DNA of 64,000 nucleotides from Epithemia pelagica (taxonomy: Eukaryota; Protista; Bacillariophyta). The position numbers and the translations under genes were made by a program. Below, piece after piece: positions 1 through 64,000 of the stretch; position 1 is the stretch's first letter, and each line of letters starts with the position of its first letter. The stretch is taken from NCBI GenBank assembly GCA_946965045.2, contig OX337239.1:2418001-2482000 (forward strand), written 5' to 3'. The notes under the pieces are model-generated. The model did not search any database. It worked only from the letters and a program-made list of their open reading frames with translations, and was not told the origin of the DNA.

Positions 1-10
1 TTCCGCGGCC

Positions 11-2131
11 ATGAAGAAAGCCCAACAAGAAATAGAACGCTTTGCTGACACAATAGTTCCCTTCCATACCATTCGCAATACGAAAGACGGTTCGGAAGGA
101 TTCATTTTCCGGGGGGCCGACACTATGAAAGGTGTTCTGAGATCCAATAATGCGTTGGAAGGTGAGGCGAAAGAAAGGGAACATACAGTGGCCTCGTGTA
201 TGGATGGAGCCAGTCTTACTAGATCATTGGACCATACACTGGGTGGGGTCAAGTACAATGATATCTCCAACCCACTTCAACGGTCCCAGGCAGCTTGTGT
301 CCCAACCTGTTGTGTCATTGGTCGGGAAAAGAAAAACACTGTACGCGGATTATTCTCTAGAATGTTGAAAGAAAACAAGGAAGCAGCCGAGACTGTACTC
401 CCGAAAGCGTTCGGAATAAAAGAAGTGTACAATCCACTCAATGCCGATATGTCCTGTGATTTCAAAGTTTCAGACAAAGGAGGAGCGGTTAAAGTTGCGA
501 AATATCCATGTGCCAAGTGTCACATTTCAAGTGATAACTTAACAAAGGGCCTGGAATCACCCGATGACTGCAAATGGTGTGATCACATGGACTACGCATC
601 TACAGAAGATGGATGGATGTGTCGTCACTTTCCTATTTGCACCGACGACTATGTGCAAATCCGCAAGGACGAAATGAAAAAGTTCGAGAAGGACATGCCC
701 CAGATCAAGGACCAGATTGAAGAAATATGGGCTAAGTCGAAAATTGCAATGAACAAGACAATGGACCCTAGAATGCCGGTCGATGAGATTCAGTTGAAAA
801 CAGTCTCTTCAATTCACTTCGATGTGGCTCAGGCGTCAAACACTTTACAGAAGAGGTACTCTTCTTGGCTGAACCAGGATCTGGGTTTACGTAATTTGTC
901 CGTAGATGGCAATGTGTTGGAACGACAGGATCGTTTACGACGCCAACTGATTTCGGAGTGGCAATATGTTGATTGCCATGATTGCGTCCGATTGTTCGGG
1001 GAAGGTACGGTCAGCACTGCACTTGTTATGGTCATGGATTCCATTCCCTGCATTCTCCACATGGAGATGCGAATGGGGCAGAAGATTTTGACTATGTGCT
1101 TCCGGACCGGGCTTATGAATGCCAAAAACAATCTACTTCCTTGGATTCAACGATCCAACCGTTCGTCTGTCGAGAAAAAATGCAAGTCCTTCCTTCGAGG
1201 AATCGAGCATTGCATCAATACCGAAATACTTGGAACAGGAAATCTCGCGTTCCAGTTTCAGATTCCATTCGAGGAAACCACGAAGACTATTGGGGTGGTT
1301 CAGATGAGCAATGTACAGATCCGACGTTTGATTGTCGACATCGAGAAACTCGTGGACAAGTGCATCGTGGATGAGGATGACATCTTCTTATGGAAGAGGG
1401 CAATGGAACACTACTCTGCCTCGTTCCAACTGCTGCGAATTCGGGAACCCATGACAAACGAGCAAATATTTGACTACCAGAAGCATGCTGATCTCTTCTA
1501 TCGCGACTGGATAGAGTTGTATGGTGACGATGGGATCACAAATTATGCCCACTACATTGGTAGTGGGCATATCGGGGAATATCTCCTACACTGGCGCAAC
1601 CTCACGAACCATTCCCAGCAAGGCTGGGAAGCGTTCAACTCCGCTTTTAAGAGCTTCTATTTCAATAGAACTCAGCGCGGAGGAGCAGTGAATAGAGGAA
1701 AAGGGGCACGCTCAAGGCTACGTCCCATGGCAAGATGGATCCAACGCCGCATGGTTTTCATGCTAGGTTACGACCTGGAAACCATGCGAGCCGAAATGGA
1801 TGCGAGGACTCCGGAAGAAGAAGAGAAGTTCAAAACGTGGGTGAGAGACAATGGCGGAACAATCAAATTCGGGCAGCTTGTTCGACACAACAAAAAAGCC
1901 AATGACGAATCCAAGGATGACGAAGATGAAGATGAGGAAGGACACAACAATACAGGCAATGACGAATCCAAGGATGACGAAGATGAAGATGAGGAAGGGG
2001 TTAAGGAATACGAGTTCGACTGGGATGTGGGAGTTGAGATTCTGTATGATCCTCGGTTGGATGATTCACAGGATCTCGATGTAGACTCGGAAGACTCAAC
2101 AACTACTGAGGAAGAGTACGAATCAGAGTAG
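11..2131 (+). CDS. RAG1-core/Transib-like DDE transposase (frame stays open to the left window edge, so the N-terminus may be incomplete)
   Basis: Motifs occur in RAG1/Transib order and spacing: SCMDG (D65, nt 203), MSCDFK (D150, nt 458), CAKC (C167/C170), DSIPCILH, ITNYAHYIGSGH (H514/H520), SQQGWEAFN (E540). Acidic C-terminal tail. Confidence 0.7.
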   Translation: MKKAQQEIERFADTIVPFHTIRNTKDGSEGFIFRGADTMKGVLRSNNALEGEAKEREHTVASCMDGASLTRSLDHTLGGVKYNDISNPLQRSQAACVPTCCVIGREKKNTVRGLFSRMLKENKEAAETVLPKAFGIKEVYNPLNADMSCDFKVSDKGGAVKVAKYPCAKCHISSDNLTKGLESPDDCKWCDHMDYASTEDGWMCRHFPICTDDYVQIRKDEMKKFEKDMPQIKDQIEEIWAKSKIAMNKTMDPRMPVDEIQLKTVSSIHFDVAQASNTLQKRYSSWLNQDLGLRNLSVDGNVLERQDRLRRQLISEWQYVDCHDCVRLFGEGTVSTALVMVMDSIPCILHMEMRMGQKILTMCFRTGLMNAKNNLLPWIQRSNRSSVEKKCKSFLRGIEHCINTEILGTGNLAFQFQIPFEETTKTIGVVQMSNVQIRRLIVDIEKLVDKCIVDEDDIFLWKRAMEHYSASFQLLRIREPMTNEQIFDYQKHADLFYRDWIELYGDDGITNYAHYIGSGHIGEYLLHWRNLTNHSQQGWEAFNSAFKSFYFNRTQRGGAVNRGKGARSRLRPMARWIQRRMVFMLGYDLETMRAEMDARTPEEEEKFKTWVRDNGGTIKFGQLVRHNKKANDESKDDEDEDEEGHNNTGNDESKDDEDEDEEGVKEYEFDWDVGVEILYDPRLDDSQDLDVDSEDSTTTEEEYESE
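1901..1998 (+). repeat. 41-bp direct repeat (57-bp period) in the acidic tail of the transposase
   Basis: aatgacgaatccaaggatgacgaagatgaagatgaggaagg at 1901-1941 and 1958-1998. Confidence 0.9.
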
Positions 2132-2181
2132 ATAGGAGAGTCAGTATTGAATATATAATGAGATTTGTTTCAATGATTACA

Positions 2182-3828
2182 CTAATTAGTTGCTTGAGCG
2201 TCATTGTTTGCTTTCACAAGACTGGCAATGAGAGGAATATCCGTATGGAAATCCATATCCTGACTCCCTTCCTCCACGTCCGACTTGAATCGAACACCGC
2301 TCACAACAATACATCCAATGGACCAAGACTTTGAAGGAAGTAGTGTCCCAACGTACTCCATACCCTCGATTCCTCCAACTCGGTCATACCTCTCAGGATC
2401 ATTCATCGTGAAAATAGTGTCATCATATTTGTCACGAAGGACGTAGTGTTTCTTGTCGGCCGGTGGGAGATAGACAGCGACTTGGAAAGTGGTCCCTTCG
2501 TGCTCATATTTGTCACCAAGAGATACCAAACAATTTGGGGGGGCCATGGATCGAGGTGAAGTATCTCTGTATCGTATCTCGGTGTGGTCTGAGCTATCTG
2601 CTGTCGATGGATCAGTGGACGAGTCAGGTGACGTGACTTGTGGAGCAACGAGTGCATCAGCTGATACGGGAAAGGGACGGAATTTCTTGTCATCGAATGG
2701 GAATGGCTTGGCTAGGAGCACACTTTCAAGATGGTCCGTGGGAGGATCAACCTTGAATTTACCACCACGACTCTTGTCGTAACGGTACCGTTCAAAGTTC
2801 ACGGAAACCTTGACTTGAAAAGGCGAGAACACAATGTCGATGCGTTGATCAAGGCATCGGCGCTTAAACTCAGGCTTCTCTTTACTGCCTCGGATCACAG
2901 TCAGGAAATGCCCTCGCTTGAGGGTAACACCAGCAGTACCATCTTTAAGAGTTGGCCGAACTTCACTCGAACCATAGACTGCTGCAAAACCTAGGAAATT
3001 ACGCACAATGTCCAACTCTTCTTGTGTTTCGAAGCGTAGGATGCCATTCTGACAGCTCATCCGAATCTTACGGCGTGTTAGTTTGGCATCTAAGTCTTGA
3101 TAGCTCTCGGATCCGTCGATATAATGACAGGAGACACATTTCAGGTGAGAATTGAGAAGGACATGCAAGTAATTAAATGTTTCAGAGGGGATGTTACCGA
3201 TGGTGACTGTCTGGAAGTCACGTTTCTCTGCATGCCCGCCCCGCTTGTTCAAAATCTTGATAAGAGCCTTGCGTAGTAGGAACAGGCCGTGCCAAGTGTT
3301 TTTGTGGAAACAGCGTGGAGGAACAATCAGTTGTTCGTTTGGTTTCACTTGATCCATGGGGAAGCAGGTAAATTTCAACTCGTCAATTGGCACTAACTTG
3401 TTCTCCCGTACTTGCTTGAACCGTACTATGTACACGTTTTTGATGCCTTCCGCCCATCTGTTCAACGGAGATTCCAGTTGCTTCGGTGTGAAACAAAATG
3501 CAGGATATCTGATGGAAATATCTTGTGCTTGAGCTTCGTACCGGTGAATCGAATCCCATGATTCGTAGAGTTTGATTTGACGAGAGCCAGTTTCTTCTTC
3601 GAGGGGATCGAAATCATGTTTCGGAATGGAGGGATGGCATTTTAGTTTCTTTGGGGGGAATAACGGGTAGAACAATTTCAGCATGACATTGCCATCAGTA
3701 TGTTTGTTCAGCTGGCATACGGTGGTTGAGTGTTGATCTTGATCACTCAATTTGACATGCACAAAAGTTCCCACACGAAAGACATCGTTGAATAGCGGAA
3801 CATAAACCGGCCCTTCGTTTTCATACAT
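2182..3828 (-). CDS. Hypothetical 548-aa protein, convergent with the transposase
   Basis: Long uninterrupted ATG-started ORF of complex composition; its stop lies 50 bp from the transposase stop; no family recognised. Confidence 0.7.
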   Translation of the reverse strand: MYENEGPVYVPLFNDVFRVGTFVHVKLSDQDQHSTTVCQLNKHTDGNVMLKLFYPLFPPKKLKCHPSIPKHDFDPLEEETGSRQIKLYESWDSIHRYEAQAQDISIRYPAFCFTPKQLESPLNRWAEGIKNVYIVRFKQVRENKLVPIDELKFTCFPMDQVKPNEQLIVPPRCFHKNTWHGLFLLRKALIKILNKRGGHAEKRDFQTVTIGNIPSETFNYLHVLLNSHLKCVSCHYIDGSESYQDLDAKLTRRKIRMSCQNGILRFETQEELDIVRNFLGFAAVYGSSEVRPTLKDGTAGVTLKRGHFLTVIRGSKEKPEFKRRCLDQRIDIVFSPFQVKVSVNFERYRYDKSRGGKFKVDPPTDHLESVLLAKPFPFDDKKFRPFPVSADALVAPQVTSPDSSTDPSTADSSDHTEIRYRDTSPRSMAPPNCLVSLGDKYEHEGTTFQVAVYLPPADKKHYVLRDKYDDTIFTMNDPERYDRVGGIEGMEYVGTLLPSKSWSIGCIVVSGVRFKSDVEEGSQDMDFHTDIPLIASLVKANNDAQATN

Positions 3829-4316
3829 GATGCCTTGTTTCTATGGTCAATCAATGGGAGACAAAGCAGTCGTTTGGGTATATGGACAAAGGGAAACGAA
3901 GTAACAAGAATCATCCTTCACCATTGGCATGGTATCGTCCAAGCAACGGATGATTGCTTCCGAGTGAGAAGTGCCGTATAAGAATTCGGAACTAATGTGT
4001 GACATTCTCTGAGAAATAGATTTAATTAGAAAATTTAAAGTGGTAATGAAGTTATGTCGCAAAAATGGGGGTATTTATTGTCGCAGGCAGGTCGTGTGTG
4101 TGCACGTGTGTGGCGGGCTGGCTCGAAAAGCACGTTTTGTCGGAATGGATGGGATCCAAAGTGCTCCTTACGAAACATTTTGGTCCAAATTAGTACGGGC
4201 TATCGCGGTGCCAAATTGTCAGGTAGACCAGATATTTGCCAGAATCCAGAAATCCAGAAAATCCTGAATAACTCGACCGGGTGTTGATCTTTTTCAAAAC
4301 AGAAAGATTATCAGCA

Positions 4317-4339
4317 GATAGAGCTCGTCGAGCTCTGTC
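4317..4339. repeat. Hairpin with an 11-bp stem, within a repeat-rich candidate transposon subterminus
   Basis: gatagagctcg-t-cgagctctgtc (one mismatch). Nearby are ccagaa(a)t tandem units (~4239-4268) and cagaatttctggc twice (~4384, ~4528). Confidence 0.6.
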
Positions 4340-4813
4340 GATTCCGCTGCTTAAAATTGAAAAAAGGCAACATGGTCGTGACTCAGAATTTCTGGCGTGA
4401 CTCGTGCGCCAAACCGTCAGGTTGCTTCTACGCCAATTTTTCCGCGTGTGTCACAAAATCCTGGAGGTCGCTACTATGGTTTTGAGTCGCACAAGAAGCA
4501 AAGACACACCGCGCGTATTCCCGCGCGCAGAATTTCTGGCCGGATGCGTTCGGCGGCAAGTTCGGAGGCCATTCGTCGTTCTCTGACATGCCACCACCAC
4601 ATTGCATATGCCAATCACCAATCACCAACCATTCTATGAATTCCCCCTATTACCGTAACGCAATCTTTTTTTCTGTTTTCCAAAGAACAATCGACAAAGC
4701 AGCTCAAACAGAAACAAACGCTCAAACAAAAACAAACGTGTTGACAACAACCATTATTTATCATACTAACGAAACACTTTTGTTGAACGTGTCAAGAGAG
4801 AAGAATGGTTTCT

Positions 4814-5732
4814 ATGCATGTATCCACAGTTTCGCTCCTCGCCATGGCATGCATGCCATGGCAATCGTTGGGCTTTGGCAGTGTGACTCCATGGATTCGG
4901 TCGTCGGAGAGTTTGATCTGGAAAAGGTAGGTTTCCAGGAGGTCTCGGAACGATGTATGTGTGGCGTAAGCTCATATGGTTCCTTCTTGCCTCGTGCTAC
5001 CAACTTTATAACAGACCACATGGGAAGGATACCCCGTTCATGAAAGATCCACAACAGTACAGACACTCCAGAGAACATGTGTCACCCCAAACTCCTACAA
5101 CAACCACAGCAACAACAACCTCCCTCTGCTCCAGCAAGGCACCGCAACAACACAGTAGTCGGAATCGCAGTACGAAACGTGATTTGGACCACATGCTGGC
5201 CTTTATTCACGAACCACCCAATTTGTTGGATCCCTCCGATTTGAATCCATCGACACCCTTGGATTGTGACACAATGGATTTGATTCATTGCATTGTCAAG
5301 GCTGCCGATGGTCGCAAGGCCTCCGATATTTGTGCCCTGCAAGTTCGTCACATTACCTCCCTCACGTCCGCCCTGGTGATTGTGTCGGGCACGTCCCGAC
5401 CGCAAAATCAAGCCATTGCGGCCGCCATTACCGACGATGTCGAATTGCAATTTGGACAGCAGCCGGGGGGAAATGGGATTCCCGAAGGGAGTGCCGAATC
5501 GGGATGGATGCTCCTCGATTATGGCAGTGTCATGGTTCATATCATGACGCCCAAATCACGCTTGTTTTACAATGTCCAAGGACAATGGATGCAAAAGGGG
5601 GGACGGTCCATGGATTTGACCGACATTCTCATTCCCAATACCGTTGTCGGTGGTGGGGATTCTTGGACCGCCGGAGGAGCACTACCTACAACGGGGGAAC
5701 CGGCCGAAGAAGAAGATCCGTTTTGGTCCTAA
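4814..5732 (+). CDS. rsfS: Ribosome silencing factor RsfS/Iojap, probably plastid-targeted; exons 4814-4926 and 5015-5732
   Basis: VKAADGRKASDI..LVIVSGTSRPQNQAI..WMLLDYGSVMVHIMTPKSRLFYNV is the RsfS signature. A GT-AG intron at 4927-5014 joins an in-frame signal-peptide exon (MHVSTVSLLAMACMPWQSLG-F). Confidence 0.85.
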
Positions 5733-6312
5733 CAGAAGCACACACAATTTTTTAAACTCTGCCGTTTGTTTTTCTATTTAGTTATACACACACAGACTCT
5801 CTCTAGTGCATTCTGCCCTCGATCCACAAGCACCAAACTGTTCGTCCTGGAACAACTCGTTGGGGAGAAACAGGACGTGTGTGCAGTTTTTTCTTTGCGC
5901 ACACTTTTTGTGTAGCGCACGGCAACAGGCATTGGCAGAATGGGAGTAGCGTTTTCGTCCATACGGGAGGATTTGTGGAGACAGGATTGTGCTGCCTCTA
6001 GTCATCTCTCTCGGAAAAAGATTCTAAGAACGCAAAAGTCATTCGCCAGGACCGGAACACCATTCGATACCTTCCTCAAATCACCACCACTGGAATCCTC
6101 CTAGTGTCTCCATTCTTTGGAAACTCCTTCCAAGAACACAAGATTCAGATTCTGTGTGATCCAATTCCGCAAAGATCGTAGTACAGAAACAGCCAGTAAC
6201 GTAGGCAAAGGGAATTTTGGCCTTGCGTGGTCACAAAGACACAACAGCTGGAATTCCCCCAAAGAGGCACGACTCGTCCGAGACGAGATTGGAGAACGAG
6301 ACAGAGAGAGAC

Positions 6313-7761
6313 TCAATCCTTGAGCCGTGACTGCGGACGCCAGGAGGGGAGTGGAGCAACGACCAAAAGAACCGCCAGTGTAAGCAAGACGGCACCGACC
6401 ATGCCCTGAGGACCCAACGGTGGTTCTGTCTCCGGGTCCAAGAGGAGCCAGGCAATCGCTGCTGTGCCCAGTGGTTGCAAGGAATAAATGAGATTGGCCG
6501 TCACGGGTCGGACTGTTTGTTGTCCGACGGTTTGAGCTTGAATGGTGTAGGCAATGGTCACCAAACCCGTCCACATCATGGCACCCACGGCCCGCCAGAC
6601 TTGTTGTTGTTGTTGGTGGTTGTTCGCTATGTCCTCATTCCACACTTGGTCGTGGAGTTGATGGAAATAGTCTTGAAGGATTCTGCCTTGTTCTTGGAAC
6701 AGTCCAAGTACGTAATTTCCTTCCATACCAGGAGCATCCATTCTTGTGGTCGAACACAGTAAGGCCAACGAAATGACAACAAGGGCGCAAGCACATTCGG
6801 TACAAGCCTTGACAGCGGCCAGTTGAATCGGAACACTGTCTTGGGCATGTGTCGTCAGTCGAATAACATGTAAGGTATAGACTAGGGCAGCCATAAAGAT
6901 ATACACATCTCCTCCTGTTTCAAACAGTCCTCCCAAATCATGAAACGGATCACCATGGCGAACCAAAGCATTCGTCGCAGTCATGGGAACCTCAATCAAG
7001 ACAACTCCCAGGAGGGCCAATAGACAGGCAATCCAAGTTTTGAGATTCTTCATGACATGCCACGTTTGTAGTAGCATGGCTTCCACGATTGGTACCAAGA
7101 GAACTTTGATCTGCAACAGGAGCGCGGACCGATCCGCCGAGATTGTCTGCAAGGCAACAAGTTGCATCATGTTTCCTGCAAACAGGTAGATACCCAGTTC
7201 CATGCCTTGTCGAATGGGCCATTGCGGTGGCTGTGACAAAGACACTGCAACCGGAGAGTTTTTTGGTAGACCACTCGTGTTGGCGCCGCTCCAAAGGAGG
7301 AGGACCAGCGATGCAATGAGAAAATAACCAAAGGAAAACAGCAAGGCAGGCACGGGAGGGTCCAATGCATACACATAGCGAACAGCAGGCTCATAGGATC
7401 CCCATGCCAAGGGGACGGTGAACAGAAGGAGAAGGCTGCGCCGTTCCTTATTAATGCTGTTGGTGATGCTGCTAGTGTCAGGATGGTTACTGGATCCCTC
7501 CTCGTCTTGGTTTCGGGTAGCCTTGAATTGTAGAAGAGTTTTACCGTATTTTAGTCGGAAAGGCGACAGATTGAAAGGTTGCATCGTCGTCGTTGTGGTG
7601 TGTTGGATGGGACGACTGGAATGCTGATGAATGGCGGTTGGAGTTGGGGTGAATTTGTAAATGGTCGCAGGACAGCAAAACGAAGTGACAGGTTGTGGTA
7701 CAAGGAGTATCGAAACGGTACGAACAATGGATGTCAGGATCAGAAGCGTCGTTGTTCTCAT
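6313..7761 (-). CDS. EamA/DMT-superfamily membrane transporter with an N-terminal targeting leader
   Basis: Multiple hydrophobic helices; WGSYEPAVR, GMELG.YLF.GN..Q..ALQT.SADR.A.L, YTIQAQTVGQQ.V.P..ANLIYS.QPL. The likely start is M at 7761 (MRTTTLLIL). Confidence 0.8.
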   Translation of the reverse strand: MRTTTLLILTSIVRTVSILLVPQPVTSFCCPATIYKFTPTPTAIHQHSSRPIQHTTTTTMQPFNLSPFRLKYGKTLLQFKATRNQDEEGSSNHPDTSSITNSINKERRSLLLLFTVPLAWGSYEPAVRYVYALDPPVPALLFSFGYFLIASLVLLLWSGANTSGLPKNSPVAVSLSQPPQWPIRQGMELGIYLFAGNMMQLVALQTISADRSALLLQIKVLLVPIVEAMLLQTWHVMKNLKTWIACLLALLGVVLIEVPMTATNALVRHGDPFHDLGGLFETGGDVYIFMAALVYTLHVIRLTTHAQDSVPIQLAAVKACTECACALVVISLALLCSTTRMDAPGMEGNYVLGLFQEQGRILQDYFHQLHDQVWNEDIANNHQQQQQVWRAVGAMMWTGLVTIAYTIQAQTVGQQTVRPVTANLIYSLQPLGTAAIAWLLLDPETEPPLGPQGMVGAVLLTLAVLLVVAPLPSWRPQSRLKD

Positions 7762-8512
7762 GACAACGACGACGATGATGATGCGCCATTTTGCAGAAGA
7801 AATAAAGGCATGCCAACGATTTCGTGGGACGGCGTACAGACAAAGCCTAAACAGGCATTTAGAGCTGCTATGTATGCTATGTATTGTACCATATTGTACC
7901 ACACAGGAGCATAGGTAGAGTTATCGAGTATCGAGGTATCGAAGCACGGGAACGTAAAGACCGTTTTCTTCTATCTCCGCCTTTCTCCTTCCAAGCAAGT
8001 GGCAGAGGGATGCTTGTTTGAGAGAGAGAAAGAGAAACAAATACTGTGCAATCTCTACTACTGTAAAAGGTTGAGGATGATGTGGTACTGGCCGAACCAG
8101 CAAGACCAGGCCAATAAAGATACGAGGCTTTTTCGGGAATGAATGGATTGGTTTCGTGATTCTGGCGTCGTGTCCGTTGGGACCATCCTGTTCTGGAGAG
8201 AGTGTTCTGGTCGTCGTCGTCGAGTTGCGTTTGGAATGGAATGGACTAGGTAGGTAGTTCGCCGTAGAGCCCTGATGTGTGGTGCTACGTGCGTACAAAT
8301 GGAAACAGCCCATATACGACAGGCGCACACCACCAAAGGATTGGGGCGAAACCATCCAATACCACCACATACATACTCTCAATACAAAAGCATGGCTCGT
8401 GATGGGTCCTCCTGATCCGTTCTCGTTTGCCACTTCGACTCATCGACATGGATGCATCCCTCTCCTCCATCCACCGATCGAGGCCGATAGCAATCGGTGC
8501 CCACCATGCCCG

Positions 8513-9667
8513 CTACGGCTTATCGTCGTCGTTTCTGTCGTCGTCCTTCTCTTGCATTTTGAAAGGCATGGCTGGTCGATCCCAAAAGTGGTCCACGGCG
8601 GTGGCCTGCAAGGCTTGTTCTTGTTCCCAGGAAATGCGTCGATACACCATGAAATATTTTTGGCCGCCATTGCGATCCACCTTTTGTCCTTCTTCGGTCT
8701 GCGTCACCATGGCTGCAATGCAGGGATCGTCGTCGTCCGTGTAGTGGTCGTTCTTGTTCTCGTCGTTGTCGTTCACCACCACGACTCGTTGAAACAAGGG
8801 ATGAGCCTCACACTTTTGGACTTGCCAACAATGCAATTCGTAGACATCGGTAATGGCATAGAGTTTGCCGGTATTGTATTGCAGGAAATGAGCATATTCC
8901 GTCAGAAGGCGGTCACTAATGATACGACGGGCATGATTTTTGCGTTTGAAATGGGGATCGGCAAAGCAAAAAAAGAGTTTTTCGAGGGAATGGGGCCGTA
9001 CCAAGTGGGGCAAAAATTTTTGCGCATTCGTCCGCAAGACACTGACGTGATGATGCGTGTCGTGTTGGGAACGAGCGGCCGCGATCCGCAAACGGACATA
9101 TTCCGTCACCTTGGCCCGAATTTCCAAGCCCAAGACAAAGGCCTTGGGGAAAATAGGAGGAGACGACGACGAGGTGTCCGAAGTTGCATTGCTGTCATTA
9201 TTGCTCTTGGATTCCGTCTCATTGGATGCCGCATACAAATCTCCCAAGGCCATGGTCAAGCCACCAAATCCACATCCGACATCGAGAATGGTGGGTTGAC
9301 AGTGATGATGATTGCTGCTGCTCTTGTTGGTTTGTTGATAGTGTGGAAAATGATCGACGGTCCAATCCATGTTCTCGGGACGAATGGGATAGGAAAAGGA
9401 ATCGTTGTGTGACAAGGGATTGCAATGCGCTCGTTGACGATAAAACTTTTTTTGTGGACGTTCGCCATCTTGCGTCAAGGGTTGTGGATTGGCAGCAGCC
9501 GCAGCATGTCGTTTTCGATCCTCCTTGGGGGGGCTCGCCGTCTCCATCCTTGTTGTAGACTGCACGCTATTCTGGAATGGAAGGGCACCGGCACCTTGCT
9601 CTCTAGGTCTTCTGTTGGGGTGGTTCGAACAACAACTCTTTTCTGGCGGATCGTCGTTTTGTGTCAT
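8513..9667 (-). CDS. TRM8: tRNA (guanine-N7)-methyltransferase catalytic subunit
   Basis: KKFYRQRAHCNPLSH, ILDVGCGFGGL, LGLEIRAKV, FCFADPHFKRKNHARRII, ITDVYELH, TEEGQKVDRNGGQKY. Confidence 0.95.
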   Translation of the reverse strand: MTQNDDPPEKSCCSNHPNRRPREQGAGALPFQNSVQSTTRMETASPPKEDRKRHAAAAANPQPLTQDGERPQKKFYRQRAHCNPLSHNDSFSYPIRPENMDWTVDHFPHYQQTNKSSSNHHHCQPTILDVGCGFGGLTMALGDLYAASNETESKSNNDSNATSDTSSSSPPIFPKAFVLGLEIRAKVTEYVRLRIAAARSQHDTHHHVSVLRTNAQKFLPHLVRPHSLEKLFFCFADPHFKRKNHARRIISDRLLTEYAHFLQYNTGKLYAITDVYELHCWQVQKCEAHPLFQRVVVVNDNDENKNDHYTDDDDPCIAAMVTQTEEGQKVDRNGGQKYFMVYRRISWEQEQALQATAVDHFWDRPAMPFKMQEKDDDRNDDDKP

Positions 9668-10054
9668 GGTCGATGATGACCAACCACACCGACCACAACA
9701 GACGCCCGACCTGCGTACGTCGTACAGACGAATCCCGAATCAGTCCTGCGGGAATCAAGGGCGAGAACACGTCACCCTCTACTGGCCAACATATTTTCTG
9801 CGACTGAGGATGGAGCAACAAAAAGGATACGGCGGACACAACACCTCATTCCTTTCGCGCATCTTTCTCGTTGGTGTTTTTGTTCCGTTGAATTCCAGAG
9901 AGAGAGACCCAAGCCCTCTCTGGTTGCTGTTGTTGCGAACGACTTGTCTGGTCTGCTCTTGTCGTTGGTCACGTTGTGCTGGTTTTTGAGGCCGTGTGTG
10001 TGGTGGTGACTGTCATTGTCGTTTCGATACACACGCAACAAACGACAACAAGAG

Positions 10055-13000
10055 ATGACGACTACGCCGAGTACGAACCAGGATGACGCCGAAACCAAGA
10101 ACGAGGAGCCATTGGAGTTTTCGGCCCTGTTATTGCAGGATCCTGGTAGCACTCATAGTTTTGGATGATGGGATGACAAGGACGACGAGGATGATGAGGA
10201 TGAGATGCTCGAATTTGTCCCATCCATCACCAACGAGAACGACCAACCAGTGGATGCCCCCCACAAAATGGCATCCACAGCAACATCAACCACAATGGGG
10301 GATACTTCTGTACCAACCACCACCAGCAACAACAACAACAATAACATTGAATCACCACCGCAACCCGCACGTGTTTCGTCGCAGTCGGTTCGACCGCGCC
10401 CCTCCCGAACATTCTCCTCCTTGCTCGTACCCACGCCGCCCGCAACCACAACGACACCGGCGGCCCTGGAAGGACTGTCGCAATCGACGGAACATCATCA
10501 AGAAGTCAAGGCCGTCTTGGAACAAGTCATGGAACAACACAAACAACAACAATCACAACCACAACCACTCGAAGGAGGATTGCATCGTCGGACCAATACG
10601 CGAGGATCCTGGTTGCGTCTTCCACCCGTCAAGGCCGCCTCCGCGTCCTTGTGACCCGAACCGACGACTCCCGGAGAAGCAGCAACAGCAGCAACACCGA
10701 CATCAACGCCGACAGGTCCCACCGAAACTCCCGTAGTGTCGGACCCACCGTCGTCCACCTTGTCCGCCTTGCTCAACAAAGATACGACCAACAACAACAA
10801 CACGACAACGGCCACCTTGGCCGAAACGACGCAATACGTGATTGCCTTGCATCATCATCACGACGAGCCGCCACCACCCCAAGCGCAAGCTACTGCCAAC
10901 AACAACAGTACCAACACTGCCACGACTGCGGCGGATTTTACCGTGACGGCTCCCCTCTTGGAACAACCAGAACAGCAACCAGAGACGACCGAACAACGAC
11001 CCGTCGAATTGATTCATCCAGCCGATCGTGTCTATGCGGCGGCCACGGTCCTCAAGGCGGCGGCCAAATTTCAGTCTGGCAAGAAACCACCCGAGGAGGA
11101 ACACGAAAAGCCTCGTCCGTCGGGACCCGCCACTGTTGCTGCTACGGAAACTGGAGGAGGAGGAGGAGGAGGAGATGGTCCACCCGCCGTTGCCGATGTC
11201 GAAATCCACCCCCTGTGGAACCACACCACGAAACAACGACCAACAATCCTACAACACCACAAGCCGAGGAACGAGATCATCCCTGGTTCTATCGCCGTCG
11301 TCACCCCCATCATCCCGGTTCACAAGACGCCGAAGGAGGAGGCCGTCACAAGAAGAATCCCAAACGCGCCACCACCAAATTGGTTCACGTGGTCCATGCG
11401 GTGCAAGAAGAATGGAATTCCCTGAGTGACTTTTTTCAACCCAGTGGACAAACCGTCAAGGATCAATTGCTGTTCTTGTCGTGGGCCTTGGTGATTCCCT
11501 CCTTGATTGTATCGGGCATTTTGTTTTACTTGGTGGGCAATCCACCGGTACGTACCACCACACGTAACGCAAAACGAACAATGGAGATGTCGCATTGTGT
11601 TGCCTATAACTCTTTTCTACTTATTGTTGTTGTTGCTTGTTTTCCTGTGTCTGACGTTGCGGTATGGTTCTTACAACCTCCTGTACAATGAATGAAACAA
11701 CGGACACTACGTCTCTTACCATACGCACGCAAAATATATAGACGGGCCGTTGCAAAAATGATATTCCCTGTGGCTTTGATGCACAGGGCAATCCTTTGGC
11801 GTCGGCCTCGTGGTGGGTCTTGTTTTTGGGTGTCCGACAAGTCGTCACGTGGTTGTTGGCCCGAGTATCCGATGTGTTCTTTTTTGATTACCTTGTCTTG
11901 CAACATCCTCGATTAATTCGCTTGCTTGGACCTCGCATTTCCCTCATTATTATTCAAAGCAAGGGATGGCCGTCCGGTACGTGCATGGAAATTGTTGTGG
12001 TTTGCATTGTGACGGGGTGCGTGGTAACGAGACAATGGTTGTCGACACAAGAGGATGTTGTTGTGGTGTTGCTCATCGCCGTGGGAGATACAGGATACAG
12101 ACAGCTCCCTTTTGTAGAGAGTCAGTTCTTGTTTCTTGGCGTTTCTCACATCAATCGTCTTGTGTGGCAGTCATGCTGTGGTGGGCATTGTGGGATTTAA
12201 TGATTTTGCATGGCAAAGGAGAATTCAATCACCACTGGTTGTTTTGGTACGTTTATGGCGATGGACTGTTGCAGGACTACGACGACATTCCAAATGGCCA
12301 TGGCTCAAACTTTTCTCATTTTTTAATTCGTGTGCTGCAGGCAAGACATTGTGGATATGTTTACCAATGAAAACCCAAGTTGAGACATTCCCATGAACGA
12401 AATCTATCGCAATGTTTTGATCGCCATGATTATCATTGCCGTGTCCGTGTCTTTCAAACGCTATGTGATGAGTCTCTATTTGGGAAAACGTCTTTACTGT
12501 AAGTACTTGGTGTTGTGGTTGGGAACGTTGTGGTGCAATGTAATGCCTCTGTTTTTGGAATGGTCTCGTCTGATGCACTTTGTTTTCGTTTTGGTCTACC
12601 TTTTGTTCGGTACGGTTTAATGAGCGTTTGGCGGAACTCATGAAGGAGATCACGCTGATTAGTGAACTTTCGCTTTGGGCCCGACGAAAGCGCGATCAAA
12701 AGGCTACGTACAAAGCTTGGTCCGTAGATTTCGAGGCTCAGCAACAAAAGCAACAACAAGGTCCAGCATCCCCGCGCAAGGCCAAGTCCTATCCCAATGC
12801 AAGCAAGGAGAAGGCCGTGCGCGAAACCAGCTCCAGGGTTGGGTCGTCGACCTACGGTGACGAGGCCATTGATTACGACAGTCTCTTGGAAAAGTGGTCC
12901 GAACCCAAGAGACAAAATGGTGAAGTAAGTGATAGGCACTGCGTTGTCTAGGCTTTTCGTTCGTGTGGGAAGTCGTGTACTCATGTGTGATGTTGCTTGA

Positions 13001-14245
13001 AAATGTTGTTGGAACAGGAGGTGCATGCTTCCAAAATTATTGAGTTTCGACAAGCCTTTGCCGTCATGACGAAGCCCTTCTTTTTCTCCAGTGCCTTTGG
13101 TCCGGTGGAATCCAGGAAGGATTGCATCACATCGGCGGATCGTTTGTTTCGACGACTTCTCAAACTATTTGAAGACGACGAGACAATCGATGTGGAGCAG
13201 TTGGTGCGCTGGATGTACAGGGGTTGTCAGCTGCCGGGACAAAAAGAAAAGGGGGCCCATCTAACGGTACTTCTCATGTGCGATGCTCAAAACCGCCTGA
13301 ACATTATTGATTTCGTCCGGGGTATTGACGCAATCTACCAACGGGTTCGGTTGCTGGAGAATGCCGTGCATAATGCCTCGCATATTGATCGGGAGTACGA
13401 GAAGATTTTGAATTATCTCTTTTACTTTGTTTTGGGCTGTGTGGTCCTGGCCATTATGCGTTTGGATCCAATCTCGTTGCTGATTGGTGTGTCTGGACTG
13501 ATTGTCGCATTCTCATTCATGATTGGTCCTGGTAGTGCTGTCTACTTTGAGGGAGTGATGATGGTTCTGGGCCGACAACCATATGACGTGGGAGACCGAA
13601 TTGCAATCGTACGTTGTTGCTCAAGAAGCCATGCGAATGGGGAAAACCTTTTACATTGATCTCACAAGGAGTGTTGTTTTCCTTTTCTTTCATGCAGGCC
13701 AATGTAAGCGAGGCACCCAACTTTGACGGATCACCTCACTGGCTGGTCGAAAGCGTCGATCTCTTGTCCACAACCGCCCGTTTAACTGGGACCAACGAGG
13801 TAGCAAGCTTCTCGAATGGAGCCTTGGCACGCCTCCGTCTCGTGAACATGAATCGATCGCCGGATCCGGTGGTATACGTTTACGTTCGATTTCAAACTGA
13901 CGTTCCCTACTCGACAATTACGATTTTCCGGTCGGCATTGGAAATCTTTGACCAGGACCGTCCACAGGAGTGGGAAGGAGGATTGGTTGGTTTCCGTCCC
14001 AGTCGTGTCGAGGCACAACTGAACTTTGTTGAATACATGGTTATATTGCAGCATCGTTTGTCTTGGCAACCAGTTTTTGTGTCGAAATCCAAAAACAATT
14101 GGGATGTCATTACAGTGCCCCTCCCATGCCGATCGAAATCAATCTCTCGGCTCCCGATCCCGTGGCCCAAATGACCCGAGCAGGTTCCTCCATGGAAGAT
14201 CTCATGAACACAGCAAAGCAATTTGATTCCAAAAAAGAGGATTAG
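10055..14245 (+). pseudogene. MscS-family mechanosensitive channel, multi-exon, apparently disrupted
   Basis: MscS core AFSFMIGPGSAVYFEGVMMVL.RQPYDVGDRI, VESVDLLSTT..TNEVASFSNGALARLRLVNMNRSP. In-frame TGA at 10166 and 10652, a frame change around 11340-11400, and a frame change at ~14061 (SWQ / ATSFCVE). Confidence 0.7.
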
Positions 14246-14509
14246 CAAGACTCTTTGGGATGGGGCATCGGGGTTATACATAGAAAGAAGACTAGCGTAG
14301 AAATAAACACACAACTGAAACAAAAGAATACATGCACCTCTCATTAGGAACCGTCGCGATCGCAGAATTCATTTTGTACGTCTTGTATCCATGAGCTCGA
14401 TGCACACGGTAACGACATTATTTCTAAATGAGTAACTGCTTTATTTTTGCTCTAGACGGTTTTCATTGCTTTACGGATTCGCTCGTCTCTTTTCTCTCCG
14501 AGTATACTA

Positions 14510-17500
14510 TCAGGGCTGAGGGGTCGGTGGGGGAGCCAATTTTAATTCAAACAAGGCGACACTACCGTCTTCTCCTCCGGTACTACAGATACATCTTCGT
14601 TTCCCCACTGCTTCATCCGGTTTTGCTGGAGCGTTGGTATACCGTATACTCATACTACAAATGCCTGGTGATGCCTTGTTGTTGACTGCTTTCCAGAGAG
14701 TAGGTTTGGAATCGAAAAAGAAACCAAGACAGTTGGAGTTGTTTTCATCCGATTCCTTGGCTCGTCTTGCCGTTACAGGAACCAATCGAAGTCCACCATC
14801 AAAGCATCCAACCAGCAAGAAACCCCCTTCCTCTGAATACACCATACTCAGTATTGCCACACCAATGCTCACGGCGGCTGAAAACACCAAACGATTCGAG
14901 CTATAAGTGTACGAGGCAACCTTGCCCGTCGAAAAGGCACAAAACAAGTGCACATGCTCTTGTCCCGCCATGTCGGTCGTTTGGACCCATTGAACGGACG
15001 AACAGGGACCCGATCCTCTCCGACTGGACGGTTCCTTGTGCACAATCACTTGCATCCCATCCTCATGGATATGCCAGGCACAAAAGGACGAATCGGCACA
15101 GCCAGCGGCAATCAAAATTCCATTCTTTTCCACGGAGCAAGCTGAAACGGACACAATGGACGAATCGGCATCAAACAATTCGGCCAAAGGCTCACGGTGA
15201 ATTGCCACAGTTTCTCCCGCCGACACACAAGCGGACCAAACCTTGACTGTCGCATCCCAACTTCCACTAACCAAAATATGGGTGGAATTATCCAGCCACA
15301 AAGCACTGTTACTGAAGGACTCATCGTGTCGTCGTGCAATCAAAGCGAGGCCTGTCACGGCGTCGCGGTGACTGTAGACCGATGCGACCGCGCAGGCGGA
15401 ATTGATCCCATAGGCCAAAATAACGTCATCGTGACCTCCGGCAAAGGCCACATATCCCGAAGCTCCATCCGATGCCACCACCAAACTCGCCAAGGGATCA
15501 CGGGAGGAATGAGTCCGGTATTCCGTAAGTTTGGAGGAGTGACCATGGGCCGGCGACGACGCCGATGTGGGGGTACTCATGGCGACTGGATGTGTGCCAC
15601 GACTGAGAATAGAGGAATACGAAAATCGTGTAAAGGTGGAAGTAAAGGGTCCTCCTCCAGCCCGATCCTGATACGACGAAGACGGCGCTACGGATTTTTG
15701 CAAGGACACCTTGTTGACCACGAGACCGCCATCCAGGGATGTTGTGGCAACCAACGAACGTTTCTTTTTGCTACGTCGTTGTTCTTGTTGAGGTTGTTCC
15801 GGTTCACCCGACTCGGTGGGTGTACTAGGTAGTTTCGTCTCAGGGTCGACCAATAGCAAAACACATCCACTGACGGCATCGTTGTGGATTTGTCGACGTT
15901 CCAACATTTTCATATCCCAAATCGTTCGAACTGTTGGGGCAGGAGGCATATCGGAAGGTACAGCAGACGACTGGTGTTGTGGTACTCCTGTCGCATTGGA
16001 ACTTGGTGGTTGGTGTGGGAGTGTCGTCGTCGGTCCGGTGGTCGTGGTGCTACCCCTATTCTCGGGCCCACGGTTGGGAGCTGCATCAAAAGGATTCGAG
16101 CCCGTGGCGGGAACATCTCCCGATCCACGCAGTGGAAAACTTCGGGATGTGGTTGGTTCGGATTCCGGAAATGGGACTGTGGTTTCGTTCGAAACAGACG
16201 CTGGATCGGGTTCGTTGGATGACGTTGGGAGCACCGTGTCGGACGCTTCACTCGTTGCATGACTGGGAGGATCTAGCAATTCCCAAGCTTCTCGAAAGCC
16301 ACCATCTCCCTTGGTTGTTTGAGAAGAGGCACGTCCAATATCCCGTGCCAAGAGGGCATCCATCCAGTCTTCTTGTCCTTCTTCTTCTCCGGCGACAGTT
16401 TCCTTGTGGGACGATTGTAGGGGATGTGCTTGTTGAAAGAGTTGATCGGGGACAATACCAAATTCTGTGGCTTGCAATTCGGCCGTGACCCGTTCCGTGG
16501 GAGAGGCATCGGCCAAGGCGCGTGGATCCAAATAGGCACTGGCATGAAACAAATTATTGGCTTGTTTCGCCGCCTCGCCCCGACTCGACACACCAAAGAT
16601 TAAATCAATCCAGGCCGGCAACTGTTGCGTACAATAGGTGGATTCCAAGGCTCGTCGATTGCCTTGGACAAATTTGCGAGCCGAATCCTCCGCCCAGGGT
16701 GGCAAGACGACATCGTGGACGCGTTCTCCCGTTTGCGTGGCACCCAAGGAGAGAGACCGGGCATTCCGCAAAAAGTCGACATCAAACTTGTCCAAACTAT
16801 AGAATTGGGGAATCAATTCCTTGACATCGGCATGATTGGTCAAGCAACATTGATAACAATGACGAATGGAATAAAACATGCGATCGGCGGCATCCCATTT
16901 TCCATTTTGCAAACACAACATGTGTTCCGGCATGGTCCGTACCAAATAATACAAGACATAGGCCGGTGCCGAATAATGCGTTCCGTACAGAAACACGTCC
17001 TTTTCTAAATCTTGCATATTGGCCAATCGTTGTTGAAAGTATTCCAAACGACTCGGATAGAGCGCTCCCATGGGTTTGGCCAAATCCCGAAAGGTCCGAG
17101 GATTGTCCAAATCCAAGGTGTCACTGGTATAATCTTGTACGACCCAGGGAAAGACGGGGTACCGAGACAAGTCATGAAAACTTCGTCCCGCCGCGGCATT
17201 GAGCGCACAGAGATAATCGTAATTGGACAAGGCACCCTTGTGCCATTCGTACACCACGTGTGCCAAAAATTCTCGATCCGTCACACACGGTGCCGTCCGC
17301 GGCAAGAGCTGCAAAACTTGTTCTCGATCGTGGCGTCGTTCAAAGGCAATCAAAATCGACGAGGCAATATTTTTGGTTTCCGAGGCGGGACGATGTCGTC
17401 GAGCGCTACTACTAGTGGTCGTCGTCGTCGCCGTCGTATTCCAATAGAATTCCAAGGCAGAATCGCGAAGTCCATGATAGCGACGAGCCGTGGCCACCAA

Positions 17501-17737
17501 ATCGCAAGCCTTCCATCGTCGGGCCCGCGGAGGTTCGTGGGATACCGACGACGACGATCCAAGGGTACATGGTGTCGGTTGAAAATACACTTGTTCGCCC
17601 GACGTCAACACCAAAACGCCTCGTTGCGCTTGCAAGGGGGTCAAGAGTTTGACCGTCAAGGGTGGCAACAGCAACTGTTCTCGAACCACATCGACTAAAT
17701 TGTCCATATCAAACAAAACGGGTTGTTGTTTCGATCC

Positions 17738-17768
<31 letters not shown>

Positions 17769-18874
17769 TGTTGCTGTTGTTTTTGATAGAGTTGCAATTC
17801 GGCTTCCGTGGCATCCAAGGTGGAGGAGGGGCCACTACTGGGAGGTAGGGGAGGGTGATGCGTCACATGATAGAGACGTTGGGCCAACTCCATCATGGGG
17901 TGTGGTGACGAATGCAAAAAACAAAAGCGAAATTTGGTGGGAACGGAAATCGTATCAAAGGGTCCTACCACATTGTGTACTTTCATGGTCACATGTCGTG
18001 TCGTGTAAATTTGACACGCCATTTCCGTCGCCAACGGGTTGTGATGGTTGTTGTTGTTGTTGTGGGGCGGTGTCGTGATACCCTGCTCGCCTTGCATGCG
18101 AGACCAGGGACACCGAATCACGGCGCGACTGACATCGTCTGGTTCAAAGACCAAACTCCGAGAGCAAAGATACAGTCGTCCGGAAATATTGGTCATGTGC
18201 ACTGTCGGATATTCATCCTTGCGAATGTCGGCGACGGATCGAATTGCAGGTGTTGATGTGGAGGAAGAAGTGGGTGCACTCGTCACTCGAGGACGGATAC
18301 TTAAAGACGACGACGACGACGACGACGTGTGGGTGGCCTTGGTTGCGGGTGCCGATGAAAAGGCGGAAGAAATGCTTCGCACGGGAGGATACTGCGGAGA
18401 TTGTGCCCATTGAATTTGACTTGTCGTCGTTGTTGTTGTTGTTGGAGTGTTGGAGGAGGATGTCGTCGTCGTAGTCGCATTGCTGTTGCCATTTCGAGCC
18501 ACGGTAGTACTCGTTGTTGAAGCCGCAGCAGCGGCTGCTACCAATCCAGCCTTCCAGGGAGCCGAATAGGCCACGACCGCCCAGTCTTGAATGGCTTGTT
18601 CTCCATGTTCCAACAAGAGCGTGGAAAAGCGAGATGTCTTGTGGTCTGCCGTTGCTGTGGATTTGCCATAACTCCAAAACGATGAGGATCCACCGCGGCC
18701 ACTCGTGTTCTTGTTGTTGCTGCTGCTACTGCTGGTGGTTGTGGTGGTCGTCGTACACGATTGTGGATACAAGTGTGGCACAATCTCTTGCACCGACGGA
18801 ACACGACGATTGCTACTACTGTTCGGAGGAATACTCGTACTGGAATCCTTCGTTCCCAGAAGCCACGACGACAT
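14510..18874 (-). CDS. PH-BEACH-WD40 protein (FAN/NSMAF-like)
   Basis: BEACH motifs LSNYDYL..LN.AAGRSFHDLSRYPVFPW, YGTHYS, DVKELIPQFY, WIDLIFG; a preceding GRAM/PH-like segment; C-terminal WD repeats (LVSGSWDATVKVW). Confidence 0.92.
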
Positions 18875-19150
18875 GATGCTTCCTTCTTGTAATCACACTT
18901 ATTCCTTTCTAGAGAGTTGGGTTCGTTCGAGATTTGAGAGGAGCGCAGCGGATGCAATCATTCACAACGGCGCATCATTGTTTTCAAGCTCCCCCTCAAA
19001 ACGGAGGCAAAACGAGACTCAAGACTCAACCAACAACGAAAATAATAAGGTTCGGGGTAAACCTTACTTTGTAGGAGTAGGAGTACTCCTAGGAGTAACT
19101 GATAGCTACCATAGCTACTTGTACTCCCTCTGTCTCTGTCTCTGTATCAC

Positions 19151-19359
19151 GCCCTAGCGGGGGTGGCTAAGAGGGTTTAATTTCGTGGCTACACGAAATT
19201 ACAACCTCAAAAACACCCCCGCTAGGGACTGGTCTCTTTACTCACAACTCCCAGCGACCGACATTCGAGCATCCGATGTCTCCACCTACCCCCAAGCAGG
19301 GAACTGTGAAGCTTTTTTCCGACTGAGGCCTGCGGGACTCACTCACCCCCGCTGGGGGC
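19151..19359. mobile_element. MITE-like, hairpin-rich ~210-bp element
   Basis: ccctagcgggggtg (19152) is inverted against cacccccgctaggg (~19214) and cacccccgctgggg (~19344); internal palindrome aatttcgtg-gcta-cacgaaatt; no clear TSD. Confidence 0.45.
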
Positions 19360-19464
19360 TATGTCTCCTCTCTCTCTTCATCTTTTTTTGATCTTTTTTC
19401 TCTTCTCTTGAAGATCTTTTTCTGATGTTGTACTTTGGATGTTAGTCCAATATCCCTCTCGATG

Positions 19465-19579
19465 CGGATGTAGTGAAGAAGAGGAAGTCGAATAAGAGAA
19501 TTGTAAATCTGGAGCATAGAACGGATGTTGTGAAGAAGAGGAAGTCGAATAAGAGAATTGTAAATCTGGAGCATAGAAC
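19465..19579 (+). repeat. 57-bp tandem duplication
   Basis: cggatgt(a/t)gtgaagaagaggaagtcgaataagagaattgtaaatctggagcatagaa occurs twice. Confidence 0.9.
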
Positions 19580-19654
19580 TAACAGGTCATCAAGTTGAAG
19601 CGCAGTGCAACAAGGGGAGGACAAATCGAATAGTGGTCCTTAAGCTCTCGGACC

Positions 19655-19992
19655 ATGACATCGCATATCGTTCTTTCGCCCCATCAAGAGGCCATGACGA
19701 CACTGGTGTGGCTGATTGGCATTCTCCTTCTTTTGATTGACTCTACCTCTTCAACCCCGACTATGGCAGACGCCGAGATCATGACCGAAGCTACAGTCGA
19801 TCCTCCAGTCACTTTGGTGACAACAACTGGTGGACTCTTATGGAAAAACATATCATCTTCCACAACAACGACAAGCAAACCACGTTGCTTCATTCATGTT
19901 CAGGATTTATTCCCAATGGCCATGTCTGTGCTATTTTGGGACCTAGCTGTGGTGGGAAATCGACCTTGTTGGCTGCCATGGCAGGACGAGCA
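19655..19992 (+). pseudogene. 5'-only, frameshifted duplicate of the ABCG gene at 50374-53357
   Basis: Near-identical DNA to the reverse complement of ~52990-53360 (plus upstream flank to ~53487). It has an internal deletion, Walker A altered to GPSCGGKST, and homology stops just after Walker A. Confidence 0.85.
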
Positions 19993-20564
19993 ATTCCAAC
20001 CAACATACCAATTGCAACATTATTATTTGGTTTTGGAGCTAAAGGTAAAACATTTTGCTACACGGATTCTAATCATGAGAGGCTTGCAAAAGAGGTGTCT
20101 AGGTCACCATTTGGTCGAAAACCTCTAGAGAAAAGAAAAATGCGAGGAAAGGAAATTCCTGTCAGTAACCAAATCAGCTTTCTCGACAGAGTGGAGAACG
20201 ATGACTTTAGTATAGGAAAGATCATTTGGAGTTGGATTCCACAACTGTCAAGCAAAGCACCCACCTTTATGTCGCTCTATGGGTAGCTCTTGGCAAACAC
20301 TCTCTGGTTTATCATTCTCCCACAACACATGAGAGATGAGAGAACGTCCTCTTCTGTGCCATCCGCTGCCCCCAAACCCCAAACTCATGAACGTATCAGG
20401 TAGGTCGCACAACAAAATACAATGATTAGGTGATGCTTGTCTCATCGTTTATTCTTCGCAGTTGCCCGTTCAATCCGCCAGGGACGTTGCCCAGATGGAG
20501 CAACTACCTTCACGCCACCGAGCTGTGAAATACAACATAGGTCCCAAGTCCTGTTCATTGACAC

Positions 20565-21207
20565 TTAGTTGTTCCGCGTCGTACTCTCGTCTGTATCGGA
20601 TGGTTGTTTTAGTTGTGCCGATTGTTTTGAGTTTTGCACCTGTTTGGCTTCCTTTACGGCTCTTCCATGAAAATTTTGCATGGTTGACTTTAATTTGTCA
20701 TCTTGCGGTGCCGCAACTTGTAACATGTAGTTGGACAGAGCACGGACGGCACTCGCTTTGCGTGCTTCCAACAATTCGTCCCTTGTTGTCGTGGTTGCGC
20801 CTGCCGTCAAAGGCTTCCGAAATTCCGTTCGAATCATGGTACGCAAGGCTACTGCTTTGGCACTGGTTTGACCTGGCGCCACATGACGGACCAATCGCAT
20901 ACAATCGCGGTACAACTAGTGTAAGTGTTGTTCATTTTCATATGCCAACCACAGAAATCGCCAAATTCAGGAATGAAGACATGAATTTCCATAGGCACAT
21001 CCAAAAGAAAGACAATTTCTGTTAGTCAACACAATGGAACGGGATCATCTGTTGCATGGTTGCATCGCTGTGACTGATCCATCCACCGATCCATCCACCG
21101 ATCCATCGACAAAAGATACCAATATCTACTGCTCTGTGACGTACCTGCGGCACGGTGCGTTGGAATTGCGTAGCGGTGGTACTCACTGCGTTGGTCAGGG
21201 CTGTCAT
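20565..21207 (-). CDS. LYR-motif (Complex 1 LYR family) protein; exons 21207-21145 and 20915-20565
   Basis: A phase-0 GT-AG intron (gtacgt...ctag) gives MTALTNAVSTTATQFQRTVPQ-LYRDCMRL..IRTEFRK..AVRALSNYML. Confidence 0.8.
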
Positions 21208-21755
21208 GAAAGCAAACTACGGACAAGGGGATTCTGGAGGTTGGTTTCTATTACTCCAAGGGATGGTGAATGGTGGAGTGATGGATGTGATGGCTGATAT
21301 GGAGCGAAAAGATTTCGCGCTATTCGCGACCGATTCCGAAGCACTACCAGGCGGTATCAGAGGGAGAAAATTTAAAAAATGCTAACCACTATCGGGGATG
21401 ATCATATGTGGATATTGTAATATGTTGTATGTGGCTAGGTAGTGGCTATGGCAATGTCAATGCCAATGGCTATGTAGCTAACCGATAAGAGATCAGAATA
21501 TCTGATCCCTGATCCTGTCATCTACGACTTCCAAGTTCATATTCTGGACGCATTATCATAGAGTACTGCCGCATGGTTTTTGGATTTATGTATCTCGATT
21601 ACCTCATGATAGGGTTTTTCGACTAAGCACTTCAACTAGAGAGAGTCTGCATATTCCGATCGCCACTACATAGGTTCGACACATGAATCATCTTGTTGCA
21701 TACAAGATGAACCAACAGGTCTCCACGCAACTCTTCAAGACATCAGATGCTAAGG

Positions 21756-24098
21756 TTACCTTGCCGCTGCGGAGGCGGTGCTCCCGGTTTCCACTGAAGA
21801 CGAGTATTCTTCACACACTGACCTTTCCATCACCCGACAGTTCCAAAAGTTGTAGTCGTATCCTCGGCATAACATCAAGGTACCATCCTGGAATGCTGCA
21901 CGGGTCCACCACAACGCGTCAGAAGCCGGCACTCCTTGAGAACCAGTTTTGTTGTCGGGCGGTGCGAATACCTTTCCCACACCAAACTCTGTATTTTCAT
22001 GCGCTGTTCCAGGCAAGGGCCAACATTCGTAATCCGTTCCATCACTCAATCTACCATGTCTTGCAATCACCACAGGTCCTGAAGCTTGTCCTGAATCTTC
22101 ATTGTCACGATGGTCCAACGACATTTCGGGACCATCCACATGTGTGTCGAGCTCCTTTCTCAACGTGGTTGACCACGAAAGCAGAACTTCGCAAACGGCT
22201 CGCATTCCACGTCCACTTTTCGATCCCTCACGACCGAGAGACACTGTTTCCTCTTCATTTTTGTCATTTGGCACAAAATGCTTGACATCTCCCGAATAGC
22301 TCGTGTCGGCCGACACAATCCAGTCTAGGTCAGCATCTGCTGTTGTTTCGTCATTATGGTCACTGTCAATGTCTTCAGACGACTCAAGTTCAACGCAAAT
22401 CACATTGGCCATGTCCCCTTGCGGCTGATGACCCGTACAGATAACTCGTAGACCAGGAGTCTTGACCAAAAACTCACGAATGAGACGTACGTACAAGTCA
22501 TTTTCCCTTCTCTTCTCGGGTTCTTCTTCACCATGCGATGCAAATCGATTGGGAAATCCACTTTCACTCCAACTGTTGTACACCACGGTCGGATTTCGAA
22601 CGCCGTCTGGTGTCCAGCCCATACCATATTGCATCAGCTTGGTCCATGATTCATGAGAATGCTGTGGATTGTGATAGCCTCCCTGATTGCTCCAGATTGA
22701 TTCCGGTTTGGGCGACGAGGAGGATGACGAATGTGTCGTTTGCCACTCTTCAATCGCACACTTCGCAAACGAGTCATTGAGATGGCGAATCCACTCCATG
22801 GTATTGGTAACCCCTACGCTTGCTGCCGTCACACCTGGTTCGAGAAACGGCATGACTTTGGTCAAATCATCCCAAAAGCTTCCGTTTCTGTTTCGGTCTT
22901 GTTGAAACTCCTCCATGAGTGGTACCGTCAATGGTAAGGCTCCATGAATAAAGAGTGCTGGTCCCAATCGGAGGGCTAACTGAGCATGGGACAAATACAA
23001 TCCCATTTCACCAGTCAGAGGATGACACGACGCACGATATGAATCCACCACGTCCATGTCTGATACTTGTTCACCATATGATGATGATTGTTGTGCATCT
23101 TGTTTTGCAAGGCGTAGTTCAGCGAGTTCTTGCCGTCGATATTCAAAGGCATCTGGACTTCCCATGGTTTCTCGCAACATCCATTGGAGTCGTTCCACGG
23201 GGTCATCATTGTCCGGGGACGATGGCTTGCCACCATTGATCGACGAACGAAATTTCCAATAGACACCCGGGTGAGGAATGGGAGCCTTGGCAGCTCCCAC
23301 TGTCGAGCCCAATTCTTCGACCATTCGCATCTTGTTCACATCGCGATTCCCCATGATCAAATGGACACGACTGGGATAGCGAATGCGCAAGGCCAACAAT
23401 TGTCGAATAACGTACAAATCAGATCCGCCCTTATCCCAAACATCTCCTCCATACACCAACATGGGGATAACAGTAGACTGCCCTCTGGTGTCGTTTTCTT
23501 CGACATTGACAAAGTCAATCCAGTGTTCGTAGGGAAAATCAAAAGGGAAGTCTGACTTGGTGGGATCAATTGGGACGAATCGTAAAATGCGAGAATTGTT
23601 GACGTAACGCGTCAAATAATCACGATCTCCTTCGACGTCGGTCAAATAAGATACTTGAAATGTACGAGAAGAGGGAGTACATCGGGCATCATCTTCACCA
23701 GGACGAGAAGGATCCTTGTCGCTTGATTGGTGGTTGATCTGACTGTAACGTCTTGTCATTACAGAGTCATGTCCTCCACCTCGTAAACTCTCCAAAGAAC
23801 TCGAGCGCCAACCAAAATTTGGAATTTTCCTCTTCCGTTGAAACCATGAGCGATTGACTAGCTTCCCCTGTGGTTTCCATGAAGAATGGATCATGGGAAT
23901 GGAACACAAGGACTGCCTCCCTCGATGGCGTAGGGTCATAAAGGCTGCTGTCGTGGAACGACATGGATGGACGGATTGTCGCATGCTTGTTGTGGCGGGA
24001 ACAATCAAAGACCATGACAACGCAGAACCGAAGCTACTACTCATCATCGAAGGAGACATTAGAACACAGCAGAAAACCAGGGCACAACACCAAAGCAT
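21756..24098 (-). CDS. Calcineurin-like metallophosphoesterase with a signal/targeting peptide
   Basis: TDVEGD, GGDVWDKG, MGNRDVNK, FIHGAL, TGHQPQG; hydrophobic N-terminus. Confidence 0.8.
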   Translation of the reverse strand: MLWCCALVFCCVLMSPSMMSSSFGSALSWSLIVPATTSMRQSVHPCRSTTAAFMTLRHRGRQSLCSIPMIHSSWKPQGKLVNRSWFQRKRKIPNFGWRSSSLESLRGGGHDSVMTRRYSQINHQSSDKDPSRPGEDDARCTPSSRTFQVSYLTDVEGDRDYLTRYVNNSRILRFVPIDPTKSDFPFDFPYEHWIDFVNVEENDTRGQSTVIPMLVYGGDVWDKGGSDLYVIRQLLALRIRYPSRVHLIMGNRDVNKMRMVEELGSTVGAAKAPIPHPGVYWKFRSSINGGKPSSPDNDDPVERLQWMLRETMGSPDAFEYRRQELAELRLAKQDAQQSSSYGEQVSDMDVVDSYRASCHPLTGEMGLYLSHAQLALRLGPALFIHGALPLTVPLMEEFQQDRNRNGSFWDDLTKVMPFLEPGVTAASVGVTNTMEWIRHLNDSFAKCAIEEWQTTHSSSSSSPKPESIWSNQGGYHNPQHSHESWTKLMQYGMGWTPDGVRNPTVVYNSWSESGFPNRFASHGEEEPEKRRENDLYVRLIREFLVKTPGLRVICTGHQPQGDMANVICVELESSEDIDSDHNDETTADADLDWIVSADTSYSGDVKHFVPNDKNEEETVSLGREGSKSGRGMRAVCEVLLSWSTTLRKELDTHVDGPEMSLDHRDNEDSGQASGPVVIARHGRLSDGTDYECWPLPGTAHENTEFGVGKVFAPPDNKTGSQGVPASDALWWTRAAFQDGTLMLCRGYDYNFWNCRVMERSVCEEYSSSVETGSTASAAAR

Positions 24099-24978
24099 AC
24101 TCGGCTTGTTTGGTTAGTATTCCTCAACTAAAGCTCTCTCGATTGTCGTCCGCCATCAACAATTCTGGTGGGCAAAATGCGAAATGAGTAAGAAACTTGT
24201 GAGCGAACCATCAGCGACTGAAAGTTCCCACAAGTACGTAGGTCTTGAATCACGAGTTGTCACGACTTCCAAACGTCTACAATGAGTAGCTACTACTCCT
24301 ACAACTCCTATCGACTCCTCAAGTAGAGTATCACGGGGGGAGGGAAAGTAACCGTCCACGGCCGAACCTATTTTTGAAAGTCAGTTGTCAATGGCCATTC
24401 ATTATCCGTATTTGTACGTACAACACAAGATGGGAATTTGATTGTCTGCGGTTGCCCTTCTCGTAGCAGAAGCTATTAACTAGGAGTATTATTATTTCCA
24501 ATCTCTACCAATGAACGATTCAACCCCCGAAACGGTCACTCCAAATACCCTTGTTGCATGCTTCATGTTGCCATTGTGAGGGTGGCACAGATTGCGTCCG
24601 CCCATGTGTATTTTCAGCTCAATTCCTCTTCTGTCCGGGAGAGATTGACATGTGATGTGATGTGTGTCGGAATCTCTGCAGAAGACAAGACAGCGTCGTG
24701 TGCGTATGCCACTTGATACTCCTAGCATGTCCAAAAGAGTTTTGTATCGTGAATCTCGACGGATACAAATGAGTAGAATCTGGAATCTGGCGCCCTTTCC
24801 ATCAAGAACTAGGACAAAAGACAAAAGACTGTTGTTTGTACTTGTTGTATTGTTCAGATGTCTTTGCTTCTTCTGTTACAAGTCTAATGGGTCTTCTGAT
24901 TGTCTACGTAAGCAAAACTTCAACTCTTGCAGACAATGATGTCATCCACTCGTTTTGGGCGACTCTTGTAAAATCTAT

Positions 24979-25091
24979 CAAGAAGCGCGACCGATATTGA
25001 GCGAATTTTAAGCGAATAGCTAACCCCATGAGGGGCAAACGGTCTAGGTCTCACTTGTAGAATTTTCCTCTATGAATGATGGCGTAATTTG
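24979..25091 (+). repeat. 5' LTR
   Basis: caagaagcgcgacc...gcgtaatttg; identical to 31101-31213. Confidence 0.92.
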
Positions 25092-25510
25092 GTTTATCAG
25101 ACCCACACGACTCTTTTATGAGCTTTACCTCAACCATGGCCTGGGAAGGTCGCGAAATATCTGGATCATTCGCTCCGAGAATGACCGCCCAAGGTTGGAT
25201 ACCTGTTCTCCCTTCCTCTACTACATATCTCACCTGCAACGGGGTTAGAGATAGAGGATGAGATATGTGGTCAGCTTTTGCGCGCATATCGGGCAATGAC
25301 GGACGCGTCACACATCTTGCCGTTGAAAGATGACAGCCATACGGACACTTTCGTTGCTTAAATGCTTAATGAAGTGCGCCGTCCTGGCACCATGCGAGCT
25401 CTCGACTTCAAATTCTACTTTTCCTCGCTCGCAACTGAAAGCGAGATTATCAGGTGAAGTATCTGCACACTTTCACCGGAAAGCCCAACTTCACTCGAAT
25501 AAGAACTACC

Positions 25511-26956
25511 ATGGCAGCGATTCCTCCAGCAAGCCCTCTTGACATCTTGAATGCCTACATGGATGTAGTGCTCCAAATCACCGATCAGGCAGCTCGTGAT
25601 GCCTTGAATGCTCAGGGACTACGAGCAATTAGTGACTTCGAAGCTCTGAGCGAAGATGATATCGCTGAAATTTGCTCAAATGCCAGGAAACCTGGTGGCA
25701 TGATTCCCAATCCTAATCCTCTTGGACCACCGTTGATTGCTAATCCTGGTATCATGATTGGTCATCTGGCTGAGAAACGCCTCAAGATGTTTCGTTACTT
25801 TGTTATCCATTTGAACAAGGTGAATCGGACCTTTGTCGGTACTGTTCCCAACTTGGCCGATCTACAAACACTCTATCAATTCAAAGAGAGTGAGACGGAA
25901 CATGACAACGAAATTCCCATGCCGGAGAAACTCACATCGATTGAGAATATCCGTGTTGTTCTGGAGGACCTTGATCATTATCTTGAGTCCAAGCGAGGTG
26001 TCACTGGCATTCCTTTGGCTGCGTACACTCGTAGCGATCCCAACGTTGCACCTGAAAATGAAGATCCGACTTTCGGTGCTCCAACTATCCTGGCGGAGAT
26101 GATCAGGCGGGCACCACATACAGGCCCTACCTATGCTACCGACAATCTTGCCGTGTGGGATGTTGTGAGACACATCACACATGATGGACCAGGATGGGGC
26201 TGGGTGCAACCATTTGCCCGCTCTCGCAATGGACGTGCTGCCTATCAAGCCTTGCGTACCCATTATCTTGGAGACGCTTTCCAATCTCGTCTCCGTGCCA
26301 AAGCAGATCAAACACTCGAAAGTGTGTATTACGACGGAGCAAAGCGCAATTTTACCTATGAACGATTCATAGAAACCCTGCAACGGGCATTTACTGACCT
26401 TGAGTCAACAGGCGAAGCTGTGAGTGAAGAGAGAAAAGTGCGCATCCTCCTCACAGGCATTGCAGATGCACGACTCGAGAGCGCAAAGAATCAAATTCTT
26501 GCAACCCCTACTCTCAGAGCAACGTTTGAAACCGCATCGAACTTCCTTGCAGAAGTGTTAGACAGCAAGGTCTCCTATAGCGCCTCCAATAGGAAGCAAG
26601 CCAGGATCTCTTCGATCCAATCCCAAAACAAAGGAAAGGGAAGGAACAATAATGGCCGTAACAATAAGAAGAATGAAGACAAAGAAAAGGAGGAATTAAC
26701 GGACCGCTACTATACTCCAAAGGAATGGTCAAAGTTGAGTGGGCCAGAACGCCAACGCGTTCGCGAAGTGCGTGAAGAACGCGATAAAAGGAGAGGAGTG
26801 GCATCCCTCACGAGTCAACCCCGAAAGAAGGCAAAGAAGGATGCACAGAATAATGACACTCCCGATGTCTCCGAAGAGTCCTCTGACGAAGCTAGCAGAG
26901 GCATTGGCGCAATCATGAGCCAGCGCAAGAAGAAACGAAACTCTGAAAGTTTGTGA
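25511..26956 (+). CDS. gag: Copia gag
   Basis: CoDi-like gag (GVTGIPLAAYTR, NGRAAYQALRTHYLG, FTYERFIETL..AFTDL); basic C-terminus with no CCHC knuckle; ATG at 25511 within an ORF opening at 25454. Confidence 0.85.
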   Translation: MAAIPPASPLDILNAYMDVVLQITDQAARDALNAQGLRAISDFEALSEDDIAEICSNARKPGGMIPNPNPLGPPLIANPGIMIGHLAEKRLKMFRYFVIHLNKVNRTFVGTVPNLADLQTLYQFKESETEHDNEIPMPEKLTSIENIRVVLEDLDHYLESKRGVTGIPLAAYTRSDPNVAPENEDPTFGAPTILAEMIRRAPHTGPTYATDNLAVWDVVRHITHDGPGWGWVQPFARSRNGRAAYQALRTHYLGDAFQSRLRAKADQTLESVYYDGAKRNFTYERFIETLQRAFTDLESTGEAVSEERKVRILLTGIADARLESAKNQILATPTLRATFETASNFLAEVLDSKVSYSASNRKQARISSIQSQNKGKGRNNNGRNNKKNEDKEKEELTDRYYTPKEWSKLSGPERQRVREVREERDKRRGVASLTSQPRKKAKKDAQNNDTPDVSEESSDEASRGIGAIMSQRKKKRNSESL

Positions 26957-26971
26957 CTATCGCTCCAGTCG

Positions 26972-29900
26972 ATGTCAATGACCAAGCCCAACGAAATTAC
27001 AGTTCCAACCTTCATGTGCGAGTTAGACTCACATGCCGACACATGTTGTCTTGGCCGAGGTTGTCACGTTCTGTATCAGACCGACACTGCCGATGTCAGT
27101 GGTTTCACGGAAACACTGGGAAAATTGAATGAGACCCCAGTCATCACGGGTGTCCTAGCCTACGATGACCCTGAGAGCGGAGCAACCTTCTTGCTCTACT
27201 TCCACCAAGCGCTGTACCTCCCTCAAATGGATCGTTGTCTTTTAAATCCCAATCAGATGAGAGAGGCCGGTGTTATGGTCAATGACGTCCCTTTGAAGTT
27301 TCTACCATCTACAGAACGAAACGAGAGGGCTCATGCGATCGTAGCTAAAGACTCTGAGGAAAAGGAACTTGTAATCCCAATGGACTTGCGTGGGATCATC
27401 AGTCAGTTCAAAGTAAGAAAGCCGACCGCACACGAGATCGAGAATATGGACTCGTGCTATCGGATCGATATGACCAACGCAACACCCGAATGGCGACCGA
27501 ATGACTCAGCAGCAGAATATGATGCTGATGAAAGAAAGCTTCGGGATGCGATTGTTCACGACACTATCGTAGAGAAACCTTCAAGGGATCTGCAAGTTGA
27601 CTCCCTTTATTCTGTGAGAAGAATCAATGGGCGCACCATCACCATTGCCAAGACCACGCATACTCGAAAGGGGACAGTGCAGCCACAAGATTTAGCCACA
27701 CGATGGAATATTGGACTCAAGACAGCGGAGCGCACCTTTGAAGAAACAACGCAGCTCGGAGTGCGTGACTTCAATGAACATGGTGGCTCTAAGCGTCTGA
27801 GACACACTGCCTACCAACTTCGGCACCGCCGTCTGCGGGCGGACGTATATACCGATACCTTATTTGCCGAAACAAAATCATTGGACCAACATACATGCGG
27901 TCAAATCTTTGCTACCGACTTTGGATGGGTGCATTTCGTCCCAATGCGCAAGCGAAGTGAAGCACCATCCACTCTGCCTCCTCTCTTTGACGAATATGGC
28001 ATCTTCAACCATATTGTCCCCGACAACGCCCCAGAGCTCACCTCTTTGGAGTTCAAGCGCGTTGCATCAAAGTACGGGTGTCGTCTCAAGCCAGTGGAAG
28101 CTTGGACCCCCAATCAAAACCTCGCCGAGGCTAATATACGCGAGTTGAAACGAATCTATCGGCGAGAGATGCGTCAAAGCAATGCACCAGCCGTGTTATG
28201 GGACCATTGCCTTATGCTAGTGGCAGAGAGAAGATCACATACGTCGCAAGCAAATGGGAATCCGCCTCCAATTCAAATCCTTACTGGCGATACTCCCGAT
28301 ATATCACACTTGATCGAACACAAATGGTACGATTTTGTATGGTACAGCAATCCCGGGTTTGAAGGACGAAAGCTTGGGAGATGGCTCGGCCCCAGCCATT
28401 CTGTCGGTCAGGCGATGTGTGCCAAAATACTGACGGAGAAGGGCAAGATCGTACATCGAACGTCCGTCTGGCCCATTACCAGGGCAATGCAAAACGACGA
28501 GGCCTTTCGAGAGCAACGGGAACAGTTCACATCGACTCTTGGAGAAGCACTTGGTGCGAGAATGGCAGGCATCCCTGCTGAAGACGACGATGAGCCCAAG
28601 GAGGCTGATACCCCTCTATATGAGCCATACGAGGACGATGAGCAAGCTGATGTCTCCATGCCAGAAGCTGATCATTATGCTCCGGATTCCTATGACAAAT
28701 TGATAAGCGCGAAAGTCATGCTCCCCTTAGGGGATGATAAGCGAAAGGGGACTGTCAAACGTCGGAAACGAGATGCCGACGGCAAAGTAATTGGTACAGC
28801 GTCGAGCAATCCGTTGCTTGATACAAGCCTGTACGAAGTGGAATTCGACGACGGACATACGCAAGCATATGCCGCCAACATTATTGCTGAAAGTATTTTT
28901 GAGCAACTAGACGAGGAAGGGAATCGATATCGCATAATCGACGACATTCTCGACCACAAGAAAGACGCCAGCGCAATCCCAATCTCCGATGGAGAATTTG
29001 TGCTGAACGGACGAACGCATAAAAAGAAGACAACGAGAGGATGGTTCCTCTGTATCCAATGGAAGGATGGGTCCACCAGCTGGGAACGGCTAAAGGACTT
29101 GAAGGAATCCTATCCACTGGAATTGGCCCAATACGCTGTCGCAAATAAGCTGGACAAGGAACCAGCCTTCAACTGGTGGGTACCTTTCACCATCAAGCGC
29201 AGTAAACGACTGATCAAGGCCGTCTCCAGTAGCAAACGGTACATGCGTACATGGCAGAAGTACGGAGTAGAGGTACCGAAGACTGTGGAACGGGCTCTTG
29301 AGATCGACAGAGAGACCGGAACAGATTATTGGAGGAAGGCCTTGCAACTGGAAATGTCCAAGATCTTTCCTTGTATGAAGATTCTTGAGGAAGGCTCTTC
29401 CACCCCCATTGGCTACCAAACTATCCCGTGCCATATCGTCTTTGACGTTAAAATGGACTTTACACGGAAGGCTCGGTATGTAGCTGGGGGACATAAGACG
29501 TCCGAACCAGAAGCTCCAACCTATGCAAGCGTTGTGAGCAGGGATAGTGTGCGTATTGGCTTCTTGATGGCAGCCTTGAATGGTCTTGACGTGCTAACCG
29601 CGGACATTGCCGGTGCCTACTTAAATGCACCATGTCTCGAGAAGGTCTGCACGGTTTGCGGATTGGAGTTCGGTCCAGAATACAAAGGTCGTATAGCCAT
29701 CATTACCAGGGCTCTTTATGGCTTAAAGACAAGTGCTTATGCATGGCGCGAGCTGTTATCAACGACATTACAGACAGATCTCGGATACAAGCCTTGCAGA
29801 GCTGATCCAGATGTCTATATCCGACCCTCCACCAAGGCTGATGGCATGCGATATTACGAAATGCTTTTTGTCTATACAGATGATATTTTGGTGGTGTCGC

Positions 29901-30952
29901 ATAAGCCGCAAGAGACGCTCACTATGCTGGATCATCACTACCTATTGAAGCCTGATTCCATTGGAATACCGAAGATCTATCTCGGTAATCAAGTCGAACA
30001 ATATGACATAAACAACGATGCGAGTCAACGGTGCTGGGCCCTTAGTTCGAACAAATATGCCAAGGCCGCTATCCAAAACGTATCAGACTGGTTGGAAGAA
30101 CGTGGGCGAAAGTTGAAGACACGAGTATCAACCGTTTTGCCAAGTGGCTATCGCCCAGAAATGGACGTAAGTCCGTATTGTGACGATGAACTCCTGTCCT
30201 TTTATCAACAACAACTTGGAGTATTACGCTGGTTGGTTGAATTGGGACGCATCGACATCACAACAGAAGTTTCGATGCTTGCTGCCTTTCTAGCAGGACC
30301 AAGAGAAGGACACGTGGAGGCAATGCTGCACCTCTTCGCGTACCTAAAATTTCACGATCGTTCTCGATTGGTATTGGACCCGTCGTACATTGAGCATGGG
30401 GATGAACCCATGGGGGATTGGACAGCATTCTACCCCAATGCGAAGGAAGAAGTTCCATTAGACGCACCAGAGCCATTGGGCAACCCTCTACAAATGACTT
30501 GCTTTGTTGACTCCGATCACGCCGGTGACTTATTAACGCGACGATCCAGAACTGGAATACTCATCTACCTAAATCGGTCACCCATATTGTGGTACAGCAA
30601 GAAGCAGACCAGTGTGGAGACTTCTACTTTTGGTTCTGAGTTCATGGCCCTCAAAGTGGGCATCGAAATGTTACGAGGTCTACGTTATAAACTACGAATG
30701 ATGGGAATACCACTCGATGGACACGCACATGTCCGTTGTGATAACATGTCAGTGGTTTCCAATAGCTCGAAGCCAGAATCAACATTGAAGAAGAAGTCGA
30801 ATGCAGTTGCATACCATTACGTTCGAGAAAATGTGGCAAATGGAGTGTGTCGTATTGCCTATGAGCCATCCAAAACTAATTTGGCTGATCTCTTGACGAA
30901 GGTCCAAACAGGACCGGAACGAACAAGACTTGCTGGAATGATCTTGTTTTGA
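26972..30952 (+). CDS. pol: Copia pol (protease, integrase, chromo-like segment, RT, RNase H)
   Basis: ELDSHADTCC (PR); YTDT / VPDNAPE / NLAEANIRELK (IN); KARYVAGGH, DIAGAYLNA, ALYGLK, YTDDIL (RT); FVDSDHAG, CDNMSVV, NLADLLTK (RH). Confidence 0.95.
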   Translation: MSMTKPNEITVPTFMCELDSHADTCCLGRGCHVLYQTDTADVSGFTETLGKLNETPVITGVLAYDDPESGATFLLYFHQALYLPQMDRCLLNPNQMREAGVMVNDVPLKFLPSTERNERAHAIVAKDSEEKELVIPMDLRGIISQFKVRKPTAHEIENMDSCYRIDMTNATPEWRPNDSAAEYDADERKLRDAIVHDTIVEKPSRDLQVDSLYSVRRINGRTITIAKTTHTRKGTVQPQDLATRWNIGLKTAERTFEETTQLGVRDFNEHGGSKRLRHTAYQLRHRRLRADVYTDTLFAETKSLDQHTCGQIFATDFGWVHFVPMRKRSEAPSTLPPLFDEYGIFNHIVPDNAPELTSLEFKRVASKYGCRLKPVEAWTPNQNLAEANIRELKRIYRREMRQSNAPAVLWDHCLMLVAERRSHTSQANGNPPPIQILTGDTPDISHLIEHKWYDFVWYSNPGFEGRKLGRWLGPSHSVGQAMCAKILTEKGKIVHRTSVWPITRAMQNDEAFREQREQFTSTLGEALGARMAGIPAEDDDEPKEADTPLYEPYEDDEQADVSMPEADHYAPDSYDKLISAKVMLPLGDDKRKGTVKRRKRDADGKVIGTASSNPLLDTSLYEVEFDDGHTQAYAANIIAESIFEQLDEEGNRYRIIDDILDHKKDASAIPISDGEFVLNGRTHKKKTTRGWFLCIQWKDGSTSWERLKDLKESYPLELAQYAVANKLDKEPAFNWWVPFTIKRSKRLIKAVSSSKRYMRTWQKYGVEVPKTVERALEIDRETGTDYWRKALQLEMSKIFPCMKILEEGSSTPIGYQTIPCHIVFDVKMDFTRKARYVAGGHKTSEPEAPTYASVVSRDSVRIGFLMAALNGLDVLTADIAGAYLNAPCLEKVCTVCGLEFGPEYKGRIAIITRALYGLKTSAYAWRELLSTTLQTDLGYKPCRADPDVYIRPSTKADGMRYYEMLFVYTDDILVVSHKPQETLTMLDHHYLLKPDSIGIPKIYLGNQVEQYDINNDASQRCWALSSNKYAKAAIQNVSDWLEERGRKLKTRVSTVLPSGYRPEMDVSPYCDDELLSFYQQQLGVLRWLVELGRIDITTEVSMLAAFLAGPREGHVEAMLHLFAYLKFHDRSRLVLDPSYIEHGDEPMGDWTAFYPNAKEEVPLDAPEPLGNPLQMTCFVDSDHAGDLLTRRSRTGILIYLNRSPILWYSKKQTSVETSTFGSEFMALKVGIEMLRGLRYKLRMMGIPLDGHAHVRCDNMSVVSNSSKPESTLKKKSNAVAYHYVRENVANGVCRIAYEPSKTNLADLLTKVQTGPERTRLAGMILF

Positions 30953-31100
30953 GTACGTTTCCCGCCGCCTGGAAAGGGTCAGGGTACGTCCTGCACTCAT
31001 ATGAGTCTCTAAAAGCAGGTCTATGTTGCACGAAGAAATGAGTGATAGAGGATGCACAATTCACTCGAAGACAATAGCGAACGAGAAATTGTGAGGGGAC

Positions 31101-31213
31101 CAAGAAGCGCGACCGATATTGAGCGAATTTTAAGCGAATAGCTAACCCCATGAGGGGCAAACGGTCTAGGTCTCACTTGTAGAATTTTCCTCTATGAATG
31201 ATGGCGTAATTTG
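31101..31213 (+). repeat. 3' LTR
   Basis: Identical to the 5' LTR; preceded by gtgaggggac and followed by ctat. Confidence 0.92.
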
Positions 31214-32097
31214 CTATGATTGTCTCTCTCTGATCTTTTTTTCTCATCCAACGCATCTCTTGTATTCTTTTTGTGAGAGTGTCCTCGAATGCGACCGTGA
31301 GAAAGGCGCGACCAGCGTGGTGGGGGAACTTGGGGAGTGACGAAGTGGTCCACGCAGGAACGTTGGCATCCGAAAGCTTGTTGGGAAGATGACTGACGTT
31401 GGGCAACGAGTGCACTGACAACGTCGAAAGACGGAACATGATTGGTCCAGGGCACCGAACGAGGGGAACCGTTGAATTGATCTTTTTCCCGCATTCGCCG
31501 TGTCTGTGGTACTCGATTGTTGGTGGAACGTTCTCGAGGTTCGAGCCCGAAGAGTTTGGGCCTGTTGTTGGGACGCCAAGAAGACGAACTGCCTCCTCCA
31601 AATGGAACGAACGAAGCGCGGAAAAACAATAGATTTTCCAGGATCACAGGAGATAAATGGGGTAAAAGATGCCAACATTGAGAAATTCTATAGTTTATTT
31701 CGAATCAATCGTAGTCTTTTACCCTCCTTTCGTCCTGATCCCGATAGATCGCGGTATTTGGGCACAACGCATCCAACAACGACTATTGTAGAGGTAGGAT
31801 TCGCACGTTCATAGCGCGACTACCGACACAACGAGAAAACGAGAAGCGGTTCGGTCGAGATCGAGATGGAGGAATGACTGGAGGTGCCATGAAAATTACT
31901 ACGAATAGACGAGAAGAAAAGGATTGATATACCAGGAATGGATTGGATAGTAGCAGTAGCGTTTTATTAGTCGTAACATGAATAGTGTTGTCATTCTCTA
32001 TGGTTTTTAGGTGGTAGTTGCACAATGAACTGGTATCATACAAACTCGCACATGCATTCAAAATGTGTACAGAAAGATATATATATCACACGTGGAA

Positions 32098-33072
32098 TCA
32101 TGCCGCCGCAATGGATCGCGGTGACACTTCGCATGATTGTTGTCGTTGCAGACACGTCTTGTTGTTGTTGTTGTTGTTGTTGACTGCTGCTGGTTTGGGA
32201 GCCGACACGGTCGAGGCAAAGACGGATTGGGCGGCGGGTTCTTGGACGACGGCTTGGTACAACCACATTTGGATTTCCGTGACATCGCCTTGCAAGTCAA
32301 TGGCTTGTGCCAAGTGCGTGGCAATCGACTCGAGTGTGGTCGTGTCGACGCATCCGACACTTTCCAACGAATTCATGAGCGAACAAAAGGCCACCACCGA
32401 AGGAGGGACTTGCAAAAAGTCGTATTCGGCAACGGCCAATTCGGTTTGGAATTTGGTCAAATCGTAGAGCGTGGCTCGCACAAAGGGATCCGACAAAACA
32501 TGAGACGACGGGATCAAGTCGAGATAGTGTCGGACAAAGGCCATGGCCGTGGGTGGATTGACTCTCCACGTCAGGGCGGTCAAGAGCTGGGCTTCCATGG
32601 CCTCCACTTCGTGCGGCAAGTACGTGCCTCGACTGAGCGTGGATACCAATTTGGGATCCATGGCTTCGGGTTCGTGAATCTTGACGGCCGTGTACAAGGC
32701 CGTCATGGCCGCCAATTGGTACGTTTTGCGATCCGTCAAGGCGGCTTGCGCCAAGGGACTGGCCACAAATCGGTCCAACAAATTCATGGCAATGGCCACC
32801 GTTTCGCGATTGAATTTGCAAAAGTCCACCACTTGGTAACACCAGGCGGCCATTTTTGTACGGCAGTCGACATCAATCGGGTCCTGCAGCAGCATGGCAT
32901 TCAACGGACCACACTGAGGAGGAGATGAGGGAGATGTGGTGTCGTCTTGATGCAAAAAGTCACAGGTTTTGTACCCATGAGCTTCTTGTTGGCACATGGC
33001 CTTGACTCGATGCAAGGTTTCCTCGGTGTTGTCGTTGTTGTCGTTGATCATGGTGGTGATGGACAAAGTCAT
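32098..33072 (-). CDS. Cyclin (diatom-specific-type)
   Basis: Cyclin box CRTKMAAWCYQVVDFCKFNRETVAIAMNLLDRF, YQLAAMT.LY.AVKIHEP, LTWRVNPPT. Confidence 0.92.
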   Translation of the reverse strand: MTLSITTMINDNNDNTEETLHRVKAMCQQEAHGYKTCDFLHQDDTTSPSSPPQCGPLNAMLLQDPIDVDCRTKMAAWCYQVVDFCKFNRETVAIAMNLLDRFVASPLAQAALTDRKTYQLAAMTALYTAVKIHEPEAMDPKLVSTLSRGTYLPHEVEAMEAQLLTALTWRVNPPTAMAFVRHYLDLIPSSHVLSDPFVRATLYDLTKFQTELAVAEYDFLQVPPSVVAFCSLMNSLESVGCVDTTTLESIATHLAQAIDLQGDVTEIQMWLYQAVVQEPAAQSVFASTVSAPKPAAVNNNNNNNKTCLQRQQSCEVSPRSIAAA

Positions 33073-34518
33073 AGTGAGTAGTAGAGGTGCAAAGAAGCAA
33101 AAAACGAGAAGGAAAGAACAAGCGAAATAATTTTTTGTGGGAAGAGTGTGTGGGTCTTTTTTCGGTTTTGCCTTTGGTGGGATCTGACATCTGACACGAA
33201 TTGAAGCGGATGACGGGTGGGGAGAAGGGACACCGAGCCCAAGGAAGGGACAAGGATGCTACGTGCGACAGTGGCAGTGGCCACGCACTATCTATCCACG
33301 ACAACCGCGAATGGGACTTCTTCGGGGTATGTTTGTTGGGGAAACTTGGAAGGGCAACTCCGTCCGCATAACAACAACCAAGCTTCAAGATCTCTTGGCA
33401 AGATACAAAAAGCTACTCGCACGATACAAACGTCGCGAGCGGGTTTGCGGTAGTTCCCCGTGGTTCTGTCGCGTTGAATTCGCACGAGTCCGTGGAGGGA
33501 GTTGCGCACGCAAGAGGTAGCATCAGATCCCGCCTGAGTCGGTTCTCGGCTCCCATCTTCTTCTGCTTCCGCAACTTCTACTGCCTGCGCGGGATCTGAT
33601 ATCTGATAGGTGAGATTGTCCGAAACAAAGGGAAATTGTTGAAAACCGGTTCTGCATTCGCGGACCCAAAGTTCCGCCGCTAGCGCACCGCGCGAAGCAC
33701 CAACACAACGATCAACGATCCATGAGAAATCCGAACGCCAAGTAAGGGCCTTACGAGTAAGTTCGCGACCATGAGACATTCAAAACAGGATCAGCAATCA
33801 GCACGTGGAATCAGTCATTCCATGATTTATTGGGAGTGATTCTAGATGGACCCGATGTAAAAGTCAGCTTGAAATCAAGCGCAACCGGTTTCGGAATACG
33901 AATACACTCAGGCCCAGACATTCTCTTCACGTTCTCCTACTCTTGTGTGATAGAGGTTCTCCATGCGGAAAGAGAAGCCCATCCAGCAAAATACAAATAA
34001 TGACCGAACCCAACCGACTTCAATCTCCTAAAAATAGCAATGAGAAGAATTAACAAGTCATAATGACTTTATGGGGTCATTGCTCGTATTTGACTTATGC
34101 TTTTTGTTCTTCCATGACTTTTCAAAGTCATCTTCGTGTTTGGAGCTTACAGCCCTACAAAATACGAATACAGGGCTAAAGCGCCCTTCAAGATCAGGAT
34201 GACAAGCATAAGTTCCTTATTACAACTATTGTTTATCGCAAGACATGATGCAATACAGCCCATGATTTCTCCCTATCATATTCCTTAATTCCAAAAGTCA
34301 TTCGGACGATCAGACACAAGGACTTACAACTATGAGTAACGGGATACGGGGTCCTGGGTAAAAACTATGCAATTACCACAAACTACCTCCTCTCTAGCTA
34401 GCTTGGAGTAAATACCCTCGACTTGATATAGGACTCTACTAGAGCTAGTAGAGTCGACGAATGGAGTCCACAAATGGGGTGTTCCCAACGCACCCTAACC
34501 AGAGACCACCATCATCTG

Positions 34519-34940
34519 GGTTACCCGGTACTATGTCCATTATAGTGTACAAACTAGTTCTGGGCTATAGTGGATAGTCTTATTAAGTATAAGTTGTGGA
34601 CATGCGTCGTCCTCTTATGTAATTTTTGAGTCCTCCTAAGTAAGAATATCTGACATGAATGAGAATAAGAGATTGTGTACCCGTTGAGTCGTACAAAGAA
34701 TATTGCCTTCACAGTTACTTACATAATCACAAAATGTAACATATAACCCTATACGATAATAAGTACTATTCCAACGGCTTGTGACATCTACTTATTCGGC
34801 GAAAAAGACAAATGGACAACCATGAAACGGACAACTGACATCAATGACCATGGTGGTCCAAGGCCCTTGCGCATCACCAATATACCGTCCGAAACATTAA
34901 AGAGGTCTTCTATAATGCGCACAAGGTCACTGGGCCCATG
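34519..34940 (+). repeat. Left terminal inverted repeat (~420 bp)
   Basis: Aligns by eye with the reverse complement of ~41493-41909 with scattered mismatches. Confidence 0.9.
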
Positions 34941-35345
34941 GGACACCTTCATTGACAACTGCTAAAATGAATCGGACATTGGACAATCGGACACGGACAA
35001 CGGACAATGGACATGGACAGTGGACAATCGGACACGGACAATGGACAACGGACATGGACACGAAAAAGACAAAACCTTTTGGTTGACACAACACGTCCAT
35101 CCACACCAACCAACCATCAAAGTCAACACCCACAATCGTGTTGACACTAACAAAGCACTATGCAGCAATCAAACTCGCGTATTGTGCATGGGGGACGTTA
35201 TTGACAAGGAAACAGGACAATTGGACAACGATGGACAACGATGGACATGATGGACACAGTCAGACGACTGCATCAGATCCAAACAACAATCAAACAAAAG
35301 ACCAAGTGACAGAGAATCGACACAACAATCATAGAAGAAGCTATT

Positions 35346-35957
35346 TTAAGCAGGCTTTGGCTTGGTATTACGCAGGTCGACATGGTCAGTCTTTCGCTTC
35401 TTCTTGTGCTTTCGAAGGAATGCGTTTCGTTTCTTTGCTTCTTTCTCTTCTTTCTCGATGCGCTTCTGTTCGCAATAGAACGCGAACTTCTGACGTCGGA
35501 TCTCTTGATAGATATGCTGACGGAATACAGTCAAGTCGAATTGACGGTATTCCTCACGCAGGTTGCGAAGGACACCCGGCGTAAACCTCTCGTGCATCTT
35601 GTCTTTCACGTCTTGCGCGAGCAGCTTCTTGGCATCGGACATATGCCAGAAGGGGCGTCCAAAGGAGTCGACCTTGGAGGGAGGATGAAGTGCCAGGTCG
35701 TGTTGGAGAGCAGCTTCCTCGTGGCTTGTCGCTTTCTGACGTCCTATGACCTGTCGCTTGTGGTCATAGAAACGTTGCTCGAATTGGGAAAAAACAACAA
35801 ACTCTCGAATAAACATTTCGTCGGTAGCGTAGATGGCCCACGCCTCTTCTGCTGATAGTTCCATAGGAACGACACCAGCCTCTAAATCACTAATGATTAT
35901 TTTCCTAGACTGGCTATTCCGCCAATCAATCCAATCTGGATTCGTCGACGACGGCAT
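35346..35957 (-). CDS. Element-borne hypothetical basic protein (possible helical nucleic-acid-binding protein)
   Basis: Intact ORF (likely start MPSSTNPDWIDWRNS); two W..S.AK/SR-type helical blocks, FRQHIYQEIRRQK, Lys-rich tail. Confidence 0.65.
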   Translation of the reverse strand: MPSSTNPDWIDWRNSQSRKIIISDLEAGVVPMELSAEEAWAIYATDEMFIREFVVFSQFEQRFYDHKRQVIGRQKATSHEEAALQHDLALHPPSKVDSFGRPFWHMSDAKKLLAQDVKDKMHERFTPGVLRNLREEYRQFDLTVFRQHIYQEIRRQKFAFYCEQKRIEKEEKEAKKRNAFLRKHKKKRKTDHVDLRNTKPKPA

Positions 35958-36541
35958 GGTAGGAAGTAGGAAGAGCAAAATGTGAGAGCCCGAAAGAAGA
36001 GGTGCGCTTCCAGCTGCCACTATAGTACTTAGTGTGCCCCCCCCCCCCCCCCCCGCAACGCCGGGGGACCTCCTCGGCCAAATTTTGAACTAGGCACGAT
36101 CGTCACAAACACGGGAGCACAATGTCGAACCCAATCCCAGAAGTGCCAAACCATATGGAAACACGACACTAAGTGATGGACCCGACTGAGCATGGTGTAT
36201 AGCAGTTGAAATAGAACTCTAGGAGTAGGAGTAGGAGTAGGACGTTGAAACCACGGGAAGCGATTCCCGCTCAACGACGACTATTGCTGCGCGATTCATG
36301 TTTGGACGCCAAATCATAGCGAAACATGTCTCACAGCGAGGCTGCAAAGACTTGACTAAAGCATGCTCGTTTATATGCATCTATAACACTTAAAATAGAA
36401 CTAGGAGTAGGAGTAGGGCGTTGAAACGGGAAGCGGTTCCCGCTCAACGCTGCATGACTCATCTGCTTGGACTTCCACGACCACCAAGAGGTTTGCCATC
36501 CAGTTGATTGTTGTCTGTTGTCTCATAATCTGGCCAAGACG

Positions 36542-37896
36542 ATGCCCCGAAAGCCAAAAGTTTCGGATCATCAAGTGGCCACGCTCCTTCAGCACATTGA
36601 GGAACAGAACAAGCCGCGTTCGCAAGTTACTTTCTCGGACATTGGTGAGTTGCTGTGTTGACTGTTTCGCTCTATGTGCTGCGTGGATTGTTGAGTTCTC
36701 AGATGTGCCATCTCATATGTCTACGTTTGATTGTCGTTTCAGTTGCTGCCACCGGTTCCACATACGGAACGTCGGGAGACAACTTTCGCACGCTCCAAAA
36801 GCGTTGCTCCCATTTCACGAATCTCTCGATTGAAAAGTATTACGCGTTGCTCCAAAAGCACAAGCAAACTCCCAACAATCACACTCAGACCGAGTGGTCT
36901 GAGTACGAAGACTTGCAGGCATACGAAGAGGAGGTAAAGGAGAAGAAAGCAACAGCAGTCAAGGTTGAGCCCACGATCGACAACGACGCAACTTACGACC
37001 AAGGACACGCAGCAACTTACGACAACGACGACTGGACAGTGGACGAAAGTGTGCAGACGCCTCTCCGACCAAGGTTTGTTGGCCAACCGGCACCCAGACC
37101 CCCTTTAGCACTGAAGAACCCAGCACCCCCTCCAACTTCTGATTTCCGCCCGATCGCTTTGTCAACCCCGAACACGATCCCCAAGCCTGCCGATATCGTC
37201 CGCATCCATCGTTCCCCAGCTCGCAAGATGTCTTCAACTCCGTTCAAGTCGATTGTAAGCGAGGACACGCATCCCCCCTTGGGAACTGCCGAGAACCCTT
37301 ACATCGTCTATTTGAACCTTCATTGCCCGGAGGCTAATGGACCCTTCGAAGTGTTTGTGATGAAGGGGCTGGAGTACAACTCCATGGATCGTACGGTGTA
37401 CATGATCCGGTTGTCCGTTCATCCGAACGACTCGAAGCTTTATACTGCCAAGGTCAACATGACCGACGACGACTTCAAGGAGAAGTCAGTGCATGTGACG
37501 GGGCCTTGGCGTGACAGCTGGCACAAGGACAGCGACCAATTTCTCGAGATGGTGGACGAAGACTTCCACCAGGCCTGTCAGAAGGCACTCAAGAAGGCCG
37601 CGGCAAAGAGCACCAGCTCCAACTATGGGAACAAGCACTGGGAATTGATCTTCCCCGACGGCGTTGTCCTCGACAACACCGTCTTCCGTCCAGGAAACAA
37701 CACTCTGATAGCAAAGGAAAAGGCCCTGATGCATCAGGTGGCCGGAAAAGATGAGAAAGGCAAGGACATTGTCTTGTATGGAATGTTCTTGCACTGGTGG
37801 ATTGCTGAAAAGAATGGGGCGGAAGAAATGGGTCACGACGCGGAGGAAGAAGAGCTTGCGTCCCTTTTGAAGCGCAAGGCAAGGATCACGAAGTGA
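36542..37896 (+). CDS. Element-borne protein with an N-terminal helical (Myb/SANT-like?) region; exons 36542-36644 and 36743-37896
   Basis: A 98-nt gtgagt...ttcag intron joins MPRKPKVSDHQVATLLQHIEE..SDI to VAATGSTYG.. in frame. The Myb-like assignment is an inference from typical Harbinger ORF2. Confidence 0.7.
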
Positions 37897-38140
37897 TCAC
37901 ATTATGAAAATTATGAGAGCATGAATGAGAATGAATGAACGATATTGATAGCACACTATAACAAGACTAAACTCGTGATTGAGAGAATCGAACAATTAGT
38001 AGAAAGATATGTCCCCTTCAACGTCTCAACGCTGTTCTTTAGGCTAGCTGGCTGCCAGTATAAGTTGGAGGAAGACAAGTTTTCATTTTTTTTACCAAAA
38101 CGATCATTTTTGTCGTTGCCCCAAAACTTCACCCTTCACC

Positions 38141-38926
38141 ATGGGCAAGTCAGAGCAAAATCAAGTTTCAGACTTGAAAAAACTCGCGAAACGATGCGAG
38201 AAGCAAAAGAATCGGAAGTACTCAACAACAATCAGCGCACAGCAGCAGCGAGTCAACAGGGCTGTCGTCGCTGTCAAAGCAAAACCTGGTCGAGCTCCCA
38301 AGAACTTGGTCAAGAAGCTCGACGAGCTTCTGCACACAACAAACCGTGGAACGCTCAACGCGTTCATTGCCGACAAGATCGACTGCACCATCGACTTGTC
38401 TGGCGCCAAGGTCCGGAAGGAATATGGGACGAAGAAGACTGGGAAGCCAGCGTCGACGCTTCTCAACCCCAAGTCGACATCGAAGAATTTTGTTGTGTTG
38501 AGCGGTTCGGTTCAGATTCCGCTGGATGGTGTCAGCTGGGTGATCAGTTACGGTGGTTGTGCCCTGCTGCGGATCGCAAAGTCAGGGATGGAGGGAGGAG
38601 GATTTGGTTTGTTTGCGGAGAAGGACTACGAGGAAGACGAATGTGTTGGGTACTACTGTGGCCGAATGATCAGCGGCAAGCAGATCAAGGCATCAAACTA
38701 CTCCATCAAGACAAGCACCAATCCACCTCAAGTTTGGCAAGCACGGCGAGAGGATGTGTGGATGGGTCTTCACTTTGTGAATGACCCATTCTTGTCGAAC
38801 TATGGAAAGACCAAGGTGGACAGTGAATCCACAAAATATAACATCAAAATAGACGGCAATCTACGAGTAACAGCCAAACGGTTCATTCGTAAAGGAACCG
38901 AGTTGTTCTTGCATTACAACTATTAG
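38141..38926 (+). CDS. SET-domain protein (putative lysine methyltransferase) carried inside the transposon
   Basis: IAKSGMEGGGFGLFAEKD..GYYCG, LHFVNDP, RVTAKRFIRKGTELFLHYNY; Lys-rich N-terminus; no post-SET cysteines. Confidence 0.85.
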   Translation: MGKSEQNQVSDLKKLAKRCEKQKNRKYSTTISAQQQRVNRAVVAVKAKPGRAPKNLVKKLDELLHTTNRGTLNAFIADKIDCTIDLSGAKVRKEYGTKKTGKPASTLLNPKSTSKNFVVLSGSVQIPLDGVSWVISYGGCALLRIAKSGMEGGGFGLFAEKDYEEDECVGYYCGRMISGKQIKASNYSIKTSTNPPQVWQARREDVWMGLHFVNDPFLSNYGKTKVDSESTKYNIKIDGNLRVTAKRFIRKGTELFLHYNY

Positions 38927-38976
38927 AACTTAAAATCTTAGAACGACTCATCACTAATTGACTTTTTAGGCTACGA

Positions 38977-39912
38977 TTAGATAGAAAAAAGCGGTGCTCC
39001 GTTTTCGATCTGGTATTGCACCATAACGCAAACCGCTTCAAATGCTGCCTTGTGCAGCAGGGGATCATGACGGAAGGTTTGTGAGAGGATCGCGAAGTTT
39101 TTGATCCTCTCGTTGAAAGTCTCGTGTCGCGAACGAGCACGGGCTTTGAAGCCAGCCAACGCCTTGCTGTCAGCTCTGTTCGGCGTGGCAAGCTTGCGGA
39201 TCTCGTCCGGTTTGGACGAGTTGTACCCACGATCGGCGATTGCCATCTTGCCATCCACGAGCATATGCTTCAGCCCTTCACGGAAGATTGTTAGGTCATG
39301 CTTTCCGCCTCGATGTGGACCGTTGATCCACACAAGGTTCCCATCCCAAACCGATATAGCAAGCTCATATTTCAAAGCAGCATGTTTGAATTTGTTTGAG
39401 TAGTACTTTCGGTCAACGGGTAGGGTGGGATGTCGTACCTCCCAGATTTGCATGTCCACACCATCTACCGTGACTGCAAATTGTGCGCTCTCTGGTAGGT
39501 CGAGCTCTTCTGACCACACAATCTTCTTGACCTTCAACCCCTGGATCTTTTGGATCCATTTCCAAACATGCTCGCCACGGGAGACCCTTTCGCATTGTCG
39601 AAAGCGCGTTGCGACCAAATACGAATTCTTCGGGTACGTCGTCATAAAGAAGAGTGAGACGAGAAACTTCTTCAGACCCGAAGCAGTGTTCTCCGATGGA
39701 CTGAGTCTCAACGACGGGTCCTCGGATGTTCGGAGATCATGCCAGATCTCCGCGACCACAACCTGATTCGAGCCGTAGTGGCTCCGAAAGATCGTCTCTT
39801 TCATTTTCTCATTCATCCTTTGCTTGACGTGGGGCGCAATCCCTGCAATAAGAACTCCATGCTCGAGCATGTCTTGCGGTGTTTCCAAGATCAAAGGCCT
39901 ACCTCGCGCCAT
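38977..39912 (-). CDS. PIF/Harbinger (DDE_Tnp_4-like) transposase
   Basis: VTVDGVD, YSNKFKHAALKYELAI..G.LVWINGP..GG.HDL, AIADRGY, ARSRHETFNERIKNF.IL. Likely ATG at 39912 (the ORF opens at 40008). Confidence 0.92.
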   Translation of the reverse strand: MARGRPLILETPQDMLEHGVLIAGIAPHVKQRMNEKMKETIFRSHYGSNQVVVAEIWHDLRTSEDPSLRLSPSENTASGLKKFLVSLFFMTTYPKNSYLVATRFRQCERVSRGEHVWKWIQKIQGLKVKKIVWSEELDLPESAQFAVTVDGVDMQIWEVRHPTLPVDRKYYSNKFKHAALKYELAISVWDGNLVWINGPHRGGKHDLTIFREGLKHMLVDGKMAIADRGYNSSKPDEIRKLATPNRADSKALAGFKARARSRHETFNERIKNFAILSQTFRHDPLLHKAAFEAVCVMVQYQIENGAPLFSI

Positions 39913-40174
39913 TCTAGAAAATACCTGTCTTCCGCGAAAAACTAAAATTACGTGTGCTTCTACTATGTTTGTTTTTGGCTCGCTGATGTTTTGGGGCGCG
40001 TCCCCCATCCCGCGGGGCGAATTCTGCTTTCTGTCACGTTCACAAAACCAATCGATGGAAACTCATTTTTTTGCCTACTTTGATCATTCCTACTTCGATC
40101 ATTTTAGCTACGAGCAAGGAGTAAAGAAGAAGAGCAAGGAGTAAAGAAGAAGATCATCAAGAGGCAATAGAACC

Positions 40175-40597
40175 ATGTCCCAGAAAGGAGAACCCATTCG
40201 CTTTGTCGCTGGGACCTACAATGGTAAACGGGGCTGGATTGACATCAGCCGCGCTGCGACGGCGAAGATGTTTCCAGTGATTGTCGACATGGGAGAAGGG
40301 GTGGAAAAGATCACGGCGGTGAGGAAGACAAGTGTCCAGAAGCAAAGTGAGCGGAAAGAGCCTTCCTCTTTTGAGGAGGCAATCTTGGATCAGCAGCCGA
40401 AGGTGAAGCATGCAATGAAGAGGCTTGTCACCAAACTTGCGCAGTGTGGCCTCCAAGACTCTGGACCGATGGCCCTCCTCTTCAAGCTTATGCTTGATGA
40501 GGCCATCGAGCACCAGGAACGCTTGGGCCCCGACGCCGATTGGAAACACATCCGAATGCCCGATGCACCCATGAGTACAGCACAGGACATTGACTAG
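40175..40597 (+). CDS. Element-borne small protein with an N-terminal KOW-like motif
   Basis: KGEPIRFVAGTYNGKRGWI fits the KOW pattern; intact 140-aa ORF divergent from the transposase. Confidence 0.6.
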   Translation: MSQKGEPIRFVAGTYNGKRGWIDISRAATAKMFPVIVDMGEGVEKITAVRKTSVQKQSERKEPSSFEEAILDQQPKVKHAMKRLVTKLAQCGLQDSGPMALLFKLMLDEAIEHQERLGPDADWKHIRMPDAPMSTAQDID

Positions 40598-40756
40598 GGA
40601 AAGAGAAACCTTGAGTTGGTTTGTCGATGACGACCATAATGCCCTACGCCCTACATAGTTGAGTAGATAATAATCATAGTAATCGATTAAGTGCATATAA
40701 ATAGTCTCTATTTTATCCCAAACATGCCTTTTGATTGTTGTTTCACTGTTGTTTGC

Positions 40757-41492
40757 CTAAATTCCTTCATTGTTGGCCAACTTATTGTCTTTCCTTGTTG
40801 TCCGATTCTGTCCATTGTGTCCATCTTTGTCCAACACCCTTGTCCATAACGTCCCCAATGCACAACACGCAAGTTTGATTGTTGTATGATGCTTTGGCAG
40901 TGTCAACATGATCGTGGGTGTTGACTTTGATGGTTGGTTGGCTGGGATCCCAGCATTACGACGGTCATAATCCCATTGTGAAGGTGCTCCCTTTTTCGTG
41001 TCCTCGCGCGTCCGTGTCCATTTGCGCGCTGTCTTTTTCGATTTGTTGTGTCCATAGCCCCCATGTGACCGCGTAGGATGCTCTCCAGGGACCTCACGAC
41101 ATGTCTTGAGACCGCCCAATGCTCAGTTGATTGCTACATGGCACTCATGGAGCTCAAACACCTGTCTTTCTTTGTTGTCCGATTGTGTCCATCGTTGTCC
41201 ACCGTTGTCCAAGACCCTTGTCCATAACGTCCCCAATGCACAATACGCGAGTTTGATTGTTGTATGATGCTTTGTTAGTGTCAACACCATTGTGGGTGTT
41301 GAATTTGATCGTTGGTTGGCTGGGATCCCAGCATTACGACGGTCAAAATCCCATTGTGAAGGTGTTGTCTTTTTCGTGTCCGTGTCCGTTTGCACGCTGT
41401 CCGTGTCCGTTTCGACCTTGTCCATGGACAATTCGACCTTGTCCGATTCAAGTTTTTTGTTGTCAATTACTCCATACTGTCTCATTGCGGCG
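40757..41492. repeat. Subterminal tandem duplication (two ~378-bp units)
   Basis: cccttgtccataacgtccccaatgcacaa at 40837 and 41215; ggctgggatcccagcattacgacggtca occurs twice; one inverted counterpart lies at the left end (~35100-35250). Confidence 0.85.
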
Positions 41493-41909
41493 TCCCACGT
41501 GCCCAGTGACCTTGTGCGCATTATAGAAGACGTCTATAATGTTTCGGACGGTATATTGGTGATGCGCAACCCCACCATGGTCAGTGTTGTCAGTTGTCAG
41601 TTTCACGGTTGTCCATATGTCTTTTTCGCCGAATAAGTAGATGTCACAAGCCGTTGGATTAGTACTTATTATCGTATAGGGTTATAAGTTACATTTTGTG
41701 ATGATGTAAGTAACTGTGGAGGCAATATTCTTTGTACGACTCAACAGGTACACAATCTCTTATTCTCTTTTTCGTCAGATATTCTTATTTAAGAAGACAC
41801 GAAATTTACATAGGTGGACGACGCATGTCCACAACTTATACTTAATAAGACTATCCACTATAGCCCAAATCTAGTTTGTACACTATAATGGACATAGTAC
41901 CGGGTAACC
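41493..41909 (-). repeat. Right terminal inverted repeat (~420 bp)
   Basis: Reverse complement of the left TIR. Confidence 0.9.
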
Positions 41910-43057
41910 CTGTGGTGCCCATCATCGGTATGCCATTGAATCAGACTGGGTTGGGACCACCACCACTTGATGGATCCAAAGAAGTTGGAGAAATGATTTT
42001 TCCGACAATGGCGGTCCGACTCTCCTTGTCGTCAGCACGCAATCTAGGTATACTTCATAATGGTCCACAACAAGCTACACTTGGCGAGCCCCAGAGTTTT
42101 CGTGGCACTGCTTTGTTTGTTGGCAACTTTTGATGAGTGTTCCCAAAACACCATTCTGTCTCGTGCCTCCTTTGCTGGGTGTTTCCATATGTCATATGGT
42201 GTCGTCCACACTGCCTTCCCAATGAGCCATCGCAGAGATGAACAGGATGCCAACTATAGACTGGAGCGTGCCTAGGTAGGAGCACCACACAACGGAACCC
42301 ATTGTATTTTAGGAGGTGGTGTTTATCACAGTTGTTCGTTTGTGCCACCACTGAAGAATTGACTAGAAGCAACAAGATGACAAGGAGACGGAGCTGAATT
42401 GTGGAACTGATGATACAAGTGTCCATCGTCATGAGAGACAATGGGATTGATCGAGAAATATGAATCGACAATGGATGGAATTGATTGTAACCTTATGAAT
42501 CTCAAAATTTTTATGAGCAAACTGAATATGATAGATTGTGATCTATGCCTCCCTTTCAATAGATAGTCTAGTGTCTAGTCTACCGCTGTCCTCATGGTGA
42601 GGACAAGTATACCCCAGTACATTTTCCTACGCAACGGAAAATCACTCAATTTTCAAAGTGGTTTTCAAGGCTTGGGGTAAAAATTCTCTACAGGAAATCG
42701 AATATGAGGAATTTTTTGATATGTTCAGTGGTCGAATCGGCCAAACTTTTTAAAGAAAAATTTATGTTCCAGATTTGAATTTCTTGTAGGCTTTCTACGT
42801 AGGGTACCCGGAGGTAGATTAGACACTAGAGAGTACTTACGGAGGATCGGTCCGCGGATGACGTCATGATTATCCGCTTTCTAAAAGCGACCCCAACGAC
42901 GCACCATGGACGCGATCCGCACACCAACACACACAAGAAGCAGGACACTGTCGTCGTGATTGTCATTCTGAATCCACCTCCCCACGACGACGACAATAAC
43001 AACAACAACACCAATAAGAACAAACACAGTCCATCTAGCCATTCCCAAGAGACCCTC

Positions 43058-44443
43058 ATGTCGTCGTCGGATCCGGAACCCATCCCCACCAAGGACAAGG
43101 ACCGCACACCGGAGGATGCTGCCATGGCAGCAACACTGGCAAGTCCAGCACTACTGGCACCCACCACGGCCGGTACCGACCCAACCCAACAACAATTGCA
43201 ATTACCACAACAAGAGGGACAAGTTCCCAGTCGTGTCGTGAAACCGGAATCTACACCCAGCATCACCACAACGACGGCAGCAGCCATCACCTCTGCTCCA
43301 ATCGTGGTGAGCCAGACCAATGACAACGACAACGACCATGACAAACCCAAAATGGAACCAACCACCACGACAACAACAATTTCTACGGAATCCTCCCAGT
43401 CGAAACTCGCCAATGCTACTCCGACCAACCCAAACAACAACAACAACCAAACTACTACGAATCACGAGGATGCCATGGTAGATAATGTCGTCTCCACCAC
43501 ACAATCCACGAACCCGAACGAGGACAAGAAGGACGAGGTGATGCAAACCACCCAGGACGACGACGACGACGACGACGACGACAAGGAAGAGGACCACAAG
43601 ACCCACACGGAGAAGGACCCAACATGCACAACCACAACAACCACAACTAGTACGACTACTGCAACAACCTTGGCGAGTCCGGCGTATACACGGTCCAAAC
43701 GGAAACGACTGGAACAAGAGCAGGCCATGGAACCACCGGCCTCCAAACGACGACAAGTCAATACGGGTCCAGAGGATTCCACGACGACAACTCGACGGGT
43801 GGAACCGTCCACCAGCACGGCAACCACCACAGCCACGACAAGGGCAGCCGACGACCATCAGTCACTGCCCAGCAGGGACGCAATGACCAACACCAGCACG
43901 GATCTGCCCCACCACCGTGCGGAGGAATGTACCCAAGAACAGCATTCTGCTCCTCCTCTTTCGGTATCGACACCGGAATTGACCTTGATTACTCAAGCCC
44001 AGGTCGAATTGGCCAATCGTCTCGTCTTTTCGACCCTCGAAAATCCCACGACACAACACTTGCTCCAAGAATTGAATGTCGCGGGCAATTCCGTCTCGGG
44101 ATTGGCCTTGGTCCAAGGTCGTCATGGCTTGAGACGACCGACCGTCTTGGAACGGTGGTCTCCGTACGAAATTGCCGTCTTTCAAGCCGCCTTGGCTCAT
44201 CACGGCAAGCACTTTGAATTGATTCATGACGAATTGCCCAGTAAATCCGTGCCTGAACTGATTGACTTTTATTATGCCTGTTGGAAAACCACCACGCACT
44301 ATCAAGCCTGGAAACAAGCCTACGTGCCACCCCATTTGGATCACGATGACGATGACGACGACGAACACGATGCGAACAACAACAATAACAACAAGGATAA
44401 AAACAAGAAGAAGGAAACAACCAACACGAGAGAAAAGAAATGA
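43058..44443 (+). CDS. SANT/Myb-domain protein (corepressor-type SANT) with a low-complexity N-terminus
   Basis: ERWSPYEIAVFQAAL..HGKHF..I...L.SKSV.ELIDFYY..WK. Likely start MSSSDPEP (the ORF opens at 42866). Confidence 0.85.
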   Translation: MSSSDPEPIPTKDKDRTPEDAAMAATLASPALLAPTTAGTDPTQQQLQLPQQEGQVPSRVVKPESTPSITTTTAAAITSAPIVVSQTNDNDNDHDKPKMEPTTTTTTISTESSQSKLANATPTNPNNNNNQTTTNHEDAMVDNVVSTTQSTNPNEDKKDEVMQTTQDDDDDDDDDKEEDHKTHTEKDPTCTTTTTTTSTTTATTLASPAYTRSKRKRLEQEQAMEPPASKRRQVNTGPEDSTTTTRRVEPSTSTATTTATTRAADDHQSLPSRDAMTNTSTDLPHHRAEECTQEQHSAPPLSVSTPELTLITQAQVELANRLVFSTLENPTTQHLLQELNVAGNSVSGLALVQGRHGLRRPTVLERWSPYEIAVFQAALAHHGKHFELIHDELPSKSVPELIDFYYACWKTTTHYQAWKQAYVPPHLDHDDDDDDEHDANNNNNNKDKNKKKETTNTREKK

Positions 44444-45129
44444 GTCTCGAAACTGGGCCCCGTCATCCTTTTATTCAATTTCAAAAGAATGGCAGGGCGC
44501 TCGGTAACTTGACAGCGTTCTTTACTGGAACCGTCTTTGTTGGTTCGGACGCGGAGAAGAAGGGCCGAAGAGAAGCCTTGTTTGCAATTTTCTTCACAGT
44601 TACTTTCGCGCGAGCTGCTTCTTCGGCTTCCTACTGTGGACGGACTTTTGTTCGGGGGTTAACTATTCGAACGATTCAAACGTTTCAAAAAGATTTGTTT
44701 TGCATGGCCTTACCCCACTCAGTCGAGGCCTACACTTGCCTTGCGAAGTTCAGGTCATGAAAGTTCAACTCTCGACGGCCCAGACGTGGAGAGTCACTGT
44801 TCGTACGACGCTATAGTGGTATGGATCCCGTCTCGGATCTTGTCCGATCCCGTCGTTTGAGCAGTCGGCGAATTCGTTGCAGTCCATGACTTGGTGATTT
44901 TATAACATATACCACCGGCGTCGTGTTTCCCCTAGAGTGATATTAGTTACCCGTCACACAATGTGTTTTGTGTGTCTTGCCCTCATCGCGTGCCTTATTC
45001 AGAGCGACTTGCGCTGAATAAGAGGTTTCTCAACTTTGCACCACAATAAAGCATCAGCGAGAGTACTGTGTTCTGTGTGCAATCTATTGTCTGTACCTTC
45101 AGAAGAATCAAGCCTGTCCTCACAATTCC

Positions 45130-46432
45130 ATGCCCAACTGGCGGAACTTGGGTGTCCATGACTCCATGACCCGAACCACGAACGAGCTGTCTGGTTGGAA
45201 GTGGAGACTGGGAGAGGAGGTATGGGTACGCACCGGTACAAGAGGCAAGGGAGAACGCATTGCTACAATCGTCTCGGTTGCTTTTGTGGACACGGCAGGA
45301 ATTCAACGAGTTCCAGTACAATGGGAAGCCACCATGTTGTTTGAGAACGTGCGTGAGACTTCGATAACGGGCAAACTACTGAGAGTCGGGCAAACACGGT
45401 TGCAGCACAGGCAAGCTCAGCAAAGCGCAGATGTAGAGGAAGGAGAAAATCAGGAACGAGACGAAAGCACTATGCTTTGTGATCAACTCCCGACTGTACA
45501 TTCCAGCAGAGCTTCTCGAGATGAATCAACCACTCAAAGAAACACATTTGTGGACCAACAGGAAACCGAGAAATCGGGCAATCCGGAAGCAGAGACAGAA
45601 CAAGGAGTCAACGCAAATAATCACGCAGCGCAGGTTTTTTGATCCAATTGTTCGAGATGAACACTCCGACAATAGACTAGGCCTGGGAGAGGAGGTATGG
45701 GTACGCACCGGTACATGAGGAAAGGGAGAACGCATTGCTACCGTCGTCTCGGCGGTTTTTGTGGACCCGGTAGGAATTCGACGAGTTCGAGTACAATGGG
45801 AAGCCACCATGTTATTTGAGAACGTGCGTGAGACTTCGATAACGGGCAAACTACTGAGAGTCGGACAAACACGGTTGCAGCACAAGCGAGCTCAGCAAAT
45901 CGCAGATGTAGATGAAGGAGAAAATCAGGAACAAGACGAAAGAACTACTTTTTGTAATCAACTGGCTGCACATTCCATCAGAGTTTTTGGAGATGAATCG
46001 ACCACTCCAAGAAACACATTTGTGGAGCCACAGCAAACCGAGAAATCGGGCAATCCGGAAGCAGAGACAGAGGAAAGAGTCAACACAAATAATCACGCAG
46101 CGCAGCTTTCTGATCCTGTTGTTCGAGATGAACCCTCGGACAATAGACTAGGCCGTCCGATGAAGAAACAAAATTCAGGATTGGCAGAGAAGACAATTCG
46201 TTGGAAGGCACCGTTGTCTCAAGTCAATCAGACGACAACTCAGTCCCATTCTGCCCATACAACAACAGTTCCACCAATGAGAGCGATGCCGGAGAATGAC
46301 CCTAAAGATTCTGGTAGAAACGAGCCAAATGACTTTGGAGTCTTACATGGATCTCCGAATCTCTCGAACACGAACCTCCAAGAGAAACCAAAAACAATTG
46401 TCATTATCGATTTATGTGAAGACGATGAATAA
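45130..46432 (+). pseudogene. Degenerate Tudor-like-domain gene with an internal ~475-bp tandem duplication and a C-terminal SIM-like motif
   Basis: Repeat units at ~45208-45682 and ~45683-46154; a frameshift at ~45640, TGA at 45716; EEVWVRTGT..IATIV..VQWEAT; ends IVIIDLCEDDE. Confidence 0.6.
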
Positions 46433-46524
46433 GACCTTTCAGTCAGAATCACCGACATGTTGCATATTCAGAATTTGAAACTTCATCTCCCACTATCTAT
46501 AGCCACAACACTCGTTTTCCATGT

Positions 46525-48612
46525 TTATGTGCTCGTCCTTTCGCCAAGGTACTGTAGTTGCTTGGCTTGAATATGGTGAATAGGCTTGTACGATTTCTTC
46601 TGTTCCTGTACCGTGTACTCAGCGATGCAGTCCGCGTGCATCAAGGATTCATCCAAATGGGCATTTCTAGGATCCTGTTTCATTGCGTAGAAGTAACAAA
46701 ATGCCCTCATTGGTTGCCCAGTCATTGGCATCGAGTCGACTCGTGCAGTATCGTCATCCTTCAGGGCAACATCAATTTCCTTTCGGATGTAATGATTTTT
46801 GCCAATGTCTTCATAGTCATCAATGTTTTTTACTGTGTCAGATGATATTCTCCACACCTTTCCCCTCACATGTTTGGCTCGTGGGTTGGTCTCATTCAAC
46901 GTATCCAACAGGTAAGGCACCCCACATTGTCCAACCACCAAGGGATGTGGTTGGACCGTTGTGGCGCTTCCCACAGACTGAGAATCTGACAGGTATTTTG
47001 AATGCCAATGACACTGTCGTTTGAGAGTTCCATACACAAATAACAACGCAGTTCTTTCGTCGTTCTTGTCATCGCTCCACATAGAGCGACGAATCCATGG
47101 GGGAAGCCACATGGCGACAAGACTGGGCCATGAAGAAAGAAGGTACCAGAAACGATTCAGCCAAGATTCTTGTTGCCACACTTGTTCGTAGACTTGTTGA
47201 TGGGGAGTGGGGGCATCATGACGCTTTTCAGACCACTGATAATCCCAGTTCATTGCCACCAATTCTCCGATCCCCGCAATTGGTTTTGATCGGAAGCGGA
47301 ATACGGCCGATTTCATAACAATACTCTGAACGTCAGACGAGAATCCTTTCCAGTTGGCGCCAACTGTCTCCATAGTCAGCACTTTCCAAAGAGATGTGTC
47401 GCTCACATCGGATCTCTCTGGCATGATGAGTTCAAAGTCACCCTTCCATGCAAATAAGGATGGACCAGTGCACTTTCTAAAGGGTGATAATTCAATCAGT
47501 TGTGCCGTTCCAAGAGTCATGTTGACACCAAAATCGGCACAGTAACTGCCATCGATAGTTTCAATGAGAGTTCGGACTTGCATCCATTGCTGAAGAACAG
47601 CCTGAATCACAGCGTGTTGGTTGTCAATATCTTGCAAATAGTCATGGCACACGTAGGGGTCGTATTGGCAGATTCCGACAAGGACACCCCTCGGCCCCAC
47701 ATAACATCGAAATTCCGTTGTCAAATCAAAATTCGAGGACCATTTCCTCAATACCACTTGTTCTGGTTCCCCATACTGCAACCAATCCAAGAGGTCGGAG
47801 TAAACCCGTTCCGATGTGAGCAGTAGAGCCATGGCATCGGCTCCGGTTCGTACCCGCAAAAGTTTGGTGGTCCGCAAAATGGCGGCGGCACACAAGTTTC
47901 CCCATTCATTGGCGTCCATGTCCTTTTGTTCCTTCTGCTGCTGCAGCTCCTGCAGTTGCTCTTGATAGGTCTGCCATATCTCGGCTCGTCGTTCCCGATC
48001 CGTTGGTTCTCCATCTTTGGGAGACCGGCCACACAAGCGCAAAAAAGCACCTCCTTCCTCCATCGAGGTAGTATTGGGAGAGGCCAGATGTGGATCGTTT
48101 CGCAACGCATGGTCAATTCTCCGTTCCAAGGCTTGAAGAAGAACAACATGATCCATGGCCAATCCAATCTCGTTTGGCCTAACATTCTTGTTTCTGTTGC
48201 TTGTTTTTCGTTCAACATGGCGACGGGTCGTATTGTAAAAGGCCACAATCGCCTCGGCGTCACGTCGCGTCAAGGGTAAAAAGACGGATGCAAAGGTAAA
48301 ATCCGCCAAGGGTGGATACCACACATCCATTTCAAAGGCCAAGTTTTCGGAACGTAAACGATGTTCGCCACCAAAAAGGGAAGGATCTGGAGCTGGTTGC
48401 GTGGAGGAGGAGGAGGACACATTGGATGTGGCGAGACGACGAATCGACCTGGTCGTACTTGTTGTTGCTGTGCTGGCTAAACTACCTGTAGTAGTACTCG
48501 TTGTCGGAGCATGGGGTGTCGAATGATGTTCCTTGGTCGTCTCTTTCATGGTGACACATACTATGTCTCCAGCGCCCTTTTGCAATCTCGTGGGAGATGA
48601 TGGAGCACTCAC
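46525..48612 (-). CDS. CDC123/R2K-like ATP-grasp domain fused to a gamma-glutamylcyclotransferase (AIG2/GGACT-like) domain
   Basis: FLRLCGRSPKD, LLLTSERVYSDL, VLRKW..TEFRCYV..LVGICQY, LIELSPF; then LFVYGTLKR..H, VRGKVWR, IDDYE. Confidence 0.8.
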   Translation of the reverse strand: MSAPSSPTRLQKGAGDIVCVTMKETTKEHHSTPHAPTTSTTTGSLASTATTSTTRSIRRLATSNVSSSSSTQPAPDPSLFGGEHRLRSENLAFEMDVWYPPLADFTFASVFLPLTRRDAEAIVAFYNTTRRHVERKTSNRNKNVRPNEIGLAMDHVVLLQALERRIDHALRNDPHLASPNTTSMEEGGAFLRLCGRSPKDGEPTDRERRAEIWQTYQEQLQELQQQKEQKDMDANEWGNLCAAAILRTTKLLRVRTGADAMALLLTSERVYSDLLDWLQYGEPEQVVLRKWSSNFDLTTEFRCYVGPRGVLVGICQYDPYVCHDYLQDIDNQHAVIQAVLQQWMQVRTLIETIDGSYCADFGVNMTLGTAQLIELSPFRKCTGPSLFAWKGDFELIMPERSDVSDTSLWKVLTMETVGANWKGFSSDVQSIVMKSAVFRFRSKPIAGIGELVAMNWDYQWSEKRHDAPTPHQQVYEQVWQQESWLNRFWYLLSSWPSLVAMWLPPWIRRSMWSDDKNDERTALLFVYGTLKRQCHWHSKYLSDSQSVGSATTVQPHPLVVGQCGVPYLLDTLNETNPRAKHVRGKVWRISSDTVKNIDDYEDIGKNHYIRKEIDVALKDDDTARVDSMPMTGQPMRAFCYFYAMKQDPRNAHLDESLMHADCIAEYTVQEQKKSYKPIHHIQAKQLQYLGERTST

Positions 48613-49146
48613 GAACCAAAAGATTCGTGGTCACACGACTCAAAAGAAGGGGAAGCAAAACAGAATATTGAATTCAATTCCGCTGTGACGGAACCTGAGA
48701 TGCCTAACATCATTGTTTCTAAGATATGCTTTCCCAGTACAAATACTGTGCCGATGGTCAATCGTTGACCACGTGCCATGGCTCTGTTTGTTGGATAAAC
48801 GACAACATCCGAGATTCGAGCAATGACAATGAATTAATCCCCAAAAATTTAGGATAAATTATTATGGGAATAGATGAATTTTTGTTCCGTTGGAGACCCC
48901 ACCCCGCGTCCATTCATTTTACTCCCATTCGTACCATCATCTCTATCAAAAGATACCCTCAACAGAATTTCGCTTTGTATGTGAATGCGTATATGTGAGA
49001 TTACAGATGGGTAGTTTAAACTTTTCCTTAGTGTGGCCTATACAGTAGGAAAGTCAGTATAATGGGTGCTTCACCCAAAAATCCACAATCCGCACATTGT
49101 CAAACGAGAAACCCTCACCATTCCATTGATGTCCTAATAGTACGCC

Positions 49147-50289
49147 ATGAAGAACAACACAGCCGTACCTTCAAGATCCATTCCATTGGGCGAAAAGGTT
49201 CGTGTGGTTGGCCTGAATCGGTTCATGTACCATCAGGCATGGCTGGTAAAAACGGATCAACCACCTCGGTTCGATGGGTATGGGCTCTTAGTGTGGGTTA
49301 AGTGGGAGTCCACTCGTCAGATAGAAGAGGTCTACACAAAGTATGTTCAGCCGCTTTCGATTGGCGTTGGTCGAAGAGAGAAAGCGTATTTGGGCGGCGA
49401 ACGGCTATGACTATCGCCCCTCCGAACAAGCCGACGACTATGTTGCGGAGAAGAAGAAGGCACCAAAGAAAGCACAACCTCCCAGAAAGCGATGCTTTCA
49501 TAAGAGAGGGAAAATGGTGCTCATCAACGATAGTGGAGAGTACCTCGTTCCCGAAGATTCGTGGCCAACGGATAACAACAGCATGGATGGTGGTGAGAAA
49601 GAAAATGCTGAACGAAGTTGTAGAAAGACTCAAGATCAGGACTATTGCTACGAGTCGGATAAGTCCGAAGACTTGCCAGAGCCAGATCTGAGGGAGGAAG
49701 ATGATCTGTGGAATGACTACGCGGATAAGGACTCGACCAACTCTGTGTTGCTCGAATGAGAAATGCGGGGAACTCCGAGTCGACCCACGGCTGCAAATAT
49801 CATGAGCCGCAGCCTCCGGAAATCCCTCGCATATAGTCACTCCACATTCCCATAGCAATGATTTGGAATCTGGCACCATGGTTGGGAGCATCACCACAAA
49901 TTCACGGGTCTCCAAAAAGAAACGCAAGTGCAGGCTTTTGGTCCCATTCTTTGCGGATCAAAAGAGGGATTCTGCAGGTTTCAAGAAGAACCCACCACCA
50001 GCAGTCCATGAATGTGATGGAGGCTCCGGTCAGGATGCTGAGAATGAAGATTCTCCAGCCAACCAGGAAATGGACTTTGAAGCCATGGGTGCAAAAATTG
50101 CAAGGGCAATGGCCGCTGGTGGTGGTGGAGAATCGCATGCGGCAAAAAGTCAGGATACGGGGACCGTTTTCAATGAAGAAATGGGTGCCAAGTAGGGAAA
50201 TTGGAAGAGCTCTCTTAGAGCTCAAAAAGACCAAGGGTACGCCCAAGAGAGTTGTCTTTATGGATCTTTGTGACAGCGATGATGATTAA
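49147..50289 (+). pseudogene. Degenerate Tudor/SH3-like plus acidic ORF pieces ending in a SIM-like motif
   Basis: GEKVRV..AWLV..VWVKWESTRQIEEV; successive frame changes and stops (49410, 49759, 50195); ends VVFMDLCDSDDD. Confidence 0.45.
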
Positions 50290-50373
50290 AAATACGCCGG
50301 CAGAACAACAACAAGAAGAAAAACTTACATAAGTTGCATGTTATTGAGAGATGACAAGTTATAAGAATAATGT

Positions 50374-53357
50374 TCACAGTTTGTTGGTCTTTGCTTTTGA
50401 TAGTTTTCCAGTGGCGAGGGTGTTTGTCTTGCTGGGTCGATGGACGGAACGCCATGCCTGGAATTCAAGCCCCAACCAACTCAAACTAAGAAAGTGTAGC
50501 GACAACCAACTCAATTTGACCATGGCACCACTATAAGTTTGATTGTCGAGACCGAGAGCTTCAATGACTTGGTCACCATTTTGGACCATGGCCATGGCTC
50601 CCATGCGAGGCAAGTTTTTGAGTTGACGAAACCATCCACCTCGCTTTTGGGTAGGTGAACTGAAAAATTCCATGCCCGGATATTCACCCAAGCACAGTGC
50701 TTCAATGGCATACCGAAAGGGACTCACTGTTTTGAGCAGTCGAACCAATGTTGGGGGTGGGCGATCTGGATCAACGCCGCTTGGGTTGATGATCCCCACC
50801 ACCATGAGAAGTACGACAATTGGAACACTTGCTGAACAAACAAGGAATGAAGCAAAGTCGATGTGTTAAAATTCGTTTGAAATATCATTCTGTCGTCCAC
50901 AGCCATCTATTGCTGCGTACATGTCACGAAACGTACCCGTGGTTGCCAATTCTCCCGACGGTGGTGTCCAGCTGGCAATCATGAAACCCATACAGGCACA
51001 GGACACGGTCAAGAGGGAAAATGTGGCCGTCACACGAGTCCATGAAATGCCCAGACCCGAACACCATTTCAAAGCCGTTGTGAATATCGATGCAAAGAAC
51101 GTGTCCAATGGAAGTTCGGCCAGCACCTTGGCCATTAAGTATTCCTGAATTGATGGCGAGCAAACGAAGAATGAGAGTGTTCGAGAGAGTGTGAGAGACT
51201 GCAAGTGTTCTCTGTTCTTCACAGACCGCAAAGAACAATCAGCGACACCAAGTTTGTAGACCACATTCTATCATAAGGATGGAACATTCAATAATACGTA
51301 CAAGTGCAGAATACTGTCGTCGAGTTTGTTCTCGATGGACAACCGGCTGTCCGAATCGAGTACCAAAACACATTTGTAAAAGGGAAAACAGAACAGAAAA
51401 GAAGAATGAATGGTGTTGTTGTCGTGAGAGCAAGCGCAGAGGATTAATGTGTGAGAACAAGGTTCTAAATCAAAAGACCTTAGGTCGAGCAAACTTTCAA
51501 GCAAACCAGTCTGTCTTGCGTTCAAGGCGGAATATTGAATGTATTACGTACCCGTTCCTTGGCAAAAATAGTCACTGTATTTAAAAACGCGAGAAAGGCC
51601 ATGGTAATGGCTCCAAAGGACAAGAGAGCGACGCGATCGGCAACGGAACTGGCCAGAGGTGGTGCATTTCGTAATATCGACGGAAAAACTTTGGACAACA
51701 ACACGGCATTGCCGAGACTGGCCAAAAATCGAAAGATGTGCAAGGGTCGATTGCGAATGGTTTGACGCCAGGACCGGCGCCACAAGGCGGCCCACCGACG
51801 AAAGCCTTGTGGAATTCGTTGAATGAATTTGGGAAGGAATCGTTTTTGTCCCATGGAACGATCATCCCGCGATATTGGCATGGCTCGTACGACAGTGTCT
51901 TGGTCATGATGCTGTTTTCTCCTTTGCTCTTGTTCCACCCGAACAATGTCAGGATCGCTCCAATGCTTGTTTTGGTAGTCCGCGAAGGATCGTGCCAAAA
52001 AGTCAATGCGTTGTTGGACAATTTGTTGTCGTTCGGACATAGAGGTCCATGACTCATCGTTGACGTGTGTGGATTCCGAGCCGTTGTTGCTACTGTTGTT
52101 GTGCAGAAACGACGACAGGGGAGGAGGACTGTACAAGGAGACCAAGTCGACCAAGAACTCGGCTGGATTGGTCAGGTTGGGACAGGGATAGCCCAAATTG
52201 GCAAAGTAGGGCAAACACTGATCGACCGGTCCACAATAACAAACATGTCCCCCGGGCGCCAAGAGAATAACGTCGTCCATGTACCATTGCCAGACGGATG
52301 ATCGAGGTTGATGCAAGGAAGTCAAGGTGGGGATATGGCGTGCCTTGGTTTGTTGCCGAATCAAGTACAAGACAGTCACAGCCAAGGAGGCATCCAGACC
52401 GCTAGTGGGTTCATCGGCCATCCAATACCACAATTCGGACGAGGCGGAGGATGAGGAATGCGAAAGTAATTCCACTGCTACCGATAAACGACGACGTTCT
52501 CCACCCGACAGCCACCCACCACCACCGCCACCACTGGCACCCAGAGACGCTGTGGTAGTGGCATTGTTAGTAGCATTCAAAGAACTCGTCCAGGGGGAAC
52601 GCCATTTTGCTAATGACCACCATCCCCGAGATTGCGAGTTTCTTCTCTTCTTTGGATTGGTAGCAGTAGTGGTTGTTTGTAGGGTTGGTGCAGCAATCAT
52701 TTGATCGGCAACATTCTGTAATCCCAACGAATCTAAATGTCGTTGTACCAAGGTATGTCGTGCCGTATCATTCCAATGGGGCAACTCCAAAAAGGCGGCC
52801 AAATTCAAGGTTTCTCGTGGCGTCAAGAGGGAGAAAAAGACATCGACTTGGGACAACCACGCCACATGGCGAGGATCTGGTGACGACGAAACGGTGGAGA
52901 AGGAAGAAGAGGCATCTCCTCGAATGGTCCTTTCGTCATCGGTGTAGTAGGTTACTTGTCCATGAACGGTGGTGTGATGTTGATGAGATCGTCCAGCCAA
53001 GGCAGCCAACAAGGTCGATTTCCCACTACCACTAGGTCCTAAAATAGCACACACATGACCATTGGGAATAAATCCTGAACATGAATGAAGCAACGTGGTG
53101 GAGGATTTGCTTGTCGTTGTTGTGGAAGAAGATGCCGATGAACTGGCCGTTGTGACAGACATGTTTTTCCATAAGAGTCCACCAGTTGTTGTCACCAAGG
53201 TGACTGGAGGATCGACTGTAGCTTCGGTCATGATCTCGGCGTCTGCCATAGTCGGGGTTGAAGAGGTACAGTCAATCAAAAGAAGGAAAATGCCAATCAG
53301 CCACACCAGTGTCGTCATGGCCTCTTGATGGGGCGAAAGAACGATACGCGATGCCAT
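50374..53357 (-). CDS. ABCG (White-like) half transporter, about four exons
   Basis: GPSGSGKST, LSGGERRRLSVAVEL, DEPTSGLD, SLHQPRS, FAKER|intron, PVVHREQ, EYLMAKVLAELP, SPFRYAIEAL. Confidence 0.9.
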
Positions 53358-53652
53358 GGTCCGAGAGCTTAAGGACCACTATTCGATTTGTCCTCCCCTT
53401 GCTTGACTGCGTTTGAAGTCGATGACCTGTTTGTTCTATGCTCCAGATTGACAATTCTCTTATTCGACTTCCTTTTCTCCACAACATACGCATCTATGGA
53501 CGAGAGGGAGAGGGTGAGTAACATACGGAATAGAAGTAACATCCTTTTTCTCGGAAGATCTTTCGTGTACCGATCGCTTATAGGTCGCATTAAGTCGGTT
53601 TACTACTTCGTTCGTCGTTGTTATGGAATGACAATGGGCATAGGTGTTGAAT

Positions 53653-55198
53653 CTATGATTGATTCTTGCTAGCGTTTTTCCTCTGCTGCAGGCAAACCTT
53701 TTTGTGAGCTTTCCAGTCCTTCTTTTGACATTCACGGCTGCAGTAATTGACATTCATACATCGACCACACACTTGCATGGGTTTCTGCAAACGCTCTCCC
53801 GTCTTGCGACAAAAGTTGCAAACTCCAGCCACTGACACAACGTCAGAGGGATTGACTGTACCACGGCCGCCACCAAAGGAAGGACGACCAAACAACATGT
53901 CTTGCCACATGGAGGAGTATTCGGGATTGGGCGTGCTTTCTCCCTGCCATGCCAGGGCAAGTTGCTTCCGAGTATCCTTCAAATCAAAGGCACGATGGAT
54001 ACGGAACGTATCTTCCGTCGCATGCGTACGACCTAGAACATGACGCTTCATCCACAATGCTTCGTCAGATTCATTTCCTCGTCGAATCATTTCGTGGGCC
54101 AGGGCAAACGCATGGGGACCTCCGCAATCAAACTCCTCCACACACGAGTCCGTGGATAGATCCAGGTCCAACACAAATGATTCAGGAAGGCCCCCATTCT
54201 CTCCCGTGAGTAATTTCGGACGCAATGAGTCGGCATTTGGCTCGACATATTCCACGACAAGCTCCGTCTTCCAACCCGGTTGTCCCAACACAAACAATGT
54301 CCGGGCTCGTGCAACAGATCAGCCACACACACACTGGAATCGGGGATCGTGGGAACAGTGTCTCCGCTTCGCAGGGTTCCGTGATAGCCATGATTACAAA
54401 TCATAGCCGAAGCTACGTGATTGACACTAGTGGCACCAAACACCACATCCAAGATTGGAATTTTGGGTGGCCCGTGTTTGTAACCACTGGCTGGAACCAA
54501 AAAGCGATATTCATGGTAGCCTCTCGTCCAACCAAAAGCAGAACAAAGGACTCGGTCGTGAAGCGTCGATAAAGGAAGTTTCCCAGGAACTTGGATTCGT
54601 CGAACCGGAGCTGCGCCATTCCGTAGACCCTTGACATGGGCCTTTAATACCACACAAGAAGATGACTGGATGCCCTGGCAATGCTTGGTACTGTTTCTCG
54701 ATTCTTTTGAATCAAGGACATGGCATCTTGAGCTACTTTTGCATCCCATGTCGCTGCATGGGAAAACTTGCTATACAGGCGCTCTTGAAAGAGGCCTTGT
54801 CCAGAATCCGAAATTGAAAAACAACTGAAATAGTTCTGGTCATCCTTGTAGAGATCATGAAAATGATCATCTCGATCATAGAGTGGAGGTGCGTAAATCA
54901 CTTTGCGCGAAAGACGGCCAGGACCTTCGCTTTCGCTCGAGTCGTCGTCAGAAGACTCACCACTGTCTTGCTCCTCATCATTCTCCTCGTCGTCACTACC
55001 AATACCAGAATTCTCCTCTCCATCATACAAGTCTTCTTCATCGCCATTAAACGTGTCGAATTCACAATCAGGGCCCTGGTAAATTCCTTCTCGTTCACAA
55101 AAGGCCTTGTATTCCTTGCAGTGATGGGCATCTAGCTCATATCCGGACTGCGGATAGAACGACGGGCGTCCGTCCCAGTCAGGATTGTCTTCTGGCAT
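53653..55198 (-). pseudogene. pRiA4b-ORF3-like domain plus MYND zinc finger, split over three frames
   Basis: VRRIQVPGKLPLSTLHDRVL..FGWTRGYHEYRF; CNFC..CGRC..YCSRECQKKDWKAHKKVC. Frame changes at ~54660 and ~54290 have no plausible intron. Confidence 0.6.
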
Positions 55199-55852
55199 TT
55201 GTGCCGTTTGTATTCTCTTTTGCTGTCACCAATACTGTGTGCATACAATCATAAGGACCCCTAGACGAGTGCAACATGAGAGGTTTTGGTGTGAAACAGA
55301 GGATTTTGGTGTGAAACATGGAAAGCACACGTGTTTCCCTGGCCGAGCTCCACCACTGCAATCATTTCGGAAAAGATGCCCATGCATATATCGCGCGCAG
55401 ATGGGTTGTCACAATCGTCTTTGGAATGAACTGTACCAAAACAACGTCAAGTCTCCATTTGGCGGAACCACAATGGGCCATTGGTAGTTGCATCACTCTG
55501 TAGACGAAAATGCCATGAAAACATGAGGATCACACAATTCGAGTCTTGATTGGACAAAGAACGTAACCAGAAGAATGCTCTTTTCTGGATGAGCTAGTGT
55601 GGTGCATCCCCCAAAGTGCCATCGGAATACAAGAGCGTCTGCGTGTGCTGTCGTGTCAAACTTTTGTGAGTGGGACATGCGTGTGCGTTCCAGATCTTCC
55701 ACACAAGTCTGATCGTATGGAGAACCCAAAGCTGCCGGTCATGGCACTTAAGAGACGGCAGCGTGTTGTCTCAACGTATGCCTTTCACTGTATTCTTTCC
55801 ATCCAGTGCGTCTGTCTCTGGCCGCAGGTCATCCAAAGGTTTGCGACTAGAC

Positions 55853-56860
55853 TCAAAAGTCTTCCTCATCCGGATCATACTCATCGTCATCGTCTTCGTA
55901 TTCCTCGCCATCATCTTCGGCGTTCTCTTGATACTCTTCGTCTAGATCCTCCTCCTCATCGTCTTCGTCGTAGCCCTCCTCGTAGTCGTCTTCGTCGTCC
56001 TCATCGTCTTCGTCCTCGGCCAGTAATTTCAAACGACGGCGTCCCACAAAGGTTCCAATCCACTTTTTGGTGCCCCGGCCACCAAACATACCCTTGTTGA
56101 CCTGATAAATGTTCCCACGCAATTTGATGACCGAAGAATCGGCCAATTTGCGATGAACCGTACAGGTATACCACAAATCATCCTCCGAGCCATAAAATTC
56201 CAAACGAGCCGCCCGAGGCCACGAGGCGGGACGAAACTCACAAGGCACGCCCCGATTGGCACTGTTACCATCATGGTTATCGTTGTTCTTGTTGTGCGAC
56301 GACAATCGTTTGGAGGGACGTTCTGTTCGGCCCATTCCTCCTCCATTTCCCACCAGGAGTTGTACTACGGTTTTCTGTCGTGTCAATTCCACCAAGACTT
56401 GCTGGGGTTGATTCCGATCATTTCTCCATGTATCCAATCGCCACAATCCCACCAAATCCGTTTGCCAATCCACTTGTTTGGGACTGGCCAAATGATGAGC
56501 GGCCTGCCCCGACACTCGCGCCGTTGCCGCCAGGGCTCGGCCCGAAACACGAGCCGATTGTTTCGCCAAACGACTCCACATGGGAGAGGAGGATGGTTGT
56601 GGTTGTTGTGGAGGACGAGAAGGGCGACCATGTCTATTGTTTGGAGGAGGCATCCTTCTTCGTCGATCATGTTCCTCATCCTCGGGGAATTCGTCGTCGT
56701 AGCGTCTTCCTCCTCCTCCTCGAATGACTACGGCTGCCCAAATCGGCAAAGAAGAAGAAAAACAAGACCTTTCCAGGAAAATAGATGCATGACTTTGTGG
56801 TACCAACTCCAAAATCTGGAACAGGGATAAAAGAAAACCAAGACGACATGCAACCATCAT
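55853..56860 (-). CDS. Secreted/organelle-targeted hypothetical protein with an acidic C-terminal tail
   Basis: Reads on the minus strand (ATG at 56860, TGA at 55853): signal peptide MMVACRLGFLLSLFQ, IRGGG motif, poly-D/E tail. Confidence 0.7.
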   Translation of the reverse strand: MMVACRLGFLLSLFQILELVPQSHASIFLERSCFSSSLPIWAAVVIRGGGGRRYDDEFPEDEEHDRRRRMPPPNNRHGRPSRPPQQPQPSSSPMWSRLAKQSARVSGRALAATARVSGQAAHHLASPKQVDWQTDLVGLWRLDTWRNDRNQPQQVLVELTRQKTVVQLLVGNGGGMGRTERPSKRLSSHNKNNDNHDGNSANRGVPCEFRPASWPRAARLEFYGSEDDLWYTCTVHRKLADSSVIKLRGNIYQVNKGMFGGRGTKKWIGTFVGRRRLKLLAEDEDDEDDEDDYEEGYDEDDEEEDLDEEYQENAEDDGEEYEDDDDEYDPDEEDF

Positions 56861-57145
56861 TTCTTGGTTATTGTTGGAGTAGATGGTATGGTATAAATGA
56901 TGGTTTGTGGTCTCGGCGCGATCTTTTCGGATGATGCCGCGGTGAAAGATTCGAATCTCCACGTGGAAGTAAATCGCGCATGCTAGCATAGGTTCGCTAG
57001 ACCTCATCTATCTCCTATCTCGTCTACCTTGATCATAGATCACAAAAGAAAGGAGTGCATGCAATGACGACGTATGCAACCATGCTTGAAAGCCACGAAA
57101 GTGTGTCATTTCCACCTTTTCAATATTATTTATGCTATATAGGTG

Positions 57146-58500
57146 CTATAGAGAGGCATTGCTATAGAAAATCATGTGTAGTTGGGTGTTCCTACTCATT
57201 TTTTGTAGCTCATGATGGTTAAGGACCGGAAAAAGGTTCGTACGGATAGGCATCTGATCGTCCGTCGAACCAAGAGACTGGATTTCTTGCATGGCTTTAT
57301 CCAATTCGGCAGCCATTTCATAATCTTCTTCTGCAGCGGCCGCTTTCATAGCCACATTTGTTTCATCGAACTTGTCAGCCAATTCGCGATATCGTTGCAG
57401 GAGTTTGGGGTCCGCTTGTGGTTCTTCTTGTTGTTGTTTGGACGCCTTTGCAGCTACGTCATTCTGGATCTACTGTTGCTAAAACACACACAAATGGTGC
57501 ACAACAACAACAAGAAACACAGGAGGAACTTCCATGCCATTGTAGCCAAGGAAATTAGCTTTGATGTATGCATCTCTTGCATAGGGAAGTGAAAACGGCA
57601 AAAGCATCAAAAATGGCCGAAACCTTCCATAGGTATGTATGGAAGGTTTCGGCCATTTTTGAAGTTTCGGCCATATTCGCTTCCCTATGCAAGAGGCATA
57701 AGAGATTCTCGTTCGACCAGCAAATCATGTGCTTCCTTTTGTTGTTTCAAGGCAGCCTGTTTCGTTTGCCATTCCTCCCGAATGACAAAACCCGTGACCT
57801 GGCTGGCTGCCATTTCTTCGTGGTCATCGGCCGTGGGCCGTCCCAAACTGCATACGTAAAGAATCGAGAGTGAGAACAAACAATCCATGAAATCACCACA
57901 AAAGACACATTGCGATGCATATCTTTGAATACGTACCTTCCAAAGTCATTGGGTCCCCACATCCACGGCACTCCGGTACTGGAATGAGCCACCGAGTGAA
58001 TTCCCCCGCATTCCACCTGGATGTAGGTTCGACTCAGCAAACTGGGAATCATGGTGGGGTCCGGATTCGTTTCCGGATCGCCATTTTCTCGTTGCTTCCA
58101 AAACTTGCAACCGATCCAGCGGGTGATCCGCCAAATCGGGAATTGATTTCATACTCCGTCATGCGATAGGAAGCCACGGCCCGTGGAACGAGACCAAGAA
58201 CTGGATGGTGGGGGTCACATCCCAAGGATCCGTCCTTGGAATTTTGGATCCTTGGTTGAATCTCTCTCAAATGGTCTTGAAAGTCTTGATTTAATAATAG
58301 AAATTGTTGATCCCGCAGCGCTTTCATGCGCTGTTTAACGGAACAGAGGAGGGAACACCAGTACGAGTACGTTTCGCTTGTTTGGTTTTGTGATACGACG
58401 AGGGGGTTCCCGTAGACAACGACGACGTCGCCGGCAAGCCTGTTGCCGGTGTCGATGATCTCTTCTTAGAGGTCGGAGGAGTATCACTGCGGTCGTCCAT
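57146..58500 (-). pseudogene. Fragmented gene with a CxxC and a UVR-like coiled-coil motif
   Basis: Pieces in several frames: ECRGCG, and KAAAAEEDYEMAAELDKAMQEI resembling a UvrB/UvrC motif; candidate ATG at 58500. Confidence 0.35.
57607..57662. repeat. Perfect 25-bp inverted repeat with a 6-nt loop
   Basis: tcaaaaatggccgaaaccttccata-ggtatg-tatggaaggtttcggccatttttga. Confidence 0.95.
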
Positions 58501-58577
58501 CGTGGATTCTTGTTGTTGTTGACTTGTGCGTGTTTTTTTTTTTTTAGTACGTTACTGTCTATGGTAAAGTGGGACTC

Positions 58578-61500
58578 CTAAGCGGGGAGTTCGCAAAGGA
58601 GTGGGGTTGTGTCCGTGGCAGTGATGAACTGTGCCATTGGAGCCGGGGAGTAGATCGGAGTGACTGGTGCAAAACATGGTGTTGCCAGATTTTGCAATTG
58701 TGTGATTCGAGTTTTTCGATGGGATTGGTGATGTTTTATCGCTGTGATGTTATTATTGGCGTGGTTGGCCAGTGCCGAGATGATTGCATGGCCCAGTGAG
58801 GCTTTGGCATAGTGTCCGATTGTGTATATGTTAGCCTCTGGATAGCTAAACTTTTTTGTGTTTTTGTTTGCCTTTGTAAGCATGTTGTTTGGGGCTTCTT
58901 TTAGTTGTTGGAAGAGTGCGTAGGCCGCTGGATGTGATTTACTTCTCTTTTCGTCTTTTCCGAAAAAGGGGTTATCCCATGGCGGAGGTTTGGTTGTTGA
59001 TAAGGTTGGGTGGTGATATTCTGATGGGAAAAGAAGGGTATTGGCGAAAGATCCCAAGGAACCCAGGTGGTCGACGGTGAATGGTAAGAGATAAACGCCG
59101 TTGTGGAGCAGGTGTGTTGCTGTTTGTGGATCCCGACAAAACTTAGCCCTTGCTGCCTCGTGATGCGCCCTTGATGCCATTGTGGCTATTGTTGTGTGGT
59201 CGGACGGGTCGTGGATTGGCAAAGGTTGTTGAGGTGGGGGAATGGTGATGTCTATCGCCACATATTGAAAGTGGTCGTTGCGGTGTGGCTTGCGGAGGAG
59301 CATCCCGACATCGGCGGGCCGTATGTTTCGCTCGTGTTGCGGAGCCAAACCAGGTGGCTCAACGTGGACGTCGTGGGTGGTTTCGACTGTTCCAGCTGCA
59401 GGTGCGAGTTGTCGTAGTACGTCGAATAAGGTATCTCGAATTGCATTCGAAAGGGCTGTTTTCGAAGCGGAGGTGCATGAGAACAAATGGTCTCCCAGAG
59501 GGTCAATTGTCTTGGTTCTGGAGCAGCGACATTTCTGGGGCCAAGACTGGGTTGGATCGTTCACGAACAAGGGGAGCCGCAATTTTCTTTTGATTGCCGT
59601 TTGGAATACTTCGTTTGGATAGCGAAACTGTGTTGCTGTCAAAGGTAGGGACAGGGCCAAACTGGTGAGAGGCGACAATAAACCGGGGAGGAAGGTTCGT
59701 TGTTCTGGTGGGGTTTCGGCTACCAAGCGCGGTAGGGTATGTTCTTGGACTGTGTGATGGAGTAGTCTGTTGTGAGTGGTATGGTCATACCTCTTTGGTG
59801 TGTACAATTGTTCTTCTGCGTATTCTTTGGCGTAGAGTGAAAGTGTTTTTCTGAAAATTGTCATGTACTCATCGGTGCTTTCTTGCCAATTGTTAAGTTC
59901 CCTTCGGTGGACTCTCGGGATTGGTGTTTCGCTCGAGGTTGCTAAGGCGATTGCTCGTGCCGTTTGGGTTAGCAATCGTGGGTACGCCGATGTGGCCGCT
60001 TGTTGGTATCCGAGGCCTCCAAGTCGTTGTGGCATTGCCGTAATGAGGCAAGCCGAAGAGCTGATCTCGGTTTCGGGGAGCGAGGTGAGTTCTGATAGAA
60101 AGCGTGCGACGATTTTTTCTGTCTGTAATGTTGTTGGGCTGGACCAAAGCGTTGTTCTTGGATTTGTTGTTGTGTGCGCCAGGTAGACATCTGATGGTAG
60201 CAGGTGCAACAGGGACGATACCATTGTAAATTTGAAAAGGTTGTGTTTGGTCTGGAGGTCTGGCAGTTGCAAGAAACAGTCCAGTTTGTGATGCATCTTT
60301 TTCACTTTGTTTTGGATGTATTGCTGGGCGAAGTTGCTCGAACCTATAGGCTGTCCGAGAAATCGTACCCCGTTTGTGATCTCGGCTTTTGCCGGGTCGG
60401 CGGGAGAAAGGAACGACAGCGCTTGTTCGAGGAACTGTTTGTCGGTTGGGTCTAGCGTGTCGGGGGGTGTACCGTCGGTGGAGGTAAGAATTGTTGTTTT
60501 GCTTTTGTTCAAAATGATTCCCAAAGGCTGACCGAGTGCTTCGAAACGTTTTAGGAACCATGGGACGTCGCAGTGGGGCAAACACACTGATGTGTCATCC
60601 ATGATGGATGCGGTGTGTCCTACTCCGCCCATTTCGTCGTCGTGTGGGTTGTTGTTGCGCTGTCGTTGTTGTGCTCTTTTGGCTTGTTCTTTGTTCAGCT
60701 TGTTTGTTAAGGCCAGTAAGACGAGACAGGAGAATAGCGGGCTCAAAGGGCAGCCTTGGGGGAACACTTCTTCTTGCCGTAAAAACTTTGCTTGTTTGTT
60801 TTCGTCGAAGTACCATTGCTTGCAGGTGTGTTGTGTTAACAGGTCAAACAAGGGGACCAGTGGTGTTGTTTCGTCGTGCTCTAACAAGATTTTTCTTGCT
60901 TCAGTTCTGCTCACATTATTGAACATATTTGTTAGATCTAGCATGACCAGTGCTCGGCTCGGCGGTCTCGTCCGACTGTCGGTTGTTGTTGATGGTGTTG
61001 ATGGGTTTGTCGTTGTCGTCCGGTTTTCGGTTGTTGTTGATGTTGTTGATGAGTCTGTCGTTGTTGGATTTTGGTCGATGTATTGTCGCACTGCCATGGC
61101 CGTGGTTTGGGCGACAAAATCGACTCCCCCGGGTACTTGTATGCCGTACTGACCTCCTTTGAGCAGGAGGGGTTGAATGGCATCGGTAAGGTGTACCAGG
61201 GCTGTCTTGGCTGCTACTCTTCGGATGGCTGTTCCAATCCCAATTGGTCGTAGCCGTTCCAGATTGTTCATGTCTTTATGCAAAGCAAGAAAGTAATTGC
61301 TGGCGAGAATTGGTTGGATTGTTGTCGGTACTTGGGCAGTCACTACGAGTTGTATGAGAGATTTGATGTTGCGGAAGTACGGTCTTGTTGCATTCGGCGC
61401 TTTTGTTGTCTTGTGGAGAGCCATCGACACGATGGTGTCGATGCATGTGGAGAACGGTCCAGAGGCCGTCCCCGGTGTCATCTGCCGCAGTGCCCTTTCG

Positions 61501-62555
61501 AAGGACTCGTCTGTCAGTTTTAAATACTGTGCGGCTGGGGGTCCCATTGTTGGTTGACCATGTGATCTTGTTGACGGGGGTGGTCGTTGTCTTTGTGGAA
61601 AGAGTTCGTTCTGGCAACGTTCGACTCTTGGTGCGGTCAATGTTGCTGGTGGTGTGTTTGTTGTGAGTCGTTTGACTGCTGCTCGGTAATTGCCAAGGTC
61701 GGCTAATTGTTGAGCTGAGTGGAGACGCCATTGTGGCAGTTGGTCGGACGGAGAGGGGTGATGTTGTTGCCGATGTCGTTGTTTCTGTTTTTTCTTGTTG
61801 CTTGCTCCCTGTTTTGGGAGTGGTGTTGGATTCCAGATGATGTGGTGGAGTTCTTCGAGTCTGCCGGTCTTAAACCAGGAGAGCCGGGCTCGAAAGGCGT
61901 TTGCATAGGTGAGGTGCACTGTTCCTTTGATTGGTGCCAGCAGGAGGGACTCTAATAGAATTAACAGTTTCCAAAAGGGACTGGCGTCGATGTCGTGTTG
62001 TGGTGGCCTGTCATCCTTCAGGACCGAGGGGGACAGGGGTGGTGTTGCTTCAAGGATCCAAGACACAACCGTGTTGTATGTTGTGTAAAATTCTGCTTTG
62101 ATGGGAGGCTTTAGTTTGTGCCAGATACTTCGGCGGAATGGTGGTGGTGAAAGCTGTAGTTTGTGCAGATAAGCTAAGCTATCTTTCCATTGTCTCTCAG
62201 TTTCTGGTTGGGAATGTCGGTAGGTTTGTAGGACTAACTGGAGGTTTGTTTTCGTCCTACTATGTTTTTTTGTTACGTGTTGTCTTAGATGCCCTTCCGT
62301 AGTGAAGATGGCGGTGGGCGTGTCGCATTTGAGGCATGGATGAAAGCCGTGTTGGTTGCAATATTGGGGTGTGAGGTAGTCTGATGGGTGAGTTTCGCTG
62401 TGCTCGGTGATTAGGTGTTCCTTCAGGGAGGCATGGGGGTTGGTTGATGATGAGGGCACTGTCCATGGGCAGTCGGGTACTGGACAGTGTCGGGGGGTTT
62501 TTGTCTTTCGTTCACTCATTTGGCCCTTTGGCCCATTTGTCATGCGGGACCACAT
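58578..62555 (-). CDS. ORF2: two C2H2 fingers, reverse transcriptase, CCHC and restriction-like endonuclease
   Basis: CPVPDC..H..EH and CLKC..H...KH; RPIGIG.AIRR, QYGI..PGG, DLTNMFN, PQGCPLSP, IMDD, FLGQPIG, RLGGLG; CRC..D.LGDHLFSC, RPAD, IDIT. Confidence 0.9.
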   Translation of the reverse strand: MWSRMTNGPKGQMSERKTKTPRHCPVPDCPWTVPSSSTNPHASLKEHLITEHSETHPSDYLTPQYCNQHGFHPCLKCDTPTAIFTTEGHLRQHVTKKHSRTKTNLQLVLQTYRHSQPETERQWKDSLAYLHKLQLSPPPFRRSIWHKLKPPIKAEFYTTYNTVVSWILEATPPLSPSVLKDDRPPQHDIDASPFWKLLILLESLLLAPIKGTVHLTYANAFRARLSWFKTGRLEELHHIIWNPTPLPKQGASNKKKQKQRHRQQHHPSPSDQLPQWRLHSAQQLADLGNYRAAVKRLTTNTPPATLTAPRVERCQNELFPQRQRPPPSTRSHGQPTMGPPAAQYLKLTDESFERALRQMTPGTASGPFSTCIDTIVSMALHKTTKAPNATRPYFRNIKSLIQLVVTAQVPTTIQPILASNYFLALHKDMNNLERLRPIGIGTAIRRVAAKTALVHLTDAIQPLLLKGGQYGIQVPGGVDFVAQTTAMAVRQYIDQNPTTTDSSTTSTTTENRTTTTNPSTPSTTTDSRTRPPSRALVMLDLTNMFNNVSRTEARKILLEHDETTPLVPLFDLLTQHTCKQWYFDENKQAKFLRQEEVFPQGCPLSPLFSCLVLLALTNKLNKEQAKRAQQRQRNNNPHDDEMGGVGHTASIMDDTSVCLPHCDVPWFLKRFEALGQPLGIILNKSKTTILTSTDGTPPDTLDPTDKQFLEQALSFLSPADPAKAEITNGVRFLGQPIGSSNFAQQYIQNKVKKMHHKLDCFLQLPDLQTKHNLFKFTMVSSLLHLLPSDVYLAHTTTNPRTTLWSSPTTLQTEKIVARFLSELTSLPETEISSSACLITAMPQRLGGLGYQQAATSAYPRLLTQTARAIALATSSETPIPRVHRRELNNWQESTDEYMTIFRKTLSLYAKEYAEEQLYTPKRYDHTTHNRLLHHTVQEHTLPRLVAETPPEQRTFLPGLLSPLTSLALSLPLTATQFRYPNEVFQTAIKRKLRLPLFVNDPTQSWPQKCRCSRTKTIDPLGDHLFSCTSASKTALSNAIRDTLFDVLRQLAPAAGTVETTHDVHVEPPGLAPQHERNIRPADVGMLLRKPHRNDHFQYVAIDITIPPPQQPLPIHDPSDHTTIATMASRAHHEAARAKFCRDPQTATHLLHNGVYLLPFTVDHLGSLGSFANTLLFPSEYHHPTLSTTKPPPWDNPFFGKDEKRSKSHPAAYALFQQLKEAPNNMLTKANKNTKKFSYPEANIYTIGHYAKASLGHAIISALANHANNNITAIKHHQSHRKTRITQLQNLATPCFAPVTPIYSPAPMAQFITATDTTPLLCELPA

Positions 62556-64000
62556 GGCCGGTGCGCGAGTCGGCGATGTTGGTGTTGCCGGTCTGGACTA
62601 AAGACTGGGCAAAGCGCCAAGCATCCTGCGCGTCGGTGTCGTTCGTAAACGATTTGGTATGCTCGAGAAACTCACGCATTTCGTCGATGCGTGAGGGGTT
62701 GTTGGCCGCCACATATTTGAATATGAGCTCGATTTCTTGCATGGTGGTGGCTGAAAACTCATGGTCGTCTTGTGCATGGTTGTCTCCGTTGTCGTCGCTT
62801 CCGATGAGGGCACGTGAGTGGTCGTCGGACTCTTCCGTGTCCATCATGTCGTCGTTAGCTGTTTGGTCGTCTTGTTGTTCGGCCAACGGGGCGAATTGGT
62901 TCCGTTTGGCTGCTGGTTTTCGGTCGTCGACCTCGTTGTTTTGGTTCTGAATGTGGTGGGCTTTCGCTGCCACTGTTGTCCAATCTGTGCCGTCGTTGTA
63001 TGGGTCTTTGTCGTCGTCCTCTGTTGGTTGCATGGCGGCTGCACTCCGTTTGTTTGGCTGGTTGCTTGAATGGTTGTGCCTGTTCGGCGTCTCGGGTCCG
63101 TTGTCCTCTGTCTTGGCAGGTGTTTCGTCGGCTGGTGTGTCGTCTAGGTTGTTGTGTTTGCGCCTGAGAAGACGGTTGGTAAAGGCGACGAGTCGGTTGG
63201 TGTGGCTGGAAGAAGTCGGAGTTGTCGGGTCTTGGTTGTTTGTAGGTTGTCTCGGAGGTGACGCGGTCACGGCCGCCAGGGTGGGGAGAAGGATGTTGGT
63301 CGGGAAGTCTGTGAACTGGCGGATGGTGTTGGTGGTGAGCATGTGTGTGTCAGGGGTCTTGCGCAGGTATAGGGTGTAGTATTGCGCATCTGGGTCCTCG
63401 TTGACGAATTCGCGTAGTTGTCGAAGTTGTTTCCAATCTCCATCGGTCGCTTCCGGGTTGATTGGTTTGAGCTTGATGCGTACGCACGCACTAAAAAATT
63501 GGTCGATGTCCTTGATGGCTTCCAGTGTTGCTGTCCGATTGGGTTGACTGGTTGGCATGGGAATCAGCTGAATGTTGTTTTTGTTCCATTTCATTTCGGA
63601 GTTGCGATTTGCGGCCATGTAGGCGTTGTAGCTTCGAAGCAATGCTTCGAAGTTGTTTCTTGTTGATGCCGTGACGTAGATGGCAGGAACCTGTCCTTTT
63701 TGTTTGTTCTTGAGCTCGCCGCTAAATGTCCCCGTACGGCAGCCGATGTGGTTGAAGAAGTCCATGTAGTGTACTTTCCTAGGGAGATGAGGGGTGAGGG
63801 TGTTCTGGATGTCGGACGTGAGATCCAGTGCCGCCCGGCGATGTTTGATTGTCTGGGCGGGCACGCCGACAATGATTCCGAACGTGTCACTCTTCCTGTT
63901 GTTGCAGGCTGGGTGGTACACGTTGATCTGGTCGAAGCGAGGATTGATTGTCGGGTTCGATTGTTTCGTTCCGGGAGGTAGGACCGTCTGTGAATCGAAT
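62512..64000 (-). CDS. ORF1 of the non-LTR element (partial; open beyond the right edge)
   Basis: The frame is open from the window edge to the stop at 62512 and overlaps the ORF2 start by 44 nt; no family recognised. Confidence 0.7.
   Translation of the reverse strand, partial: FDSQTVLPPGTKQSNPTINPRFDQINVYHPACNNRKSDTFGIIVGVPAQTIKHRRAALDLTSDIQNTLTPHLPRKVHYMDFFNHIGCRTGTFSGELKNKQKGQVPAIYVTASTRNNFEALLRSYNAYMAANRNSEMKWNKNNIQLIPMPTSQPNRTATLEAIKDIDQFFSACVRIKLKPINPEATDGDWKQLRQLREFVNEDPDAQYYTLYLRKTPDTHMLTTNTIRQFTDFPTNILLPTLAAVTASPPRQPTNNQDPTTPTSSSHTNRLVAFTNRLLRRKHNNLDDTPADETPAKTEDNGPETPNRHNHSSNQPNKRSAAAMQPTEDDDKDPYNDGTDWTTVAAKAHHIQNQNNEVDDRKPAAKRNQFAPLAEQQDDQTANDDMMDTEESDDHSRALIGSDDNGDNHAQDDHEFSATTMQEIELIFKYVAANNPSRIDEMREFLEHTKSFTNDTDAQDAWRFAQSLVQTGNTNIADSRTGHVVPHDKWAKGPNE

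Follow-up and report, generated by a model that had tools for sequence, protein, structure and literature searches.

Why would a DNA transposon carry a lysine methyltransferase gene of its own? The question is raised by positions 34519-41909 of the window (the whole stretch of 64,000 nucleotides of Epithemia pelagica DNA analysed here), which hold a 7,391-bp PIF/Harbinger (PHIS) transposon with five genes, one of them predicted to encode a SET-domain protein. Our preferred reading is that this is an autonomous, recently mobile PIF/Harbinger element of a CWG-targeting diatom lineage, and that its SET protein would methylate a chromatin lysine for the benefit of the element. We give this statement as a whole a probability of about 55%. 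The anatomy and family membership of the element are near certain; the functional part of the explanation is held more tentatively, at about one in three.

Ends, copies and layout of the element

The two arms of the terminal inverted repeats (TIRs; 34518-34856 and 41572-41910) measured 339 nt each and were 93% complementary. The outermost 39 nt were identical at both element ends, where zero such matches are expected by chance. The TIRs start with GGT.

34516..34518, no strand: left target-site duplication, CTG, repeated directly after the right end
34519..34856, + strand: left terminal inverted repeat, starts GGTTACCCGG
41572..41909, - strand: right terminal inverted repeat
41910..41912, no strand: right target-site duplication, CTG, matching the left CTG

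An initial annotation of this DNA had claimed exact ends with long TIRs and a CTG duplication, and had called for a search for other copies. That search returned four further full-length copies elsewhere in the assembly, at distinct loci, 99.3-99.8% identical and each flanked by its own 3-bp duplication (CTG, CCG, CAG, and CAG). The ends therefore hold at five loci, and the CWG type of the duplication holds with CTG twice and CAG twice, plus one CCG. All five genes were found together in every full-length copy (5/5), and the copy number was low, at about five full copies in the genome. The sequencing runs found to contain element sequence were DNA runs only. The genes are arranged as two divergent pairs, as had been described, with the SET gene lying behind the gene for a 418-aa protein and convergent with the transposase gene.

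Both sub-terminal regions contain arrays of a short motif, compared here with a window background of about 3 per kb on both strands.

34919..35318, + strand: left sub-terminal GGACA(A) array, 19 copies in 400 bp, candidate protein-binding sites
40719..41518, - strand: right sub-terminal array, 19 TGTCC, which is the left motif inverted
36198..36449, + strand: divergent intergenic region with a direct repeat of about 80 nt (36198-36276 and 36382-36449), presumed promoter

Additional inverted matches were seen in the left sub-terminal region in the repeat search, and two sister families of the same genome (L006 and L007) carry sub-terminal arrays with a related GACAA core. The GGACA(A) arrays are candidate sites for a DNA-binding protein encoded by the element.

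Transposase and accessory genes

38977..40008, - strand: DDE transposase (DDE_Tnp_4, Pfam PF13359), 343 aa

The transposase scored 39.4 bits for DDE_Tnp_4 in Pfam (E-value 6e-10), above the cutoff of 24.8, and its triad (D182, D259, and E296) was invariant in 14 relatives, which agrees with the intact PIF/Harbinger transposase of the initial annotation. The element combines three features of PHIS: a DDE_Tnp_4/IS5-like transposase, TIRs, and a 3-bp target duplication.

35346..35957, - strand: ORF224, encoding a basic protein of 203 aa; L006 and L007 have homologues of 42% identity
36542..36644, + strand: first exon of ORF413, the 418-aa accessory gene, encoding a helical N-terminus
36645..36742, + strand: 98-nt GT..AG intron of the 418-aa gene, frame restored after removal
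36743..37896, + strand: exon 2 of the 418-aa gene, a disordered middle and then a conserved C-terminal beta-sandwich
40175..40597, + strand: gene for an accessory protein of 140 aa (KOW-like), lying divergent to the transposase gene

None of the three accessory proteins matched Myb/SANT/MADF in Pfam and profile searches, and none had a PDB sequence match. The 203-aa protein had no Pfam or PDB match at all. Its homologues adjoin 22 of 80 related metagenomic transposases. No other accessory protein accompanies the transposase clade as widely, which makes it the likely canonical second Harbinger protein.

The 418-aa gene is read from an ATG at 36542, with a predicted GT donor at 36645 and an AG acceptor ending at 36742. 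The residues of exon 1 (MPRKPKV..SDI) were 50-54% identical in L006 and L007, and the L007 homologue is colinear across the intron point and lacks the intron, so the intron that had been proposed is borne out. For the C-terminal domain (model residues ~180-360) the top structural matches were all CS/p23/alpha-crystallin domains with middling Z scores of 5-7.6, which points to a CS/HSP20-like fold in the model. Homologues of the gene were found in L006, L007, L009 (an Epithemia clementina element), and seven metagenomic loci.

Homologues of the 140-aa protein, 41-45% identical, occupy the corresponding place in L006, L007, and two E. clementina elements (L008 and L009). The KOW label given to it drew on weak leads only. 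The window protein matched no KOW/SH3 family in Pfam at E-values up to 0.1 and nothing in the PDB; the sole profile match was that of the E. clementina homologue to SH3_KIN17_C, at a sub-threshold E-value of 0.022. The Atlas score of the 140-aa protein was 0.74, with a KOW family at rank 36.

The SET-domain protein

38141..38926, + strand: SET-domain protein, 261 aa, with a basic helical N-terminal half and the SET domain (~142-261)

The compact SET protein of the initial annotation was recovered by several routes. Its Pfam SET match reached 27.4 bits, where the cutoff is 22.4, and its AF2 model (pLDDT 77) was matched by Foldseek at probability 1.0 to MLL1, EZH2, PRDM9, SETD8, and SET7/9. The motifs GxG, YxG, HFxND, and ELFxxY are kept across the SET family (GFG, YYCG, and ELFLHY in the window protein), with the catalytic tyrosine Y259 present in at least 90% of sequences. 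By signature and modelled fold, the product is predicted to be a compact SET-domain lysine methyltransferase.

The domain stops 2 residues past the catalytic tyrosine motif and has no post-SET. In the SAM-pocket NH motif the asparagine is kept and the histidine is replaced by aspartate throughout the family (HFxNDP). Because NH is ND and the post-SET is absent, activity and substrate cannot be assumed. The structural neighbours include enzymes for H3K4, K9, K27, K36, and H4K20, and no histone mark can be predicted from such a spread.

The SET gene belongs to the element

Two E. clementina elements have a SET gene at the same position and orientation, with 38-40% identity in SET and 56-59% in the transposase. 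The gene order of L009 (418-aa homologue +, SET +, transposase -, 140-aa homologue +) is that of the window element, and L008 contains the 140-aa homologue, transposase, and SET. A separate nested insertion holding SET, or a host gene caught between TIR-like repeats, is barely credible. Beyond the unusual number of genes nothing speaks for such a composite, while the exact ends and 3-bp duplications are common to five copies at five loci, the E. clementina gene order is identical, and no inverted or direct repeats bracketing the SET segment were found. The initial annotation had named a SET gene confined to one copy, or to a nested insertion, as grounds for abandoning its proposal; both are excluded by the 5/5 copies and by the same placement in two E. 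clementina elements.

The sister families L006 and L007 are four-gene Harbingers that resemble the window element in transposase (55-57% identity), in the order and orientation of the three accessory genes, and in long TIRs and GACAA-type sub-terminal arrays; L006 also has a CAG target duplication. Unlike the window element, they lack SET. Since they hold the other four genes, a diatom Harbinger lineage with four genes probably gained SET in a single event. The transposase tree, in which the window family and the E. clementina elements group (SH-aLRT 88) as sister to L006 and L007 inside a 98% clade, is compatible with one gain, an inference that rests on the 88% support in what is a quick tree. 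SET was not found beside 80 more distant transposase relatives, on contigs that were mostly short.

A closely related SET protein was found in a 7-kb TA-flanked element of the same genome (L012/L013; 33-nt TIRs, two copies 99.3% identical), whose 1051-aa transposase has distant DDE_3 relatives. This giant Tc1/mariner-like element carries a full-length SET relative with 30-34% identity and a common N-terminal KQxNRKY region, and its SET groups with the Harbinger SETs in a 94%-supported clade. It differs from the window element in its unrelated transposase, TA flanks, short TIRs, and other accessory genes, and its SET protein has an acidic tail that the window protein does not share. No gene besides SET was found by tblastn to be shared by the Harbinger and mariner-like elements. 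Because the same subfamily rides in unrelated Tc1/mariner-like transposons, SET appears to behave as transposon-adapted cargo moving between element types.

Selection, age and possible host methylation

Among the five copies, coding DNA varied like non-coding DNA (1.22% vs 1.33%), and SET showed 5 non-synonymous and 0 synonymous differences. The within-family data from this genome show no sign of constraint. At about 99.5% identity between copies, the intactness of the ORFs mostly reflects youth, so the earlier argument from intact ORFs to selection is weak as it was put. Selection itself is better supported by conservation against E. clementina and by a dN/dS of 0.43 between two E. clementina SET copies, with a synonymous excess (p = 0.02). 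A ratio below 1, which the initial annotation had asked for in all five ORFs, was obtained for SET in E. clementina but not matched in the window family.

These data bear on whether SET was acquired once, as Pack-MULE or transduplication cargo, and has been carried without benefit to the element. The substitutions in the window family fit such a neutral passenger, as does the fact that most transposase relatives do without SET. Against it, the position, orientation, intact full-length ORF, and catalytic motifs of SET are kept relative to E. clementina at about 40% identity, a level near that of the remaining accessory genes (36-45%). The dN/dS in E. clementina and the presence of close SET relatives as cargo of unrelated transposons also argue against it, and we regard it as quite improbable.

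CpG-to-TpG changes were in excess among the copies (26 of 91 substitutions, p = 4e-6), which suggests that host methylation reaches the copies nonetheless.

A proposed role for the SET protein

In our preferred reading, the transposase of this diatom lineage is always accompanied by the 203-aa basic, 418-aa CS/HSP20-like, and 140-aa proteins, and SET was probably inserted as a fifth gene, between the transposase and the 418-aa gene, in the branch of the window family and the E. clementina families. The TIRs and the GGACA sub-terminal arrays may be the sites at which the transposase and a DNA-binding partner engage the element, which they would then move by cut-and-paste. The SET protein made by the element would methylate a lysine on chromatin, in a histone or a chromatin-bound protein. 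The likeliest gain would be that host silencing marks are countered or re-written and the element stays expressible and mobile.

SET could instead lay a repressive mark of the H3K9 or H3K27 type on the element and its surroundings, limiting copy number and host damage rather than opposing silencing. EZH2 is the best PDB sequence-profile match (2e-6), and the low copy number and the cytosine-methylation signature would also fit such self-restraint. However, H3K4, K36, and H4K20 enzymes are equally among the structural neighbours, and the chance we allow this explanation is small.

Slimmer still is the chance that the target of SET is the transposase, an accessory protein, or a factor of the host, and that its methylation controls how the transposition complex is assembled or imported into the nucleus. 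The protein is compact and without reader or post-SET domains, and it is always co-encoded with three conserved partners, one of them with a CS/HSP20-like protein-interaction fold. SET7/9 and SETD8, which are among its structural neighbours, also have non-histone substrates. Yet mariner-like elements that lack those partners also carry this SET subfamily, which favours a substrate that every host would offer, chromatin for instance.

A more specific version of chromatin methylation for the element's benefit seems to us unlikely as it stands. It holds that the diatom SET-Harbinger is not kin to HarbingerS and independently recruited a transposon-adapted SET subfamily, one that shuttles between Harbinger-type and giant mariner-like diatom transposons, and that this SET would act with the element's DNA-binding and CS-domain proteins at the GGACA arrays, as a self-contained module, to write a histone mark in cis against host silencing. 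If true, no earlier case would be known of a eukaryotic DNA transposon with an enzyme-based anti-silencing system at the histone level.

To our knowledge, few transposons carry chromatin enzymes, and none of these enzymes has had its function tested. One genome here offers a natural comparison between young intact SET copies and SET-less sister families, with the same SET subfamily in an unrelated transposon superfamily and the arrangement kept in E. clementina. This makes the benefit of a lysine methyltransferase to the transposon that encodes it a question open to experiment in diatoms.

Comparison with known systems

Compact viral SETs (PBCV-1 vSET type and giant-virus SETs) share with the window protein a minimal SET domain without post-SET. 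Its best matches in a viral structure library were giant-virus SETs (Medusavirus, E 5.5e-7, 26% identity), a match that does not show a viral origin, as E-values from different libraries are not comparable. The window protein differs in a basic helical N-terminal half of 140 residues, common to its whole family, and no viral protein was among its sequence-level relatives.

VANC of the Arabidopsis VANDAL (MuDR) elements and the TET/JBP dioxygenases of fungal DNA transposons (PMC12730594) are likewise accessory genes thought to alter the epigenetic state of their element, and TET/JBP cargo has also passed between transposon superfamilies (PMC12730594). Their biochemistry differs from that predicted here: TET acts on 5mC, and VANC is not an enzyme of the SET kind.

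The initial annotation had rated the locus a candidate undescribed system. That rating is not supported, as SET-carrying Harbingers had already been described: Harbinger elements with a gene for a SET histone methyltransferase received the name HarbingerS in 2014 (Kojima and Jurka, Repbase Reports 14:2243; cited in PMC12730594, PMC4482050), and SET genes have also been reported in MuDR and proto-Helentron elements of the oomycete Phytophthora (PMC12730594, PMC4067079). HarbingerS and the window element are alike in having a SET methyltransferase gene inside the ends of a Harbinger-type element. HarbingerS were described from Phytophthora and group with Harbinger2/Pangu, and HarbingerS-9_PI has no clear duplication. 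The window element is hosted by a diatom, its 3-bp duplication is clearly of the CWG type, and it has three more conserved genes and sister families that lack SET. Together these differences suggest, without proving it, that its SET was acquired independently. On published descriptions, the type of duplication and the SET-less sisters would also argue against placing the element in the HarbingerS branch.

The NuwaI group of PHIS (Han et al., 2015, PMC4482050) shares with the window element a 3-bp CWG duplication, a PIF/Harbinger DDE transposase, and TIRs starting with GG. NuwaI elements have been reported only in animals, encode two ORFs (transposase and Myb/SANT), have TIRs of 12-61 bp that usually start with GGG, and are about 4.5 kb long (PMC4482050). 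The window element departs from these features, with a diatom host, five genes, no recognisable Myb/SANT, 339-nt TIRs starting with GGT, and a length of 7.4 kb. With it, the known range of CWG-targeting PHIS elements, and of multi-gene Harbingers, takes in stramenopile algae.

Element boundaries and copies

The SET-Harbinger element is bounded by two long inverted terminal arms:

34518-34856: left inverted terminal arm, 339 nt, 93% complementary to the right arm
41572-41910: right inverted terminal arm, 339 nt, 93% complementary to the left arm

Additional inverted matches were present inward of both arms. The terminal 39 nt were the same at both ends of the element and occurred nowhere else in the window, where the chance expectation was 0. 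The left junction reads ...CATCAT CTG followed by the element start GGTTACCCGG..., and the right junction reads ...CCGGGTAACC followed by CTG TGGTGCC.... These reads place the element at 34519-41909 (7,391 bp) with a CTG on both flanks, in agreement with the initial annotation of a bounded element with long TIRs and a CTG duplication. The insertion site is intergenic DNA upstream of a host gene to its right (42866-44443), whose product, a low-complexity protein of 525 aa, weakly resembles SANT/Myb (E 0.003, below cutoff).

Five full-length copies were found in the same assembly (L001-L005, with L003 the window copy). They shared common ends, lay in different genomic surroundings, had their own 3-bp duplications (CTG, CCG, CTG, CAG, and CAG) and were 99.3-99.8% identical across ~7.4 kb. 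The proposed co-occurrence of the five ORFs was borne out, with the five-gene set complete in all five copies, two of them damaged: in L004 the transposase was shortened, 47 bp were deleted and the 140-aa gene contained a stop, and L005 had transposase frameshifts. SET-Harbinger is a recently mobile family with SET inside its boundaries. We found no inverted or direct repeats bracketing the SET segment, which gives no sign of SET as a nested insertion; of the outcomes named beforehand as contrary to the proposal, a nested SET and a SET in one copy only were not seen. The anatomy of the element is secure. Exact look-up retrieved four of the five predicted products from the protein collection, in small clusters from a single ENA assembly. 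A piggyBac-type (DDE_Tnp_1_7) transposase gene of 1082 aa was also observed ~500 bp past the right end of the L004 copy (L004 12265-15513).

Gene models and layout

Pfam identified DDE_Tnp_4 in the 343-aa minus-strand ORF (E 6e-10, over the curated cutoff) and SET in the 261-aa ORF (27.4 bits, cutoff 22.4), and gave no match for the 140-aa, 203-aa and 418-aa ORFs. The ORF first read as 224 aa most likely starts at ATG 35957, giving a 203-aa protein that matches gene calls and homologues. The model of the 418-aa gene starts at ATG 36542 and splices from a GT donor at 36645 to an AG acceptor that ends at 36742, so that a predicted 98-nt intron restores the frame. Run searches gave only DNA runs of the source organism, and contigs showed neither splice joints nor expression. 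This splice is supported by L007, a SET-less sister family of the same genome, because both exon parts of its homologue are colinear within one 501-aa ORF. In the earlier description of this gene as an intron-containing probable DNA-binding partner, the intron part was upheld.

The two divergent units described earlier were recovered. The first consists of the 203-aa (-) and 418-aa (+) genes followed by SET (+), and the second of the transposase (-) and 140-aa (+) genes; the SET and transposase genes are convergent with a 50-bp gap. The sub-terminal 400-800 bp contained 19 copies of GGACA(A) on each side in inverse orientation, against a window-wide density of ~3 per kb counted on both strands. 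Sub-terminal arrays with a related GACAA core were present in L006 and L007, the two SET-less sister families, and the GGACA(A) arrays are obvious candidates for protein-binding sites. Two further repeats may be promoter elements, an ~80-nt direct repeat between the 203-aa and 418-aa genes (36198-36276 and 36382-36449) and a perfect 20-nt tandem duplication in the divergent region of the transposase and 140-aa genes (40112-40151). A scan of the divergent region for bacterial promoters and terminators, irrelevant in a eukaryote, was empty. Immediately upstream of the 203-aa gene, a poly-G/C tract (36040-36056) varied in length from copy to copy (indel run 36042-36054 in the five-copy alignment).

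Accessory proteins

In the 418-aa protein, the C-terminal domain was conserved in all relatives. It was modelled (residues 180-360; gene 36745-37896) as a beta-sandwich with an inserted helical hairpin at pLDDT 80-90. Foldseek with this model returned no significant match. With VIA-align, the top ~40 matches were all CS/p23 or alpha-crystallin (HSP20-like) domains at Z 5-7.6, which is middling by the tool's own scale, and the CS domains superposed with an rmsd of 2.4-3 Å across ~80 residues. A CS/p23/alpha-crystallin-like protein-interaction domain is thus a lead from the predicted fold, not an assignment. We know of no report of such a fold for Harbinger accessory proteins.

PDB profile searches with the 140-aa, 203-aa and whole 418-aa proteins gave nothing significant, and ESM Atlas scores for the three (0.51-0.76) were uninformative. 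For the 140-aa protein, the earlier "KOW-like" label retained KOW/SH3 hints, all of them sub-threshold, and found no significant match in Pfam or PDB. The 203-aa protein had no match whatever in Pfam, PDB profile or ESM Atlas searches. A reading of it as two Myb-like halves forming an internal repeat was rejected (BLASTP E 8.4).

SET protein

In an exhaustive phmmer search with the SET protein, 105 proteins matched (E <=1e-3), and only ~8-9 of these aligned from end to end, the helical and basic N-terminal half included. The family alignment showed conservation of GxG (GFGLFA), YxG (YYCG), HFxNDP and a C-terminal ELFxxY with Y259. Canonical SETs have NHS where this family has HFxNDP. Across the alignment, ND in place of NH is a family-wide conserved change and not decay. 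The post-SET region is absent, since the protein stops two residues after the ELFxxY motif; the protein is compact, as first described.

The AlphaFold model had a mean pLDDT of 77, with much of the SET core >90. It matched MLL1, EZH2, PRDM9, SETD8, and SET7/9 with a probability of 1.0 and, among reviewed proteins, PRDM12, SETD7, and set-1. The family profile matched EZH2 at 2e-6, and the best matches within a viral library were giant-virus SETs (Medusavirus at 5.5e-7, and also phaeoviruses). Because these neighbours are enzymes for many different lysines, they predict no substrate, and they do not choose between a cellular and a viral origin.

Transposase relatives and a probable single gain of SET

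The transposase had >120 relatives; the named ones were diatom proteins (Epithemia clementina and Fragilaria crotonensis), and many others were on JGI metagenome contigs. The transposases of L006 and L007 were 55-57% identical to that of the window. Both families had homologues of the 140-aa, 418-aa and 203-aa proteins in the same order and orientation as in the window, and no SET was found in either. L006 had 527-nt TIRs and a CAG duplication.

SET-bearing elements were found in Epithemia clementina. The gene order in L009 was the window order, 418-aa-like (+), SET (+), transposase (-) and 140-aa-like (+), and L008 contained the 140-aa-like, transposase and SET genes. Amino acid identity to the window proteins was 56-59% for the transposase, 38-40% for SET, 41% for the 140-aa and 36% for the 418-aa protein, and the conservation of SET is therefore similar to that of the other accessory genes. 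The Epithemia clementina copies were 93% identical to each other, partly decayed and older than the window-family copies. Next to the decayed copy is an ORF of 531 aa (L009 4236-5831) that resembles a DDE transposase of the pogo/Tigger type.

In a quick maximum-likelihood tree of transposases with SH-aLRT supports, the window grouped with three Epithemia clementina sequences (88), and this group was sister to L006 and L007 (99) within a 98% clade. This topology is compatible with a single gain of SET once the SET-less families had branched off. The metagenome was scanned with the transposase alignment. Among 80 loci with more distant transposase relatives, tblastn detected homologues of the 203-aa protein at 22, of the 140-aa protein at eight and of the 418-aa protein at seven; SET was found at none of the 80, most contigs being only a few kb. 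The 203-aa protein is the oldest partner because its homologues were the most widespread, and its position and distribution also make it the best candidate for the second protein canonical to Harbingers. On this distribution, SET is a late, lineage-specific addition.

SET in other transposons

A second SET protein from the genome of the window (P0140) was 30-34% identical, had an acidic tail and was located inside a 7-kb element. Two copies of this element were found, and a further SET homologue (34% identical) was found in another assembly (L010, ERZ25042306):

L012 4031-11025: P0140 element, copy 1, contig ctg1325l
L013 about 4064-11025: P0140 element, copy 2, contig ctg1358l
L010 2942-4425, 7956-8978, 10346-11920: SET and DUF7769 genes

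The two P0140 element copies were 99.3% identical at different loci, with 33-nt TIRs and TA at both flanks. They encode three small orphan ORFs and a 1051-aa protein whose distant relatives have DDE_3, which we classify by homology as a giant, very divergent Tc1/mariner-like transposase. No gene other than SET was common to this element and SET-Harbinger. Host genes arranged in tandem surround the L012 copy; they match 2OG-Fe(II) oxygenase weakly, below threshold.

Two copies of a DUF7769 Tc1/mariner-like gene, both on the same strand, flank the L010 SET; the intact copy encodes 524 aa and the other is broken. There was no Harbinger gene within 8 kb of this SET, and a Copia element adjoins these genes. 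L010, from a different diatom-like genome, may be a composite or a further element that carries SET. In the SET tree, the window, Epithemia clementina, L012, and L010 proteins formed one clade (94%) with no resolved internal order. Because Harbinger and Tc1/mariner-like SETs fall in one clade, this SET subfamily behaves as cargo moved between transposon superfamilies.

Selection and methylation signature

Among the five window-family copies, coding and non-coding sequence were equally variable (1.22% and 1.33%). SET had five non-synonymous and no synonymous changes, with a probability of 0.28 for no synonymous change under neutrality. This is as expected of young copies drifting after insertion, neutral from then on, and within-family pN/pS was set aside as a selection test, being uninformative on the active lineage. 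When the two Epithemia clementina copies were compared, SET had a dN of 0.048 and a dS of 0.112, with a ratio of 0.43 and a synonymous excess (p = 0.02), and the transposase had a ratio of 0.59 (p = 0.06). The expected dN/dS below 1 was seen between these copies for SET and the transposase. The dN/dS, the full-length ORF and the catalytic motifs kept at ~40% identity between genera together indicate purifying selection on SET at least equal to that on the transposase.

CpG-to-TpG/CpA transitions made up 26 of the 91 substitutions distinguishing the window copy, L001, L002, L004, and L005, an excess (p = 4e-6) given that CpG positions are 11% of the element. The observed/expected CpG ratio of 0.96 was consistent with young copies. 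Because of the transition excess, the pattern suggests that the host has cytosine-methylated the five copies despite their SET gene. The best reading of SET, an inferred one, is a chromatin enzyme that the transposon encodes and that would act to its benefit; anti-silencing, self-restraint and a non-histone action are candidate readings of what it would do.

Comparison with known systems

The initial annotation regarded this as an undescribed system, a view that the literature does not support, since a Harbinger with its own SET has already been published. A SET ORF has been reported in a P. infestans proto-Helentron (Thomas et al., 2014, PMC4067079). HarbingerS has been placed near Harbinger2/Pangu, and HarbingerS-9_PI is described as being without a clear duplication (cited in PMC12730594 and PMC4482050). 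By description only, the diatom SET-Harbinger is set apart from it by a clear CWG-type duplication, and its SET would have been acquired independently of HarbingerS.

A CWG-type duplication is the defining feature of NuwaI (Han et al., 2015, PMC4482050) and, by published description only, is common to NuwaI and the diatom lineage. However, NuwaI in that report is restricted to animals and has two ORFs and short TIRs, whereas the diatom element has five genes and 339-nt TIRs. The present work adds to the known systems a Harbinger variant with five genes, found in five copies and conserved in Epithemia clementina, with a probable single gain of SET.
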